From assembly GCF_023055435.1 (NCBI RefSeq), contig NW_025964334.1:46686001-46750000 (forward strand): DNA of 64,000 nucleotides. The letters are read 5' to 3'. Numbering within the stretch: position 1 is the first letter of the stretch; every line of letters begins with the position of its first letter. Source of the DNA: Haliotis rufescens (taxonomy: Eukaryota). The translations under genes and the position numbers were made by a program. This document shows, piece after piece, positions 1 to 64,000 of the stretch. The notes below the pieces were generated by a model. It had not been told where the DNA came from. It saw only the letters and a program-made list of their open reading frames with translations, and ran no database searches.

Positions 1-1632
1 ACTTCTTTTACTGACCTTGGGGCTTCCATTGACCTAATGGCTTTTACCTTTTGGTTGTCAGGTTTTATTCCATCTTGATTGATGACAAAACCTAAGTACT
101 GAGTTTCCTCCTTGGCAAAGCTACATTTTGACAACTTGAGTTTTAGTGAATGTTGAATGAGTCGTTCAAAAACTGTCTCGATATGAACTAAATGTTGTTC
201 TTCCGACTTTGAGAATATCAAAATATTGTCTAGGTAGGCTATTGCAAATGCATCGAGACCCTGTAAAACTTCATTCATAAGTTCCATAAAAACTGACGGA
301 GCATTACAAAGTCCAAAAGGCATCACGTAAAATTCAAAAAGACCTCTATGACAAGCTAAAGCAGTTTTTTCTTTATCTTTATCGTCCATTTTTACCTGCC
401 AGTATCCAGACTTAAGATCGAGACATGAGAAGAACTTAGTGTCTCCTAATTGTGTTAAGATGTCATCTATGAGGGGTAAAGGCGTTGAAATAGGACGGCT
501 AATTTTGTTCAAAAACCTAAAGTCCACACAAAAACGCTTCGAGCCATCTTTTTTGTCAACGACGACAATGGGGAAACTCCATGCTGACCTAGAACGTCGA
601 ATGATCTAAGCATCTAACATGTCATCGATCGCCTTATCTACACACCTTGCGCTTGTTAAGAGGAGTTCGATATGGCTTCATCTTGATCGGAACATTGTCA
701 CCTGTGTCTATCTTCATACGTACAGTTTCTGTCTGCCCTAAGCCTAAATCACTCTTTTCAAATAAATCCTTGTTTTGAGACACTAAATCATTTAACCTTG
801 ATTTCAAATGAACTGGAGCATCAATGTCAACATTGAGATCACTGGATATGTACCTATCAGCTAATTCATCAGATAAATTCACTAAGTTTTCAGTCGCTAC
901 GCTCCTTAGCTTCCCTAGTACGCAACCTCTCTTCAACCTAAATGTACGGTTGGTATTGTTGACTAACAGTAATGGGACATTCCTATGTTTGTCAATCTTA
1001 ACAATAGAATTTCCTTTGAGTAGACCTGGTTCATTTGCTGGGTAACTCTTTTCAATTGCTGAGATTTCATACGTGCTTGATGTGTCAAAATATGGTCTAT
1101 TTTTAACCTTTGCCCTTAAGATATTTCTACACTGAGGTTTTACTATTGTATCCGCTGCTAACCTGACTAGAGAAGATATATGGATATCTTCCTCTAGCGG
1201 TACATAAGTTTTCCCTACTCTTAAGCTACCCAAGTCGAAATACACCCTAACACCTGCCTGTGTCAACCAATCATGTCCTAATATAAGATTTCTGTTCATG
1301 TTTTCTACAGCAAGGAAGGTATGGGAAAGATTGACGCCTCTCATCCTAAAGTGAACTTTCACATTCCCATCTACCTGTAACAAATTCCCATTAACCCCTT
1401 GTAAAGCAACTTTCTTTTTGTTTAACGGAAATCTATCTTTTATTGAATCGTACACCCTACGATGCATTATCGACACTTCAGCCCCAGAATCAATTAAACA
1501 CCTCCATTGTTTTTTTCCTATTTTGATACTACACGAATTTGGTCTCCCTGCCACATTTATTGAATGTACTGGGCCATTTGTCGCCTTCTCTCCCTCATCG
1601 GCTTCTTTACGAAGAAGAGAATTTAGTTTCCC
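1..1632 (-). pseudogene. pol: Gypsy pol (protease + reverse transcriptase), disrupted
   Basis: DSG protease motif; RT continues after a frameshift near 634; catalytic YxDD reads YLDN. Confidence 0.9.
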
Positions 1633-2583
1633 TTGTTTTGTTTTCTTGGTGGTCTGTTTGGACAATTTCATTTACAGTGGCCCGGCTGATTGCATAGCCA
1701 ACATACCCTGACCTCTTGCTCTCTCTACTTAACCGCATTAACACGTTTTGATCTGCAATCCCTAGCCCCGTGACCTGGCTTCCCGCATGAGAAACAATTA
1801 CGACGCTGACTAGCATGATCAAGGTCCATAGGCTCTTCTCGCCTCCCGCTATTCGAATCGTGCCCTCTACTATTAAAATCATGCCCTCGGTTACTCGGTT
1901 TTCCCAACCTGAGTTCGAATCTAGCCCTAATGTTTTGTTCAAGCGTGGCCAAAGCCACTGCTTCTTTGAGGGATGTGGGGTTTTCCCTCATAAGTTTTTT
2001 CTGCATGTACTCATGACATCAAGCCATCTATTAAAAAACCTATCAATTGTCTTTGGATGGGGGGATTATCTTCACCGTCCTGCCCTAATCCTTCATAAGC
2101 CTCTTCGGCCAAGTTTAGTAGTCTTTCAGCATAAATCTGAACACCCTCACTATATTTTTGTTTGACCGCCCTTAATAACATAAATGCGTGTTGTGGATCA
2201 CTAATTTCAGCAAACCTGCTCGTTAGCTCTGCCCTTAACTCCTTCCATGTTTTGGCAGGATTATCATCCATATAGCGCTGCACGAAGTAGCTTACAGAGC
2301 CATCACAACTCTGAAAAGCAATTAGCTTTTTACTGGCGTCTTGATTTGCGCCAGTTAGCAATGCATATTTTTCTACAGATTTGATCCATTTTTTTAAATC
2401 TTTCGGGTTCCCCCCAAATGTTTTTATAGCTTGATTCACCACCTGTGCACTTAGCATTGTATTTACAGCAGCTAGCCTCCCGTTTATTTCATTTCCCTGT
2501 GCCCCTAATGTTGAAGTTACTGCTGATATCTGCCCCGTTATTTCTCCCGCTAACCCTTGTAAGAATTGTGCATATTCTGCCAT
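1623..2583 (-). pseudogene. gag: Gypsy gag with two CCHC zinc knuckles, disrupted
   Basis: Capsid-like ORF (WIKSVEKYA...TWKELRAELTSRF); frameshift near 2010; first knuckle intact, second reads CWLCNQPGHCK*NC; ends GN*. Confidence 0.85.
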
Positions 2584-2697
2584 GTTGCTCACGTAGGTAC
2601 TTGCAAAAACCCAAAGAATCACCTTTTTGCGAGTCCCGGGACCAATTCCCTCGATCCTAGTCGTTTCCTGGGGTCCCTCTCCTTCGCTCCTTAAGGT

Positions 2698-2716
2698 GAT
2701 CCTGGTCTCGGCACCA
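2698..2716 (-). promoter_or_regulatory. Primer binding site, tRNA-Phe-like
   Basis: Minus strand TGGTGCCGAGACCAGGATC a few nt inside the LTR end; close to the complement of the tRNA-Phe 3' end (TGGTGCCGAAACCCGGGATC). Confidence 0.7.
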
Positions 2717-2721
2717 GTTTA

Positions 2722-3454
2722 CGTAACCCCGCTCCTTCTTGTAACACAACACAAGAAGGCGGTTTGAGGATTACGTAGTTTTAATCACAATGGCATATGT
2801 ACAAGTCAAAGGAAGTGTGCCGTTCTTCCTTCCTCCCTCTAGATACTCGCCTGTACCTTAGGGTGCTGAGACCAAGTCTGCCGGTATTTGGAAGTCGCCC
2901 GGTATATATAGTAATGATGGAATGCGAAGCATTTTGTTTTGCACAGGTACTACAGTTTGGTGTGGTCAACTTGAGATTAAATTGACCATCAAGTGGTGTC
3001 CATGACGAGGCACTTAAAATTGTTCCCCTTAAGGTGACATGAAACCACCACTCACTGGTCCACTTGATATGTAGTTGACATATCCACGGTGTCAGTCGTA
3101 TCTGGCAAACACTGATAGTGTTATGATATGTACTTGACATATCCACGGTGTCAGTCGTATCTGGCAAACACTGATAGTGTTATGATATGTACTTGACATA
3201 TCCACGGTGTCAGTCGTATCTGGCAAACACTGATAGTGTTATGATATGTACTTGACATATCCACGGTGTCAGTCGTATCTGGCAAACACTGATAGTGTTA
3301 TGATATGTACTTGACATATCCACGGTGTCAGTCGTATCTGGCAAACACTGATAGTGTTACATTAGTCGTATCTGGCAAACACTGATAGTGTTATGATATG
3401 TACTTGACATATCCACCGTGTCAGTCGTATCTGGCAAACACTGATAGTGTTACA
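2722..3454 (-). repeat. Gypsy 5' LTR
   Basis: Minus strand begins TGTAAC (3454) and ends GTTACG (2722; canonical GTTACA mutated), directly before the PBS. Confidence 0.75.
3065..3454. repeat. 59-bp tandem repeat (~6 copies) at the LTR outer end
   Basis: Unit TTGACATATCCACGGTGTCAGTCGTATCTGGCAAACACTGATAGTGTTATGATATGTAC at 3075, 3134, 3193, 3252, 3311, plus partial copies. Confidence 0.95.
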
Positions 3455-4075
3455 TCATTGCAAGTACACATTTCTCACTCAGGCTGCATGCTCATTACAA
3501 AGCATTATCATGGCACGTCGTAGAATGTCTGAAGCGTTTAGATGGCAGATTATTGGAATAGAACTAAAGGAATGTCTTGTGGGGAAATTGGACGTCAACT
3601 TGGACGTCACCATAATGTAATTTCAAAGTTACAGCAGAAATACCGAACGACACATGACATTGAGGACAGGCCACGCCCAGGTCAGCCTTGTAAGACATCC
3701 AGGAGAGAAGATGAGGCATAATTGCGGCTCGTTTGACGACGTCCATTTGGCAACATACAGTTACAAAGGCACAGTGGCTAGCAGGCAGATAGATTTCAAC
3801 CAGAACCATCAGAAATCATCTGAAAACAGCTGGATGCAGAGCCAGAAGACCAATCAAACGTCCCTTGTTGACTCAGACCCATAAAGCGGTTCGTTTGGTA
3901 TGGTCTAATCAACGTCTAAATTGGAAAATTGCATGATGGCGGAGAGTCTACTTTTTTTAATGAAAGTCGGTTTCTGTTGAACATGGCAGACGATCGTACA
4001 CGTGTCAGGAGGCAGGAAAATACAGTCATGGCTGAATGGCACACATCATTGCAGAGACCCATCCATTTGGTAGGG
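3455..4075 (+). mobile_element. Tc1-like transposon remnant (5' half of transposase), copy A
   Basis: MARRRMSEAFRWQIIG start near 3510; FFNESRFLLNMADDRTRVRRQ; paralogous to 7790-10040. Confidence 0.8.
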
Positions 4076-4172
4076 GACCACTTACTTACTTGCCTGGCGC
4101 TCGGCATTAAGGTGTTAAAACAAGGACTGGTCGGCTCGGAGTATACTGTGTCTGAGTGGCGCATTCATGTTA

Positions 4173-4229
4173 TTATCCCTCGCCCCAACGAAGTTGGCGG
4201 GGGATATAGAAATGGGTTCCGTCCGTGTG

Positions 4230-4282
<53 letters not shown>

Positions 4283-4878
4283 GTGCGTCCCGAAATCGTT
4301 TCCGGAGCATAACTCAGGAACCGTTAAATATTTCTCTTCGAAACTTTGCATGTCTATCAGACTCATGCTGAACAGGTGCCTTTTGCTATTTAGGAATTTT
4401 ATATTTTTTTATTTTTTTACGTTTCCATTGCAACAAGTTGGACTTAGGTTCTATAAGGGTGCTGTTCGTTTCCGGAGCGTAACTCAAAAACCATTAAACA
4501 CTTTCTTACAAAACTTTGCATGTCTACTAGGCACATACTGAACTGGTGCCTTTTGCTATTTAGGAGTTTTATAAATTTTTATTTTTTACGTTTCCTTTGC
4601 AACAAGTTGGACTTAGGTTCTATAAGGGTGCTGTTCGTTTCCGGAGCGTAACTCAAAAACCGTTAAATAATTTCTTACAAAACGTTGCATGTTTACCAGA
4701 CACATACTGAACTGGTGCAATTTGATATTAAGGAGTTTTATAAATGTTTATTTAAGAATTTCCATTGAAGCTATTTTGACATGGCCTAAGAGAAATGTTG
4801 GGTCAGTTACCTGGTTTGGGACCATAACGTGTTAAAATGGCGGGGGATATAGATGACTTCGTCGACTGTACGCTTGTT
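4173..4878 (+). mobile_element. Non-autonomous Helentron-like (DINE-1/pearl-type) element
   Basis: 5' ATCCCTCGCC with nearby inverted GGCGGGGGATAT; (GT)n microsatellite; three ~170-bp core repeats (4297, 4467, 4637); 3' GGCGGGGGATAT; T-rich insertion site. Confidence 0.75.
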
Positions 4879-5334
4879 CACTCACACACACACTCACTGA
4901 CGTGCCAGGAGGCAGGCGAATACAGTCATGGCTGAATGGCACACATCATTGCAGAGACCCATCCATTTGGTAGGGGACCACTTACTTACTTGCCTGGCGC
5001 TCGGCATTAAGGTGTTAAAACAAGGACTGGTCGGCTCGGAGTCAGCATACTGTGTCTGAGTGGCGTATTCATGTTATTCACACGCACGCACGCACGCACG
5101 CACGCACGCACGTACGCACACACTCGTACCAGCTAAGTGCAATAACCTTGGACGCGACATTAAACCCCATTTCATCTCTCTGTATGAGGGGGGGTTATAT
5201 ATGGGAGACTCCATTTGTGGAGGACTCCAGGACAGTTTATTCAGTTTGTTTGTTATTTATATGAGATTATGTGAAATGAGGTTTAGTGTCAATTTCAAGG
5301 TTATTGCACTTATTTAGCGACTCCCATGCATGTG

Positions 5335-5516
5335 CGTGTGTGTGGCTTCTTGTACTAGTCCGGACTTGTGCTGGTTTTATAGTGCTAGCCCACAGAGATA
5401 CCACGCCGCAGCTTAACATGGATACCCCACTCAGACAAAGTATACTGACTCTACTATCAACCACAATCAAGCCACCGACCTTCCCATCTCAAGGCAGATG
5501 CTCTATCCACTAGACC
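5335..5516 (-). mobile_element. tRNA-derived SINE with Meta-like domain; related copies at 4085-4170, 4985-5075, 15095-15284, 51585-52230
   Basis: GGTCTAGTGGATAGAGCATCTGCC head; shared GAGTCAGTATACTGTGTCTGAGTGGGG...CAGTGGGCTAGCA core. Confidence 0.65.
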
Positions 5517-6769
5517 ACGCACGCACACACAGGCACACACACACGAGCACACACACACGCACGCACGCACGCACACACACACACACACAGTATGTTAAAC
5601 TATGTTATTTAAAGGGAAGAGGTGTTTATATAAATAATTAATAAAGGTAATTGTGCGTTATATGTTCCTGAATAAACTTTGTTTTAATTGAAAATAAAAT
5701 GTATTTTTCACCTGACTGAGTACACGATAAATTCTGAGTGCAACAGGTGTAAGAGATGCCTGTCTAAGTGTATTTCGCAGGAAATAATCATGAAAAATTG
5801 TGACAAAAGCACATGTGTACATGTATTATATCAACACCAGCCTATGGACACGTGGACTGGGTATATAATTACATAAGGTTATACTTATACTTTTACGACA
5901 AAGGTTGCTGAGTGATGTTCGTTTGCACGTAATGTCCACGGCTTCTGTGATCTCAATTTTTTACTTCCAATATTCCATAGCCAATGTATCTAGGTGAATT
6001 CAATGGAATTACAAATATCCAAACAATATGTTTGATATAGAAACAAAACCGTATGATTTTTATATGAAAACATTCGTAACCTATATTACAATAAAAAAAT
6101 AAAATAAAATGGTGTTAAATATCCATATGTTACTCCAAAAAAAGTATCATCGATAAGTACCTTTCTTTAATTACATACAGTGATTTCCCCCCTAGCCACT
6201 GCTTTGAGGCTATAAACACTAAGGACTTCTGTTTTAAAAACTCTGGTAATGATTCGTTGCACCAGTCTGTAGCCTATACCAGTAGGAGCATGGGACTAAT
6301 CATTACACCGTCTCATTCTAAGTAATGATAAATAAGGCGAAGTAATTATTGAAGAGAAACAAGAAAAGTATTTGTACGATATATTCAGTGGGGACGACTA
6401 ATATTTAAGTGGATAAAAAGATGAACATTTTTTATTTTGTCCTCAGATAGTTTATTAATTCGCTGTAACTGTGAATTGTACTGTGGGACTTATGGCCTAA
6501 GTAACGCCTGTCTGTTTGATGTGAACATACATCAATATAAAGGGAATTAAATCGATTTTTAGCTAACTACTTCTCTACAGTGAAATTTTAGTCGTGTATG
6601 GGAAGTTTAGTGACCAGCCTATGATCACTAACTTTGGTAGGGGTATAGTTAAACTTGCATTTATTTCAAAGTAAGGTGTCCGTCTCCGTTATAATCACCA
6701 AGTGATATGCAGCCTTATAGTATTAAATGCAATGGCTTAGTGGTTAAACCAGTAATCGGGTCCCGTGTG

Positions 6770-6900
6770 TAAAAAAAGCGACAAAACAAAACCCTTTCTA
6801 TATTTATACGAGACATATCTGCCAAAACGGAGTCGATTGTACGATTCCGACTATCTCATGGGCATGTGTTTAGGAATCGCTATCAAATCACAATGAATCA
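6770..6900 (+). repeat. Interspersed repeat, second copy at ~43490-43610
   Basis: Shared CAAAACCCTTTC...CTGCCAAAA..GAGTC.ATTGTA.GATTC.GACTATC block. Confidence 0.6.
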
Positions 6901-7057
6901 CCAGAAAACACAATGGTGCTGTGCTGGGTTCAAATCTTGGTGTGTGTTTACAAGACCCTGGTCTGTTTGTCTTTCAAAGACATCAATTAGATTACTGTAA
7001 AACCCATATGATAATGAATCTGTAGGGTTCAAGCTTTGATTCAAACCCACTGTAACA

Positions 7058-7292
7058 ATTGTTTGTTTGTTGTTTTAGGCCGTACTCAGCAATACTCCAG
7101 CTATATGACGGCGGTCTGTCAAAAATCGAGTCTAGATGAGACAATCCAGTGATTGATATCATGAGCATCGATCCACGCAACTGGCACACGATGACATGCA
7201 TCAACCCGTTAGTCGCCTCTTACGACAAACATAGTCGCCTTTTACGGCCAGCATGGGTTGCTGAAGACCTATTCTACGCCGGATCATCACGG
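7058..7292 (-). mobile_element. SINE-like family with (CAAA)n tail; copies at 26990-27196(+), 32232-32470(-), 32797-32915(-), 55195-55410(-)
   Basis: Shared CAGCAATATTCCAGCTATATGACGGC...CAATCCAGTGATTGATATCATGAGCAT...GTTAGTCGCCTCTTAC. Confidence 0.8.
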
Positions 7293-7559
7293 ATATCCAC
7301 TATGACAACTTACATAAACACCGAAATCACAGCCGGGTGACTGACATTGATTAGTTTTCGTTTATTTTGCTAAAATGTCTTTGTGCCCTCCTGACAATAT
7401 GTTTGATGAAGAATGTTCAGCTTGGAAACAAAATCTGGTGAAACACCTCTTAATCACTATTGTTTAATCCTTCACCTCGCCTTATGATGCATTATATATG
7501 TCAAGCCTTCATTCATAACCATAAAATAATCTTTATGGATAGTTAATGGCTGTGGTGTT

Positions 7560-10040
7560 ATTTCAAATTGTATAACCTGTACATTTGGAAACTAATTAAG
7601 CACCAGCAAAATCAAAATGACACAGAATGAGAAGTTTTGAAAATGAGATGTATCCATACATTAGATATTATGGCCCTTTTTCCACACCATACCAGTGCCA
7701 ATACCACTGTCAAGGCACTTCATGTTGCACATACTGCACGTGGAGCACAATACCCATGACATGTCTGAAAACCCATATTGGTCGTGAACATTGCAGGTCC
7801 ACATTTCTCACTCAGGCTGCATGCTTATTATAAAGCATTATCATGGCACGTTGTAGATTGTCTGAAGCGTTTAGATGGTAGATTATTTGAATGAAAAATG
7901 CAGGAATGTCTTGTAGGGAAAGTGGACGTCACCATACTGTAATTTCAAGATTAGAGCAGAAATACCGAACTACAAATGAAGTTGTGGACAGGCCACGCCC
8001 AAGTCAGCCTCATAAGGCACAAATGAGAGAAGATGCAGCGTCATTAACACTCGTTAGACGACGTCCAGTGTACAGAACAGAACAGAACTTTATTTACTCT
8101 CAGGCCGGGATCCTCGGCATATGAGGTACAAATATGCAAACAGTAAATACATAAGATGGCGGGATGGTTTACATGGAAGATTTTACAGTTTTCATAATGA
8201 CATTACAGAATGTACAGAGTTTCTTAATAACATTTATTTTTTTACAATTAAAAAGTTCTTTGAATTTTAATATATTTGGGTTTTTAGCATATGAAATTGG
8301 AACATATAGTTTCCGTTGGGGTTTGAAATAAGGACAAACAAAAATAAAATGAAATTCATCACCAACATCGCTCATGTCGCAGAGTTTACACGTTCGTTCC
8401 TTGACAGGGATGTTGTGCCACCTACCTAGTTCAATAGGTAAATGGTGGCATGAGGTTCCAAACAGAAGGAATTTTACAGCCAACGAGAAAGGGATAACTA
8501 ATTTATACTTTTCAAGGACGAGTTCAGTTTTAAATATGCGATATGTGATACCTTTAGAAGAATGTGTAATCTCTGCATTCCATGTATGAGTTGCTATATC
8601 TGATAATGTTAACGACATGATAGATTTAAGGGCATTAGGAGGAATTGCTTGTTGGCTTAACCATGTTAACCAATAGAAACTGAAGCCCGTTTCATTGAAA
8701 ATACTTTCCAAACATTTTATCCATTTTTTACAGCTATTGTTTGTACAGACTTCAATGTATAACATTTGATATAGAATTCTTGATAACTTTTGTTCTTTGC
8801 CAGATAAGACCTTAGCCCCAAAACATACCATTCGGCATTTGATAGAATTACTTAAAGGTACTCTTCCAAGTTCTCCATACAACATGTATAAATGTGTACT
8901 TTTCCTAATGGGAAGTAATTTACGTGGAAAGTTAAGGTGAACAGATTCAATTTGTTTACAATTTTCAAAACCCCAGATTTCACAACCATATAATAGAATT
9001 GGGTCTACCATAGCATCGAAGAGATATAATTGACATTTAATGGACAGATTAAATGTTTTACTTTTGCGTAATACAAAGTACATGGCCTTAGTGGCAGATT
9101 CACAATTTGCTTTAATAGAAGTTTTGAAAGAGTTTTTATTTGTAAAGTGAATTCCAAGATATTTATAATCAGTGACATATTCGATTGGTGAGCCATTTAG
9201 TAATATATGTTTACTCTTGTCTCTTTACAACTTGTCTGTACAACACCAAAAACTATAATTTTTGTTTGACTAGTACTGATATGCAATCTCCATTTTCTGC
9301 AGTGAAGTGAAAAATATCAAACATATTTTGTAAACTTTGATGATTAAAAGCTAACAAAACTGTACCATCTGCATATAGTAAAGCGAACAAAACAACGGAG
9401 AGATCTAACAGACCATTAAGTGACTGACATTGAATAGAAACACTAGGGCAGTTTTGAGAGTATAAAAACGGTTCCAGATCATTTAGAAACAATGAAAACA
9501 ATACCCATAGAGTTTTAAAGGCACGGTGGCTGGCAGGTACAGAGCGATCTCAAACAGAACCATCAGAAATCGTCTGAAAACAGCTGGATGCAGAGCCAGA
9601 AGACCAATCAAACGTCTCTTGTTAACTCAGACCCGTAAAGCGGTTCGTATGGTCTTATACCCCGTTCACATGCACAACATTTACTAACGTAAGTAACTTT
9701 ACACATGTGTAACTATACATACGTCCGTATATGTAAATTTACTATGCGATCACATGAAAAAACATCTTAGGTGTGTAAATAAAGTATGTAAATTGTGTAA
9801 GGCACACATATTCGTCAGTCTGTTCACGACTTTCAACACAAAACAGGTTGTTTTCCAATCAAAGTTGAATGAGAAGAGAGTAACGTCTAAATTGGAATAT
9901 TGCATCATGGTGGAGAATCCACTGTTTGATGAAAGTCGGTTTTTCTTGCATATGGTAGACGGCCGTGCACGTGTCTGGAGGCGGGCACATACTGTCATGG
10001 CTGCACACAACATTCTCGAGACCCATCCATTTGGTAGGGG
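7560..10040 (+). mobile_element. Tc1-like remnant copy B, interrupted by a LINE (8070-9505) and a ~220-bp insert (9657-9880)
   Basis: ISRLEQKYRTTNEVVDRPRPSQP HTH region; LFDESRFFLHMVDGRARVWRR; collinear with copy A on both sides of each insert; left boundary approximate. Confidence 0.8.
8070..9505 (-). mobile_element. 5'-truncated non-LTR retrotransposon (RTE-X-like), RT C-terminal part
   Basis: LFSLFLNDL...LLYADG (YADD decayed); PILLYGCEIWG; LPIELGRW..ERTCKLC..GDEFHFIFVC; 3' end AATAAA followed by (TTCTG)n. Confidence 0.9.
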
Positions 10041-10096
10041 ATCGGTGAGGTGAGGTGAATCGTAATAAGATCTGAGTTTGATGAGATTGTTGACTT

Positions 10097-10248
10097 GGGT
10101 GGAATACATTGCTTGATGCACGGGTGGGAATACATTGCTTGATGCATGGGTGGAATACATTGCTTGATGCACGGGTGGAATACATTGCTTGATGCACGGA
10201 TGGAATGCATTGCTTGATGCATTGGTGGAATACATTGCTTGATGCATG
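10097..10248. repeat. ~25-bp minisatellite GGGTGGAATACATTGCTTGATGCAC (~6 copies)
   Basis: Direct inspection. Confidence 0.9.
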
Positions 10249-10573
10249 CAACAATAGCAAAAATAAACAGACTATTCAATATCCCTGAGTTTATTTTTCT
10301 TCCATTATTACCTGCCATTAAATATACAATCTAACATCTCTTGAATACATGTATAAGTAATTCTTCATTCTTAATTAATCAACATGTATGGTATTCATGC
10401 TTCTTTTGGTAGTGATTATATAGTACCATTATATTTTATTAAACGAATCCTGGAATATTCAAGGTGTAATATGTGAACCAGTCACATTCAACATCATATC
10501 ACAACAGATAAGCAACAACAATCTGCAATCCAAGCATTCAAACATCACCTGATGAGCTTTGGCATTAATATAA

Positions 10574-12195
10574 AACAAGGCTTGACAAGAACTCCTGTAT
10601 ACCCTGATCCTCAGTGACCATGGTTCAACACCATGGTTCAACACAAGGCTTGACAAGAACTCCTATATTACCTGATACTCAGTGACTACACTGTTGAAGG
10701 CCATGGTTCAACACAAGGCTTGACAAGAACTCCTGTAATACCTGATCATCAGTGACTACACTGTCCAAGGCCATGGTACAACACAAGGCTTGACAAGAAC
10801 TCCTATATTACCTGATCCTCAGTGACTACACTGTCCAAGGCCATGGTACAACACAAGGCTTGACAAGAACTCCTGTAATACCTGATCCTCAGTGACTACA
10901 CTGTCCAAGGCCATGGTACAACACAAGGCTTGACAAGAACTCCTGTAATATCTGATCCTCAGTGACTACACTGTCCAAGGCCATGGTACAACACAAGGCT
11001 TGACAAGAGCTCCTGTAATACCTGATCCTCAGTGACTACACTGTCCAAGGCCATGGTACAACACAAGGCTTGACAAGAACTCCTGTAATACCTGATCCTC
11101 AGTGACTACACTGTCCAAGGCCATGGTACAACACAAGGCTTGACAAGAACTCCTATATTACCTGATACTCAGTGACTACACTGTCCAAGGCCATGGTACA
11201 ACACAAGGCTTGACAAGAACTCCTATATTACCTGATCCTCAGTGACTACACTGTCCAAGGCCATGGCACAACACAAGGCTTGACAAGAACTCCTGTAATA
11301 CCTGATCCTCAGTTACTACACTGTCCAAGGCCATGGTACAACACAAGGCTTGACAAGAACTCCTATATTACCTGATACTCAGTGACTACACTGTCCAAGG
11401 CCATGGTACAACACAAGGCTTGACAAGAACTCCTATATTACCTGATACTCAGTGACTACACTGTCCAAGGCCATGGTACAACACAAGGCTTGACAAGAAC
11501 TCCTTTATTACCTGATACTCAGTGACTACACTGTCCAAGGCCATGGTACAACACAAGGCTTGACAAGAACTCCTACATTACCTGATACTCAGTGACTACA
11601 CTGTCCAAGGCCATGGTACAACACAAGGCTTGACAAGAACTCCTATATTACCTGATACTCAGTGACTACACTGTCCAAGGCCATGGTACAACACAAGGCT
11701 TGACAAGAACTCCTATATTACCTGATACTCAGTTACTACACTGTCCAAGGCCATGGTACAACACAAGGCTTGACAAGAACTCCTTTATTACCTGATACTC
11801 AGTGACTACAATGTCCAAGGCCATGGTACAACACAAGGCTTGACAAGAACTCCTATATTACCTGATACTCAGTTACTACACTGTCCAAGGCCATGGTACA
11901 ACACAAGGCTTGACAAGAACTCCTGTAATACCTGATCCTCAGTGACTACACTGTCCAAGGCCATGGTACAACACAAGGCTTGACAAGAACTCCTTTATTA
12001 CCTGATACTCAGTGACTACACTGTCCAAGGCCATGGTACAACACAAGGCTTGACAAGAACTCCTTTATTACCTGATACTCAGTGACTACACTGTCCAAGG
12101 CCATGGTACAACACAAGGCTTGACAAGAACTCCTATATTACCTGATACTCAGTTACTACACTGTCCAAGGCCCATATACAACAGAAGCTTGACAA
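10574..12195. repeat. 70-bp tandem satellite (~23 copies)
   Basis: Unit ACACAAGGCTTGACAAGAACTCCT(G/A)TA(A/T)TACCTGAT(C/A)CTCAGTGACTACACTGTCCAAGGCCATGGTACA; period 70 (10861 vs 10931). Confidence 0.97.
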
Positions 12196-12983
12196 CCTCA
12201 GACATGCCATGGCTGTCTTGTTCAAAACATCCTTTACGATAATGTAATAAATTATGACATTTTGTAAAATTCATATGACTCCCGACTCCCTAAATATTTT
12301 ATACATTTCAATTTTTAGCATGAGACTTCAGACTGATATTCTCAAGTAAACATATCATTGTGTATATTTTAATACCACATGGCTACACATATAAGTAGTC
12401 AAGTAATGGTCACAGGGAGTTTCAATATGGCGGTGAGGTGAAATTGGGTTTAACGTGGCGTCCAAGATTATTGCACTTATAAAGCAACGTGCATGCACGT
12501 GTGTGTGTGGCTGCTTGACCACAGAGGCACTCTTCAATATGGCAACAAGATTTTGGTTCTACAAGCACATTTTGAGAACATTGGTGGGATTCAGCATTAT
12601 ACCGTAACATATCTTGAGGTTCACACATATGCATTATTCATCATAGATATAAGATGCAGTAAAAGTTTTAAGGTAAAAATAAGAACAAAATAAGGCACAA
12701 ATGACACTTCACACCAAATTGCACGTTCATTCATGCATAAATGGACATGTTATGGTAACCATTCGAAAAGGGATTTTGATAATGGTTACAGTACAAGTAA
12801 TCTAGAATGTGACCTGAATAATTGGCAGCCCCCCGGTCATACCAGTGGTGGGACAGACCATGCAGTGACTCAGCTTCACAAGGATTGATGATTTACACAT
12901 GATGTCCATTATGCAATTTCACTAGATCACAGCAGTCAAAGTTCAAACGTCAAAACAGAGGCACAAGTGTCCACTAAAAGTGC

Positions 12984-13310
12984 AAGAGAGTCAACTGACC
13001 ATAAAAGTCCAGTTTCCACCCTTACTGAACATGGCTGGTAATATGGAGTTACATTTTGGCTGGACTAACGAGTCTATGCATAGTCCAATAAAAATTGCGC
13101 AATGAAATCAAAATCCGGTTTGTAAACTGTGGCTGGGTGCCACCATTTTGTTTGAAGCAAATGCATGTGATACGAGAGGTGGAATCTGACTGGTCCATAG
13201 GAGAGGCTTAGAAGTGACATAGCCACTGGTGGTGCTACGATTGAGCCCAGCAATCCCAGCCTAGTTCGGCAAGGGTGGGAACTGGACTTTTAAAGTCAGT
13301 TAACTCTCTT
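12984..13310. mobile_element. MITE with ~50-bp imperfect TIRs; second copy at ~46210-46497
   Basis: CAAGAGAGTCAACTGAC...AGTCCAGTTTCCACCCTT vs AAGGGTGGGAACTGGACT...GTCAGTTAACTCTCTTG; shared internal GGACTAACGAGTCTATGCATAGTCCA. Confidence 0.75.
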
Positions 13311-13569
13311 GCCTTGGGATGATGTTAAAAATGACCATCTACACAATGTTCTTGGCCAGTCTATCAACCACATCCAAAGTAAAAAAACCAGCTGTTTCTG
13401 CATAACAAGGCAAAAGTTGACCAATACACTGTTGGTATTATGCATACACACGTTTGCTTACTGAGTCTTGTGGTCTCCTGAGAGAAGATCCACTTAATAT
13501 ATCTGCACACACATCATGATGAACACATAAGTAAGTGCTGTTGTTGGCACTGCATAATACACCTGATAC

Positions 13570-13739
13570 AGTGGGACCTCCTTAGTCTGGACAGTCCTCA
13601 GCTGAAGTAGTCTGGATTAACAAATGTTCTGACAAAAGAATCCAGAGTATGCTCCATGTGATGTATATGGAAGCTGCAAGATTGTCTGGAATACCTGGTT
13701 TCCGGACTAATAGGGTTCCAGTCTAAGAAGGTTTCACTG
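13570..13739. mobile_element. Tc1/pogo-type MITE
   Basis: TA|CAGTGGGACCTCCTTAGTCTGGA ... TCCAGTCTAAGAAGGTTTCACTG inverted termini. Confidence 0.6.
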
Positions 13740-13924
13740 CAAGTAGTTGTCATGAAATACGGCTGTATATTGTAACAATTTTACCCAACAAACACATGAC
13801 CATTATGCATGTACACTAAGCTCTGTCTGGAGAATTAGGGGTGAATCATGTTTCTGTCTGACATCAACACATGAGCGTGAAGGTGAGGCTCACTGAGGTG
13901 CGCAGAACAGCATTGGGGTTCAGT

Positions 13925-14080
13925 CAGTCAGTGAGTTTTGGGTTTTACCCTGCATTAAGCAATATTCCAACAATATCACGGCGGGGGACACCAGAAATGG
14001 GCTTCACACATTGTACCAATGTTGGAAATTGAACCTGGGTCCTCAGCGTGACGAGCGAATACTTTAACCACTAACCACCC
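13925..14080 (-). mobile_element. tRNA-Asp-like SINE (same family as 43664-43833)
   Basis: Reverse complement of the GGTACAATGTGTGAAGCCCATTTCTGGTGTCCCCCGCCGTGATATT core. Confidence 0.85.
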
Positions 14081-14219
14081 TGTAGGGGTTCAAACCTTAC
14101 CTACCTGTCTCCACTAGGTCAACTGGGCTACCGGTCTCTGCAGTCAAAGTACATACAATCCTTTACCTGAAAAAACCTGAGAAATCTAACAGCGACTATG
14201 CAAATAAGTACACACCTGA

Positions 14220-14503
14220 GTGAGTGAGTGAGTGAGTGTGTTTAATGCCGCTTTTAAACAGTATTCCAGTTATATCACGGCGTGTCAGCTTAATGTGGGA
14301 GGAAAGCCCGAAGTGATGCAGGTCTCTGACGTTTACCACTTTGATGAAACCCATGAGCACGGTTATGGTGCTGACAAACCTAGAAACATAATCGGGGCGA
14401 ACCGGGATTCGAACCCACAATCATAGGTTTCTGGCGTGCCCAAGGGACGCAACTCTGCACAGAGAATTGTGGCGCCTTAGACGACTGGGCCACCCGTGTC
14501 CCC
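14220..14503 (-). mobile_element. tRNA-Leu-like SINE, full length, 13-bp TSD
   Basis: TSD AGTACACACCTGA on both sides; highly similar to 61257-61544. Confidence 0.9.
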
Positions 14504-15284
14504 AGTACACACCTGAAACTTAAGCTAACTATACATTTGTTTTACTTATTTATAAAAATAAATTCATTGGAGAGGAAAAACACAAATTTTTCATTTAATT
14601 TGCCTTTCTGACAATGATAAAAGATCATTAAAAACACCATGTTTTTAAAAACATATTTCTCATTTTGACCACCATAATAATAAAAATAAACCTGTAAATC
14701 AAGAAACTACAAAACGAGGCCCTACATGGAGCTGGTCTGCCAGGGAATCAGTGCATGCTCTGATGAAGAGAGGCAACAGATGTCGCTCATAAATAAAAAT
14801 CAAATATGATATAGGAACAAAACACTAGCATTGTCACATTTCTCCATACAGTCCTAGCTGCTCCTAACATGCGGCATTTTGTTTTGTAATTCTTTACAGA
14901 TCTTCTAACTCGAAAAATAAGGAGTGTGGCAAAACAATTAATTCCTATTCAAAGCCTACTGAGCCTATAAGTTTCAAAACTGAAATAATTGATGGTCGAA
15001 TTATAGTTTTTTATAGTTTCATACTTTTTAGAAAGACATTTGGAAACCAACTTATGAAATAAGAAAGGCCTGTATATTCCTATGTATAAGGATTGCCTCC
15101 TTGGTCTAGTGGGTAGAGCATCTGCCTTGAGATGGGAAGGTCGGTGGCTTGATGGTGGTTGATATTAGAGTCAGTATACTGTGTCTGACTGGGGTACCCA
15201 TGTTAAACTGCGGCATGGTATCTCAGTGGGCTAGCATGATAAAACCAGCACAAGTCCGGCTAGCATGATAAAACCAGCACAAGT

Positions 15285-15458
15285 NNNNNNNNNNNNNNNN
15301 NNNNNNNNNNNNNNNNNNNNNNNNNNNNNNNNNNNNNNNNNNNNNNNNNNNNNNNNNNNNNNNNNNNNNNNNNNNNNNNNNNNNNNNNNNNNNNNNNNNN
15401 NNNNNNNNNNNNNNNNNNNNNNNNNNNNNNNNNNNNNNNNNNNNNNNNNNNNNNNNNN
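15285..15458. other. Assembly gap (174 N)
   Basis: Run of n. Confidence 1.
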
Positions 15459-16373
15459 TACCTTTTAACATCATTTCCTATGTGGCGGCTGGGGATCAAA
15501 CCCCGGCCCTTCCACTCTACCACTAGACCTCAGAGGAGGTTCCCACATAGGAGTCCCCCCATATATGGAGTCCCCCTGATCAGGAGGCTTTCGTGGACAG
15601 AACACACCAGCAGGGTTTCAGGGTGTAACAGTGTACCAAACAAACAGCTGATGATTTGCAATCATTGTTAGTATTGCATTGCATTACATTGTGCAGCCAG
15701 CACGTCATGGATGCTATAGAAGGTAGTTTGTAAACATTGTACATAGTTGTGGGTTATTAAATGGGCTGAAGTATCATTAGTGTTTTCATTCTTATATTTG
15801 GATATTCCTTATTATCACCCCACATTTGAACTTGGTAATCTAGGAGCTTCATCTGTTTGTCACTTTCACCTTTCAGTGTAGTGGGCATAATGGCCAGCAC
15901 CAAGTTCCAACACTACAGCCACTCAAATGTTCACTTTACAAACTGCCTGCCTGGATCTCCCAGCCAGTGTATGACTAGAGGAAGCTAGGTACCTTACAAA
16001 GAATCTCATTATTTTACAGCCAACGTGAGACTAGATGTACCGGTTTCTGTGGACTTGACATAGTATGTGGAAGCTATTAAAATGCTTCCAGAAATACTTC
16101 CAGATTAGGTAGAAAACCATTCTGACACAGTGTAAATAGCGTGCATCTGTTTAAGTACTTCAGTAAACTTCCACCTGTGTCTGTACATGCTTACATATTA
16201 TGAAAACATCTTGCTCGAGAATATCAAGCTCATAAACATTCTAAAAAAATAAGAAAAAAATGTTTTATAAAATCAAAATTTTCCATACAGTGTAAACATT
16301 CTCATAAAATGTCTGACAATATGCAATCAAACTGTTTGTTAGATAAAATAGTAAATCTAAGTCATTATTAACA

Positions 16374-19300
16374 TCAATTTCCATCCAAGAAATTGAGAGC
16401 AAATCGGAACTTGCTCCCTGTCTTCATGTCCTCCTTGGTGTATGGGTACCAGAATATAAAGTTGACATCCCAAATATTGTTGAAGAGTTGGAATGCCATG
16501 CCGTTGATGTCCTTGATTGGGGTCAGTGGTAGAGGTATTGCTGAGATGGGGTCAGCATCGGTCAACACAGTCACTATGGGAGCATCAGGGGAGACAATTT
16601 CCATGCCCTGGTTGGTGGCGCTACGGTAAAATACACCCTTGTCTATAGCTAGAAGTGGAGAAAATAATTATTAGGAAAAATAGACTTTGAATGTGTGGCA
16701 CGACCCCATTGTAACACTGTGTCCAATCATGTGATTCTGTGACTAAAGATGCTCCCTCTGGTTACCTGTATGTATTGTCTACCACGGCACAGGAGTCTCA
16801 ATGACAATAATTATGTGTATGCCTTTTCACTATAGCTGGGATGATACACCAACTGGGATACGTACCATGATTCCCTTCTCACGATCCGAGACATATCAAG
16901 ATACTTGCATGTTCTCTTATCTGTTGTGTGTAAGCCATCTCTTTCATTGACTGGACAGACAAATACTTGGCACATTGACAATTTACAGTTGGCAGTGTCA
17001 CGTATGGCATGATGGATGAACATATTTACGTTTTCACTACTAATTTCCACTACTATTTCGTGTTTAGTGTGACAATTAGTGAAGCAACCATGTAAGGTAA
17101 GAATAAAAATTCATACTTAGTGTGCGACTGTGAGCGATACTCGTATTGAGAAGTAAAAAATCATGATCTCTCCGACTGTCACTCACCATGCTGTCTCTGA
17201 CTGCCGTTGAGCACGACATTGAGTGGGTCTATGATGTGACCCAGTTTATGCAGCTGCCAGCTGTAGGCCTCTTGTTTCAGCGGCTGGAACGTGAAGAACA
17301 GCGCTTCTGGCAGTCGGGTTGGAGTCTTGTCAAACCACTGAACATCGATGTGCAAACCTAGCATGGGAATGAACCAACTGCCTAATTAGTAAGTCATCCA
17401 TAATGTTTACCGTATTCGACGTAATAAGCGCCCCGCTCTAATAAGCGCCCACGGCGATATTTGCTAATATATTGGCTAGTGAACAATCCCAATTAAATAT
17501 GGGCAATTAAATTCTGGAAAAATATATCTGTCGCATATAAACATTTCAGGCTGTCAGTATAAACAACGAAATTTATCTTTCACCAAAATAATATTCTAAT
17601 AAGAGCCCCCATATTTCTAATTTTGAGAGCGCCCTGGGCACTTATTACGTCGAATATGTTATGTTGAACTGCAATTAATCTTTGCAAGAAATGGTTGTCC
17701 AGGGTTTGCACTTGTGCATCTGTTTTATGCTGGTCACATCCTGTCGAAACTCAAACCTCCATCACTTTTACAATCCTTTTGGTTTTAGTTGACACTAAAA
17801 GTCTACACTGGACAATTAAGCAATGTTCCCTCAGTTCACCAGCCCCCAAACTGGATCAGATGTGTTCATTGTTCTATCTTGGGGTTCATTTCCCTCTCTT
17901 TCTAAGCTACTCAACCCAATACACCTATACAACAGTTCGCTGAAGCTGCATGTACCTTGAGAGTTACACAGTCTCATTTGTCTGCCTTGCGATGACAGTG
18001 AAAGAGCTGTTTCCAACTGTTTCCTTTATATACAGATATTCAATTTGCAGAACTCAAACATTTGGCTGTGTGCTCTGACAGTATATCGGATAAAAGGAAT
18101 AAGTGCCACAGCACTGTAGCTCACCTGGATATGTAGTCATTAGTTAACAGAATAAAACTAAAAAAAAAGGCTGTCAGCATTGATATTAAAATATTTTCTA
18201 CAAATATTATGAGAACTAATAAACCCACGAAAGTCATTTTGAGAGAATACAAGAGCATGGTAATACCAAGTAAAAAACCCATAAATGTTGAGCCCAACTA
18301 CCACATATGGATGAACCAAATTTCATAACATTTTGAACAAAAAATGGCTTGACAATGGCCATGAAGTCATTTCATCTGTCAGTATGGTTAAAGTGTAAAT
18401 CAATTATTTAAAAAAATTTAAATATTGCAAAAAACACTGAAGATGTGCTGAGACCCACCACCTTCTACACACATACCATTCTCATTGAACATCCCCAACA
18501 GGTTGTCTGAAGGGAATCATTGGTGGGGAAAAGCATGTGTAGTTCATTTAGAGATTCATTGGTCAAACGGTTTCCGAGGTAATGGACACACAGGCCATAA
18601 CATAAGCTCACATAACTTTAAGTCAGCTAAGCTGAAAAGGTAGATGCAAGTTAAATAGGGAGAAGCGAATCTCTATATCCTGATGAAGTACTGTCTCTTG
18701 TCCTCTATCTATTACCCAAGCAGGTCTCACCTGGAGGTAGCGCAAAATCCTCTGTCACATAGGACACCCACACTTCTGACGGGGCTCCATAATACTCGAC
18801 AGCCTTCCCGCCAGACATCCGAATATGGGCATGGAAAGAACAAGCACTTCCTAGGGGAAAAAACACAATATCTTGACCCCAGTTCAACTCCAAAGCATTT
18901 GCACCCAGTTTGAACGTTCGATGGGTGCACAGTGTAGAGTTATCCCCCTTTGACAATAATTGCAGAGAGAACTCCACTTTACATATACTGAACATGGTAC
19001 TAAAGATCATCTGGATTTGAAGTCAACAGTTTCAAATGTCAACAAAAACTAACACTGGTACAATTTGTATTCATTTTTTTCAGCATAGATACTGAGGACT
19101 AAAACAATAATGATTTGAACAAAATATGATGTCTCCATAGGGGGAAACATACATTCCAAACTTCACTTCCCTCAGTTTGGCTGTTCGTCAGCATGCCATG
19201 GCAGCCATATTGAAAAATGAATTTGGGCCATTTGGGGTGTGATCATTGGTGAGCACAAGCTTGTGAAGTCTCGATCAGCTCCATTCATCCAGAGGTTACT

Positions 19301-22060
19301 GAGGAGATGATGTTTGTGATATATATGTTAACAACATCTACCGTATGCATTGTGTTTACGACATTCGTATCCTGGAGAGTGACCTCCCCTGAATAAACGT
19401 TTTCACACCACATGACATTCATCATGTTAGTCGCATATGTTACAATGTTTACAGTTACAGGGCTACCGGGTGGCCACACTGAAATTAAATTGTGATGCCT
19501 TGAACTAACTTGAACTCGAAATCTAGAAAGGTTAAGGACGCTGCTGATGCCAGATAATGGACGACTTATGACCTGAAAGGCCATGAGAGCAAACAAGTTA
19601 ACGATTAGTGAGGACATGATCCATTGATGTGACTAAGTGAGTAAGTGCACATACAAGAGTCATTCTTCAAAATGCAAGCAGTGCTCAGACTTTACCATTT
19701 TGTTTACAACATGACACGTGACATCCAGAGAGTCTAGTGCTGCTGAACTGTTTGGTGACACACTTATAATGTGACACACTAATAATGTGACACACTTATA
19801 ATGTGACATACTTATAATGTGACACTAATAATGTGACACAATAATAAAGTGTCACACTAATAATGTGACACACTAATAATGTGACACACTCATAATGTGA
19901 CAAACTAATAATGTGACACACTAATAATTTGATACACTTATAATGTGATACACTAATAATGTGACACACTAAGAATGTGACACAATAATAATGTGACACA
20001 CTAATAATTTGATACACTTATAATGTGATACATTCAAATGTGACACACTTATAATGTGACACACTTATAATGTGACAAACTAATAATGTGACACACTAAT
20101 AATGTGACACACTAATAATTTGATACACTTATAATTTGATACACTAATAATGTGACACACTAAGAATGTGACACAATAATAATGTGACACACTAATAATT
20201 TGATACACTTATAATGTGATACATTCAAATGTGACACAATAATAATGTGACACACTAATAATGTGACACAATAATAAAGTGACCCACTAATAATGTGATA
20301 CACTAATAATGCAAACAGTAGAAGCTTTTGTTAACGTGCGCCATGTACATGTTCAGAAGCTTGCAGAACCAGAAGAAAAACAGTTTGCATCTATAACTTA
20401 ATGAACCAGAAGTGATGAAGTGGCTTAACTGAGCTCTGTAACAGTATGGATTACATATATATGGCAATCTTTAACTGGTCACCAAAATGAAATAATCCAA
20501 TTGTTAACATTGTGGCTACATCAGTACTTGATTCTGATTAGTCAATCAGAGGTTGTCAATCACAATGTACCCCCTTTGATTGAAACAGCTATTTGACAGC
20601 CTCATCACCGTGGAAGGTAATATTAATAGAATAGTACTTTTTTCAGTCATTGTCGGTAGGCATACTTAAATAATTATATCAACAATTATAGGTTACAAAA
20701 GACAATATTTAAAGGATGTGTGGCTATACATTTTGTGCAGAAAATATCTATTTTAAGTTTTGAGGAGAACAGAGAGCTTGGTATTTGGTGCTTTTCTATA
20801 TACAACTGTGATGTCATATCTTTTGCGTCACAATGTGCGATATGACGTTATAACGGTGATGTGTGGTGTACAACGAAAGCTTTGCAACGATTGCTTTGTT
20901 TTCTTTACATGCTTCAGGCGTTCCCACCTCATGTTAGCTTACTAAGTTGCTGTGCTTATATGCTTTCAATGGCTATCATGTGTTCGAGTGAAGTATTACC
21001 ATGTAAACAAACTGCTTGAGTATATAAAAAGCCATAGTTTGTTTAAAGGCTGTTGTCGGTGATTCCGTAATTCAGATCGACAACCCACTCAAAACACTGC
21101 GCGTTCGGTTCCAAATTCAATTTAGCGTGCTTAAATCTACATGTAACCTAGCTCTACATCGAAAATACAGTATGTTAACCTCCATTCTACCATGTCCACT
21201 CAAATCCCATCAACAGAATTTCACAAAAGTTATTTGGGGTAGCACCTACTTTGCCAGTCCCTGTCTTTATGTAGCATATGGAGTTTAGTTCACTTAGAAA
21301 ACTGACAAATGGGAGCGTGATAATAGGTTTGGAGACAAAGTAAGGAAATGTACAACTTTATGGATAAAAACTGCTGGTTTGTTGCATATAGCGACGTTAT
21401 CAAGCTGGAGCTAGAGCACTGAGTTATCGCAATATGCAACAAATCAGAAGTTGTTATCCATAAAGTCGTACATTTTCTTATTTACTCACCAATTTCAAGA
21501 AAGCCAATGAAACAGTTATATAGATAAGGTGATGAAAAACTGTCATTATTCTGCTTTTTCTTGCCAAATATCTAAAAATCATAAAAACAACCATAGAGCA
21601 GTTTTTGGATTATCGCGTCTTATTAGTTTTTTCATATGTTGAACAGTTTGACGAGTCAGCGTTTGATATCGACCAATGCATGATCGCAAAAAGGGAAACA
21701 TCTTGGTATTTTCAGTGTTAATAAAAACATCAATGTCTGTGGGTATAACATGAATAATATGCACCTCCTTCTACACAGAGGTTGTATCAGACAAAACAAT
21801 ACAGATGCACATATACATTTCCAGTCTCAGTATGGGGTCCCATAAGATTTATTACAGATTGGTCCAGGGATGCGGGATGAGGGATGCTTATAGGAGTTGG
21901 CTATAATGGGGTGAGAGCTATGAAGGAGTTAAGGGGGTTTCACCCCTTCTCTTAACAATGTGGAATACAAAAGGGAGTTAGCAGGGCCAGCAATCGGTAA
22001 AGTACATCTCTCACATTATTTTAATCACAAATATTCCCAATTCAATTGACACCCTTCTGA

Positions 22061-22126
<66 letters not shown>

Positions 22127-25100
22127 CTGGTAGCTACCTGCAATCCTGTAGACATCTATCAGCTGGGTCGGCCACACCCGGCTCTCTGCGTCTGAGTTGT
22201 TGGTCATGTTGGGCTTTCCAATGCCCAGCCATGAGACACCGGGCTGGTACGTCGCGAAGAAATTGTCAAAGTCTGTCTGGTTGTATGTCTGATACACCAG
22301 CTGCCCCAGTGGGTTTGTCTTGCTGGCCCAGTTCAACTGTGGATCACATGTAAACATACATGAGGAAACTCAGTCATTTAAGGGTATCAATATCAGCCAA
22401 ATCTGACATACGGGATGAGCTTATTATTTCCAAAGTTCATTATTCACATGGGTAATAACGATGATTGCCACTCATGTCTTTAAAATTGTTTTCACTATAT
22501 CTGACATTTTGCTCCATCAAACTTGTCATCAGGTGATATACAAGTCTTGGGAAAGGAGTTTTTGTTTATGAATATAATGATTTGTAGTAAGTTTAATCTT
22601 CCTACCATACCAGATAATGTGTTCATTAATTAAAACTGAAGTCTTCTTAAATATTGATATTTGAAATCAGGAAGCACCATATTAGAATTGTTGGCCTGCA
22701 CCCCCAGAATCAGCTCTAAGGACTGGGAATGAAAATTCTATCTGTCAGAGAACCAATTTCTAAAATTCTTTCACAGGTAACAGATACATTTTTCTGACAT
22801 AAACAAGATATAAACAAGATATAAAAACAAGATATAAACAATACTTCTAGTTTGTATGACAACACATCCCTGTGTGTATCTAGTAATGGAATGGTTATCA
22901 AGGTACATCATGGCTCCCTATCTCACTACAACAGCACCATACACTCACCTTGGTATATGGGTCAGACAGTGTGCTGAGCGCCCCATCAGCCCTGAACCCA
23001 AACTTGTAGCCGTTCTCACAACTCTGTATAGATGTAGGGTCAGACAGCTTGCTGTAGCCTGCAGAAACAACATCACATACCGGTACTGAACCCAGAACAT
23101 GAAGCCGTTCTCACAACTCTGTATAGATGTAGGGTCAGACAGCTTGCTGTAGCCTGCAGAAACAACATCACATACCGGTACTGAACCCAGAACACGAAGC
23201 CGTTCTCACAAATCTGTATAGATGTAGGGTCAGACAGCTTGCTGTAGCCTGCAGAAACAACATCACATACCGGTACTGAACCCAGAACATGAAGCCGTTC
23301 TCACAACTCTGTATAGATGTAGGGTCAGACAGCTTGCTGTAGCCTGCAGAAACAACATCACATACCGGTACTGAACCCAGAACACGAAGCCGTTCTCACA
23401 AATCTGTATAGATGTAGGGTCAGACAGCTTGATGTAGCCTGCAGAAACAACATCACATACCGGTACTGAACCCAGAACATGAAGCCGTTCTCACAACTCT
23501 GTATAGATGTAGGGTCAGACAGCTTGATGTAGCCTGCAGAAACAACATCACATACCGGTACTGAACCCAGAACATGAAGCCGTTCTCACAACTCTGTATA
23601 GATGTAGGGTCAGACAGCTTGATGTAGCCTGCAGAAACAACATCACATACCGGTACTGAACCCAGAACATGAAGCCGTTCTCACAACTCTGTATAGATGT
23701 AGGGTCAGACAGCTTGCTGTAGTCTGCAGAAACAACATCACATACCGGTACTGAACCCAGAACACGAAGCCGTTCTCACAACTCTGTATAGATGTAGGGT
23801 CAGACAGCTTGCTGTAGCCTGCAGAAACAACATCACATACCGGTACTGAACCCAGAACACGAAGCCGTTCTCACAACTCTGTATAGATGTAGGGTCAGAC
23901 AGCTTGATGTAGCCTGCAGAAACAACATCACATACCGGTACTGAACCCAGAACACGAAGCCGTTCTCACAGCTTTAGTTTAATTGTGGTCACCCACACTA
24001 TGATTTATACAAGCCCATCAGTACACCACGTAAACACAGAGGCCTCCGCAAGTAGCACAGGCTGAGAAGTCAGCTACTGGAAGGTATTGTTCTGAGGGAG
24101 TACGTTGTTGTTGTCTCCCTGCTTACTCTCCCTACTATCATTATACCAACCAGAATGTCACTATACCTGCCAGACTGTCACTATACCTGCAGACTGTCAT
24201 TATACCTGCCAGATTGTCACTATACCTGCCAGACTGTGACAATACCTGCCAGATTGTCACTATACCTGCCAGATTGTCACTATACCTGCCAGATTGTCAC
24301 TATACCTGCAGACTGTCACTATACCTGCCAGACTGTGACAATACCTGCCACATTGTCATTATACCTGCAGACTGTCATTATACCTGCCAGATTGTCACTA
24401 TACCTGCCAGACTGTGACAATACCTGCCAGACTGTCACTATACCTGCCAGATTGTCACTATACCTGCCAGATTGTCACTATACCTGCCAGACTGTGACAA
24501 TACCTGCCAGATTGTCACTATACCTGCAGACTGTCATTATACCTGCCAGATTGTCACTATACCTGCCAGACTGTGACAATACCTGCCAGACTGTCACTAT
24601 ACCTGCCAGACTGTCACTATACCTGCAGACTGTCATTATACCTGCCAGATTGTCACTATACCTGCCAGACTGTGACAATACCTGCCAGATTGTCACTATA
24701 CCTGCCAGATTGTCACTATACCTGCCAGATTGTCACTATACCTGCAGATTGTCATTATACCTGCCAGACAGTCGCTATACCTGCAGCCTGTCATTATACC
24801 TGCCAGATTGTTACTATACCTGCCAGACTGTGACAATACCTGCCAGACTGTCACTATACCTGCCAGATTGTCACTATACCTGCCAGACTGTCACTATACC
24901 TGCCAGATTGTCACTATACCTGCCAGACTGTCACTATACCTGCCAGACTGTCACTATACCTGCCAGACTGTCACTATACCTGCCGGACTGTCACTATACC
25001 TGCCGGACTGTCACTATACCTGCCAGACTGTCACTATACCTGCCAGATTGGGCTTGCTGGCCTTCAACATGTCCCATTCCGACTTCACCTCAGCCATGAG

Positions 25101-28100
25101 AGGGTTCACATCGAGGGCGTCCAGCGCCGTGTACGCAAACTGTCGCTGCTCCACCCATGACGAGATGCCGTCCAGGAAATGCTGGTCTGAAGGAGAAGGA
25201 CATATCACCATGACAACTGTGTGGTATGGACTTCATTCCACCCCTGTCATCTCTGATCATAAACCATTTTGTTGTACAACTGAAATGAACATTGTTAGAA
25301 AATAACAGATCAGAACACTGTGAACCTGTACATCTTAAAGGCACCATAGCTGGAATCATCCATACTGTGTTTCAGCTTCATACACCTTCTAGTTTCAGAT
25401 GAGATGTTTAAAATGCAAAAGTTAATGACAGATGGACAAGTGTTCGCATTTCGTGCCCTTTGACAAAATGTGACAGTCCTTCACTATATCATATCACATT
25501 ATCAATGTTGGCCTGAGTTTTGAAATGTGAACAGTTATTTGTCAAAAAGCATAAAGGTGATTTGTTTTTAAGTCCTGAAATTTGGTATAAAACATAACCC
25601 TCATGAACATTGATAAAATGATGTCTAGAGTCTACACATCCAAACTCGAAAGGTTCTACTTTGATTGATGGAAACTATCTTGTGATTTTCATGGTAACTG
25701 GTTGCATTATTACCTTTGAGCTTCATGGCATTAATAAATCGGACATTTGTCCAGTTGAACTGGTCAAAGACACTACTAAGTCCACACGTGTGTTCCCCCA
25801 TCTTGAGGAGGAACCTGCTGGAGTTGTAGAAGGCGGGGTCAGACAGCGAACACACTGCAAGAGAGGAGAGTCGCACTGATATAGTTCAAATGTTTAGTTT
25901 CCAGTGCAGCTCATGTCCTTTGCTGTCAGCATTGCTATTGAAGTCGGACAAAAGTATTAAAGGATGATTGAAAAGACTACAAATTGAGCATTTTTCTTAC
26001 ATAATGTCATTCAAACATGAATTTATACCAAATCTGCATAATTGAATTTTGAAAATAATTTGTAATAATTGTAATTATGCTCCTAAACCTACAACACTTT
26101 AGCCATGCCCACTTGTATGCATATTTATCTTTTTAGCAGTAGGGTTTATGTGGCTGTGATGTTATACCAGACATTCTGCTTTGTGTTGATCATTCGTGTT
26201 TACGGTATCGACTGGAAAGTGAAGAAAAGTGCCATATTTTGAATGGAGTTGCAGTGACAATATGCTGTATTGGGTGCACTTCCAGTGCTACAAATACTTT
26301 TGGCCTTCATTTTCATGAATTTCCCTGCGATCTGCCAAAACGTAAGCTATGGCTGGCATATTGTCAACGTGCTGATGTCAAACTCAAAGACATAAGCAAA
26401 TACAGCATGTGATGCTCCTTACATTTCTCAAAGAAGAATTATGAAGGGGATCCAGAGTTCATGGCACAATATGGCTACATGAAAGCTTAACCCAAGCTTT
26501 TTAAGGATGCTGCACAGGACATTTCCCTGGCTATCAACGGCACGAGCAGGAATAAGGTCACGAACAGTGCTAGGTTCACCAAGAGGGGGCATTTCAGAAG
26601 CGATAACCGTTAGAACAAATAGAAGTGAGTGAAGTAGATATGATCTTGACAGACAATATTAAGTTTTATGATATTACTTGCTCGCTTGAACCTCTCACAG
26701 TTTGCATTTCCTGAGTTTGTTGGTGTAGATCGATTTTACTGTACTTTTTCAAGGATGTCTTAGGTTTTGGCAGTGGGCTTGTCATTCATTAGAGATTGGG
26801 CATTCCTTTTACATACACTAGTTGCAAGGTTGTTTGGTTCTTAAATAAATAGAACTGTCATAATTGTTTATGATTTATTTTTTGTAAAATTAATTAAAAT
26901 GTGAAATAAAATCATGAAGTCTAAATTAATTATTCCCGGTTTTAGGATTTGAAAGGAGCATATGATAGTTTTAAAGCAACATTTCGACAGGCGATTATGC
27001 TTGTATGAGGCGACTAACGGGATCAGGTGGTCAGACTCGCTGACTTGTTTGATGCATGTCATCGTATCCCAATTGTGTGTATCAATGCTCATGATGTCAA
27101 TCACTGGATTGTCTGGTCCAGACTCAATTATTTACAGACCGCTGTCATACAGCTGTAATATTGCTGAGTGCGGCGTTAACCAACAAACAAACAAACTTCA
27201 ATATCCATTAATAGCAATATAAAGTATGTGTAGTAACTTTTTAAAAAATCCTTTAACAAATTGAAACAAGTAACTTAATATCCGCTATGTATCTAAATCT
27301 GTAACAATGTATTGTTGTAGGAAACTGTGTGAAATAGACAACAGCTAAATACAAACTCTGAGCCTTACATATACCACTAAAAGAAAGTTAATGACCTATT
27401 CAAGGATTAAAAGTCTCTCTATTCAAGGATAAAAACTCATCCTATTCAAGGATTAAAAGTCTCTCTATTCAAGGATTAAAAGTCTCTCTATTCAAGGATA
27501 AAAAGTCATCCTATTCAAGGATTAAAAGTCTCTCTATTCAAGGATAAAAAGTCATCCTATTCAAGGATTAAAAGTCTCTCTATTCAAGGATAAAAAGTCA
27601 TCCTATTCAAGATTAAAAGTCTCTCTATTCAAGGATAAAAAGTCATCCAATTCAAGGAATAAAAGTCTCTCTATTCAAGGATAAAAAGTCATCCTATTCA
27701 AGGATTAAAAGTCTCTCTATTCAAGGATAAAAGTCATCCTATTCAAGGATTAAAAGTCTCTCTATTCAAGGATAAAAAAAGTCATCCTATTCAAGGATTA
27801 AAAGTCTCTCTATTCAAGGATAACAAGTCATCCTATTCAAGGATTATAATTCTCCCAATACAAGGATTATGAGACATAACATTCTTCTCAGGAACCTTAC
27901 CTTTCCCTGCCAGACATTTTGTACGCGCACGGAGGAAAGCTCTCATTTCCGCTACTTTCCGTGGATCAGACCCAGCTCCCTGTATCCAGGTGTCTCCGAT
28001 CTCCTTGGTAACCACAGGAAGTTGGGCCTTGACACTCTGTGCGGCCTCCACAAATGCCTCAAAAGTAGAACCCTGGACTTCTGCATTTGGGAAGATTGCC

Positions 28101-31100
28101 CTCGAAATCTCAAAGTTGGATAACACTTCCTGGAAAAAAAATAAAACATTGCAACATCATGTGCAAAGCTGAACAGTCCACTGTGCTGGTGCTGAACCTT
28201 CTTGGTGACAATTGCAAACACAGCAGGCTTTGAATGTGTTTATGAGTAAGTGTGTAGTACCATCATCATACCAAGTTCATATTATAACAATCACAATGGT
28301 TTACAGATCTTTTCTTGAACAAAAAGCAGGAAAAAGATCAAAATATATATAAATTAATAATTTTGAAAGCTTGTTTATTTTTATAGTGTTAAACAGAAAT
28401 TATTGTTGTTTGGGTGAAAGAAGAACATTTTTCTTTACTGAATTTCAATAAACAATATGATGGGAATAAAAATAGACTATTCTCTTTGTTCCAAATCCAC
28501 ACCTTGTGGAACCATCAGTCAAGTAATTAAAGTAAAACAACCAGTGAAATTCACCTTCACAGTTTCCGGTGGTCCCGAGTTGTCAGTGCGGAAAGCAAAG
28601 CACATGGCGTCCGCCAGCCCGGGGAATATGACACAGTTATCAGCCGACAGCCCACCGGGGTTGGCGGGGTTTGGACCTGGGTTCTGTGGGTATCCGACTG
28701 AAACAGACTCTTCAGTTGTAACGTGAAAATGAAAGAAATGAGCACTGAGGGTGAAGACAAAGGGTGTTAACAAGCTAATAACTGTACACTGGAAACAGTC
28801 CTTGTTTCCAAATTTACTTAATTGTTTTAATCGGAGTTCCAACACAAACACAAGGAAAAAAGTGAGCAGGGCTCACTAATACCGCGACATCGACTCCAAC
28901 ATAGTTCTATGTTCAAAACACACACAAAAAAGAAAAAGAATTCTCAGAAAATCCACTTATCAACATCAAACTGTGAACTGCATCTCTTCTATTTGTATGG
29001 AAACTGTTCCCTAAATTTAAAAAGAATCCATACAGTAGTTTTCAAGTTTTATTAAAAAGTAAAAGCATTCTTAGCAAAAAAATGAAAAATAGCTGTATTT
29101 TTATTTTTCATAAAATACACATATCAAAATCCATGTACTAGTTCTCAAGATACAGGTCACACAAATGATTGTAAAAATATACAAATATTGAAATCAACCT
29201 CTGCACTGCACCTTCCCTATTGGCATAGATAGTGTTCAGGAAGTTTGAAAAAAATCTATGCAGTAGTTTTCAAGATATAGGTCGCACACAAAAAATGTCA
29301 TCGGAAGGATGGACGGACGGATGGGTGGATGGACAGAGGTCCTTGGTATAACTATGTATCCCCACCCTTTTAGGTCGAGGGTATAACAAAACAGGACTGA
29401 GACAATAATCAAAATGCATAGATTGATTCAAGGTAACAATAAAAAATAAACAAAAATGCGTAACATATATGTGATGTCTGATGAAAATTAAATGCGCAAA
29501 GCAAAATTATCACATTTGATACTGGTGTTGAAAGAATAGGACTCACAAGGGTTCCACATTCCAATGACACTTGCGCCCTGGAACTCCCATCGGAAGATCT
29601 TGGGGACAGCCGGGGGAGCTGACATGGGGTTGACCCCCACCGATACAGCAGCTATACCATGCTGAACGAGCAGAGGCAGCAAGGCTTGAGTCATACCTGC
29701 AAATACAGAGTGAGGTCAGAAACAGTAAGATCATCAAACACAGAGTGAGGTCTGCAAATACAGAGTCAGGTCAGAAACAGTCCAGTCATCAAACACAGAG
29801 TGAGGTCTGCAAATACAGAGTGAGGTCTGCAACCTGAGTGAGGTCTGTTAATACAGAGTGAGGTCTGCAAACACAGAGTGAGGTCAGAAACAGTGAGGTC
29901 ATCAAACACAGAGTGAGGTCTGCAAACACAGAGTGAGGTCTGCAAACACAGAGTGAGGTCAGAAACAGTGAGGTCATCAAACACAGAGTGAGGTCATCAA
30001 GACAGAGTGAGGTCTGCAAATACAGAGTGAGGTCTGCAAACACAGAGTGACGTCAACAAATACAGAATGAGGTCTGCAAAATACAGAATGAGGTCTGCAA
30101 ACACAGAGTGAGGTCTGCAAACACAGAGTGAGGTCTGCAAATACAGAGTGAGGTCAGAAACAGTGAGGTCATCAAACAGAGTGAGGTCTTCAAATACAGA
30201 GTGAGGTCTGCAACACAGAGTGTGGTCAACAAATACAGAGTGAGGTCTGCAAACACGAAGTAAGTTCTGCGACGCAGAGTATTTTGGAGGGCTACCAACT
30301 ACCTGTCATTTCTCTGACAGACAATGGGAACCTCCTGACAATGCAAAGTGTTTAGTGTTAGGATGTTATAGATTTGGGTGGGGAGGGTGTGTTGTGTGGT
30401 AGGTTTGCCATTTTAGAAGATAACCACCCATCTGACTCATCCCTGACTGACTGTTCAGAATAGAAGACAACCACGCACCCGGTACATCCCTCTGACTGAC
30501 TGTGGGGAACTTCCTGACAATGCCTAGACGTTTATCCAGGTCCTGTCCTAGCTGAAGCCCAAACTCCACCATAGCAGTGTCCAGCATCTCAAACTGCATG
30601 TTCATCGGTCCAGCATGCCAGCTGATGTCCCCCAGCTGAGCAGCAGCCACAAAATCTGACACAGCGTCTTCACCTGGGCACTGAAAGGAAGGCTATGACT
30701 CATGACAACTGGGGGTTTACAACTGTCATGATGACAATGGTGTGGCAGACACAAGTGTTAACATACAGTTTTGTTGTACATATGTTTTATCTATTTGAGG
30801 TCTGTAATATTATTTTAAGTTGTTAGTAAAGTAGGTTCTTAGTTCAATATCTATTGTGGGCTTCTGGATTAGTTTACTTATAATGTAGAGGGTGGTTGGG
30901 TTGGTCCTAGACTGTCTTACAGACCCGATACAAATATATATGAAATACAGCCCATGCAAGTCTATGGTGTTTGGCAAGTCTAGACTACTGCAGTATCTGA
31001 AAATGAAGAGAGTCACTGGGCTCCCTTTTATTACATTTTTATTAAGATAACTGAACAACTGTTTTTCTGTACAATATGTTCATTTCAGAGACTAGATGTT

Positions 31101-33918
31101 AGTCTAGGGTTGGTCCATGTTTGTATCATTGTTTCTTCTCTTGTTCTAACCCAAGCCTTGATTTCATTGGCTTGTTCAAACTGTGCACTTTTCATCCATC
31201 TTGCACTAGACACTACACCATTTCAGAAGTCAGTCAACAATTTGGACTTGGACGCATCTTGGATAAATAATTCGATTGAAACCTAATTTTATGCATAATT
31301 CTCCCTGATAGAGGCAAACATCTCCATGAAACTAAAGACCCCAATACCCTCTGACAATTGATGGCAATGGGATCAACCTCATACACTAGTCAACAAGGGT
31401 TGGACACAAGGTCAAAGGTACCAACAGTTCCTCATGTTCACATTAAAGCACAAGGATGTGAGTTATCAAAGCATATCCAGGGCAAGTATTCAGTTCCTAT
31501 AGGACCAGCACATGCATATTCCTCACTCACCTGAATATTAGCGGTACCTGCCCCTGCTACTGGGCCTCTGATGATGTGCAAACAAAACTCACACTTAAAA
31601 AAAGGGTTTCCTTGTTCTGTTAGTTTCTTTAACAAGATAGCTATGAAACAACATTAACTGGCTTACAAGTCCCTTCAATGTACAGACTAGCATACTGACT
31701 CAAGCACATGTATCCCCATTCACTATTGGTTTAACTTCTAGCATGATTGGTCTTGATGTGACTCCCAATAAAATCTTGATACCATTCAGTTTTCCAAATC
31801 ATTGTTGCAGAAAACTAGAGATGTTAGCCTTAGGAATGTACCTTAAATACTTCTGGCAACACAGTTGCTTTAAACTACTCTATTGTCAAGTGAAATGATT
31901 GAAAAAAAAAGAAATTTTAACAATGCCCAGCTTTGTCGAACTGTCAGAGTTCGAGTTAAGACAATATATAGCCATGGTTTAAATGGTTGAGTGAATTTGG
32001 TTTTACCCTGACATTTCAGATATCATGGCACTTCAGTTTGATGTAAGAAAGTCCAAAGTGATGCAGGTGTCAGACATTTACCTTACTGACATCAGGTAAC
32101 ATACTCTATGGTGCTGACAAGCCGGGGATCAGGGATTAGAATCATGGTCACAGGCTCCCGGCATGCCTCACACAACAACTGTGATTTGAAGCCTTGCATG
32201 ACTGGGAACCCATGTCCCCTCCATGGTCCAAGTTTGTTTGTTGTTTAACGCCACACTCAGCAATATTCCAGCTATATGACGGCAGCCTGTAAATAATCGA
32301 GTCCGGACCAGACAATCAAGTGATTGATATCATGAGCATTGATCCACGCAATTGGGATATGATGACATCCATCATCCAATTTAACAAGCCTGACCAACTG
32401 ATCACGTTAGTCGCCTCTTACAAGAAGCATGGGTTACTGAAGACCTATCCTAATCCGGATCTTCACAGGCCCCATGGTCAAAGAAGGCCTACACATTACA
32501 TCATCATACACAATGTTAACCCTGCACTCAGTGTACATGTGCCATCTTCAAATATTACAGTTACCAAGATATGTAAATGTGCAGTGATATCACAGCATGT
32601 CAGATTCATGAGGGAGGGCCCGAAGTGATGCAGGTGTCAGTCATTTACCTTACTGACATCAGGTAACATCCACTATGGTGCTGACAAGCCGGGGATCAGG
32701 GATTTGAATCATGGTCACAGGTTCCCGGCATGCCTCACACAACAACTGTGATTTGAAGCCTTGCATGACTGGGAACCCATGTCCCCTCCATGGTCCAAGT
32801 TTGTTTGTTGTTTAACGCCACACTCAGCAATATTCCAGCTATATGACGGCAGCCTGTAAATAATCGAGTCTCGACCAGACAATCCAGTGATTGATATCAT
32901 GAGCATTGATCCACGAGTACATGTATGATGCTGACAAATCAAGAAACATCATCAGGGTAAACATGAAATTCGAATTCATGATAACAGGTTTCTGGCACAC
33001 CTAACTCTGCACAGCAATTGTGGGCACAATTGTCGAAGCAATAGATGATCTATTCATGGCATGATGAAAAGTTTAAAAAAATTAATTTAGTACATTCATC
33101 TACGGCATCCTTCATAGATATAAAATAAGAAGATAAATACCAAAAGTGTTATAGGGGTTGGGGAGTTGGGGAATTAATGTGTGGGGGCCACTTACCTGCA
33201 GTACAATTCCCGACAGGTTCAAGTTGGGGGGACAGTCCAGATAGAGACTGACCAGCCAGGGGTGGGTGGTGTACACTAGTCTCTCCAAATATCCCTCTGA
33301 ACGTAGTTGCCGTGATACATTGACTGCTCGGGGAAAATATACTGTGAAGTACCGGTTGATGACATTGTTGACAAAACCCAGTGTGGGGAAAATACCGTTG
33401 TAACCAACATCTGAAGTAACAGACATTTCATTAATCATTTTACAGGTTTCCACAATGTTGTATTGATCCATCAAATACAAAATCTGCATACATGCAAAAT
33501 CACAATTGTCAATGTCACAAATCAAAAGAGATTAAAAACTGTGTACAATGTGCTTGTTCTTGGCATTCAACAAGTTTTGGTTTTGTCTGGTAAAACTGGT
33601 CTTAAGAACAACTCAAAGTACATGGAGATTGTCAGCATGAACTAGCTTTCACTGTTGTCATGATGGTTGCTATCGAGTCTTCTAGGGGGACCAGTTGTTC
33701 TTGTCCAGAGGACAGATATAATTCTAATTTTTTTAAAACCCTAGGTTAGATTCAGTTTATGACAGTTACTTGTACCCATACGTACCAAGATGGTTCATGA
33801 ATAGAAGGTGAAGTCTCTTGACATGTGTAGTGTTAGTTGATTGGTCAGCTGTGTCCAGGCTGGCGGTACACGCCACACCGACCACGCTCCCCCACACCAC
33901 ACCAAGCACCTGCAACAT
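16374..33918 (-). CDS. DUF5054-like putative glycoside hydrolase (GH38-like N-terminal barrel), ~744 aa, 13 coding exons, probable signal peptide
   Basis: Exons (-): 33918-33786, 33410-33196, 30680-30479, 29696-29547, 28697-28555, 28129-27901, 25854-25714, 25186-25040, 23058-22949, 22336-22138, 18850-18731, 17357-17187, 16648-16374. All GT-AG, phases match, 2235 nt open. Motifs FMNHLDVGY, YTTHPWL, ISWHAGP, SQRDVPG, SVGVNP, TDNSGP, LPVVTKEIGDTWIQG.GSDP, EHTCG, KTPTRLPEA, LFNNIWDVNF. N-terminus MLQVLGVVWGSVVGVACTA. Confidence 0.88.
17410..17660. mobile_element. pogo/Tc1-type MITE with CCGTATTCGACGTAATA TIR; longer copy at 44254-44597
   Basis: TA|CCGTATTCGACGTAATAAGCGCCC ... GGGCACTTATTACGTCGAATATG; the two copies are collinear. 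Confidence 0.85.
19755..20310. repeat. 16-bp minisatellite AATGTGACACACTAAT (~34 copies), intron 10
   Basis: Direct inspection. Confidence 0.95.
21345..21480. mobile_element. Palindromic Penelope-like inverted terminal repeat remnant
   Basis: CTTTATGGATAAAAACT...TTGTTGCATAT / ATATGCAACAA...AGTTGTTATCCATAAAG; same arm motif as 54580 and 57688. Confidence 0.5.
22063..22124. repeat. (TA)n microsatellite ~14 nt from the exon 10 donor
   Basis: Direct inspection. Confidence 0.97.
23008..23970. repeat. 95-bp tandem array (10 copies) containing the exon 9 splice acceptor and exon start
   Basis: CTGCAG at 23059, 23154, 23249 ... 23914; period 95. Confidence 0.97.
24141..25048. repeat. 19-20-bp tandem array (~45 copies) containing the exon 8 splice donor
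   Basis: Minus-strand unit CTGGCAG|GTATAGTGACA(G/A)T; first unit is the real exon end AAT CTG GCA G|GTATAG. Confidence 0.97.
27394..27850. repeat. 23-bp dimeric (46-bp higher-order) minisatellite in intron 6
   Basis: Alternating TATTCAAGGATTAAAAGTCTCTC / TATTCAAGGATAAAAAGTCATCC. Confidence 0.95.
28848..29388 (-). mobile_element. Degenerate Helentron-like non-autonomous element
   Basis: Core repeats ending GTAGTTTTCAAG; (GGAC/GGAT)n microsatellite; terminal TATCCCCC...GAGGGTATA inverted repeat; GTGAGC..GCTCAC hairpin at the other end. Confidence 0.5.
29697..30255. repeat. ~20-bp tandem array containing the exon 4 splice acceptor
   Basis: Minus-strand unit ACCTCACTCTGT(A/G)TTTGCAG; real site CCTCACTCTGTATTTGCAG|GTATGA. 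Confidence 0.93.
30908..31106. mobile_element. ~200-bp non-autonomous DNA transposon, TAGACT..AGTCTA termini, 10-bp TSD (AcademH-like)
   Basis: TSD GGGTTGGTCC at 30898-30907 and 31107-31116; copies at 47389-47596 and 58787-58975. Confidence 0.75.
32057..32915. repeat. Local ~290-bp duplication of a composite of two SINE fragments (32057-32350 / 32623-32915)
   Basis: Both copies run AAGTGATGCAGGTGTCAG...CCCCTCCATGGTCCAAGTTTGTTTG...GATCCACG. Confidence 0.85.
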
Positions 33919-35069
33919 CACCACCTTGTTAAAGTTGTTATTTTTGTAGCATTAACAGAAATAACAGAAACAGTATATGTACCTCAGACAAGTCATGCTT
34001 TATATAATCTGAGAATAGTTTATTGTAGAAATTAGATTATGTGGGCCCAATTAAACCACTCAATTAAATCACATATCAGCCAATAAACTTTTGTCATGCA
34101 CACCAAAATATGTTTGTTTTGGAAGACGCGTGTGGCGTGTGACTTCAGCACTTTCACTTTGAGTTTGACACTTATAAATAGATCTACTTTCTGCAAATAT
34201 TATGATTTTTTCTCCCTCGGAAAATAACTAAATGTACCTTAGAAAATTGATATTGGCAACAAAATCGTATTCATTTTACTTGTCCTCTAACAGCTTTTTA
34301 AGATTAATGCATGCAGGCCTGAGTCTTGTATGTAAAATAGTTTACTTTTCTATTGCCTATCATATTCTGTTTAATAACAAATACTTTTGACGCTCCTTTT
34401 AACATTAGATACTCGTTGATTCCGCATAGCTGGATATCATAATTAAATGATGCACTGCAACACCGCTTGTAGTTGTACATTCCCTGTAAATACACATGAC
34501 AACATATACTTACTGCAATAAACAACCACTTAGTTTGCATGTTCAGCAGCGAGCGTCCTCCCCTCTTTATTTTGTACACAAAGTGTCATGTGCTCGCTTC
34601 CTTATCAGTGACCAATGAAAACACAAGAGAAATCCATATCCGGCTCCATACAGCCCAGTTCATACCTGACACTGCATAGAGTTTTAAAAGCACCTTCACA
34701 TGTTTCCGTGCTCGTCGATAGCAGTATTTAATATTTAGTTCCATAGTTACTTGTTCGGTCTAAAGATGAAAGCTCTTGTTGCTATAATAAACTTTCTGGA
34801 AATACAACACAGGATCTAACAATAATAATATGAGGCCTCTATTTCTCAACACATTAGTTATCATCGCGTGTTAATTCCGATTCTGAATTTGGTTTGGCTG
34901 TTGAGGTGTATTCCATTATGAATTTCAGATCAATTTGGCAATGCCTTCTGAGTACTGCATATGAAACAACAATCAAAAACACAAATAGTTAATTAAAAAA
35001 ACTAGAAGTGAAGCCAGTATACAACGTTAACTTCACTGATCATACCAGCTAGGCAAGCTAAAATCCCAA

Positions 35070-35795
35070 AGCGGCAGACGTGGGAGAACGTTATGCACGC
35101 AACTGTATTGTGGAGAGGAATCGATTTGGAGGTGGCTCTGTGATGATTTGGGGTGGGATAACAGCACGGCACCGAACCCCTTTGGTGGCTGTTCAGGGCA
35201 ATCTCACCGGTGTTGGCTACAGAGATCAGATTCTGAGGCCTGTGGTCATTCCTTTCCTGCAACGTCATGGTCCGGGATTGACATTTCAACAGGACAACGC
35301 TCGTCCTCACACGGCTAGGGTCGCAATGGATTTCCTTCACAATAACAATGTCATGTTACTGCCATGGCCTGCAGTTTCTCGAGATCTCTCCCCAATAGAG
35401 CATGTGTGGGATGAAATGGAGCGCCGTCTGCGTCGTCTTCCACATCCTCCAGAGAACGTCCGTGACTTGGCACAGGATTTGAGGAGGGTATGGCAGGCCA
35501 TTCCCCAGGCCTTCCATGCCCATTTGGTGGACTCCATGCGTCGCCGATGCACTGCTGTGATTCACGCAAAGGGTGGTCATACCCGTTATTGAATTTGTGA
35601 CTTTGTCGTATGACCCCCTACTCCATTTTGATCTTCTGACGTCATCGTAACAGATGTTGTTCAGGTCCCGTTGACATTTTCTTATGGTCCGATCATTCAG
35701 CTGCTACAGCGTCTGCATCATTTTGTTCTTGCTGTGTTGTATTTCAATCCAGAATATATTTTCTCCGTGCACAGTTTCTTTATGTGGCTAGTATA
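35070..35795 (+). mobile_element. Tc1 transposase 3' half (DD34E) with right end
   Basis: FGGGSVMIWGGI, FQQDNARPH, WPAVSRDLSPIEHVW, AVIHAKGGHTRY; 5' half absent. Confidence 0.93.
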
Positions 35796-36179
35796 TGTTA
35801 CTCCGATTAGATACCTCGATCACTGTGTGTTGGTGGACACCTGATAGGTCTCGTAAGTTCACGAGGTCAGCTCATAAAATTAGGACGAAGCAGCACCAAT
35901 CTCATTAAAATCAGATCTTAGTTCTCGCTAAACAAAGATCTGAGGACATCCCATTCGGGGTCATGTCAGAACGACCTTTCATCCAACCAATCATTACGAC
36001 ATTACGAGCACTTCACCCAACGTATCTGAATATGAGGTATAAACTCATACCTATATTGTTATAGTGAAAATCTACCACTAGACCTACACCTACAGTTGTG
36101 TTTCGAACATGTAAACAACAGTAGACGAATAGCTGTTTTTTTCATTTTCATGCCACAACAATTCTACAGCAAGTGAACA

Positions 36180-37160
36180 GTGAAAGCATGCCACGACTGC
36201 CCGGGCCCATCGCAACAACGCCATCGGCCGACTGCAAACAAGATAATCATCTTCAACTGCAGCCAGGTTCTTCCACGAAGCACCAAGCACTATTACAAGA
36301 ATTCGGAACCGTTATCAGACCGTTATCAGACACACGGGACAACACGTGACCACCTCAGTTCCGGTTGACCACATATCACTACTAAAGCAAAGGAAATTTT
36401 CTTACGGCTTTGTCATTCACGTGAAAGAACTACCGCAGCCACCTCTACAAATACGGCAATACCAGGACTGCCTAGGATTTCAGCCCAGACAGTGAGGAAC
36501 CGTTTGCGCGCTGAAGTTATTCGCGCTAGACGACCAGTTCGAGGTGTCATTTTGACGGACCTGCATCGTCGGCTGCGACGTCAATGGTGTCAAGGTCACA
36601 GAGCATGGTTAAGTAACGAGTCACGTTTTATGCTCCGCCGTCCGGATGGTAGACGTCGTGTTAACAGGCGTCGCGGGAAGCGTTATGCACGAAACTGCAT
36701 ACAGGAAGAGGACAGTGGTGGTAGTGTAATGTGGGCTGCCATCTCCCACACTGGTAGAATAGACCTGGTGCAAGTTTAAACGACGAATTTAACGGCACGA
36801 CGTTACACAAAGTGAAATTCTTCGGCCACACGTCCTTCCCATTATGCAACAAGATAACGTCATTTTCCAACAAGACAACGCCCGACCTCACACGGCAACA
36901 CTGACAAAAGCCTCTTTCGGGAATCACAACTTCCAGGTCCTGCCATGGCCCTCCAGACTTAAACCTAATCGAACTTTTATGGGACAAACTGCGACTGCGG
37001 GGCAAGCAGGCAACAGCCACATAACCTCCGACAGTCGGCACAAGCACTGCAGGCAGAGTGGATGAACATTCCCCAAGCCACAATTCGGGATCTGATTGCT
37101 TCCATGGGACGACGATGCCAGTCAGTCTTGAACTCTAATGGTAGCCATACAAGATATCGA
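36180..37160 (+). mobile_element. Degenerate Tc1 transposase (near full length, frameshifted)
   Basis: VRNRLRAEVIRARRP, SNESRF, GGSVMWAAIS, FQQDNARPH, VLPWPS, NGSHTRY. Confidence 0.9.
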
Positions 37161-38554
37161 AAACAGATGACCTTCATCTTGAACATGTATTGTTCCATGT
37201 GTACCATATGGAACCTGGGTCAATGACATTGATGTGCGCCAATTTTGAGGATCGGGGACCATGTGTAATCATTCATATGATACATAAAATGCCCTCAGCC
37301 CACATCCTAGTTGTTTCGAGCGCTTTGCCGCCTCACATTTACGGTATTTAGTTTGGTGCCTACACTTGTATTTGGTCTAAGATTCGCCCCTGACGTATCT
37401 CTTTGTGTGGTTAGTTGTTGCAGGGCGCCAGGCCCCGTGCCTTGTTTGTTATAGGTTTGAGAAAACGGGGGCATGGGCCATGGGGAACCTTTGCGGACAC
37501 AACTTTGCACAGCACTACAGACGTTTGTGTTTGTTGCAGATAATGATCGGAGGGAGAACATCACATGGTCATGAGGAAACGTCAACCGTCAAAGACGTGT
37601 ATTTTAATCAACAAATGAATGATTGAAAATGCACGTGAGATGCATCAGTGCACGGCGCCTGCTGCCTTATTTGTTATGGTAGGACAGACGAACTAATTTT
37701 AAAAGTAACTTTATCTTTGTCTCACATGTGTATGATAATATGCGTACGTACGAAATAAATAATTATATAAATATATTTAAAAACATTCCTAACTGTAGAT
37801 TAGTACACTAAACATGTTTATGTTATTCGACAACAGTCATAACATGGAGCCCTGTCCTGTCCTTAACTAGTTTGTCTGCCTTGCCCCATACAGCATTTCG
37901 CTGCAGTGAAACGTTGACCCATTTTCTTGAAGCGGGTCTGTCTGTCGAGAGGAACGGAGACAGGCCTACAGCATATCGCTATGCGCGAAACGTCTACCTG
38001 TCAAGGAGGTCGGGCCTATAGAATATTGCTATGTCTGCGGGAAACATTGACCCAGTTTCCTTGTAGGATATATTAGCACCTTTGGACAGTGTTGAATAAT
38101 TGACGTGTCAGGCTACAGGAGTAAACATATTACCATTAGGGAGGTAACTCTCAAAGAGAAGTATGATTCATGTATAAAAAATAACGAACTCCACATGCTA
38201 CCACAGCTACCACATGCAAATTACCATTTGTTTCTTCTTCTAGGCTACACATGTATGTTTTATGACAGTATAGGTACTTGCATCAATAGGTAGGTACGCT
38301 ACAACATTTCTTTGCGCCGTGTTGATCCTCTGGATCAAAGTTATCTTGCATGTTCAGTGGAAGACTCCCCCAATGGCCCATCACGCTGGTCCAGAGGATA
38401 TATACAGTGTGACCTAAAGGTGTTATGGTGTGACGTGTTGAGCATAGTTTGCACTTTCCCCTTTTGTTCTGAGGCAGGCAGTTCAAGGTGTTGGCTTTGG
38501 GCATAGGTGGCACGGGTAGACACAGGTTTCAAATGGTGAAGACAATGCATGGCA

Positions 38555-39460
38555 GTCTCCAATCACTGATCGCCACGATTTGTCAAACATTCATTCGCTC
38601 GACGGGGCATACTGCGTATCAGTTTCCCAATGGCGATTTGAGGGAGGCTGTTCCACTCAACCTGCAGCACCTGGCCTAGTTCAGCCAACATGGTCGGCGG
38701 CCTATGACGTTGACGCACACGTCTCCCTGTCATATCCCAGACGTGTTCAATGGGTGGAAGGTCTGATCTCATTGCTGGCCCTGGCATGCTATTGATGTGC
38801 TGCTGGAGATGAGCACTTGACGATTCGTGCAAGGTGTACACGGGCGTTGACGTCCTGAAAGATAAATCGTCGACCCACACGCCTTACAAACGAGACAACA
38901 AAGGGTGTCAGTATGTTGTCCCAGTAGTACTGTCCAGTGACCCTTTCCTGCCCAATATGGAGTGGGGTTCGCTCAGTCATAGTGATGCCACCCCACACCA
39001 TAACCGATCTGCCGCCAAATCTGTCACGAGGTCTCACGTTGACATTGGCTTGACGTTCATTGATATCTGTTGGCAATATAACGAGTTGTAAGGTGCGGCA
39101 TATAACGTAGCCGTCGAGCATGGGGATGAGCTGCATGTAGACGATTTCAAATCGTCAGACCCGCAATTCGTACTTCACTCGCCTGATGAAAGTTTGCAGC
39201 AATTCGATTCCCCGTTTGGACTCGATTTCGTAGAGCGTGGTTACGGATCAATCGATCTAGTACTCTTGACGTTGACCTTGGACGCCCTGAATGGAGACGG
39301 GGTCCATCGTCAACATTTGGGGTTTGTTGGTACCTGTTCCATAGTCTGCTAATCGTATACTGTGAAACATTGAACGCATTGGTCACGGCACGCTGACTTC
39401 TGCCAGTTTCCAGCATGCCAATATCCCGCAGGCGCTACGCGCGCTTCAGACGCCACATCG
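38555..39460 (-). mobile_element. Degenerate Tc1 transposase
   Basis: MLETGRSQRAV HTH; GRPRSTS; FGGRSVMVWGGI; FQDVNARVH; SDLPPIEHVWD. Confidence 0.9.
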
Positions 39461-39744
39461 CTAGTTCGTACTCACACATTGAATGAAATCAATGAAATCA
39501 CAACTGTATGGTAAGCAGAACCAATAAGATTGACAGAAATATGTTTGTTTGATGCATCAAATTTATCAAAATTGTAAATTGTCCTTACTGTTCTGGTAAT
39601 AAATACCCTCAGCTCAGCTTGTCAGTGGTTGATTTTCTTCAATCTGACATTGAAATCCCCATTAATAACAGGCTTAAGACATCGGAGCATGTGAAATGAC
39701 ATGAGTGAAAGCTAAACATGTCACGTGGCCCCCATCTTCATGCC

Positions 39745-40070
39745 CTGGACGCCGGGATATGACTCTGTATCTTCAAGGAAGCTTAAACACAACTCGCTCA
39801 TTCACTCATGACTTGGACGCCGGGATATGACTGGAATACTGTTCAAGGAAGCGTTAAACCACGGACGTACATACAATATATATATACGTATATACGTCTT
39901 TGGTTAAACACAACTCGCTCACTCACTCATGCCTTTGACGCCGTGATATGACTGGAATACTGTTCAAGGAAGCGTTAAACAAAACTCGCTCACTCACTCA
40001 TGCCTTTGACGCCGTGATATGACTGGAATACTGTTCAAAGCAGCGTTAAACGCACTTACCCATGCCTTGG
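39745..40070. repeat. Tandem array of ~71-bp SINE 3'-tail units (4 copies)
   Basis: GACGCCGTGATATGACTGGAATACTGTTCAAGGAAGCGTTAAAC..ACTCGCTCACTCACTCATGCCTTT repeated. Confidence 0.85.
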
Positions 40071-40334
40071 ACCAAGGAATCGGTGTATCTGGGATCACAC
40101 TAAGAAACAGTTCAATTGATGTACATGTAGATTTATTTCCTTTAGTGTTGAAGCACATGGCCCTTGCTACATCTTCTTAATGTGTACTTGAATGGAACTT
40201 GACATGCACATGACTCTTCTATTCTCTTCTCATCCTCTATTCTGTACATGTGCATCTACCATGATTTACTGCTAGACTTGCAACACGGCTCTTGCTACAT
40301 CATCTTTCCTACACACGTGCATCTACTTTGCAAT

Positions 40335-40530
40335 GGTGGCCCATTCGTCTACGGCGCCGCAATTCGCTGTACAGAGTTACGTCTCTTGGGAACGCCAGCA
40401 ACCTATGATCGTGGGTTCGAATCCCCGTTCGCCCTGATTGTGTTTCTGGGTTTGTCACCACCATACCTGTGATCGTGGGGCTCACAGAAGTGGTAAACCC
40501 CTTAGACCTGCATCACTTCGGGCTTACTCC
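40335..40530 (+). mobile_element. Truncated tRNA-Leu-like SINE; other fragments at 31990-32220 and 49130-49370
   Basis: GGTGGCCCATTCGTCTACGGCGCC...GTGGGTTCGAATCCC...AGACCTGCATCACTTCGGGC. Confidence 0.8.
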
Positions 40531-41970
40531 CAAACTGCTACATCCTCTATTCTATACACGTGCATCTACCTTGCGATAATACATGACTTGCACACGGCTG
40601 TTATTACATTCTCTATGCTACACACGTGTCTACTATATGCAAGGGCAGAGGTGGGTGTCGGCTGTGAGTTTAAATCGAACACTTCCATGTCGCCTTGATA
40701 CAAGCAGTTATATTGCTGAGTGCCACACGTTACTCGTATTGAAAGGTTTTACAGATCGTTCATACATATATGTGTATGGTTTTTTTTATCTAACAGGCGA
40801 CTATGACTTGGCCTTTCGACCTCTGCTGATGTCATACGCGATGTATGTCAGGGGGTGGGAACCATTAATACCGCAACTGGAAATCAGTCGTGAGTCTAAA
40901 GTGATCACTTTGTATGACGTTGGTCTTAGTTTTTGACCTGGGTCAGCCCTGGCTATTGACCTGGGTCAGTCCTGGTTGTGTACAGCTGTACCTGCGTCTC
41001 ACGTTACAAGTCGTGGAAGACATGTAGGACAGGGCATCCAGGAATATACATGTAATTGGCGTTGTATAAGATACACCCATTAGCTCAGATATTCTGTTAT
41101 ACCTCCTCACAAAAAAATACCCCAAATAAAACACATACAAAAATCAAAGAAAACTTCCACGCAAATGAAGAAGAATGATGATGATGAGGAGGGGGGGGGG
41201 GGGGGGGGGGGGAAGGGGGAGGAGGAGGATAACAACATGATGAACGAGAGTGATTAAAGCTACTTTGCGCGCGTTGTCTTCATGAATAGAATGCGGTGTG
41301 ATGCCAGTTAGTGGTTTCTAAACAATACATACATGGTTGGAGTAGTGTTTTCATCAGACAGTATAGACAGGCCTGTGTCTGTCAGGACCACTCGGTGACA
41401 TGGAAGTACATCATACACAATGTTCCATTCCAAAATAAGAATGAAATCAAAGTCACATTCATCGAGGCAATAAGATATATAGGGATGTTGTTATTAGTAC
41501 ATATATACTGTATGTGTACGTCATATTTTATGTGTGTTTAAAAAAATAATAATCACAAACACTATATGTAAACCCAGTAAACCATTACAAATAACCTTAC
41601 TTTAACCAACCAACATGTTATCACAGTAGGAATAGCGCATACAAAATATGTCATCAGATGTAATAAAAAAGGGATTGGGGTGGGGGATGGCCACCCCAGA
41701 ACCTTCCCGACCCCACTCTGGACCTGCCTGCCACTGATTCAGCCAACTGAAAAATGTCATATGCCATGGGTACAATTTGAAAGTTACAAACATATCGACC
41801 AGACATCTTGGGTTCGAGTAATCGAACACATAAGTCTAGTTATTGAACTCATCATACGATTTACAACAAACTGTAAGTTAGATCGAGGATCAATCAAACT
41901 TGTTACGAACATCAGATCGACATGCTTGGGAAAAGGTACCAAACTTAATCACGTCGATAAGAAATGTGAA

Positions 41971-42020
41971 ATCACGTGATCTATATCGCCCAGTTTTGTC
42001 ACATGATCACAAGATGGCGG
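41971..42020 (+). promoter_or_regulatory. Proximal promoter: E-boxes TCACGTGA and GTCACATGA, YY1-type AAGATGGCGG over the start codon
   Basis: Motifs at 41972-41979, 41998-42006 and 42011-42020. Confidence 0.5.
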
Positions 42021-45000
42021 GTCCGACTGTTGTGAAGAAGATCGTCTCGACTAAATTTGAAACAGATGACTTTCCACCTGGATTACAGTGGTTTTCACCG
42101 CCGAAAAGCTACCAGTCCAAAGCTAACAATGGATCAGGGCTCAAACTCAACATGGTAGGAAGCCGCCATTGTCAAACTCTACACCGCGTATATTAATCAA
42201 CCGACGTCCCTTAGTTGCATACTGCAGCGTTGCACTGACAGCTGATTAAACTTAAGCCTACATAAGGCACACCGGTTCATTCTCAGTCTGCCTACATCTC
42301 AGTCTGCCTACACTGAAAATTAAAGTGTAGGCACAATGAGAACACCCCTATTTCAATAATAACAGTGTCCAGACTGTTAGACAAACAACAAAGAATGTGT
42401 AATATTTAATGTTATTTAATAGCAAAAACTTTGTGTTGAGAAATTGGGCCCAGATCTATCAATAGTTAGAGGACTCCTGACTTCATTGTAAATCTGCTGT
42501 ATGGGCTTGATATCTTCTTTGACTCGGCTCCGTAGATTACTCATGAGGCGTAAGGTTGAGTCGTCTCCAAAAACTTTGTGGTTGTGAGGGGATGAATTTC
42601 GAACAAATTGACCAACTGTGCTAATTTTGCCAAGACAGTTAGCCAAGACACACTTCCAGTGAGTTGCAGTCTGTCGGCGGTTGTTCAGGCGATACCTGAA
42701 GCCTCCAAACAAGACTTGCTGTCCTCCAGCCTGAGAAGTGATGAACTCAACTTTCTGTAACGCAGCCATCATAACACTGTCACCAAAGTTTTACACACAC
42801 CTTTTATACTATTTCAGGGTTTTTAGAATAAAATGCTCCTTGAGCACGATTCTGTCTTTGCTAGGACCTATCATCATATCTCCCCTACGTACCGAGTGAT
42901 ATGATATAAGTGACTGAATCAAGCTATAGCAGCTAATGGGTTATAGGCAGTGACAGATGACTTGGTGAAAATTCCGGGACTTGTGCTCGTTAAATGTTGA
43001 AATGAATACTGCATGCATCATGACCTTTGTGTGCACAAATATGTGCCGAAATGCTCACTGATAAGATATGCATGTTGACATGACAGTGATGTACAAGTAT
43101 AAGTTATTTTCTTGCAGGATCCCCTAACAGACTTCTGGCAGAGGTGAGTTAGAGGGAAACAACACTCCAACTCAATAGTCTAGCCTGCACCATTTTAATT
43201 AGCCCTCGTAATCAGTAGATACCAATTAGCGTCAGCGACCCATCAAACTGGGCTTTGGACAAGCCCGTTGACAGTAAGGTGGAATCACCTTGAATCCTCG
43301 CATTTAATTGGATGATGATAATATAATCTTGCAAAATTTGATTACGTGTGTAAATGTGTATTCACAGTTATGTAGTTGAGCATACAGCAAATACTTGTAC
43401 GTATTATTTTTGCAACAATGAAGTTAAGTTCATATAGAATCTACTCAAAACAGCAATGACCCTTATTTTTCAGGCAAATTGTGTATTAATAAAAGCAACA
43501 AAACCCTTTCCAAATTCATAAAGAATCTCTGCCAAAAACAGAGTCAATTGTAAGATTCTGACTATCATCAGCATGGGTTTATGAATCACTACCAAACAGT
43601 GATGATACCAGGTGTTCGCAAAATACAACAATAACTACTCCCTTCTTGTCATCCATGTTGCATAGGGCGGTCGGGTAGCCTAGTGGTTAAAGCGTTCACT
43701 CGTCACGCCGAAGACCCGGGTTCGATTCCCGACATGGGTACAATGTGTGAAGCCCATTTCTGGTGTCCCCCGCCGTGATATTGCTGGAATATTGCTAAAA
43801 GCGGCGTAAAACCATGCTCACTAACTCACTCACTCCATGTTGCATGTTAAAACTCTACACCTGGCTATTTGTCGTCATTCACTTGATGGTCAGTTAATGA
43901 CTTTATTACAGGTGTAATTAGTGGTAGGACCATTCAGTTTACCTGGAAAGGTATTTGGCATTTCTCTTGTCAGGGGTAGTTATTCAATCTAAAATTGGGC
44001 TGTAAATCCAGGTCTGATATGGTGAATGAATTACATGTTATGTAATATGCACATGGCAGCAAGGGAGGAATGGTCTGTTGAGTTACTAAAAAATGCACCA
44101 ACCAAAGGATTAACCAATATTATGTTGACTGACTAATCACTGTTATCTAGCACAGTGGATTTGTCAAAATTAAGTGTTAATACATGAAGGTTTACTAAAG
44201 CAGACAGAATACGCCCATATCTGGGAGTGAAGTACCTGTGTAAAAACAATATACCGTATTCGACGTAATAAGCGCCCCGCTCTAATAAGCGCCCATGGCG
44301 ATATTTGCTAATATATTGGCTAGTGAACAATCCTAATGAGCACCCCTTCCGATTGGTCAATGCACAAAAGACTTATTTATTCGCGTATAATACGCACTCG
44401 TGTGTTTTTGCACCCTTAATTATGGACATCTAAATTCTGGAAAAATATATCTGTCGTATATAAATATTTCAGGCTGTCAGCATAAACCACAAAATTTATC
44501 TTTTAACTCTGTATTTTTCACCAAAATAATATTCTAATAAGAGCCCCCTATTTCTAATTTTGATAGCGCCCTGGGCACATATTACGTCGAATATGGTACT
44601 TTGTTTAAAGGATTTAGCCGATAATACATTGATTGTTTGCTTATTTTATCTGACTCAATGGATTTTTTTTAAAGAGCCGCAGACATCATGCACATACATG
44701 TGACATGTGCCATCTCTGCTGACCAATGAGACATATGACACCTTTTTGAAACACATGAAACAAACTTACATGATCAGATAGGAGACAAAGACAGGTTATT
44801 ATATCCTGAATTGCTACATATATTTTAAAATATTACATTGTTACAAAGATGTGACATCGAACAAGTGTCTTTGTACAGCTTCAGCTGTATGGACTATTGG
44901 TCCTTTATGTGGATATTGACGGATACATTCCTCGAACAAGGGAACTGCCTAATATTTTCATGTGAATTTTGTTGATGTTTGCATTTTGTTTTCATTTATT

Positions 45001-48000
45001 TGCTGTAGCAACAACGAGAGAGGCCTCCACTGTGACTGATCAAATTGTTAAATGTAAAACATATCCGGCAATTGTAAGATATCAGTTGTTCCAAAATGCT
45101 ATGCTTATGGTTATTATTATTTTAAATATATACAGTAAACATTGCAACTGAAATAACTCGATTAAATAATAAATAATAAAATAATAGTTTCAGATACAAT
45201 TTATCCGATCGTTGCATCAAAATTCTTTGAAGTTATATTTATTGGGTATTTTGTTACCAAATCACCGGTTGATTGGGAGAAAATATGCGTAGAGCTGATT
45301 GCTATTTCTGGCTTAGTTTTTTAGAAAATAAACGTTAACAATGGAATATATAATGCACTAAATGTAAATGTTTAAACAAGTATTATAGTTAAAATGGATA
45401 GAATTTTCATAAAAAACAATGCAAATGTAACTTGATAGCAGTCCACTTTCCCCTAACGACGGGCTGCTTAGCAATCTATCCAATGACGTCACGTTTCTTG
45501 TTTGTGACGTCATCCTATATTATGTTCTGGAACGTTGCTATTTGTAACTCAGTGACCTCCCCTGTAAGCTTTTTTTCTCTATACTATTAAAATCACAAAT
45601 ATAGTTTCTATAAACATTAATGTCTTGTAATGCGCATCACAATTAATGATATTAAAACACAAAACAGTGTCGATTAAGGAATTTCTATACCCGAATTTGA
45701 CAAAATTATAGTCCATAATAAGCAAATTTTGAATCCACGAAGAAAAAGCCAATCCATATTTCAATACTTTCAAAGTTGTTGTGTGGTTTCCCTTTAACTA
45801 GCCTAAAGCATGACTGTATGGCAGAGTTGGCTGTATCTACAATTCGAAACAAAGTGCCCTTTGCAGGCAAATTATTTTGTAAAGGTTAGGGATATTGTTG
45901 TATGTTACTATTTTCTTAAACATGTATGGATTTTCTTAGCCTTGTCATCAAAACGTCCTGGCTCAAATGTTTTTATTCCTGTTTTTGTCAACTTTTTTCA
46001 AATTGAATATGTCCACAGTGTGTATGTGTATGTGGCTATACATGCACATTGTTTCCTGTTTTACAAATTTGGTTGGTAAGGAGGGAGATATACTTGCATA
46101 GAGATGCTTTGAGAGTCAGAAATGTATCACAGATATGCCTGGGACAATCTCATTATAATCAAATCTTTTATTATGATAACAATCCCTCCATAGAACATCT
46201 TCCTGAGGTAAGGGAGTTAACTGACTAGGTATATCCTGAGTCCAGTTTCCACCCTTGCCAAACTAGGCTGGAATTAAGGACTAACGAGTCTATGCATAGT
46301 CCAGTCAAAATCGCGTCATGAACTCAACATCGCGCTTTGTAAGCTGCCATGCAGAATTTGGTTGATTGCAGGATTTTCAAAGCATATGTACCGCAAACTC
46401 GGGATTAACGGATATTTCCCAAATATTTTCATGTTTTTAAACAAGGTGCTAGTTCGGCAAAGGTGGAATTGGTATTATAGTCAGTTGACTCCCTTGCCTC
46501 TTCTAATTTCTCTAAACAAGTGACCAGCATATCTGATTTCTATAACTTGAAAATGAAGCTAATTGATCAGTGCTACATGTAAATAATAAAGGCTGAGCCA
46601 TGTATTTTCTGGACATTATGGTACCATGGCATGAACACCAAAAGCGAATACCATCAAAGGAATATTTGTCTTCTGTGAGGCTTATCTCTTATTAAAATCA
46701 CATTTCCCGGAATGCAGTGGAAAAGAAATGAAGCCGAATCATTTTCGAAAGCAGACATCTGATTGGCTCAAGAACTCACTCATCCTTAATTCAGACTGAG
46801 CAGACTAAGTTCACTCATGGTTCTGATGTGACCTATGGAAGTTGTCTGACAGGTATTGCATTGGAGTAAGATACATGATTGTAATGATCCTGGTGTCTAG
46901 GAACTCAAGAATTACACATACCATCTCTTCACATTAAAAAGCTTTCCAAGACATTTTCTGAATTCTCTTTTAGTTTTTTTATATTCAGTAGGTAAATAAT
47001 CCTTTTTCAGAACATACTATGTTCCTGAGCTACGAAACGATAATGGTCACTTCCTGTACACAGTGATAAAAGAAGACAAGGTGTATGTGGAGACCGAGTT
47101 TGAGGTGCTGAGTACCAACAAGTTTGACCAGGTAATGCGGGGCTCGAGATAAGCTGCATATCTGTGTGAAATATGCAAAATAAATCCCTGTTACCTTAAT
47201 AATTCTGAGCTGCTTGCATACCAATACTCAGAGAGAAAAGTTAAAACTTCAATATATTATCACAACACTGTAATTTACCGTAATACCCAATAAAGCCTTT
47301 TCTGTTATCATTACGCAATATTTATACTGTTTTGTTGTACCAAAACACCCGTTGTGTATGTTTGCATCTTCTTGTTTACCCTTTTATTTAGACTAACATC
47401 TCGTCTCTGAAATGAACAATTCGTACAGAAAAAAACAGTTGTTCAATTATCTTAATACAAATATAATAAAAGGGAGCCCAGAGACTCTCTTCATTTTCAG
47501 AAACTGAAACTGCAGTAATCTAGACTTGCCAAACATTATAGACTTGTATGGGCTGTATTTGATATATATTTGTATCAGGGTCTGTAAGACAGACTACCTT
47601 TTATTATTATTATATAGAGTCTCATGGAGCCTTGTGACTTTAACTTTGATGCTGCATGCATCCAGTAAATCCTGGCTGACTCTATCTGTTGTCAAGTGTT
47701 GTGGCTGACTCTATCTGTTGTCAAGTGTTGTGGCTGACTCTGTCTGTTGTCAAGTGTTGTAAACTGACTCTATCCATTGTCGAGTGTTGTGGCTGACTCT
47801 ATCTGTTGTCAAGTGTTGTGGCTGACTCTTTCTGTTGTCAAGTGTTGTGGCTGACTCTATCTGTTGTCAAGTGTTGTGGCTGACTCTGTCTGTTGTCAAG
47901 TGTTGTGGCTGACTCTGTCTGTTGTCAAGTGTTGTAGACTGACTCTATCCGTTGTCAAGTGTTGTGGCTGACTCTATCTGTTGTCAAGTGTTGAGGCTGA

Positions 48001-50550
48001 CTATATCTGTTGTCAAGTGTTGTAGACTGACTCTATCTGTTGTCAAGTGTTGTGGCTGACTCTATCTGTTGTCAAGTGTTGTGGCTGACTCTGTCTGTTG
48101 TCAAGTGTTGTAGACTGACTATCCGTTGTCAAGTGTTGTGGCTGACTCTGTCTGTTGTCAAGTGTTGTAGACTGACTCTATCCTTTGTCAAGTGTTGTGG
48201 CTGACTCTATCTGTTGTCAAGTGTTGTAGACTGACTCTATCTGTTGTCAAGTGTTGTGGCTGACTCTGTCTGTTGTCAAGTGTTGTAGACTGACTCTATC
48301 TGTTGTCAAGTGTTGTGGCTGACTCTGTCTGTTGTCAAGTGTTGTAGACTGACTCTATCCGTTGTCAAGTGTTGTGGCTGACTCTATCTGTTGTCAAGTG
48401 TTGTGGCTGACTCTATCTGTTGTCAAGTATTGTGGCTGACTCTATCTGTTGTCAAGTGTTGTGGCTGACTCTATCTGTTGTCAAGTGTTGTAGACTGACT
48501 CTATCCGTTGTCAAGTGTTGTAGACTGACTCTATCTGTTGTCAAGTGTTGTGGCTGACTCTATCTGTTGTCAAGTGTTGTGGCTGTCTCTGTGTTGTCAA
48601 GTGACTGTTGTAGACCACTCTATCTGTTTCCACAGGCTGGGCTGATGGTGAGACTGGACGGAGATCACTGGGTCAAGACAGTAAGTTCCATCATACTTAT
48701 CTTTGATTCTACAGTGTATGTTATTATGATAAATAACCTTGACCCATTTGTGGACATAGCTTTGTTTTGAACCTTACTCTAAAAGAACAATTCTAAAAAT
48801 AGCTATCTAACAAAATGACTCTTCTGAGCGAGAGAATTCTGTGCTTTGATAGAGATAGGAAAGATGAAGGTGGGGATGTAATTTCCGAAATGGTGGCAAA
48901 TAGATCCAGGGTATTTATTGTACTGGAGAATGGAGAAATAATGCACAGGATAATCCAGGCTGCCTCTCACAGTACTGTTGTCTTGTCCTTGGTAGGAGTG
49001 GCTAAATTGTCATTTAAGGAAGCAACAAGACCATTTCCGTAATCATAAAAAACTAAAGCTGGTAAAGGCAATCCATTGTACAATTCCGACTCTACAGGCT
49101 GTGAAGCATCTGTTTATGAATCGCCATCAAACAGTGATGATGTCAGCGATGCTTTCATCCATAAGTGCTGCCAGAAATCTAAGATCGTGGGTTTAAGTTC
49201 AGATTCACAGAGTAGGATTCTTAATTTTCAGCAGCATATTTGTGCTCGTGGGTTTCACAAAGGTGGAAAATATATAAGACCTGCATCACTTACACATTCC
49301 CCACCCCTCCCCCAGCAAGCTGACACACCGTGACAAGTTCAAATCGGTGTTAAACCCAACTCACTCACCAAGTTATGTTCTCATTTTAACCAAGGATTAT
49401 ATGATAAGGAGAGACTAATGTCATGACATTTTAATTCTCTGTCATTTATAGAGTACAACATGGTTGTTTAATGTGTGTCTGAATTTGATCTTGTACATGT
49501 ATCAGGTGTTTTCACAGACATTATTAATGTAGTGTACCTGCTCTGAGGTGCCTGACATTGGAGGTCAAGGTCACTGTTGTGAAAATGACACAACAAAGTC
49601 AACAAAATGTTACTTGTACCTTAATAAACATGGAGTACATGTAGCAGAGAACAGGTCCCGAGTGATCATGCTCGTTGCCGCAGCCGACAAGAATGGGCAT
49701 TGGACAGTTACAATGTGTGATGGGACTGCTAGTCTATCATAGTACCCAGATTGTGTGTATCAGTGCTCATGCTGTCAATCACTGGTCTGGCATCCCTTTG
49801 CTCAAGCCAATCAGAAAGTACCTGTGACTGTTGTTTGTAGGGTCTGGAGTATTCGGACGGGGCGTGGCGGCTGAGTTGTGTGGTGACCAACTACAACAGC
49901 GACTGGTCCACCACCAAGTGGGACAGCAGCAAGCTCACTTTGCGCCTCTTCAGACTGGGAGACAGTATTGTGGTAGGTCACACACAGTCACTCAGTCAGC
50001 CATTTTTCATATTCCTTCAGATGAAAGATATATCCTTATGAACCACATCTGGAGGATTTTGTGTCCAGAGTGTTTTTTTTAATTGCTTTGTCTTCAAATC
50101 TGCCGAAGCAAAATTGTTTTTGTTGTTGCAATATCAATCACATTGTCAATATCAAAATCCTTTATGTTTGATAAAAGGATATAATTTTTATCATTATTTT
50201 TGAGGACACTAAATTGACCCAGTGTTGTTTCATATATTGTTATCTCTTGAGTAATAATGTGATCAAGATACAAAATTAACATTTTGATTCTGCAGACATG
50301 GTTGAAATAATGTGATAGTTCATTGTTCAGCGATCAACATTTCACTTGTGTTGTTGTTCAGGTTGAGAGGAAGGACCCTTCTTCTGACAACTGGGAGTTC
50401 ATCCGTATAGCTCACCTCAACAACCCGCAAAAAGCAGACGTGAAGATTGGTTTGTTTGCGTGTGAGCCAGTCACTGCACCAGGGTCTTCAGTGGTCTTCA
50501 ACTACCTCAACATCAACGAGACCGACGGCTTCCACCACACCAATGCCTAA
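42014..50550 (+). CDS. DUF1349 / Ree1-like (regulation of enolase 1-like, ConA-like fold) protein, ~217 aa, 6 exons
   Basis: Exons 42014-42154, 43118-43143, 47011-47131, 48636-48680, 49841-49972, 50362-50550; GT-AG, phases match. Motifs TDFWQRTYY..RNDNGHFL, FDQAGLMVRLD..HWVKTGLEY.DG...LSCVVTN..SDWST, W.FIRIAHL, VKIGLFACEP. Confidence 0.9.
42270..42772 (-). mobile_element. MULE/Mutator-like remnant with FLYWCH zinc-finger ORF in DUF1349 intron 1
   Basis: ORF 42416-42772: F..SQAGGQQVLFGGFRY......THWKC...NC.G.....HNH; adjacent CTCAGTCTGCCTACA repeats with inverted TGTAGGCACAATGAG. Confidence 0.7.
43664..43833 (+). mobile_element. tRNA-Asp-like SINE, full length, 12-bp TSD; another copy at 56493-56650
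   Basis: A box TAGCCTAGTGG; GTCACGCCGAAGACCCGGGTTCGATTCCC B box; (ACTC)n tail; TSD TCCATGTTGCAT. Confidence 0.92.
44254..44597. mobile_element. pogo/Tc1-type MITE (CCGTA TIR, TA TSD)
   Basis: TA|CCGTATTCGACGTAATA ... TATTACGTCGAATATGG|TA. Confidence 0.88.
47389..47596. mobile_element. AcademH-like MITE copy, 9-bp TSD
   Basis: TAGACT...AGACTA termini flanked by CCTTTTATT on both sides. Confidence 0.75.
47672..48630. repeat. 29-30-bp tandem array (~32 copies) running into the DUF1349 exon 4 acceptor
   Basis: Unit CTGACTCT(A/G)TCTGTTGTCAAGTGTTGT(GG/AGA); last degenerate unit is TAGACCACTCTATCTGTTTCCACAG|. Confidence 0.95.
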
Positions 50551-51809
50551 CCGTTTTGGTTTGATCAGGACAAGCTTGGGCATATGGGGGATAATGTGAT
50601 TAGTGTATCAACTGATATCACTGTGCACAGTGTAAAAATCAAGAGGGAAAAAGAATGTTATTTTTAACTTTTGCAATAAGAAGTAAATTCTTAGTTTTAC
50701 ATCCTTGTTTCACATTTAACTTTTACAGTAGTTTTTTGGCTGATCTTGGTATTGTTATGATGTTTATGGTAGTCCCTATTAGGGATGTCATGTATTATCA
50801 TGATTATGATGCTGCACAAAGCCATTGTTGGTCACATTTCCTTAAATGTGGGAGGCTGGGTTTTTGAAGAATTAAGAATCAGTGCAGGGCACTTTTAACG
50901 GGATGAAAATTATATTCTACATTATTGACCTTAACCATGTACTTAAGAGAAATTGTCCATTTGAGAATATATCAATATATATCTGACTTTATATACATAT
51001 ATTTGTATTGAGACTGTTGAAAGATGTGTACTTGGAAATATTGTCAAATAACATTTCAAGTTATATCAGTTGTCAAGATTATGACACATATGGGATAAAG
51101 TTATCTGAATGGTGTTGAGTTTTATTATTACCGGTATATAGCATTCTGTAGACAGGAAGTTGATCATGTATCACAGTGGTTGTATAAAAGTCTGAAACAC
51201 ACTGGGTTCAAACTTGACAAGCTTAGGAGGTAGTTACTGTTACGATATCTATCTTGTGAGGAAGAAAAATCAATGGTCAAGTTTCACATTCTTCCTAAAA
51301 TGTGGAGTGCAGTGCTCCAGTGTGGACCTATCTAGTCAGGATTGTTCAGTGCTTTACCAGGGATGTAATTTTTAATAGCAACGTTCTATACCCAAGTGGG
51401 CATTACATTGTATTTAAGTCAACTTGTGAACTCTATACATGCCTTGTACACCATGGCATGGTGTGTAGCGGGCATTGCTCATACTTATGTAATCTCAGGA
51501 TTTGTTCCATCTAAAAGAAGTATTTAATGATTTATATTATCAAAATGATTTTCTTATTATATGTGTGTCTATTAAACTACCTCTGTGGCGTAATGACTGC
51601 CTAGCGATAGGAAGGACGTGGTTTGATCCCCTGGCTGCATCGTGACAAAGATGTTAAAAGATGGTACTTTTTGTTACCCTGTGCCATTCAGCATTTTGTG
51701 ATAAAAAAGGACTGTCTGTCTCAGAGTCGGTATACTGTGTCAGTGTGGGGTATCCATGGTATCTCAGTTGGTTAGCGCTATATACCTGGCATAAGACTAT
51801 CGTAAGTTT

Positions 51810-52149
51810 AGGCCAGGCGTTTTATATTTTTCGGATTACGGACCCGCCGACTCTAATTTTTGAGAAAATGTTAAAAGAAATAATCAGATTTATCATCACC
51901 TTTTAATAAAACACATATGAATTTACTGTTGTAAAATAGTAAAGAGATACATAATCAATCGTTGTTGATCTCGAAGCCAAACATGAATAGCCTCCCTTGA
52001 CAATTGTCCGTGTTGTAAGTGGTAGAATTTTTATTGTTACAAGGGGCTGTATTGTCACAAATGGCGTTTTTTTTAGCTTTTTTTTCCCTTCTCCAACCCT
52101 GGACTTTGGGCTGAAAAATCCGTAGTCCTAAAAATAAAAAAAGCCTGGC
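51810..52149. mobile_element. MITE with GGCCAGGC TIR and TWA flanks (Zator/PIF-like), inserted in a Meta-type SINE
   Basis: TTA|GGCCAGGCGTTTATATTTTTCGGATTACGGA ... TCCGTAGTCCTAAAAATAAAAAAAGCCTGGCC|TAA. Confidence 0.7.
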
Positions 52150-53828
52150 CTAAGCAGCAGCAAACACTTGCATATTTAATTGTTGCTTTGTGAGTGAGTT
52201 ATGTTGAATACAATGCTAAACCCCATTTCACCTCGTCTACATGCCTATTTGTCTTGTGCATCCCAAATTCTTACATTTTTGAAACATGAATATTTGCAAT
52301 CTGTCCCATTGATAATAAAAGCTTACTGCTAAATCAGTGTCCCCCATGAACAGACGGCAGATGCTGTTGACTGAACCAAAGGAGCCAGCTGATGAAGGTG
52401 CATATATATATACTTCCTGAAGTATGGGTTAGCCAGATTAGGCCTCATGTGGAGGAGAGAGGGGATGGCCATGTGTGATCTGATTGTGTCTTATCACATG
52501 CCATGGATCATTGCCCATGACGTCTGTCATGGTCTGCCTGTCCCAGACTCGACCGTACATTGGGAGAACAAAGAAACAATGGAAAATGAACATGTTCATG
52601 CTTTATTTTTACTTCTGGTTTCACGAATCTTCCAGCCCTAGATTTCACAAAGCAGGTCCACTCCTGTGAATACATGCCTACTAAATATCAGTTCCAAATC
52701 CATGTATTGCTCTCCATGGTGTCACAGACAGTAATTAACATGCTGCTTACTGTCAACCCAACCCCATGATTGATCAGTCACAAGTCAGAGAGAATCTGTC
52801 ACTTTGTCCAACAACTTTGGGAGCCACATAACAACAAAATATGAAGATGAGGAGGAGACCACTTGGAGGGCAGCGAGATTGTTAATGTGTGACTTCAAAC
52901 AAAGATTTACTGTTTACCCAATCCTAACTGATCGACATGATGAAGTGTGAACATCTCCATTTTATTATGCGACAAATACCCTGGGCCATTTGCAACTGAG
53001 CTTCCTTTGGAAACTGAAGTCAAAATATCTGCATTTCTTATCAGTAGCTTTCCACAAAATGTCTCTCGTTCACGAGTGTTACTGGATTGGATGGCTATTT
53101 GTAGTATTTATAAATGTCATTCAAATCAGACTCCAAACAAAGGTGAGGTTGTGAATGGGCCCAGCTAGGGTATAAATGATGACTGAATGGATACAACACC
53201 CTGGATGATCAAGGATCTGTATACCCTGCTTGATGCTTTCATTACTGGGTTCTTATCATGCTTATCAGTCTCCTTAACATCAGATCTTTAACCCTGATAT
53301 AACACCTCTCTTAGTGAAGATCTGACCACCCATCCACAGGAGACTGCATCAGGTTAACTTTCTGAACTTGGATAATCGAAGATCGAGAACTTTCTAATCA
53401 TCCAATCAGCATTGAGGCAATTTTTCGGTAGGAGTGAGTAAAACATTCAGACCAACATATCTGATCTTGAAAACAAAAGCTCAGTATAGGATACACCATC
53501 ATCATGATTAAATGGTTGTGAATATTATATACACCCTGTTGTTTTTGAGTGCCACCGCATATTCACCCTTCAGGGAGCACCATCGATAAAAAATGTGTGG
53601 GCTTTCTTTTGATAAAATCAACATTTCTGAATCAAGGTGCGAAAGAAATCATCATGAAAGGCAACATCTGATGACTCAAGAACTCACTCATCATTCATAT
53701 AGATTGGGTTGTCCTGGGTTTTTTTTGGTTGGTTCATCTGAACTGATCTTCTGTAGGGGCTTTTGATGGAGTAAACGTTTCATCACTATGTAGACATAGT
53801 GGAGCCAACACTTGTCGACTTGCACATC

Positions 53829-56800
53829 TCAGCCAAACCTTCCATTACTGACACTGTCACCACTGCAGGTTCGCATTTCTGTACTGACTGTGTTGTCTTT
53901 CACTGCTTGTCCATTCCCTAACAGGGATACACCGTGTTCACGACTGACAGGCTTCTCAACACACACATCATCACCTTTGTCTTGTTCATTATGGCCCTTG
54001 TTAGTTGCCCGCCCCACTGACTTCCTGTCTGCACTCCCAGCATGCTTCACTTTGTTGCACATGGCACACAACCTGTCGATCTTCAGTAGTCTGGCCAACC
54101 TATGCAGCGCCATCTGTTGGCGGGGACTACACACCAGCAGCCCGGTGTACAGGTAGCGCACCAGTGACACCAACACGGTATTGTTCATATCAGTGTTGTC
54201 TATTTCGAGTCTATACTCGTTCATATCGTGGATGGGCTCCTGCCCGAACTCGCCACTCAGCACTGGTGATGCTCCAATCAGCAGGATCTTGTGGAGCTGC
54301 AGGAAAAACAAACATCCTCCATTAGCTGCAGTATTTAATCTCCATTCTAATGTAATAAACACTCAAGACCCATTCACGTTCAAAGCATTGTTTTGAGTCC
54401 AATTTGAATGACACAAAATCAAATAATATTGTCTTTCATTATTGAAACAGGTGATGATATCGCCAGTGCTCTACTTCATGTATGTGTGAAATCTCAAAAA
54501 TATCCGGAACATCTTGCAGCATTAGGGGTCCCCACCCATTTTTGTGCCCAGGGAAACATCTTTTCTAGACAAAGTAGACCCAATTTATGGAAAACAACTT
54601 CTTTAATATTGTAAAGCTGACGTTTCGTCAAAGCTGTCTTGCTTGACAACGGTATAAGGATCTATAACGAAATGTCGCCTTTACAGTATTAAAAAAGTTG
54701 TTATCCATAAATTGTGTCTGCTTTGTCATCCGTCAACTTCTAAGTAATGCCTTTCAAACAATTCATACATATTTCCCAGCTAAAAAATTCTTTTGTAACA
54801 CTCTTCTGATTTAGTCAAATATATTGCAGATTCAATAAGTTATTATTTTGAATGGAGATCTATGCAGAACTTGGCTTAAAGGGTCATTTTGAATGGTTGT
54901 TGATTTCAAACTGATGAGTGACAGAAATGTACTGCAGATTAATATCAGCATGGTATGGAGATTACTTAAGGACTCCTTACTTGATGCAAGTATAGAGTAA
55001 GATACAGTGGAATCCGTCCAATTCGGACTCTGTTGGGAATGTAAAAAAGTCCAGTTTTCACCAAAATCCGAACTTGATATTTGACAAGATGATTTTTATC
55101 CTAAATTAATGTCTTCATAGTTTCAGAAGCGTTTGACTTAAAACTTTTTTACTTTGACAATTTAAAGTACACTGGTGAGGATTCTGTCATGCATTTGTTG
55201 TTTAACACTGCAAAAATGTGACTATATGATAGCAGCCAGGAACTAAATGAGTCTGTCACAGGAAGTGATTGATGGAAACGACCAGTGATTGATATGAGCA
55301 ACAATCCACACCATGAGGGTACGATGACACACAATCAACTAAGTCACAGAACCTGACTACCCATTCTTGTTGCCTCTTACCACCAGCATTGGTTGCTCAG
55401 CGCCTATCCTAACCTGGAATAACAACAGTTCCCAAGATACAAATAACATTGCAGCAATCCTTTAAGGACCCAAGGGCCCCCTTAATTTGAGAAGTGTATT
55501 GAATCCTCCAACTCACAGCAACCCGGTGCCTGTTGACCACTAGGACGGCGTCCAGGTACTTGTTCTGTTGCCACAGCCTGTACAGGCCTGGCAACACGCA
55601 GGTCTTGCCATCACGGTTGGCAGCACAAAACTGCTTCCATTTACGACTGTTTTCTGGAACAGGAATGAAAACATAAGACCACATTGTAAGCGTAGCAAAA
55701 AACACTGTTGGGGGACTTAAATCTCAATATAAAATAGCAACACGATCAATCACAAAGAACAATGAAGAACGAAGAATGTTTTTTCTCGTGATAAAACATT
55801 GTTCTGTCATGACGTCATTTCTGGAGATACGAACATGCCAACTTAATTATGTCGTAAATTAGACAATGTTATTTTTGAGAGGAAAGTGTGTTGTGAGTTG
55901 TTCCCCATAGATGTAGATGGGCAACGCAGATTATCGCAATTGCATTCAATAGTGGGCAAAATATGACAATCAGTATCGATCGACTTGTAAGAATATCTGG
56001 GAAATACCAAACGTAACCCCCACTTCATAAAATAGACTTGTCCAACACTGCCGAGGTCGGATTGTATCAGGGAGTCATCATTATTGAAATACGCATAAAT
56101 GTTCACAAAGCTTGTACATTATATTAAGATCTTCAAATAGGCTGCACATTATGTTGATATCTTATATAAGAACAAACGACTCGTGGTTGTTGTTTACCAT
56201 ACAGTAAAACTCTTCGGGGAGAATTAACTGCTTAGGGCTGTATCCCTCATGTTTTATTCTCCCTGCATTGTATTATAAAAAACTCCCACTCATCGTTTAT
56301 TTCTTAATTCAACACTGAGGCATGTGTTTTATCTCACTTATAAACTTTATGAAAAATCTATATTTATCAACAACTTTATGATTTAAACACACTTTACCTT
56401 AGAAATGGACGTACAATATAACGTGCTGGCATACTAGAAAAATAGATTCTTAATAGCCCCGCTGTAGCCTAGAGGTTAACTCACCACCTTGAGGGGGCGG
56501 TGGGGTAGGCTAGTGGTTAAAGTGTTGGCTCGTCACGTTCGATTCCCTACATGGGTACAATGAGTTAAGCCCATTTTCTGGTGTCTCCCGACGTGATATT
56601 GCTGAAACATTGCTAAAAGCAACGTTAAGCCATACTCACTCACCCACTCACCACTTTGAGATGCTCCACATTGAGGCAACATAGACTCTGGACTGATCAT
56701 ACTTGCAATCAATTATATCTGCTCTGACTGGTACCAACCTTGAGACAAGGTCATGGCAGAGTCCAGGGCGAGGATCTGTTGGTCGTTGACCAGACTGACC

Positions 56801-58497
56801 ACGGGGTGTCTGGACATCATGATAATTGAGTGTGCGTCCAGCTCCTTGAACACGATATGGCTGGACACGGGACTGACCGGGGCGGGGGCAGGTGGTGGCT
56901 CCGACACAGTGGATAGAGAATCTTGACAATCATTTAGCTGTTGGAGAAAACGGATAATTTGTAATGATACCCTCCATTTTAGAGAACATTGATTAGGCCA
57001 GGATGAGGTATGGTATTAATAACAATCATATCAATAAGTTAATCAAACCTGTTCAAAGGGCACAATCCAAGTAGGTGAGTGAGGAAATGAATGTTGTTCA
57101 ACACTATGCTCAGCATTTACTTTCCGCTATATCACTTGGTCGGTTAATAACTGAACCATTGGCTAATTATAGGGGGGGGGGGGGGGGGGGGGGGGGGTGT
57201 AAGGCAGCCTGTGTCACCATGAGGTGCATGATCCAAGTCTTGCGATAAAAACATCTTGTGAACTTGACCTTTGACTACCACATGACAAAACACATGAGGA
57301 AAATAACTGGAGGCAAATTCTGACAAAAGCTCTGATTACACACAGACGCACAATTACATACAGACCTTTCTTTTTCTAATTTTTGATGCAATGTCCTCAA
57401 TTCTCTTCTTGCGTGTCTCCTCAAGACCTGAGTTGGTGATGAGGCCTGGTGAGTCTGGGGGTGACCAGTCTGGAAGCGAGTGGATGTTTCGTTGTGTGAC
57501 AGTACTTCCCACATTGCTGAAACAAAACCAACAACACTCATCATCATTGATACAACTAGAGAACCACAAGGTTGTGCCGCTCACCTAATATTTCTTGAAT
57601 ATTTGCAACTTTCAATCATGTAACGGTTATAATAAACAAGAATATGCAAAAATATGCAAGAGAATGATAGATCTAATACATCCATAAGGAAGAGAGTTTA
57701 TGGATGTCAACTTCATTATTATGAGGAACACAACGTTTTGGAGTATACACTTACTCCATCACCTGATGAAGGAGTAAGCATATACTCCGAAACATTGTGT
57801 TCCTCATAATAAAGAAGTTGACATCCATATATTCTCTTCCTTGTGTGTATCACTTCTAAATGCCTTTCAAAGACCTATGTAGATCAAACTATCCAAGTGT
57901 TGCTGTTGCTGCTAGTGATTCATTTTAATAACTATAAGTTTCTAAAAAGTGAAACTCTCATCATGTTCATGGTAATTAAGACATAGGAGTGTTAGTAGGT
58001 CCTTAAATGAAAGGTCACGTTACCATAGGAAAATTCCATTATAAGGAAGCAAATGCAGTGTCGAAGCAAGCCACAACTGTTTTAACCATTAGGCCTTTAG
58101 GCTATATGCCGCTAATATCATTACATCTCTACTACTCTAGGCTGACACTGTAGACTACAGAAAAGCAATGTCATTAAACTCAGATGTCTTAATCCGAGTC
58201 GAGGGATAAACAGATATCGCCTTGGAGTAAAACAGATATCATGGCTGTATTAAAGATGTGAAGATCTTGATAGATCTACAATGATAAATCGGTGGGAGTT
58301 TGGATGTCAAACCTGTACAAATCTAGCAAGTATTTTGCAACAACTGGGTTGTCTTTTTCTTCCAAACCCAGGCTATTCCTCAAGCAGTTCCATCGCTCCA
58401 TTTCCTCAGATATAAACACCATTTTCTCGGTACGACACTTTGTTTCTGGTCCTTTTATTTCCCCACCTTCATCTTCACATGTCATGGACGTCGCCAT
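53829..58497 (-). CDS. BTB/POZ-domain protein, ~379 aa, 5 exons
   Basis: Exons (-): 58497-58313, 57516-57366, 56937-56739, 55653-55517, 54296-53829; GT-AG, phases match. BTB motif LYRLWQQNKYLDAVLVVNRHRVALHKILLIGASPVL...LVRYLYTG...LARLLKIDRL. Confidence 0.82.
54580..54765. mobile_element. Palindromic Penelope-like terminal repeat remnant with degenerate hammerhead-like core
   Basis: AATTTATGGAAAACAACTT / AAGTTGTTATCCATAAATT arms; CTTGACAACGGTATAAGGATCTATAACGAAATGTCG. Confidence 0.55.
57688..57873 (+). mobile_element. Palindromic Penelope-like terminal repeat with hammerhead-like core
   Basis: ~70-bp inverted arms; CTGATGAA-GGAGT-AAGCATAT-ACTCC-GAAAC followed by AATAAA. Confidence 0.65.
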
Positions 58498-58526
58498 TTT
58501 GATTTTAGTACGCTATGTCACGTGAC
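58492..58526 (-). promoter_or_regulatory. Palindromic GTCACGTGAC E-box (CLEAR/USF type) and YY1-type AAAATGGCG at the BTB gene start
   Basis: GTCACGTGAC 58517-58526, ~20 nt upstream of the ATG. Confidence 0.55.
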
Positions 58527-58786
58527 CGATATCGTGGGGGAAACCCCCAAGTCTATTCATAGACATTGCCAAGCCAGCACGGGTCATGGAATGTGGCTTT
58601 CTGTTTTCTCACACAAAGCCTTAAAATAAATGTCATATTAAGGAATTTATTTTCCCATATTAAACACGAATCAGACAATCAGAACACAGCAACAATCGTT
58701 ACATGTTAAGCGACTTGACTGATAATCAGATTAATTCATATATATAATAACCAACGAAAGGTCTGAGATTGTTTTTGTATGAACTC

Positions 58787-58975
58787 TAGACTAACACCTC
58801 GTCTCTGAAATAAACATATTTTACAGGCAAAACAGTTCTAAAATTATCGTAATAAAATATAATAAGCAGTAGCCCAGAGACTCTCTTCATTATCAATAAT
58901 TTAGACTTGCCAAATATGATAGACTTGCATGGGCTGATTTGGATACATTTGTTAGAGAACTTGTATGACAGACTA
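58787..58975. mobile_element. AcademH-like MITE copy (TSD not recognisable)
   Basis: TAGACTAACACCTCGTCTCTGAAAT...GACAGACTA, collinear with 47389-47596. Confidence 0.65.
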
Positions 58976-59445
58976 TATCTAGCCCAACAATATAAGTTTT
59001 TATCGAATGTTTCCTCTATGTTGGATAAATGTATCACAAAGAAAATGAACGAGAGAGTTGTACTAGGCTCGGCCAAATTGAAAATCTAAGCAAGATTAAT
59101 TGAACTGGTCCAAACTCAACTGTGTCACTCAAATGTTAACTTGCATATGAATCTAACACCGATGTTTCAGTTTCGCATAATGCATCATTGAGTGAGTGAG
59201 TGAGTGAGTGAGGGAGGGAGGGAGGGAGTGAATGTGTTTTAACAACGCTTTGTGAACGCTATTCCAGTTATATCATGGCGTGTCACCTATGATTATTCGG
59301 CAGTGTGGGGTCGCCAGATTTGGATATTGTTACACTGAAAAATAGTTCTTTGTTTGCGTTTATTTATACTATTCAAAAGAAGTTTGACCGATAAACTATA
59401 GTAATATAAAAGAATAGATGTTCTTTAACTTCTTTTGAGTGGTAT

Positions 59446-59982
59446 ACTATTTCCCATGATAGTCAGTGATACACAGAAACTATTTCCCATGATAGTCAGT
59501 GATACACAGGAACTATTTCCCATGATAGTCAGTGATACACAGGAACTATTTCCAATGATAGTCAGTGATGCACAGGAACTATTTCCCATGATAGTCAGTG
59601 ATGCACAGGAACTATTTCCCATGATAGTCAGTGATACACAGGAACTATTTCCCATGATAGTCAGTGATGCACAGGAACTATTTCCCATGATAGTCAGTGA
59701 TACACAGGAACTATTTCCCATGATAGTCATTGATGCACAGGAACTATTTCCCATGATAGTCGGTGATACACAGGAACTATTTCCCATGATAGTCAGTGAT
59801 GCACAGGAACTATTTCCCATGATAGTCAGTGACACACAGGAACTATTTCCCATGATAGTCAGTGACACACAGGAACTATTTCCCATGATAGTCAGTGATA
59901 CACAGGAACTATTTTCCATGATTGTCAGTGACTCACAGGAACTATTTCCCTTGATACTCAGTGATGCACGGGAACTAATTTC
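59446..59982. repeat. 33-bp minisatellite (~16 copies)
   Basis: Unit GAACTATTTCCCATGATAGTCAGTGAT(A/G)CACAG. Confidence 0.97.
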
Positions 59983-60283
59983 CGCTTGTAGCCCTATGGT
60001 ATATCACGTATGTCACTGTAAATTCGCGTCACATAGAACGCCCCAAATCTATAAACATAACTTTGCCCAGCGAGTGACTTGAATATTAATATACACTGTT
60101 AATCAACAGTGCGGGTTCTACTGCCTATGAATCATGAAAACAGCGGTTGGAATGATTTGATACAGTAGGATGAAAATGCTAGATGGGGAATGGTATGTAT
60201 GTTGTCTTGGTTATTCGTTAGTCGGAAACTTGTTTATTCACTTAGACAAGTGTGATCGAAACAGAAAATTTCATCTAAACCTA

Positions 60284-60787
60284 CGGTGGCCCATAAGGGA
60301 CATGGAGTCTGTTTTTTTAAGATTTTGATATTTCACTTACTTTTATCATAACCTTTTTGCAAATTAACACAATTTATCATACAAATATCTGATAAATCAT
60401 GCATAAAAACAACCGAAAACATGGAAAATGTACTTTCAAGTAGCTATTGAAAATGTCAAAACCTAAAAAGAAAATACAGAAAACTACATCCACCGCCGTG
60501 GGAATATTATCACCGCGGTGGAAATAGTTTTCTGTATTTTCAATTTAGTTTTTGACCTTTCGTTTTTGTTTTTGACATATAAATTTTAGTTTTTGACATT
60601 TTCGCTTCACATTTCAGCGATTCAATAGCTACTTGAAAGTACATTTTCCATGTTTTCGGTTGTTTTTATGCATGATTTATCAAATATTTGCATGACAAAT
60701 TGTGTTAATTTGCAAAAAGGTTATGATAAAAGTAAGTGAAATATCAAAATATTGAAAAACAGACTCCATGTCCCTTATGGGCCACCG
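60284..60787. mobile_element. Foldback MITE, ~170-bp near-perfect TIRs, TA TSD (Tc1/mariner type)
   Basis: TA|CGGTGGCCCATAAGGGACATGGAGTCTG ... CAGACTCCATGTCCCTTATGGGCCACCG|TA; the centre is also palindromic. Confidence 0.9.
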
Positions 60788-61256
60788 TATAAACCACATC
60801 ATTAATTGCATATTTCATACATGTACTTGTACAGACAGAAACAATGGCTACAAGATGGGGATTCTGCGGTGCGGGGAGAATATGCGAAGACTTTTGTGCA
60901 ACCATGGTGACACTGCCACGCGAGGAACACAAGGTAGGTTCATATTTCCACAAAAGAATCCACTTTCAGAACCATGTTTTGGCTTTCATTCCTGTTCCAG
61001 CCTCATGTTTCACGGCACACGTATAACATCGCGCCCCTATAGCAGGACAGATGAGCAGACGACAGTCTCTTTGAAATCTACAAAACACTTTTCCCATTAC
61101 GTAAGATACCTCTTTTACAAAAACAACAACATAACTTTAGGAGAATAATCCCACATGTAGTATATGTAGGGTTTCCATGCTCCATGCTCCACTTTACACT
61201 GAGGTAAGCAGGTAACAATGACTAGTGCACTGAACTTACCTCTTCACCGTGTATGC

Positions 61257-61544
61257 GGGGGCACGGGTGGCCCAGTCGTCTAAGGCGCCGCGATTCGCTG
61301 TGCAGAGTTGCGTCCCCTGGGCCTGCCAGAAACCTATGATTGTGGGTTCGAATCCCGGTTCGTCCCGATTATGTTTCTAGGTTTGCCAGCACCATACTCG
61401 TGCTCGTGGGTTTCACCGAAGTGGTAAACGTCTGAGACCTGCATCACTTCGGGCTTTCCTCCCACATTAAGTTGACACGCCGTGATATAACTGGAATACT
61501 GTTAAAAGCGGCGTTAAACCCAACTCACTCACTCACTCACTCAC
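61257..61544 (+). mobile_element. tRNA-Leu-like SINE, full length, 13-bp TSD
   Basis: A box TGGCCCAGTCG; B box GGTTCGAATCC; (ACTC)n tail; TSD TCACCGTGTATGC. Confidence 0.92.
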
Positions 61545-62344
61545 TCACCGTGTATGCCGTCTAACAATAGGGAGGTTACCTTGTGTACCTATATTTCATG
61601 ACATATCTTTATTTACTGTTAGAATGCAGGCATCACTTAAACTATAGTCTACTGTTTAGAATAATGCATGAACAAGTCGTTACATTTCGCATATTGTTAT
61701 AATGAGACACATGTATGGCTGTTGTGAGTTTGTGTGACACACTTTGATGTCACCTAAAACAGCATTAAAGCTTAATTATTTTAATAAAATGTCTATTCAT
61801 TGGTGTACAAATACCCAATAAACTGAAATCAAGGAAGTAAAATTATTTTGAATATAGCTATCAATACGCAATGTGAATGATAACGTGAATAAATATTATC
61901 TGGAGCCTTTGGACCCAGTGTTTGTTGGAGACGAGAGTTAATATTTTCCCAGCGGCGTATGCTTTTTTCAGATTGGCTTTTGCATCAAGTATTTCAGTAT
62001 TGTATCAAATATCCCTTCTCGATGTTTCAAAAGCTGTAAGTGAACAGATCAATAGTCCCATTTCTAATTCACTTCTCAAAAAAAATAAAATTCTTCTCAA
62101 CTACACACCATCCCGACCTGGTCCGCTTATGTGACGGTCTTTGTGTTGGCAGCTGATGGCTATCGCAGATACATTCAATGACAATGCAGAACTGTATGCC
62201 CAGAAATTCAACATTGAGAAGGTTTACGAGTCGTACGAGGATATGGCTGACGACCCCGACATTGGTGAGGTCACGTAGTTGATTTATACATACATTCGGA
62301 TGTGGATGCACGGTTAGGGTTAACACTGGATGAGTAGATATCGG

Positions 62345-62615
62345 TAGATGTAGATGTAGACATGGACGTGAATGTTGATGAAGAGGTGGATGTGGTGTTG
62401 ATGTGGCTGTTGATGTAGACGTGTATATGAACCTGATGTGGGTGTGGGTGTGGATGTGGGTGTAGATGCACGTGGACGTGGATGTAGATGAAGAGGTGGA
62501 TGTGGGTGTTGATGTTGATGTAGACGTGAATGCTGACGTTGATGTAGACGTGTATATGAACCTGATGTGGGTGTGGGTGTGGATGAGGATGTAGATGAAG
62601 ATGGGGATGAGGACT
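62345..62615. repeat. Low-complexity (GATGTR/GGTGTG)n hexamer tract with internal duplication
   Basis: Direct inspection. Confidence 0.8.
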
Positions 62616-62894
62616 ATATTTGAACGTATATCTATAAGCACATTTACATTCCTGTGTATATGTGAAATTATATTTTAATGTGACAATGAGTTTTGAGTTT
62701 GGAATATATTCTGAACCGCAATAGAAACGTCACCATGGATAGATAAATGAGACACCTTATTTGTCCAAACACTTTAAACATACTTTGAGACATATTTAAA
62801 AGATGAAACTTGGCAAAACTGATCATCAAGGTTGAAATTAAAATGTCAAATGCTCTTAAAGTGAAACAACACTAGTCTCTGAGAAAATAGCATC

Positions 62895-64000
62895 ACAAGT
62901 CAGTATCTCCATGTGCAATGATGACTGCCGTGCAACGTCGATACATGGATTGGATGAGGCGGTTGGTGAAGGCCATAGGCACCTGAGCCCACACTCTCAG
63001 GAACGCCTGACAGTTCAGCTGCAGTTGTCGGCCTTGGTCGGTCGTCCCACAGGTGCTCAATGGGATTTAAATCGGGACTGATGCCATTCTGCTGGAGAAA
63101 GTCTCTTGTTGCTCTCACAGTGTGGGCACGGGCGTTATAATGCTGAAACTTTTGGTTGCAGCGACGCGCCAAATGAGGTATGGCGTGTGGTCTCAAGACT
63201 TGATCAATGTACCGAGCTGCTGTGACACCATTGCCTCTCCCTGGACCGATGTTCTGGAAGATTACAGGGCCGACCCTCTGTGCAAGACCAATTCCACCTC
63301 ACACCATGATGCTTGGACCACCCCACGAGTCTCTCTCAACAACACAAGCATCCGGATAACGTTCCACACGGCGTCGCCGGACTTTCTCTTTGCCATCTGC
63401 TGTTGAGATACAGTAACGGCTCTCGTCTGAGAAGAGGACTCTTCTCCACTGCAGGTGGCTCCAATGTTGGTGCTGTGTTGACCAGTGAAGACGGTCCCGG
63501 CGATGACGTGGTGTCAGAATGGGCCCTCTGTGTGGCCTGTGACAGTGGAGGTGTCTGCTCGTCAATCGTCGACGCACGGTGTCAGCACTAATGTGCCGCT
63601 GGTGTGTCCCCATTGTCTGTCGAGCAGTTTCCGCAGCAGTAACAAAGCGATCTTGAAGATGCTGTCGCACAATCTGACAATCCTGATGTCGGGTGGTGAC
63701 CCTTGGTCTTCCACTACGTGGTCGGTCATCTGTAGTGTTGGTGGTCTGGTACCGTTACTGGAGCCTGTATATGGTCCTTACGTGGACATAAAATGCATTG
63801 GCTACTTGCCGGGCGTTTTGTCCAGCTTGAAATTGTCGAAGGGCTTGGTGTCGCTGATTTCTTGTCAATCTTGGCATGTGGTAGCAATTCAATAACGAAT
63901 GATTGTTATACGATCTGGGTGGATTTTTATAGGGCAAGAAATGGGAGAACGCGTGTGCATATCAATTTGCACGGAACTCACGTGCATCGGATCACCATGG
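62895..64000 (-). mobile_element. Degenerate Tc1 element, near full-length transposase; 5' end runs off window
   Basis: MPRLTRNQRHQAL HTH; ISADTVRRRL; WRRVLFSDESRY; WGGPSIMV; FQHYNARAH; SPDLNPIEHLWD. Confidence 0.92.

What the first reader, a model, noticed from the sequence alone, without database searches (positions are those of the whole stretch)
24141..25048. ~45-fold donor array in which essentially every unit is a fused CAG|GTAT site
Units read CTGGCAG|GTAT(A/T) or CTGCAG|GTATA, an AG directly followed by a GT donor, which is the architecture of recursive-splicing ratchet points and of proto-splice sites in intron-gain-by-duplication models (established concepts). Variation falls mostly outside the CAG|GTAT core. 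Read-through hits a stop at 25014 and the second donor frameshifts, so internal donors are unproductive. Units lack a polypyrimidine tract, which argues against true recursive splicing.
Basis: partly seen in the sequence, partly recalled or inferred. Interest (0 to 1): 0.7.

Follow-up and report, generated by a model that had tools for sequence, protein, structure and literature searches.

The report
Splice-donor minisatellite in abalone intron
A 20-base piece covering the end of one exon of an abalone gene and its splice signal is repeated about 45 times into the next intron; the assembled RNA we could examine uses only the first, true signal, so it is likely a harmless example of a repeat type already known from human and lancelet genes.

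Summary
The array is real: 46 minus-strand GGTA sites spaced 19-20 bp apart, 45 of them reading CAG|GTAT. It starts at the true donor of a coding exon (25186-25040) of an abalone DUF5054 gene. The unit is 11 nt of exon end plus 9 nt of intron start, so the fused AG|GT is an ordinary donor copied in tandem; 8 of 11 true donors of this gene also read AG|GT. Spliced contigs leave the exon at donor 1 in 7 of 7 runs laid, and 4 of 4 show the direct join to the next exon. These contigs may come from a related abalone. Three of three paralogs have the same intron without a junction array, so the array did not create the intron. Core conservation is borderline here and absent over 7 pooled arrays (18 events, 18.6 expected). 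It is a junction-spanning minisatellite like human F7 intron 7 and lancelet "mirages". I found 4 more at 216 sampled exon ends, and the scan has noted this kind before in this and other genomes. Ordinary; interest low.

The parts
24134..25050 (-). 20-bp donor-spanning minisatellite, about 45.5 units, 12 unit types, with recurring runs of types (higher-order structure)
25031..25050 (-). Founding unit (inferred): last 11 nt of the exon (25050-25040) plus first 9 nt of the intron (25039-25031)
   Evidence: exon end and distal edge printed; unit types
25040..25186 (-). Coding exon of the DUF5054 gene (aa 411-460 of P0010); its donor is donor 1 of the array
   Evidence: tblastn 100% to P0010; spliced contigs
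25038..25039 (-). GT of the donor that is used (phase-1 intron)
25014..25016 (-). In-frame TAG met on read-through; included by every donor from unit 3 onward
23059..25039 (-). Host intron, 1,981 nt: donor array, about 164 nt of unique spacer, acceptor array. Same position and phase in 3 of 3 paralogs
22992..23970 (-). 95-bp acceptor-spanning minisatellite (10.3 copies, 10 acceptor sites) at the other end of the same intron; unit is about 27 nt intron plus about 68 nt exon-like sequence; the last acceptor is used
22949..23058 (-). Next coding exon (begins GC, not GT), joined directly to 25040 in spliced contigs
29697..30270 (-). 20-bp array copying the pyrimidine tract and AG of the acceptor at 29696 of the same gene; 16 of 29 units keep the AG
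16374..33909 (-). Host gene: 750-aa DUF5054 (PF16477) protein, 13 exons mapped (the start codon probably lies in a further upstream exon that I did not map)

Best explanation
This is a minisatellite whose 20-bp unit is the end of a coding exon plus the start of the following, much older intron; spliced contigs use the first donor, and the 44 further copies are likely silent, near-neutral decoys. Shown: the unit's anatomy, the first-donor junction in contigs, and the same intron in paralogs. Inferred: birth by tandem duplication of the 20-bp junction segment, then expansion by slippage and unequal exchange, which spread a few early variants to many units. Also inferred: the exon-proximal donor wins by exon definition or 5'-to-3' selection, as tested for human F7, and rare use of later donors would give stop-containing RNA that is probably degraded.
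For: The exon's last 11 nt equal the 3' part of the commonest unit type, and the distal edge ends in a 9-nt intron-start copy followed by unique intron. Contigs of 4 of 4 runs cover 25039-25186 and then leave the genomic sequence; the mean depth of bin 25000-25079 equals 41/80 of each contig's depth, so nothing lies on 25000-25038 (my arithmetic). In 4 of 4 runs the loose end behind the next exon is the end of this exon; run X9's 2,292-nt contig places the two exons at record 1261-1408 and 1404-1517, a direct join. P0010 (named Haliotis rufescens) matches this exon at 100% and reads NLAGYSK across the join. Three paralogs have a phase-1 intron at the same codon and no array at that donor. Unit types recur in runs such as DCI. 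Pooled over 7 junction-spanning arrays, splice-core positions took 18 distinct changes against 18.6 expected, and in L131 only 9 of 35 units keep GT. Human F7, LMNB2 and PDGF junction minisatellites use only the authentic donor (PMC1557585, introduction).
Against: Contigs drop rare variants, so low-level use of donor 2 or 3 is not excluded; human IFI 6-16 and CBS use two pseudo-sites (PMC1557585). The contigs differ from the window at 3-4 of 114 and up to 8 of 200 letters in the two downstream exons, so they probably come from another allele or species; whether those animals carry the array is untested. In this array alone the core is more constant than expected if the distal unit is dropped: 0 of 11 changes in 7 positions, P=0.009 uncorrected, 0.04-0.10 once the run may lie anywhere. 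Array edges lie within 30 nt of exon ends more often than in my null (9 of 216 against 2.65, P=0.002), which pure chance birth does not explain.
Confidence: 0.87

Rival explanations
1. Leaky or regulated decoys: internal donors are used at a low rate that scales with array length, and the resulting stop-containing RNA tunes expression; or the repeated cores bind U1 and help the first donor.
For: All 44 internal sites match the U1 consensus as well as donor 1 (6 of 9 positions). The core is unchanged in 44 of 44 non-terminal units. Human 6-16 and CBS arrays use nearby pseudo-sites (PMC1557585).
Against: No contig on 25000-25038 in 4 of 4 runs (weak, contigs only). Core constancy is not significant after correction and is not shared by other arrays. 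No unusual RNA fold: z=+1.11.
Confidence: 0.08
2. Recursive-splicing ladder: the intron is removed stepwise at the internal AG|GT sites.
For: An AG directly precedes each GT.
Against: Ratchet points are single, well-conserved acceptor-donor pairs in long introns with a cryptic exon of about 50 nt (PMC8605326, passages). Here the intron is 1,981 nt, sites are 20 nt apart, the pyrimidine fraction is 0.43, there are 1.25 extra AGs upstream on average, and there are 0 CTRAY motifs (38 looser TRAY). Paralogs splice the same intron (about 1.4, 2.8 and 9 kb) without such an array.
Confidence: 0.02
3. Intron gain by tandem duplication of an exonic AGGT segment (Rogers model).
For: The unit holds AGGT.
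Against: The model needs a duplicated exonic segment with AGGT used as both donor and acceptor (PMC3443670, passages), so the next exon would start like the unit. It starts GC. Nine of the unit's 20 nt are intronic, and 3 of 3 divergent paralogs have the intron at the same codon and phase.
Confidence: 0.01
4. Assembly artefact or inflated copy number.
For: No independent DNA of the array was seen; a metagenome scan for the junction found 0 matches (uninformative).
Against: 12 distinct unit types in a structured order, a degenerate distal edge, no N near the array, and similar arrays throughout the genome.
Confidence: 0.02

Closest known systems
Human F7 intron 7 37-bp VNTR, and the LMNB2, PDGF, CBS and IFI 6-16 cases listed with it (PMC1557585; part 1 of 6 and further passages read)
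   Same: The first monomer spans the exon-intron boundary, so the donor is repeated down the intron; the most upstream site is the one used.
   Different: Shorter unit (20 bp against 37-100 bp for the three whose unit size is given) and more copies (about 45 against 5-25 in the cases listed). The same intron also carries an acceptor-spanning array. Length polymorphism and minor-site use are untested here.
Lancelet 'mirages' in Adh3, globins BflGb6/BflGb9, troponin C and PGBD5 (PMC3087553 and PMC3902484; passages read)
   Same: Minisatellite-like tandem duplications of 5' or 3' exon-intron boundaries in a marine invertebrate; reported units 10-160 bp; regular splicing not disturbed; edge units less homogenised.
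   Different: A gastropod host. Donor and acceptor mirages face each other in one 2-kb intron. Somatic instability, reported for Adh3, is untested here.
Drosophila ratchet points (PMC8605326; passages read)
   Same: Juxtaposed AG|GT.
   Different: No working acceptor context, short intron, 20-nt spacing, not present in paralogs.
Intron gain by tandem genomic duplication (PMC3443670; passages read)
   Same: Tandem duplication of an AGGT-containing segment.
   Different: The segment straddles an existing junction and no new intron results.

Membership tests
Junction-spanning minisatellite (F7-type, 'mirage') | Head-to-tail array of minisatellite-size units | tested here: met
   20 bp x 46.0, 89% matches
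Junction-spanning minisatellite (F7-type, 'mirage') | Terminal unit spans a real exon-intron boundary | tested here: met
   Exon mapped by tblastn and by spliced contigs; unit is 11 nt exon plus 9 nt intron
Junction-spanning minisatellite (F7-type, 'mirage') | Splice site reiterated in the intron | tested here: met
   45 of 46 sites read CAG|GTAT
Junction-spanning minisatellite (F7-type, 'mirage') | The exon-proximal authentic site is the main one used | tested here: met
   7 of 7 runs laid, 7 studies. Contigs only, and possibly from relatives whose array state is unknown
Junction-spanning minisatellite (F7-type, 'mirage') | Copy-number polymorphism or instability | not testable with these tools
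   One assembly only; no DNA reads were laid on the array
Recursive-splicing ratchet point | Juxtaposed AG|GT | tested here: met
Recursive-splicing ratchet point | Credible 3' splice-site context upstream of the AG | tested here: not met
   Pyrimidine fraction 0.35-0.53, extra AGs, 0 CTRAY
Recursive-splicing ratchet point | Mostly in long introns, well conserved, followed by a cryptic exon of about 50 nt | tested here: not met
   1,981-nt intron, 20-nt spacing; absent from 3 of 3 paralogs
Recursive-splicing ratchet point | Intermediates or lariats at the site | not testable with these tools
   Only assembled contigs were available
Intron gained by tandem genomic duplication | Duplicated segment is exonic and its AGGT supplies both donor and acceptor | tested here: not met
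   The acceptor used belongs to a different 95-bp unit and the next exon starts GC
Intron gained by tandem genomic duplication | Intron absent from relatives | tested here: not met
   Same codon and phase in 3 of 3 paralogs; orthologous gene structures in other species not tested

The most novel reading that the evidence does not exclude
The 45 intact CAG|GTAT cores are kept by selection: the array is a U1 landing strip or a length-tuned leak into nonsense-mediated decay. Abalone minisatellites pile up at exon ends (about 3-fold in my sample) because splicing itself seeds or retains them, which would give thousands of natural tests of splice-site choice.
Probability: 0.07. Interest if true: 0.6.

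Novelty: new member of a known kind. Interest (0 to 1): 0.17.

Why it matters
As it stands, little. It is one more junction-spanning minisatellite, at the high end for copy number and the low end for spacing among the cases I read about. Its use is as a natural reagent: 44 equally strong donors 20 nt apart, plus 9 decoy acceptors in the same intron, would test first-donor and last-acceptor selection in a mollusc. The survey matters more than the locus. About 2% of sampled exon ends (4 of 216; 95% interval 0.5-4.7%) carry such an array, which would mean thousands genome-wide (extrapolated), and array edges are enriched near exon ends.

Tried and rejected
Core conservation as a sign of function. 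In this array: 2 of 14 distinct changes in the core with all 45 units (P=0.08); 0 of 11 without the distal unit (P=0.009, or 0.04-0.10 after allowing for choice of the run after the fact); AG|GT alone P=0.09-0.20. Pooled over 7 arrays: no effect. Dispersed repeat or transposon origin of the unit: 7 exact pattern matches, all local (exact matches only). RNA structure hiding the decoys: z=+1.11. Exchange with the exon: units 1-6 are not the exon-like type, so no sign of it here. Metagenome scan for the junction: 0 matches, uninformative. No run was on record as RNA and none had raw reads; the contigs are taken as RNA because they join exons. The first lay included a high-copy dispersed repeat that crowded out the loose-end table. 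The AMP-binding search gave only long, apparently intronless matches and was not used. Strictly straddling arrays (4 of 216) exceed the null only with a narrow window: P=0.02 for 5-30 nt, P=0.28 for 5-70 nt. Literature searches for an abalone description found none by title: 2 listed, not read; 0; 12 of 81 listed; one search returned 0. No supplements were read; they could list such arrays in abalone genome papers.

Full report
Observation. TRF reports period 20, 46.0 copies, 89% matches at 24134-25047. On the minus strand 46 GGTA sites follow each other at 19-20 nt; 45 read CAG|GTAT and the distal one reads TTG|GTAT. The read-through stop is at 25016-25014 and donor 2 adds 20 nt. A 31-nt pattern of one and a half units has 7 exact matches in the 1.33-Gb genome, all within this array.

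Host gene. An upstream exon used as query found 9 proteins with Pfam PF16477 (DUF5054), the best from Haliotis at 96%. tblastn of P0001 and P0010 maps 13 exons on the minus strand between 33909 and 16374. P0010 is named Haliotis rufescens, matches the exon at 25186-25040 at 100%, and reads NLAGYSK across the next junction. It is an annotation, not an experiment. The array therefore begins at the true donor, 25040|25039.

Anatomy. The exon's last 11 nt are the 3' part of the commonest unit type (15 of 45 units), and the distal edge ends with a copy of the first 9 intron bases before unique sequence. So the unit is 11 nt of exon plus 9 nt of intron. The fused AG|GT needs no special explanation: the mammalian donor consensus is MAG/guragu (PMC1557585), and 8 of 11 true donors of this gene read AG|GT, 4 of them CAG|GT. 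The other end of the same 1,981-nt intron carries a 95-bp array with 10 copies of the acceptor and the start of the next exon. A third array copies the pyrimidine tract and AG before 29696. That makes 3 of the 24 intron ends mapped in this gene.

Which donor is used. 19 of 24 listed runs hold the exon, all as assembled contigs, none on record as RNA. I laid 7 of the 19, from 7 studies. In 4 of 4 runs a contig covers 25039-25186 and then leaves the genomic sequence; in three of them it also joins the upstream exon. The mean depth in bin 25000-25079 is 41/80 of the contig depth in each run, so nothing lies on the first two units. In 4 of 4 runs the letters beyond the next exon are the end of this exon, so 25040 joins 23058 directly: first donor, last acceptor. 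Two limits apply. Contigs drop rare forms. And the contigs differ from the window at 3-4 of 114 and up to 8 of 200 letters in the two downstream exons, so they probably come from another allele or species, whose array I could not see.

Is the core conserved? Variants are shared by descent (12 unit types, recurring runs), so I counted distinct changes, not units. With all 45 units, 2 of 14 fall in the 7 core positions (4.9 expected, P=0.08). Without the distal unit, 0 of 11 do (P=0.009); an invariant run of 7 or 8 somewhere in the unit has P=0.10 or 0.04. To go beyond one array I took 108 short Pfam-anchored exons: 80 fetched as 10-kb stretches and 28 loci. I chose them by eye as short matches among the 289, leaving out long, apparently intronless ones. 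They cover 893 kb with 167 arrays. Four arrays span the junction (L121, L129, L131, L189). Pooled with the window's three, each without its distal unit, splice-core positions took 18 changes against 18.6 expected. In L131 only 9 of 35 units keep GT, and in the array before 29696 16 of 29 keep AG. The cores are not generally protected.

How common. 4 of 216 exon ends is 1.9% (95% interval 0.5-4.7%). Match ends only approximate exon ends, and some are not junctions. Array edges lie within 30 nt of a match end 9 times against 2.65 for randomly placed pseudo-exons (P=0.002), and 12 against 5.2 within 60 nt. Without P450 loci it is 7 against 1.66 at 140 ends. Strict straddling alone is not clearly above the null (P=0.02-0.28). 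The enrichment is modest, the null is simple, and I cannot explain it.

Not intron gain, not a ratchet. The duplication model needs an exonic AGGT segment used as both sites (PMC3443670, passages). The next exon starts GC. Three paralogs in the genome have a phase-1 intron at the same codon, about 9, 1.4 and 2.8 kb long, with no array at that donor. One of them is closer to the scallop protein than to this gene, so the intron is likely very old. Ratchet points are conserved acceptor-donor pairs, mostly in long introns, with a cryptic exon of about 50 nt (PMC8605326, passages). The internal AGs here have a pyrimidine fraction of 0.43, extra AGs upstream and no CTRAY motif. The first units fold no better than shuffles.

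Mechanism. Shown: unit anatomy, first-donor junction in contigs, shared intron position. Inferred: one tandem duplication of the junction, then slippage and unequal exchange. Taken from the literature: in human F7 the downstream copies can function, but only the most upstream intact site is chosen (PMC1557585; part 1 of 6 and passages read). By analogy the abalone decoys are silent, and any leak would carry a stop; decay of such RNA is recalled general knowledge and was not tested.

Comparison and verdict. It works like, and meets the testable defining features of, F7-type junction-spanning minisatellites and lancelet mirages (PMC3087553, PMC3902484; passages read). It fails the tests for ratchet points and for intron gain. 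My searches found no paper on such arrays in abalone. Earlier scan notes report the same kind in this genome and in worms and sea urchins; they are unchecked and not counted as support. New member of a known kind; interest 0.17.

Noticed in passing
window 22992-23970 and 23006-23008 (-): All 9 internal copies of the 95-bp acceptor array read a Phe codon where the window's exon, P0010 and P0001 have Tyr. Contigs of 4 of 4 runs and the H. asinina and H. rubra proteins have Phe, so the copies seem to keep an older version of the exon. Each unit also holds a donor-like site 22 nt before its acceptor.
   Followed up: partly
window 47673-48635 (+): 29-bp array (32 copies) whose degenerate last unit runs into an acceptor of a DUF1349 gene; a further junction-touching array in the window.
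   Followed up: partly
window 27396-27869 (-): 23-bp array beginning about 30 nt after the donor at 27901; it does not include the donor.
   Followed up: no
L135 5156-5540 (gene-sense coordinates) and L206 5748-6374: Two intronic arrays whose units carry a pyrimidine run followed by CAG|GTRTG, better ratchet-like sites than the present array; one starts 13 nt after a kinase donor.
   Followed up: no
L131 5049-6228 (gene-sense coordinates): 32-bp donor-spanning array in a DEAD-box helicase gene in which most units have lost the GT (9 of 35 keep it).
   Followed up: partly
G000 sample, L111-L190 and 28 further loci: Minisatellite edges are about 3-fold enriched within 30 nt of exon ends; cause unexplained.
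   Followed up: partly
window 10575-12195 (-): 70-bp array (23 copies) with a CAG|GTAAT motif in most units, about 4 kb downstream of the DUF5054 stop codon; no neighbouring exon was identified.
   Followed up: no
G000:C556:20.33-20.36 Mb, C594:7.96-7.98 Mb, C594:12.31-12.38 Mb: Three divergent DUF5054 paralogs, so at least four family members in this genome. The family's function is unknown.
   Followed up: partly
window 52000-58500 (-) and 60800-62300 (+): A BTB-domain gene and a GFO/IDH/MocA oxidoreductase gene.
   Followed up: no
window 1-2900 (-): Looks by eye like a fragment of an LTR-retrotransposon gag-pol region; not tested.
   Followed up: no

Follow-up and report, generated by a model that had tools for sequence, protein, structure and literature searches.

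A 95-bp array across the intron 9/exon 10 border of an abalone DUF5054 gene as a probable "mirage" minisatellite

The window analyzed here, a stretch of 64,000 nucleotides of Haliotis rufescens DNA, contains on its minus strand a gene (16374..34540) with 14 coding exons, which tblastn comparisons identify as encoding a DUF5054 (PF16477) protein of about 750 amino acids. Its exon 4 shows a 99% match to an uncharacterised DUF5054 protein of Haliotis cracherodii. DUF5054 was also the sole match in a Pfam search with 12 single-exon frames, and a weak one (E 0.062), so that the family name of the gene rests on its homologues. Elsewhere in the window we noted a minus-strand BTB-domain gene (53832-55723; PF00651, E 4.5e-7) and broken transposase frames on both strands (35062-39434 and 62896-63754), which, from their motifs, we take to be Tc1/mariner-like. 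Additional tandem arrays include a 70-bp array of 23 copies (10575-12195), whose minus-strand unit holds CAG|GTAATA; a 23-bp array (27396-27869) starting about 30 nt past the exon 7 donor; and a 29-bp array (47673-48603) that ends about 30 nt before the likely acceptor of a plus-strand DUF1349 gene and has a unit resembling the pyrimidine tract of this acceptor.

Intron 9 of the DUF5054 gene is 1981 nt long, and about 92% of it is accounted for by two arrays, one with a 20-bp unit at the donor and one with a 95-bp unit at the acceptor. The term "mirage" minisatellite, used below for such border-spanning arrays, goes back to Canestro et al. 2002, as cited in Ebner et al. 2010 (PMC3087553). The exon downstream of the 95-bp array, which had been named exon 9 in the original prediction, is coding exon 10 of 14 according to tblastn. 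The relevant features are as follows:

29697..30270, minus strand: 20-bp-based array with copies of the exon 5 acceptor, ending TTTGCAG| (TRF)
25040..25186, minus strand: coding exon 9 (tblastn, RNA joint)
24134..25047, minus strand: donor mirage with a 20-bp unit in 46 copies, each with the exon 9 donor CAG|GTATAG (TRF)
23971..24133, minus strand: unique spacer in intron 9, 163 nt, its array-side end weakly like the 95-bp unit (anchored score reached in 20/2000 shuffles)
23018..23967, minus strand: ten 95-bp units, each consisting of a segment A, the acceptor and the exon start (TRF and sequence reading)
23081..23153, minus strand: 73-nt pseudo-exon of the last decoy, its donor-like site 22 nt short of the real acceptor; another eight follow upstream in 95-nt steps, up to 23913
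22949..23058, minus strand: coding exon 10, 110 nt, with the real acceptor at 23058 and the strong donor AAG|GTGAGT (tblastn to P0001; RNA joints E9-E10 and E10-E11)

The tenfold 95-bp array at the acceptor, as originally described, was confirmed both by TRF (period 95, 10.3 copies, 98% matches, span 22992-23970) and by reading it unit by unit. All ten units are exactly 95 nt long, arranged head to tail, and span the intron 9/exon 10 border. They carry ten copies of the acceptor TTTCTGCAG|, with exon-like sequence beginning at 23913, 23818 and so on to 23153 and 23058; the last of these, at 23058, is the real acceptor and the other nine are decoys. Downstream of each decoy come 51 nt that agree with the exon start except for 0-2 differences, then 22 nt, and then the donor-like motif CCG|GTATGT, which thus lies 73 nt from the decoy acceptor and 22 nt before the next acceptor, the latter distance not being mentioned in the original prediction. 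The units diverge from one another by 1.7% on average, with four variable columns, and two pairs of these columns display all four gametes, indicating that a simple series of duplications is insufficient and that exchange or repeat mutation is needed. A DNA search of the same genome with exon 10 plus one unit recovered only this locus (9 matches); such a search does not show rarity, and nothing in it suggests a dispersed element.

The bearing of this array on splicing was assessed using four of the ten RNA-type runs (X15, X17, X18 and X19), whose RNA status is a software guess; three raw-read RNA runs, being small-RNA libraries, were left out. In all four RNA contig sets exon 9 is joined at the real acceptor of exon 10, with single contigs running through exons 9-10-11 in X17 and X18, and an unbroken contig from exon 9 through exon 10 in X19. 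Thus, the dominant splicing is unaffected in these sets, being unbroken through exon 10 in three of the four. The clean splicing in the RNA donors D and E, whose own DNA may or may not carry the array, may be uninformative in this regard. X15, from organism A, contains in addition an array contig at a depth of 2.95, whereas the spliced pieces reach 7.35-7.82; intron 10 is not covered. Ten-copy pre-mRNA or DNA fits this contig, and so does some use of upstream acceptors.

It had originally been proposed that each upstream copy is a potential 73-nt cassette exon, and that a ladder of +73n or +95n products might be found. The 73-nt spacing to a donor-like site is indeed present, but the site itself is weak: with a scoring matrix derived from 132 donors of this genome, it falls in the 11th percentile, compared to the 95th for the exon 10 donor and the 13th for the exon 9 donor. 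The intron between adjacent copies would be only 22 nt, to our knowledge too short for a metazoan intron, and hence the array lacks the spliceable introns of a cassette array; a minimum-intron figure specific to molluscs was not found in the open-access literature. From the same spacing it would follow that a downstream intron fits behind eight of the decoys only, and that a transcript could include four of them at most. Given these 22-nt introns between neighbours and the eight usable decoys, a ladder is not expected in its simple form. The joint that a cassette would create by skipping 22 nt was absent from all four RNA contig sets, although contigs miss rare variants. Furthermore, all six aberrant forms that we modelled, with one or three cassettes or with extensions of +95 x 1, 2, 3 and 9, contain a premature stop. 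Transcripts with premature stops are depleted under the established rules of NMD, and the aberrant forms would accordingly be depleted. The ladder is therefore unsupported, with the reservation that contigs could miss its rare forms.

These same observations bear on a functional account, under which the array is a tuning knob coupled to NMD: decoys or non-adjacent 73-nt cassettes would be used rarely, their products degraded, and the length of the array would set the output of the gene. The near-identity of the decoys to the real acceptor (68th percentile), the comparable strength of the pseudo-donor and the used exon 9 donor (11th versus 13th percentile), the premature stops that would hide all products from steady-state RNA, and the array contig in the X15 RNA are all in keeping with such a role. 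Against it stand the absence of the 22-nt skip joint in the four RNA contig sets, with three contigs unbroken through exon 10, and the absence of the array from organism B, which implies that it is not conserved; moreover, the available accounts of amphioxus mirages and of the pseudo-sites of human F7 report them as silent (PMC3087553, PMC1557585). We consider the regulatory role quite improbable, and the array is probably not a new splicing device.

A second aspect of the array concerns its intronic segment A, which resembles the continuation of exon 10, here termed A':

23941..23970, minus strand: first intronic A segment, where the array has its left edge; organism B has just one copy (loose end at 23100 in X13)
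22992..23020, minus strand: A', exon 10 nt 39-67, ancestral coding sequence from which the 30-nt repeat derives (alignable to a conserved C..G..F.F stretch of other molluscs)

A (23115-23086) matches A' (23020-22992) in 27 of 30 columns. The direction of copying can be read from A', which encodes a stretch that aligns across molluscs and is hence the source of A. In organisms C and E, the exon allele 23007 T>A, which places a T on the minus strand and encodes Phe as in H. asinina, raises the match to 28/30, and this sequence comparison suggests that A may have been copied from an older exon allele. In run X13, from organism B, the junction is represented by one 1258-nt contig at flank depth, with the order spacer, single A, acceptor and exon, and with no repeat loop; its A differs by one substitution and a 2-nt deletion. 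This contig indicates that A exists without the array. Thus, the part of the original prediction that placed an older duplication before the amplification stands, as the intronic A predates the array; as to its nature, a full round of exon-start duplication and a short templated copy are both compatible with the data. The single copy of organism B could be either the ancestral state or a secondary collapse. Two further proposals were rejected. One was a full-length unit inside the spacer, for which the local alignment score was reached by 691/2000 shuffles and the anchored score was marginal (20/2000). The other was a derivation of the first half of exon 10 from a duplicate of its second half (KLSDP / TLSDP), which is countered by the alignment of each half to other molluscs and by the weakness of the residual DNA similarity (65/3000).

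Four of the 14 DNA runs (X8, X11, X13 and X14) and the four RNA-type runs were sampled for the state of this junction in related organisms, a comparison proposed with the original prediction. Among these, X14 from organism C and both X8 and X11 from organism A contain the 95-bp repeat as a loop. Relative to its flanks, the loop has a depth of about 1.8 in X14, 2.6 in X8 and 6 in X11, versus ten units in the window; contig depth is a hint here and not a copy number. X11 shares two of the unit variants of the window, at 23053 and near 23100. The unit of organism C equals that of the window at 95/95 nt, even though the exon alleles of C are those of E rather than those of the window. One contig of organism C (X14 record 10) skips the 163-nt spacer, its 20-bp donor array running directly into position 23076 at GGTAT(A)GTGA words common to both; this allele, if a deletion, is possibly an intron built solely of splice-site repeats. 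The acceptor of exon 11 has been amplified separately:

22292..22359, minus strand: single-copy counterpart of a 68-bp unit that covers the acceptor of exon 11 (22336) and is tandem in organisms C and E

The tandem form of this 68-bp unit is seen in X14 records 5 and 6 and X19 record 17, and the single copy in the window, X13, X8 and X11. Microhomology at the junction of the 68-bp array is only about 2 nt, suggesting that long seed repeats help but are not required. Hence, copy number at the exon 10 junction appears to vary among the sampled organisms and a neighbouring junction carries an independent array, much as predicted. In X15, X13 and X14, a 55-nt piece of exon 11 (22265-22319) also matches, with 6-7 differences, a different contig of higher abundance, which is probably from a paralog.

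The repeat loops in the independent runs X8, X11 and X14, and the two unit variants of the window at 23053 and near 23100 in X11, argue against an assembly artefact, for which nothing specific speaks beyond the fact that long-read assemblies can misjudge copy number. We regard such an artefact as extremely improbable; the exact count of ten units does rest on one assembly. A more serious competitor is a single old array in continuous turnover by expansion, contraction and edge erosion, with no two separate rounds, in which A and the degenerate spacer would represent the left edge and organism B would have collapsed. The weak likeness to the unit of the spacer (20/2000) and of the 3' part of the exon (65/3000) could be understood in this manner, as could the identity of the organism C unit to that of the window at 95/95 nt despite the exon alleles shared by C and E, and edge exclusion is described as typical of such arrays in the available text on amphioxus (PMC3087553). 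What this account accommodates poorly is the disparity between A, about 93% like its source, and the far more diverged spacer, which is hard to obtain from one decaying array. Continuous turnover thus appears possible, though doubtful, as a replacement for the ordered scheme given below.

To place the locus in its genomic context, we surveyed 196 of the exon-level hits from four family searches, leaving out P450s without introns as well as the majority of both the near-identical tandem paralogs and the hits containing several internal stops. The resulting 129 stretches (1.29 Mb) contain 210 minisatellite arrays, which make up 12.8% of the sequence. A first enrichment test with a wide bin (-150 to -3), covering 306/392 junctions, yielded 8 observed versus 7.4 expected and thus no excess. 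The set was enlarged by 203 exons by means of tblastn, with 644/798 junctions passing a motif filter, and the narrower bin was chosen after the first test. In this set 14/644 junctions (about 2%) are spanned by an array, versus 4.9 +/- 2.2 at random positions (0/2000 shuffles), two of the 14 being the same junction in paralogs. An array edge lies within 60 nt of 13 more junctions, against 5.3 expected, and no array reaches more than 60 nt into an exon, against 7.3 expected. Under a stricter null, in which each array is placed as a single unit within its own intron as it was before expansion, 12/54 intronic arrays were observed as mirages versus 6.9 +/- 2.2 (116/5000). Mirages therefore occur about 1.7 to 3 times as often as expected by chance, the factor varying with the null; under the stricter one, much of the pattern can be put down to short ancestral introns, and a modest excess remains. 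Border-spanning arrays are a common feature of this genome, for which the present locus is ordinary. A DUF5054 paralog matching P0005, for example, has a 79-bp donor mirage of 10.5 copies at exon 3 (L010:6614-7421). In a DUF5054 paralog (L017-L020; G000:C594, about 12334700-12366700), a 32-kb intron consists of a single 41-bp array with about 774 copies, which begins about 50 nt away from an exon, and most introns of the paralog have arrays near exons.

The array combines a head-to-tail arrangement, a unit placed over an exon-intron boundary of an expressed gene, a duplicated splice signal, unaffected dominant splicing, and concerted evolution with the edges excluded. It is a case of a known repeat class, which the original prediction had not recognised as such. 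We hold with considerable confidence that it is a mirage minisatellite in which the intron 9/exon 10 border was amplified, likely by slippage or unequal exchange between A and its source 95 nt downstream, the dominant mRNA using only the last acceptor. The age order of the copies is consistent with a scheme that would begin with the copying of exon nt 39-67 into the end of the intron. The A/A' direct repeat that then bracketed the acceptor may have seeded its duplication. The patterns of variants among the units are those expected if ongoing recombination or conversion homogenises and resizes the array, leaving out its coding edge. The prevalence of the last acceptor in the dominant RNA might be caused by exon definition, as this acceptor is the sole one paired with a strong donor. 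Any decoy use would lead to premature stops and likely removal by NMD, and the array would be tolerated as near-neutral.

A much broader proposal, to which we give little credence, is that splice junctions in abalone are hot spots of mutation, switching between single and multiple copies on the timescale of species. Short relics of exon sequence would re-seed amplification, arrays would arise preferentially at exon edges, and introns might come to consist entirely of copied donors and acceptors, as hinted at by the contig of organism C. Array length would then tune expression via NMD-coupled decoy use, with the alleles forming a natural series on how a single 3' splice site is selected from ten identical copies.

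The closest known parallel is the amphioxus globin gene BflGb6, whose array, in the available text of Ebner et al. 2010 (PMC3087553), has a unit formed by the 3' end of an intron and the exon start, repeats the AG signal, differs in length from allele to allele, evolves in concert except at its edges, and leaves regular splicing undisturbed. The abalone array shares with it the border-spanning anatomy, the splice silence and the edge exclusion. It differs in its mollusc host, its 95-bp unit with a donor-like site in each copy, the presence of mirages at both ends of one intron, and the occurrence, in a related organism, of an allele that has just one copy and already carries the 30-nt seed repeat. 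Somatic instability has reportedly been seen at amphioxus Adh3. No reports of mirages from abalone or other molluscs were found in the open-access literature; the available part of a paper on H. discus hannai describes a polymorphic intronic minisatellite and mentions no junction-spanning. As far as the available text of De Grassi and Ciccarelli 2009 (PMC2812944) goes, the internal tandem repeats at exon-intron boundaries in human segmental duplications are likewise minisatellite expansions at such boundaries, but many of them lead to alternative transcripts or new introns, neither of which was seen for the abalone array.

At the DUF5054 gene, alleles with a single copy, with a few and with ten, one that lacks the spacer, and a separate array at the following exon make up a natural series that shows the seeding and turnover of mirages. 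For genome annotation, such arrays yield false partial exons. In human F7, a 37-bp VNTR of intron 7 spans the exon-intron boundary, and its identical pseudo-sites are silent according to the available text of Borensztajn et al. 2006 (PMC1557585). In the abalone gene, this VNTR has its direct counterpart in the 20-bp donor array of intron 9. The F7 case lies on the donor side and is explained there by 5'-to-3' scanning (PMC1557585, as far as available), whereas an acceptor array must pick the last copy, presumably by exon definition. The 95-bp array thus offers a ready test of how the last acceptor is chosen among many identical ones, as the counterpart of the F7 donor case.

Follow-up and report, generated by a model that had tools for sequence, protein, structure and literature searches.

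The window, a 64,000-nt stretch of a Haliotis rufescens contig, carries on its minus strand a gene of the DUF5054 family, and intron 8 of this gene (phase 1) is occupied for most of its length by two tandem arrays of its own splice sites, one of the donor and one of the acceptor (Table 1; slashes in sequences and peptides mark exon-intron boundaries or the positions of introns). The exons were searched individually, one at a time, with orthologous proteins that are predicted gene products of other species; aligned to the Haliotis orthologues, exons 8 and 9 abut at the position of intron 8. Joining of the two outer junctions gives the product ..KPNLAG/YSKLSDP.., which is colinear with the predicted proteins of H. 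cracherodii, H. asinina and H. rubra. The assignment to the DUF5054 family is based on the full-length orthologues; when single exons were compared with Pfam, the sole match was that of exon 10 to DUF5054, which was below threshold. The Rfam search of positions 22000-26000 returned noise on a (TA)n tract and nothing else. The locus is single in the one assembly examined.

Table 1. Features of intron 8 and of related junction arrays in the DUF5054 gene (positions in the window).
Feature	Position	Strand	Size or composition	Basis
Exon 9	22949..23058	-	110 nt	tblastn of orthologues; sequence reading
Acceptor array	22992..23970	-	10.3 units of 95 bp	TRF; unit listing
Intron 8	23059..25039	-	1,981 nt	position and phase common to three paralogues in the same genome
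Spacer, the only unique part of intron 8	23971..24133	-	163 nt	gap between the two TRF arrays
Inverted copy, in the spacer, of the donor-array variant unit CTGGCAGGTATTGT	24077..24090	+	13/14	repeat search
Donor array	24134..25047	-	~46 units of 20 bp (19 bp in 7 units)	TRF; unit listing
Exon 8	25040..25186	-	147 nt	tblastn of Haliotis orthologues P0001 and P0152; sequence reading
Acceptor-like array of intron 3	29698..30270	-		TRF; sequence reading
Decayed single extra copy of the last ~42 nt of exon 3 plus GT (ACAG/GTAGTT)	30300..30343	-		sequence reading

The donor array, for which Tandem Repeats Finder (TRF) gave a period of 20, 46 copies, 89% matches and a score of 1422, is composed of the unit CAATCTGGCAG/GTATAGTGA, that is, the last 11 nt of exon 8 followed by the first 9 nt of intron 8, and it displays a 218-bp higher-order period besides the 20-bp one. 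The 3′ end of exon 8 reads ...AATCTGGCAG/GT, its last 11 nt belonging to the first repeat unit, and the true donor is the terminal unit of the array. Downstream of it lie 44 decoy AG/GT sites, 30 of which have the 9-mer of the true donor, CAG/GTATAG, and 8 of which are identical to it from -11 to +9. Elsewhere in the genome the 20-bp unit finds only loose matches (71-78%), to 20-bp arrays that have a consensus of their own (TGGCAGGGTACAGTAGAGTC), and a dispersed 20-bp satellite was rejected as the source of the array on this ground. On a rough estimate, a few matches of 15-16/20 are expected by chance, given how numerous 20-bp arrays are in this genome. The 11 exon-derived nucleotides in the unit argue for a local origin.

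The acceptor array (TRF period 95, 10.3 copies, 98% matches, score 1853) is composed of a unit that joins the last 27 nt of intron 8 to the first 68 nt of exon 9, and here too the true site is the terminal unit. Nine decoy CTGCAG/ acceptors precede the true one, without a mismatch in the 27 nt upstream; the first 50 nt of exon 9, read as identical to the decoy copies, differ from them by 0-2 mismatches per copy when counted separately. Every unit also contains the sequence CCG/GTATGT, located 74 nt past its acceptor. Unit variants alternate along the array, and substitutions are clustered next to the unit edge. In a search of the 1.33-Gb genome the 95-bp unit was confined to this locus, and insertion of a transposon, an introner or a dispersed repeat was rejected as the source of the arrays because of this confinement and the low identity of the 20-bp matches. 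The inverted copy found in the spacer forms seven arm pairs with 93% complementarity. An earlier note on this DNA had described intron 8 as consisting mostly of tandem copies of its own splice sites, with about 45 donors and 9 acceptors; the TRF arrays bear out this description, and its coordinates and counts proved right within a few bases.

The consequences of using the decoys were assessed by pairing the 45 donors with the 10 acceptors and counting stops and frames in all 450 combinations. Only one combination, that of the outermost sites, meets no stop and keeps the frame across exon 9, which confirms the claim of the earlier note that no other donor and acceptor give an open product of the correct phase; two further pairings are open but frameshifted. 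Use of decoys is therefore expected to yield frameshifted or stop-containing transcripts that would be degraded. In the predicted mRNA the most upstream donor would be joined to the most downstream acceptor, and precedent makes it plausible that exon definition or 5′-to-3′ donor selection could achieve this. The donor may be picked by a first-come, 5′-to-3′ selection of the kind demonstrated for IVS7 of human F7, in which the most upstream donor alone is used in a scanning-type manner (PMC1557585). The true acceptor may be chosen through exon definition, since no other acceptor has the complete exon 9 behind it, with the strong donor AAG/GTGAGT directly after this exon. Each 95-bp unit, however, pairs an acceptor with a decent donor at a distance of 74 nt, so that simple exon definition would not obviously skip the units. 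A search for transcript-derived short protein fragments across the exon 8/9 junction found none.

Junction arrays are found elsewhere in the same gene and in its paralogues. The last ~570 nt of intron 3 comprise ~27 acceptor-like units (...CTCTGTGTTTGCAG) and reach precisely to the true acceptor of exon 4. Intron 3 also harbors, ~180 nt inside it, the decayed extra copy of the end of exon 3, which represents a duplicated junction that never underwent amplification. Three paralogues that had not been selected for this feature have four more junction arrays, and one of their introns, 5.3 kb in length, consists only of its two junction arrays, with 19 donor and 98 acceptor units. The arrays of the paralogues are unrelated to those of the DUF5054 gene and lie at other junctions, with none at the equivalent of intron 8.

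The copy numbers at intron 8 rest on a single assembly, and a mis-assembled array of a comparable kind has been reported in the draft genome of amphioxus (PMC3087553), so that the arrays or their lengths might in principle derive from mis-assembly of repeats. Such an artefact is very improbable, considering that both arrays have an internal variant structure (the 218-bp higher-order period and the alternating variants of the 95-bp unit), that similar arrays occur at independent loci and that the unique flanks are colinear with the orthologues.

The reading that we favor, at a probability of roughly 0.7, is that two independent minisatellites of the 'mirage' type arose in an old and once short intron, and that they are neutral or slightly costly by-products. 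The occurrence of intron 8 at the same codon and in the same phase in three paralogues, in which its junctions are ordinary, indicates that the intron is ancient, and for this reason, as well as because of the abutting alignments of exons 8 and 9 to the orthologues, the Rogers model, in which introns are gained by tandem duplication of an AGGT-containing segment, was rejected. A 20-bp segment over the donor of exon 8 and a 95-bp segment over the acceptor of exon 9 would each have been duplicated in tandem, and slippage or unequal exchange would then have amplified both segments, expanding the intron from ~200 nt to 2 kb. The 163-nt spacer is probably the remnant of this ancestral intron. Intronic minisatellites arise very frequently in this genome, and a seed duplication readily takes in a junction when the intron is short. 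The authentic junction would persist as the outermost copy, because only that copy is joined to the real exon.

Among the three readings offered in the earlier note, a mutational process that amplifies junctions is the one that fits best, since arrays recur in the gene and its paralogues; this process may or may not prefer junctions to random positions. It is conceivable, although rather unlikely, that the origin of the arrays was itself biased, with duplications seeded preferentially at junctions by some process linked to transcription or splicing, such as breaks or stalled forks at exon-intron boundaries. In the three unselected paralogues, a junction is contained in 4 of the 18 arrays, where uniform seeding predicts 0.64 (P ~0.003), and 7 of the 18 lie on a junction or within 32 nt of one, where 1.2 are predicted (P ~0.0002). 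The clustered substitutions beside the edge of the 95-bp unit and the inverted copy in the spacer would also fit an error-prone, template-switching repair. However, the excess vanishes if long introns are largely composed of younger insertions, because P becomes 0.30 when ancestral introns are capped at 500 nt, and the sample is 18 arrays of one gene family. The excess over random seeding in the paralogues is therefore suggestive and depends on assumptions. Furthermore, the share of exon sequence in the unit ranges from ~3/24 to 68/95 across the junction arrays, which means that the breakpoints of the units fall at variable positions relative to the junction, in agreement with random seeding, and many arrays of the same genes lie well inside introns, one of them 32-kb. 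That a junction-preferring process in abalone genomes lengthens short introns by building up copies of the introns' own splice sites is a tentative proposal, which we consider doubtful.

A regulatory role, also raised in the earlier note as control through NMD tunable by copy number, would require that the arrays shift splicing to NMD-targeted isoforms and that the number of copies set the level of expression. The decoys are identical or near-identical to the true sites, and every pairing that involves a decoy gives a frameshift or a stop, which speaks for such an attenuator. Nothing was found that supports tuning by copy number, however, and the attenuator is improbable on several grounds. 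In the precedents that have been studied the decoys are silent, or the first two only are used (PMC1557585; PMC3087553). The paralogues have entirely different, unrelated arrays, which lie at other junctions and never at this one, so that nothing is conserved, and an identity as high as 98% among the 95-bp units points to turnover in the recent past, not to a device under maintenance. Most likely, the two minisatellites of intron 8 are neutral or slightly costly by-products and not a control device, and their function is probably nil.

The locus presents splice-site competition in an extreme natural form, in that 44 donors and 9 acceptors identical or near-identical to the real ones are contained in one intron of a gene with an intact frame, and only the outer pair is productive. 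If the outer sites are indeed used, a mollusc would join F7 as an example of first-come selection of donors, and the principle would also cover acceptors, for which precedent is thin. The arrays also suggest a route by which introns may grow, namely amplification of their own ends. Should the bias toward junctions prove genuine, a mutational mechanism left open in the amphioxus literature would be indicated, and a junction-biased process would provide, as a test bed for splice-site choice, natural arrays by the hundred in which identical splice sites compete.

The arrays of intron 8 are 'mirage' minisatellites, a kind of element that has already been described, here in an extreme, two-sided form. 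Each is a head-to-tail minisatellite with a unit that spans an exon-intron boundary, with the authentic junction in the terminal position and with the AG/GT signals kept, and these are structural features of mirages. The original mirage paper is reportedly that of Canestro et al. 2002. In amphioxus, mirages with units of 10-160 bp have been found at 5′ or 3′ boundaries in Adh3, troponin C, the globins BflGb6/9 and PGBD5, and normal splicing was reported by the authors (PMC3087553; PMC3902484). They resemble the arrays of intron 8 in the boundary-spanning unit, in the retention of the AG/GT signals and in the location of the authentic junction at the edge of the array. They differ in belonging to a cephalochordate and in having few copies (2-6 for the globins), compared with 46 + 10 in the gastropod intron, in which both junctions are amplified and almost no unique sequence is left.

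Donor-spanning VNTRs of human genes provide the second precedent and include those of F7 IVS7 (37 bp, 5-9 copies), IFI6/6-16 (25 pseudo-sites), CBS IVS13, LMNB2 and PDGF intron 4; splicing at the first two decoys also occurs in IFI6 and CBS (PMC1557585). Because the first monomer of these VNTRs spans the exon-intron boundary, the exact donor is repeated downstream, and this arrangement, typified by F7 IVS7, is found in intron 8 too. The human VNTRs, however, occupy the donor side only, without a matching acceptor array in the same intron, and they lie in vertebrate genes for which experimental splicing data are available, whereas intron 8 is described from its genomic sequence. A third comparison concerns recursive-splicing (ratchet) sites, which the 20-bp units resemble in that each contains a fused AG/GT. 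Unlike ratchet sites, the units lack a polypyrimidine tract before the AG (pyrimidines make up 8 of the 18 preceding nucleotides), and sites spaced 19-20 nt apart are too close for stepwise removal of an intron; a recursive-splicing array was therefore rejected. No report of junction-spanning minisatellites in molluscs was found in the literature searched. What is new in intron 8, relative to these known systems, is the phylum (the host is a gastropod), the copy numbers and the amplification of both junctions of one intron.

Intron 8 of the DUF5054 gene (1,981 nt, phase 1) consists, as the earlier note had described, of two tandem arrays of its own splice sites flanking a small unique core (see the table), and without both arrays it would be about 200 nt long. 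The 20-bp unit of the donor array is exactly AATCTGGCAG|GTATAGTGA, that is, 11 nt of exon 8 and 9 nt of the intron, and the 95-bp unit of the acceptor array combines the final 27 nt of the intron with the initial 68 nt of exon 9. The numbers given in that note, about 45 near-identical donors and nine near-identical acceptors, agree with the count: 44 decoy AG|GT sites, 30 with the true 9-mer CAG|GTATAG and eight identical over 20 nt, and nine decoy acceptors, which match the true one at all 27 upstream bases and differ from it at 0-2 of the first 50 exon bases. From base 51 on, the nine decoy copies of exon 9 (up to window position 23970) diverge from the true exon (22992-23058); only three changes set them apart, clustered within 12 nt at the 3′ edge of the unit (GGCTACAAGTTTGGG against GGCTTCATGTTCTGGG), and the other 77 nt match fully or almost fully. 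In the spacer, positions 24077-24090 match a variant donor-array unit, CTGGCAGGTATTGT, in inverted orientation at 13 of 14 bases (chance probability roughly estimated at ~0.003); this inverted copy may be a relic of fold-back or template switching at the origin of the donor array. Both the clustered changes and the inverted copy would fit error-prone, template-switching repair, as leads rather than evidence.

Positions of exons and arrays of the DUF5054 gene (window coordinates) and of arrays elsewhere in the same genome (C, contigs; L, loci in them)
Feature	Position	Strand	Description
Exon 8	25186..25040	minus	3′ end, AATCTGGCAG|GTATAGTGA
Donor array	24134-25047	minus-strand gene	period 20, 46 copies in the assembly, 89% matches, 218-bp higher-order period
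Unique spacer separating the two arrays	23971-24133		163 bases
Acceptor array	22992-23970	minus-strand gene	period 95, 10.3 copies in the assembly, 98% matches
Exon 9	23058..22949	minus	
(TA)30	22064-22124		starts 13 nt past the exon 10 donor (CAG|GTAGCTACCAGG, then the TA run)
23/46-bp minisatellite	27396-27869		~20 units; starts 32 nt past the exon 6 donor, junction outside the array
Paralogue A array	C556:20334614-20335439 (L026:1614-2439)		79 bp x 10.5; 60 nt of exon 2 + 19 nt of intron
Paralogue B, intron 2	C594:12371676-12377004 (L037/L038)	minus-strand gene	43-bp x 19 donor array, 46-bp x 98 acceptor array
Paralogue B, exon 11 donor	C594:12325243-12326114		24 bp x 36; starts on GAG|GTGTGTAG
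Paralogue B, one intron	C594:12334674-12366684 (L034-L037)		single 41-bp unit x ~766 (32 kb); starts ~80 nt past the donor
Another 20-bp array	G000 C135:7205347-7208283 (L011/L012)		at least 147 units of TGGCAGGGTACAGTAGAGTC

The exons were searched one by one and not as a joined gene model. The last exon retrieved a 750-residue Haliotis asinina protein (P0001, XP_067655022.1), and most exons in the window match the H. cracherodii orthologue (P0152) at 95-100% identity, which places the source of the window in an abalone very near H. cracherodii. These orthologous proteins carry Pfam PF16477 (DUF5054); 13 exons were placed by tblastn on the minus strand, from 33873 to 16377. The gene is flanked by transposon-like open frames (window 3-2718, 8172-9224, 35062-35589, 38792-39434 and 62903-63754), judged by eye to be reverse-transcriptase-like and gag-like or like Tc1/mariner-type transposases. 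A 70-bp x 23 array (10575-12195) and an N gap (15285-15458) also occur in the window.

When all 45 x 10 combinations of AG|GT with CTGCAG| sites were joined by script, the outermost donor and acceptor were the sole pair that remained in frame through exon 9 without stops, as had been claimed, and any pairing that involves a decoy either shifts the frame or runs into a stop. Across the exon 8/9 junction, the orthologues carry the sequence that the outer pair encodes (..KPNLAG|YSKLSDP.. in H. cracherodii, otherwise slight variants of it); no short protein fragments derived from transcripts were found at this junction when they were searched for. By analogy with human F7, the first (most upstream) donor would be selected, and the last acceptor would probably be chosen because no other copy leads into the remainder of exon 9 and the strong donor AAG|GTGAGT behind it. 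As a caveat, the inner sites would be favoured if the nearest sites pair across the intron. Every 95-bp unit also contains CCG|GTATGT, 74 nt past its acceptor, and pseudo-exons are therefore conceivable.

The position of intron 8 is ancient. An intron lies at the same codon and phase in three paralogues in this genome (C556, 20.34 Mb; C594, 12.33 Mb and 7.97 Mb), where its junctions are ordinary and without an array; the outer sites are thus the ancestral ones, and a newly gained intron is ruled out. A search of the whole assembly (1.33 Gb, 615 contigs) found no further copies of the 95-bp unit outside the intron 8 locus, and the 20-bp unit is matched elsewhere only by a few 20-bp arrays, at 71-78%. 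One of these, on contig C135, has its own consensus, with 15-16 of 20 positions identical to the donor unit. These resemblances are probably due to chance.

Arrays of this kind recur in the same gene and in its paralogues. The last ~570 nt of intron 3 are ~27 acceptor-like units that end exactly at the true acceptor, and a lone, decayed duplicate of the end of exon 3, plus a GT, lies 180 nt into this intron. The three paralogues, none of which was selected for junction arrays, were modelled as well. Paralogue A has an array whose unit combines exon 2 and intron sequence. In paralogue B, the donor array of intron 2 lies at exon 2, has units containing G|GTAAGT and is followed after ~12 nt by the acceptor array, which ends in exon 3, so that this 5.3-kb intron consists entirely of copies of its own two junctions, has no unique sequence and is more extreme than intron 8. 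Another array of paralogue B starts on the exon 11 donor, and several further arrays start 16-32 nt from a junction. The (TA)30 run is another repeat that hugs a junction; the 23/46-bp minisatellite and the 41-bp array are also listed in the table.

Whether minisatellites are preferentially seeded at splice junctions was tested by collapsing every array to one unit and placing seeds of the observed unit lengths uniformly in each gene. For the 18 arrays of the three unselected paralogues, this model predicts that 0.64 would include a junction, and four do (P = 0.003); it predicts 1.2 at a junction or no more than 32 nt away, and there are seven (P = 0.0002). These values take the present-day long introns at face value, however, and the excess fades when ancestral introns are capped: for the four junction-spanning arrays, P becomes 0.04, 0.09 and 0.30 at 2,000, 1,000 and 500 nt, respectively. 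In addition, the exon share of the unit varies from ~3/24 to 68/95, so the breakpoints have no fixed place relative to the junction. A seeding bias is possible but unlikely, and a very high rate of minisatellite birth acting on short introns suffices as an account.

The intron 8 arrays probably have no function. Their value is modest: they offer a natural array of competing splice sites and one more indication that junction arrays are common in this genome. The arrays are real and striking, yet they are a new case within a described class, the mirage minisatellites, whose unit spans an intron-exon boundary; our literature search found no reports of junction-spanning minisatellites in molluscs. 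In amphioxus globin genes, mirages occur at 5′ as well as 3′ boundaries, with Adh3 as an earlier case; most copies retain AG/GT, RT-PCR indicates normal splicing, the clusters are unstable in length, and the mechanism is described as unknown (Ebner et al., PMC3087553). Troponin C and PGBD5 are further mirage genes (Pavelitz et al., PMC3902484), and in human F7 (IVS7), IFI6 (25 pseudo-sites), CBS, LMNB2 and PDGF the first monomer of an intronic minisatellite likewise lies across an exon-intron boundary (Borensztajn et al., PMC1557585).
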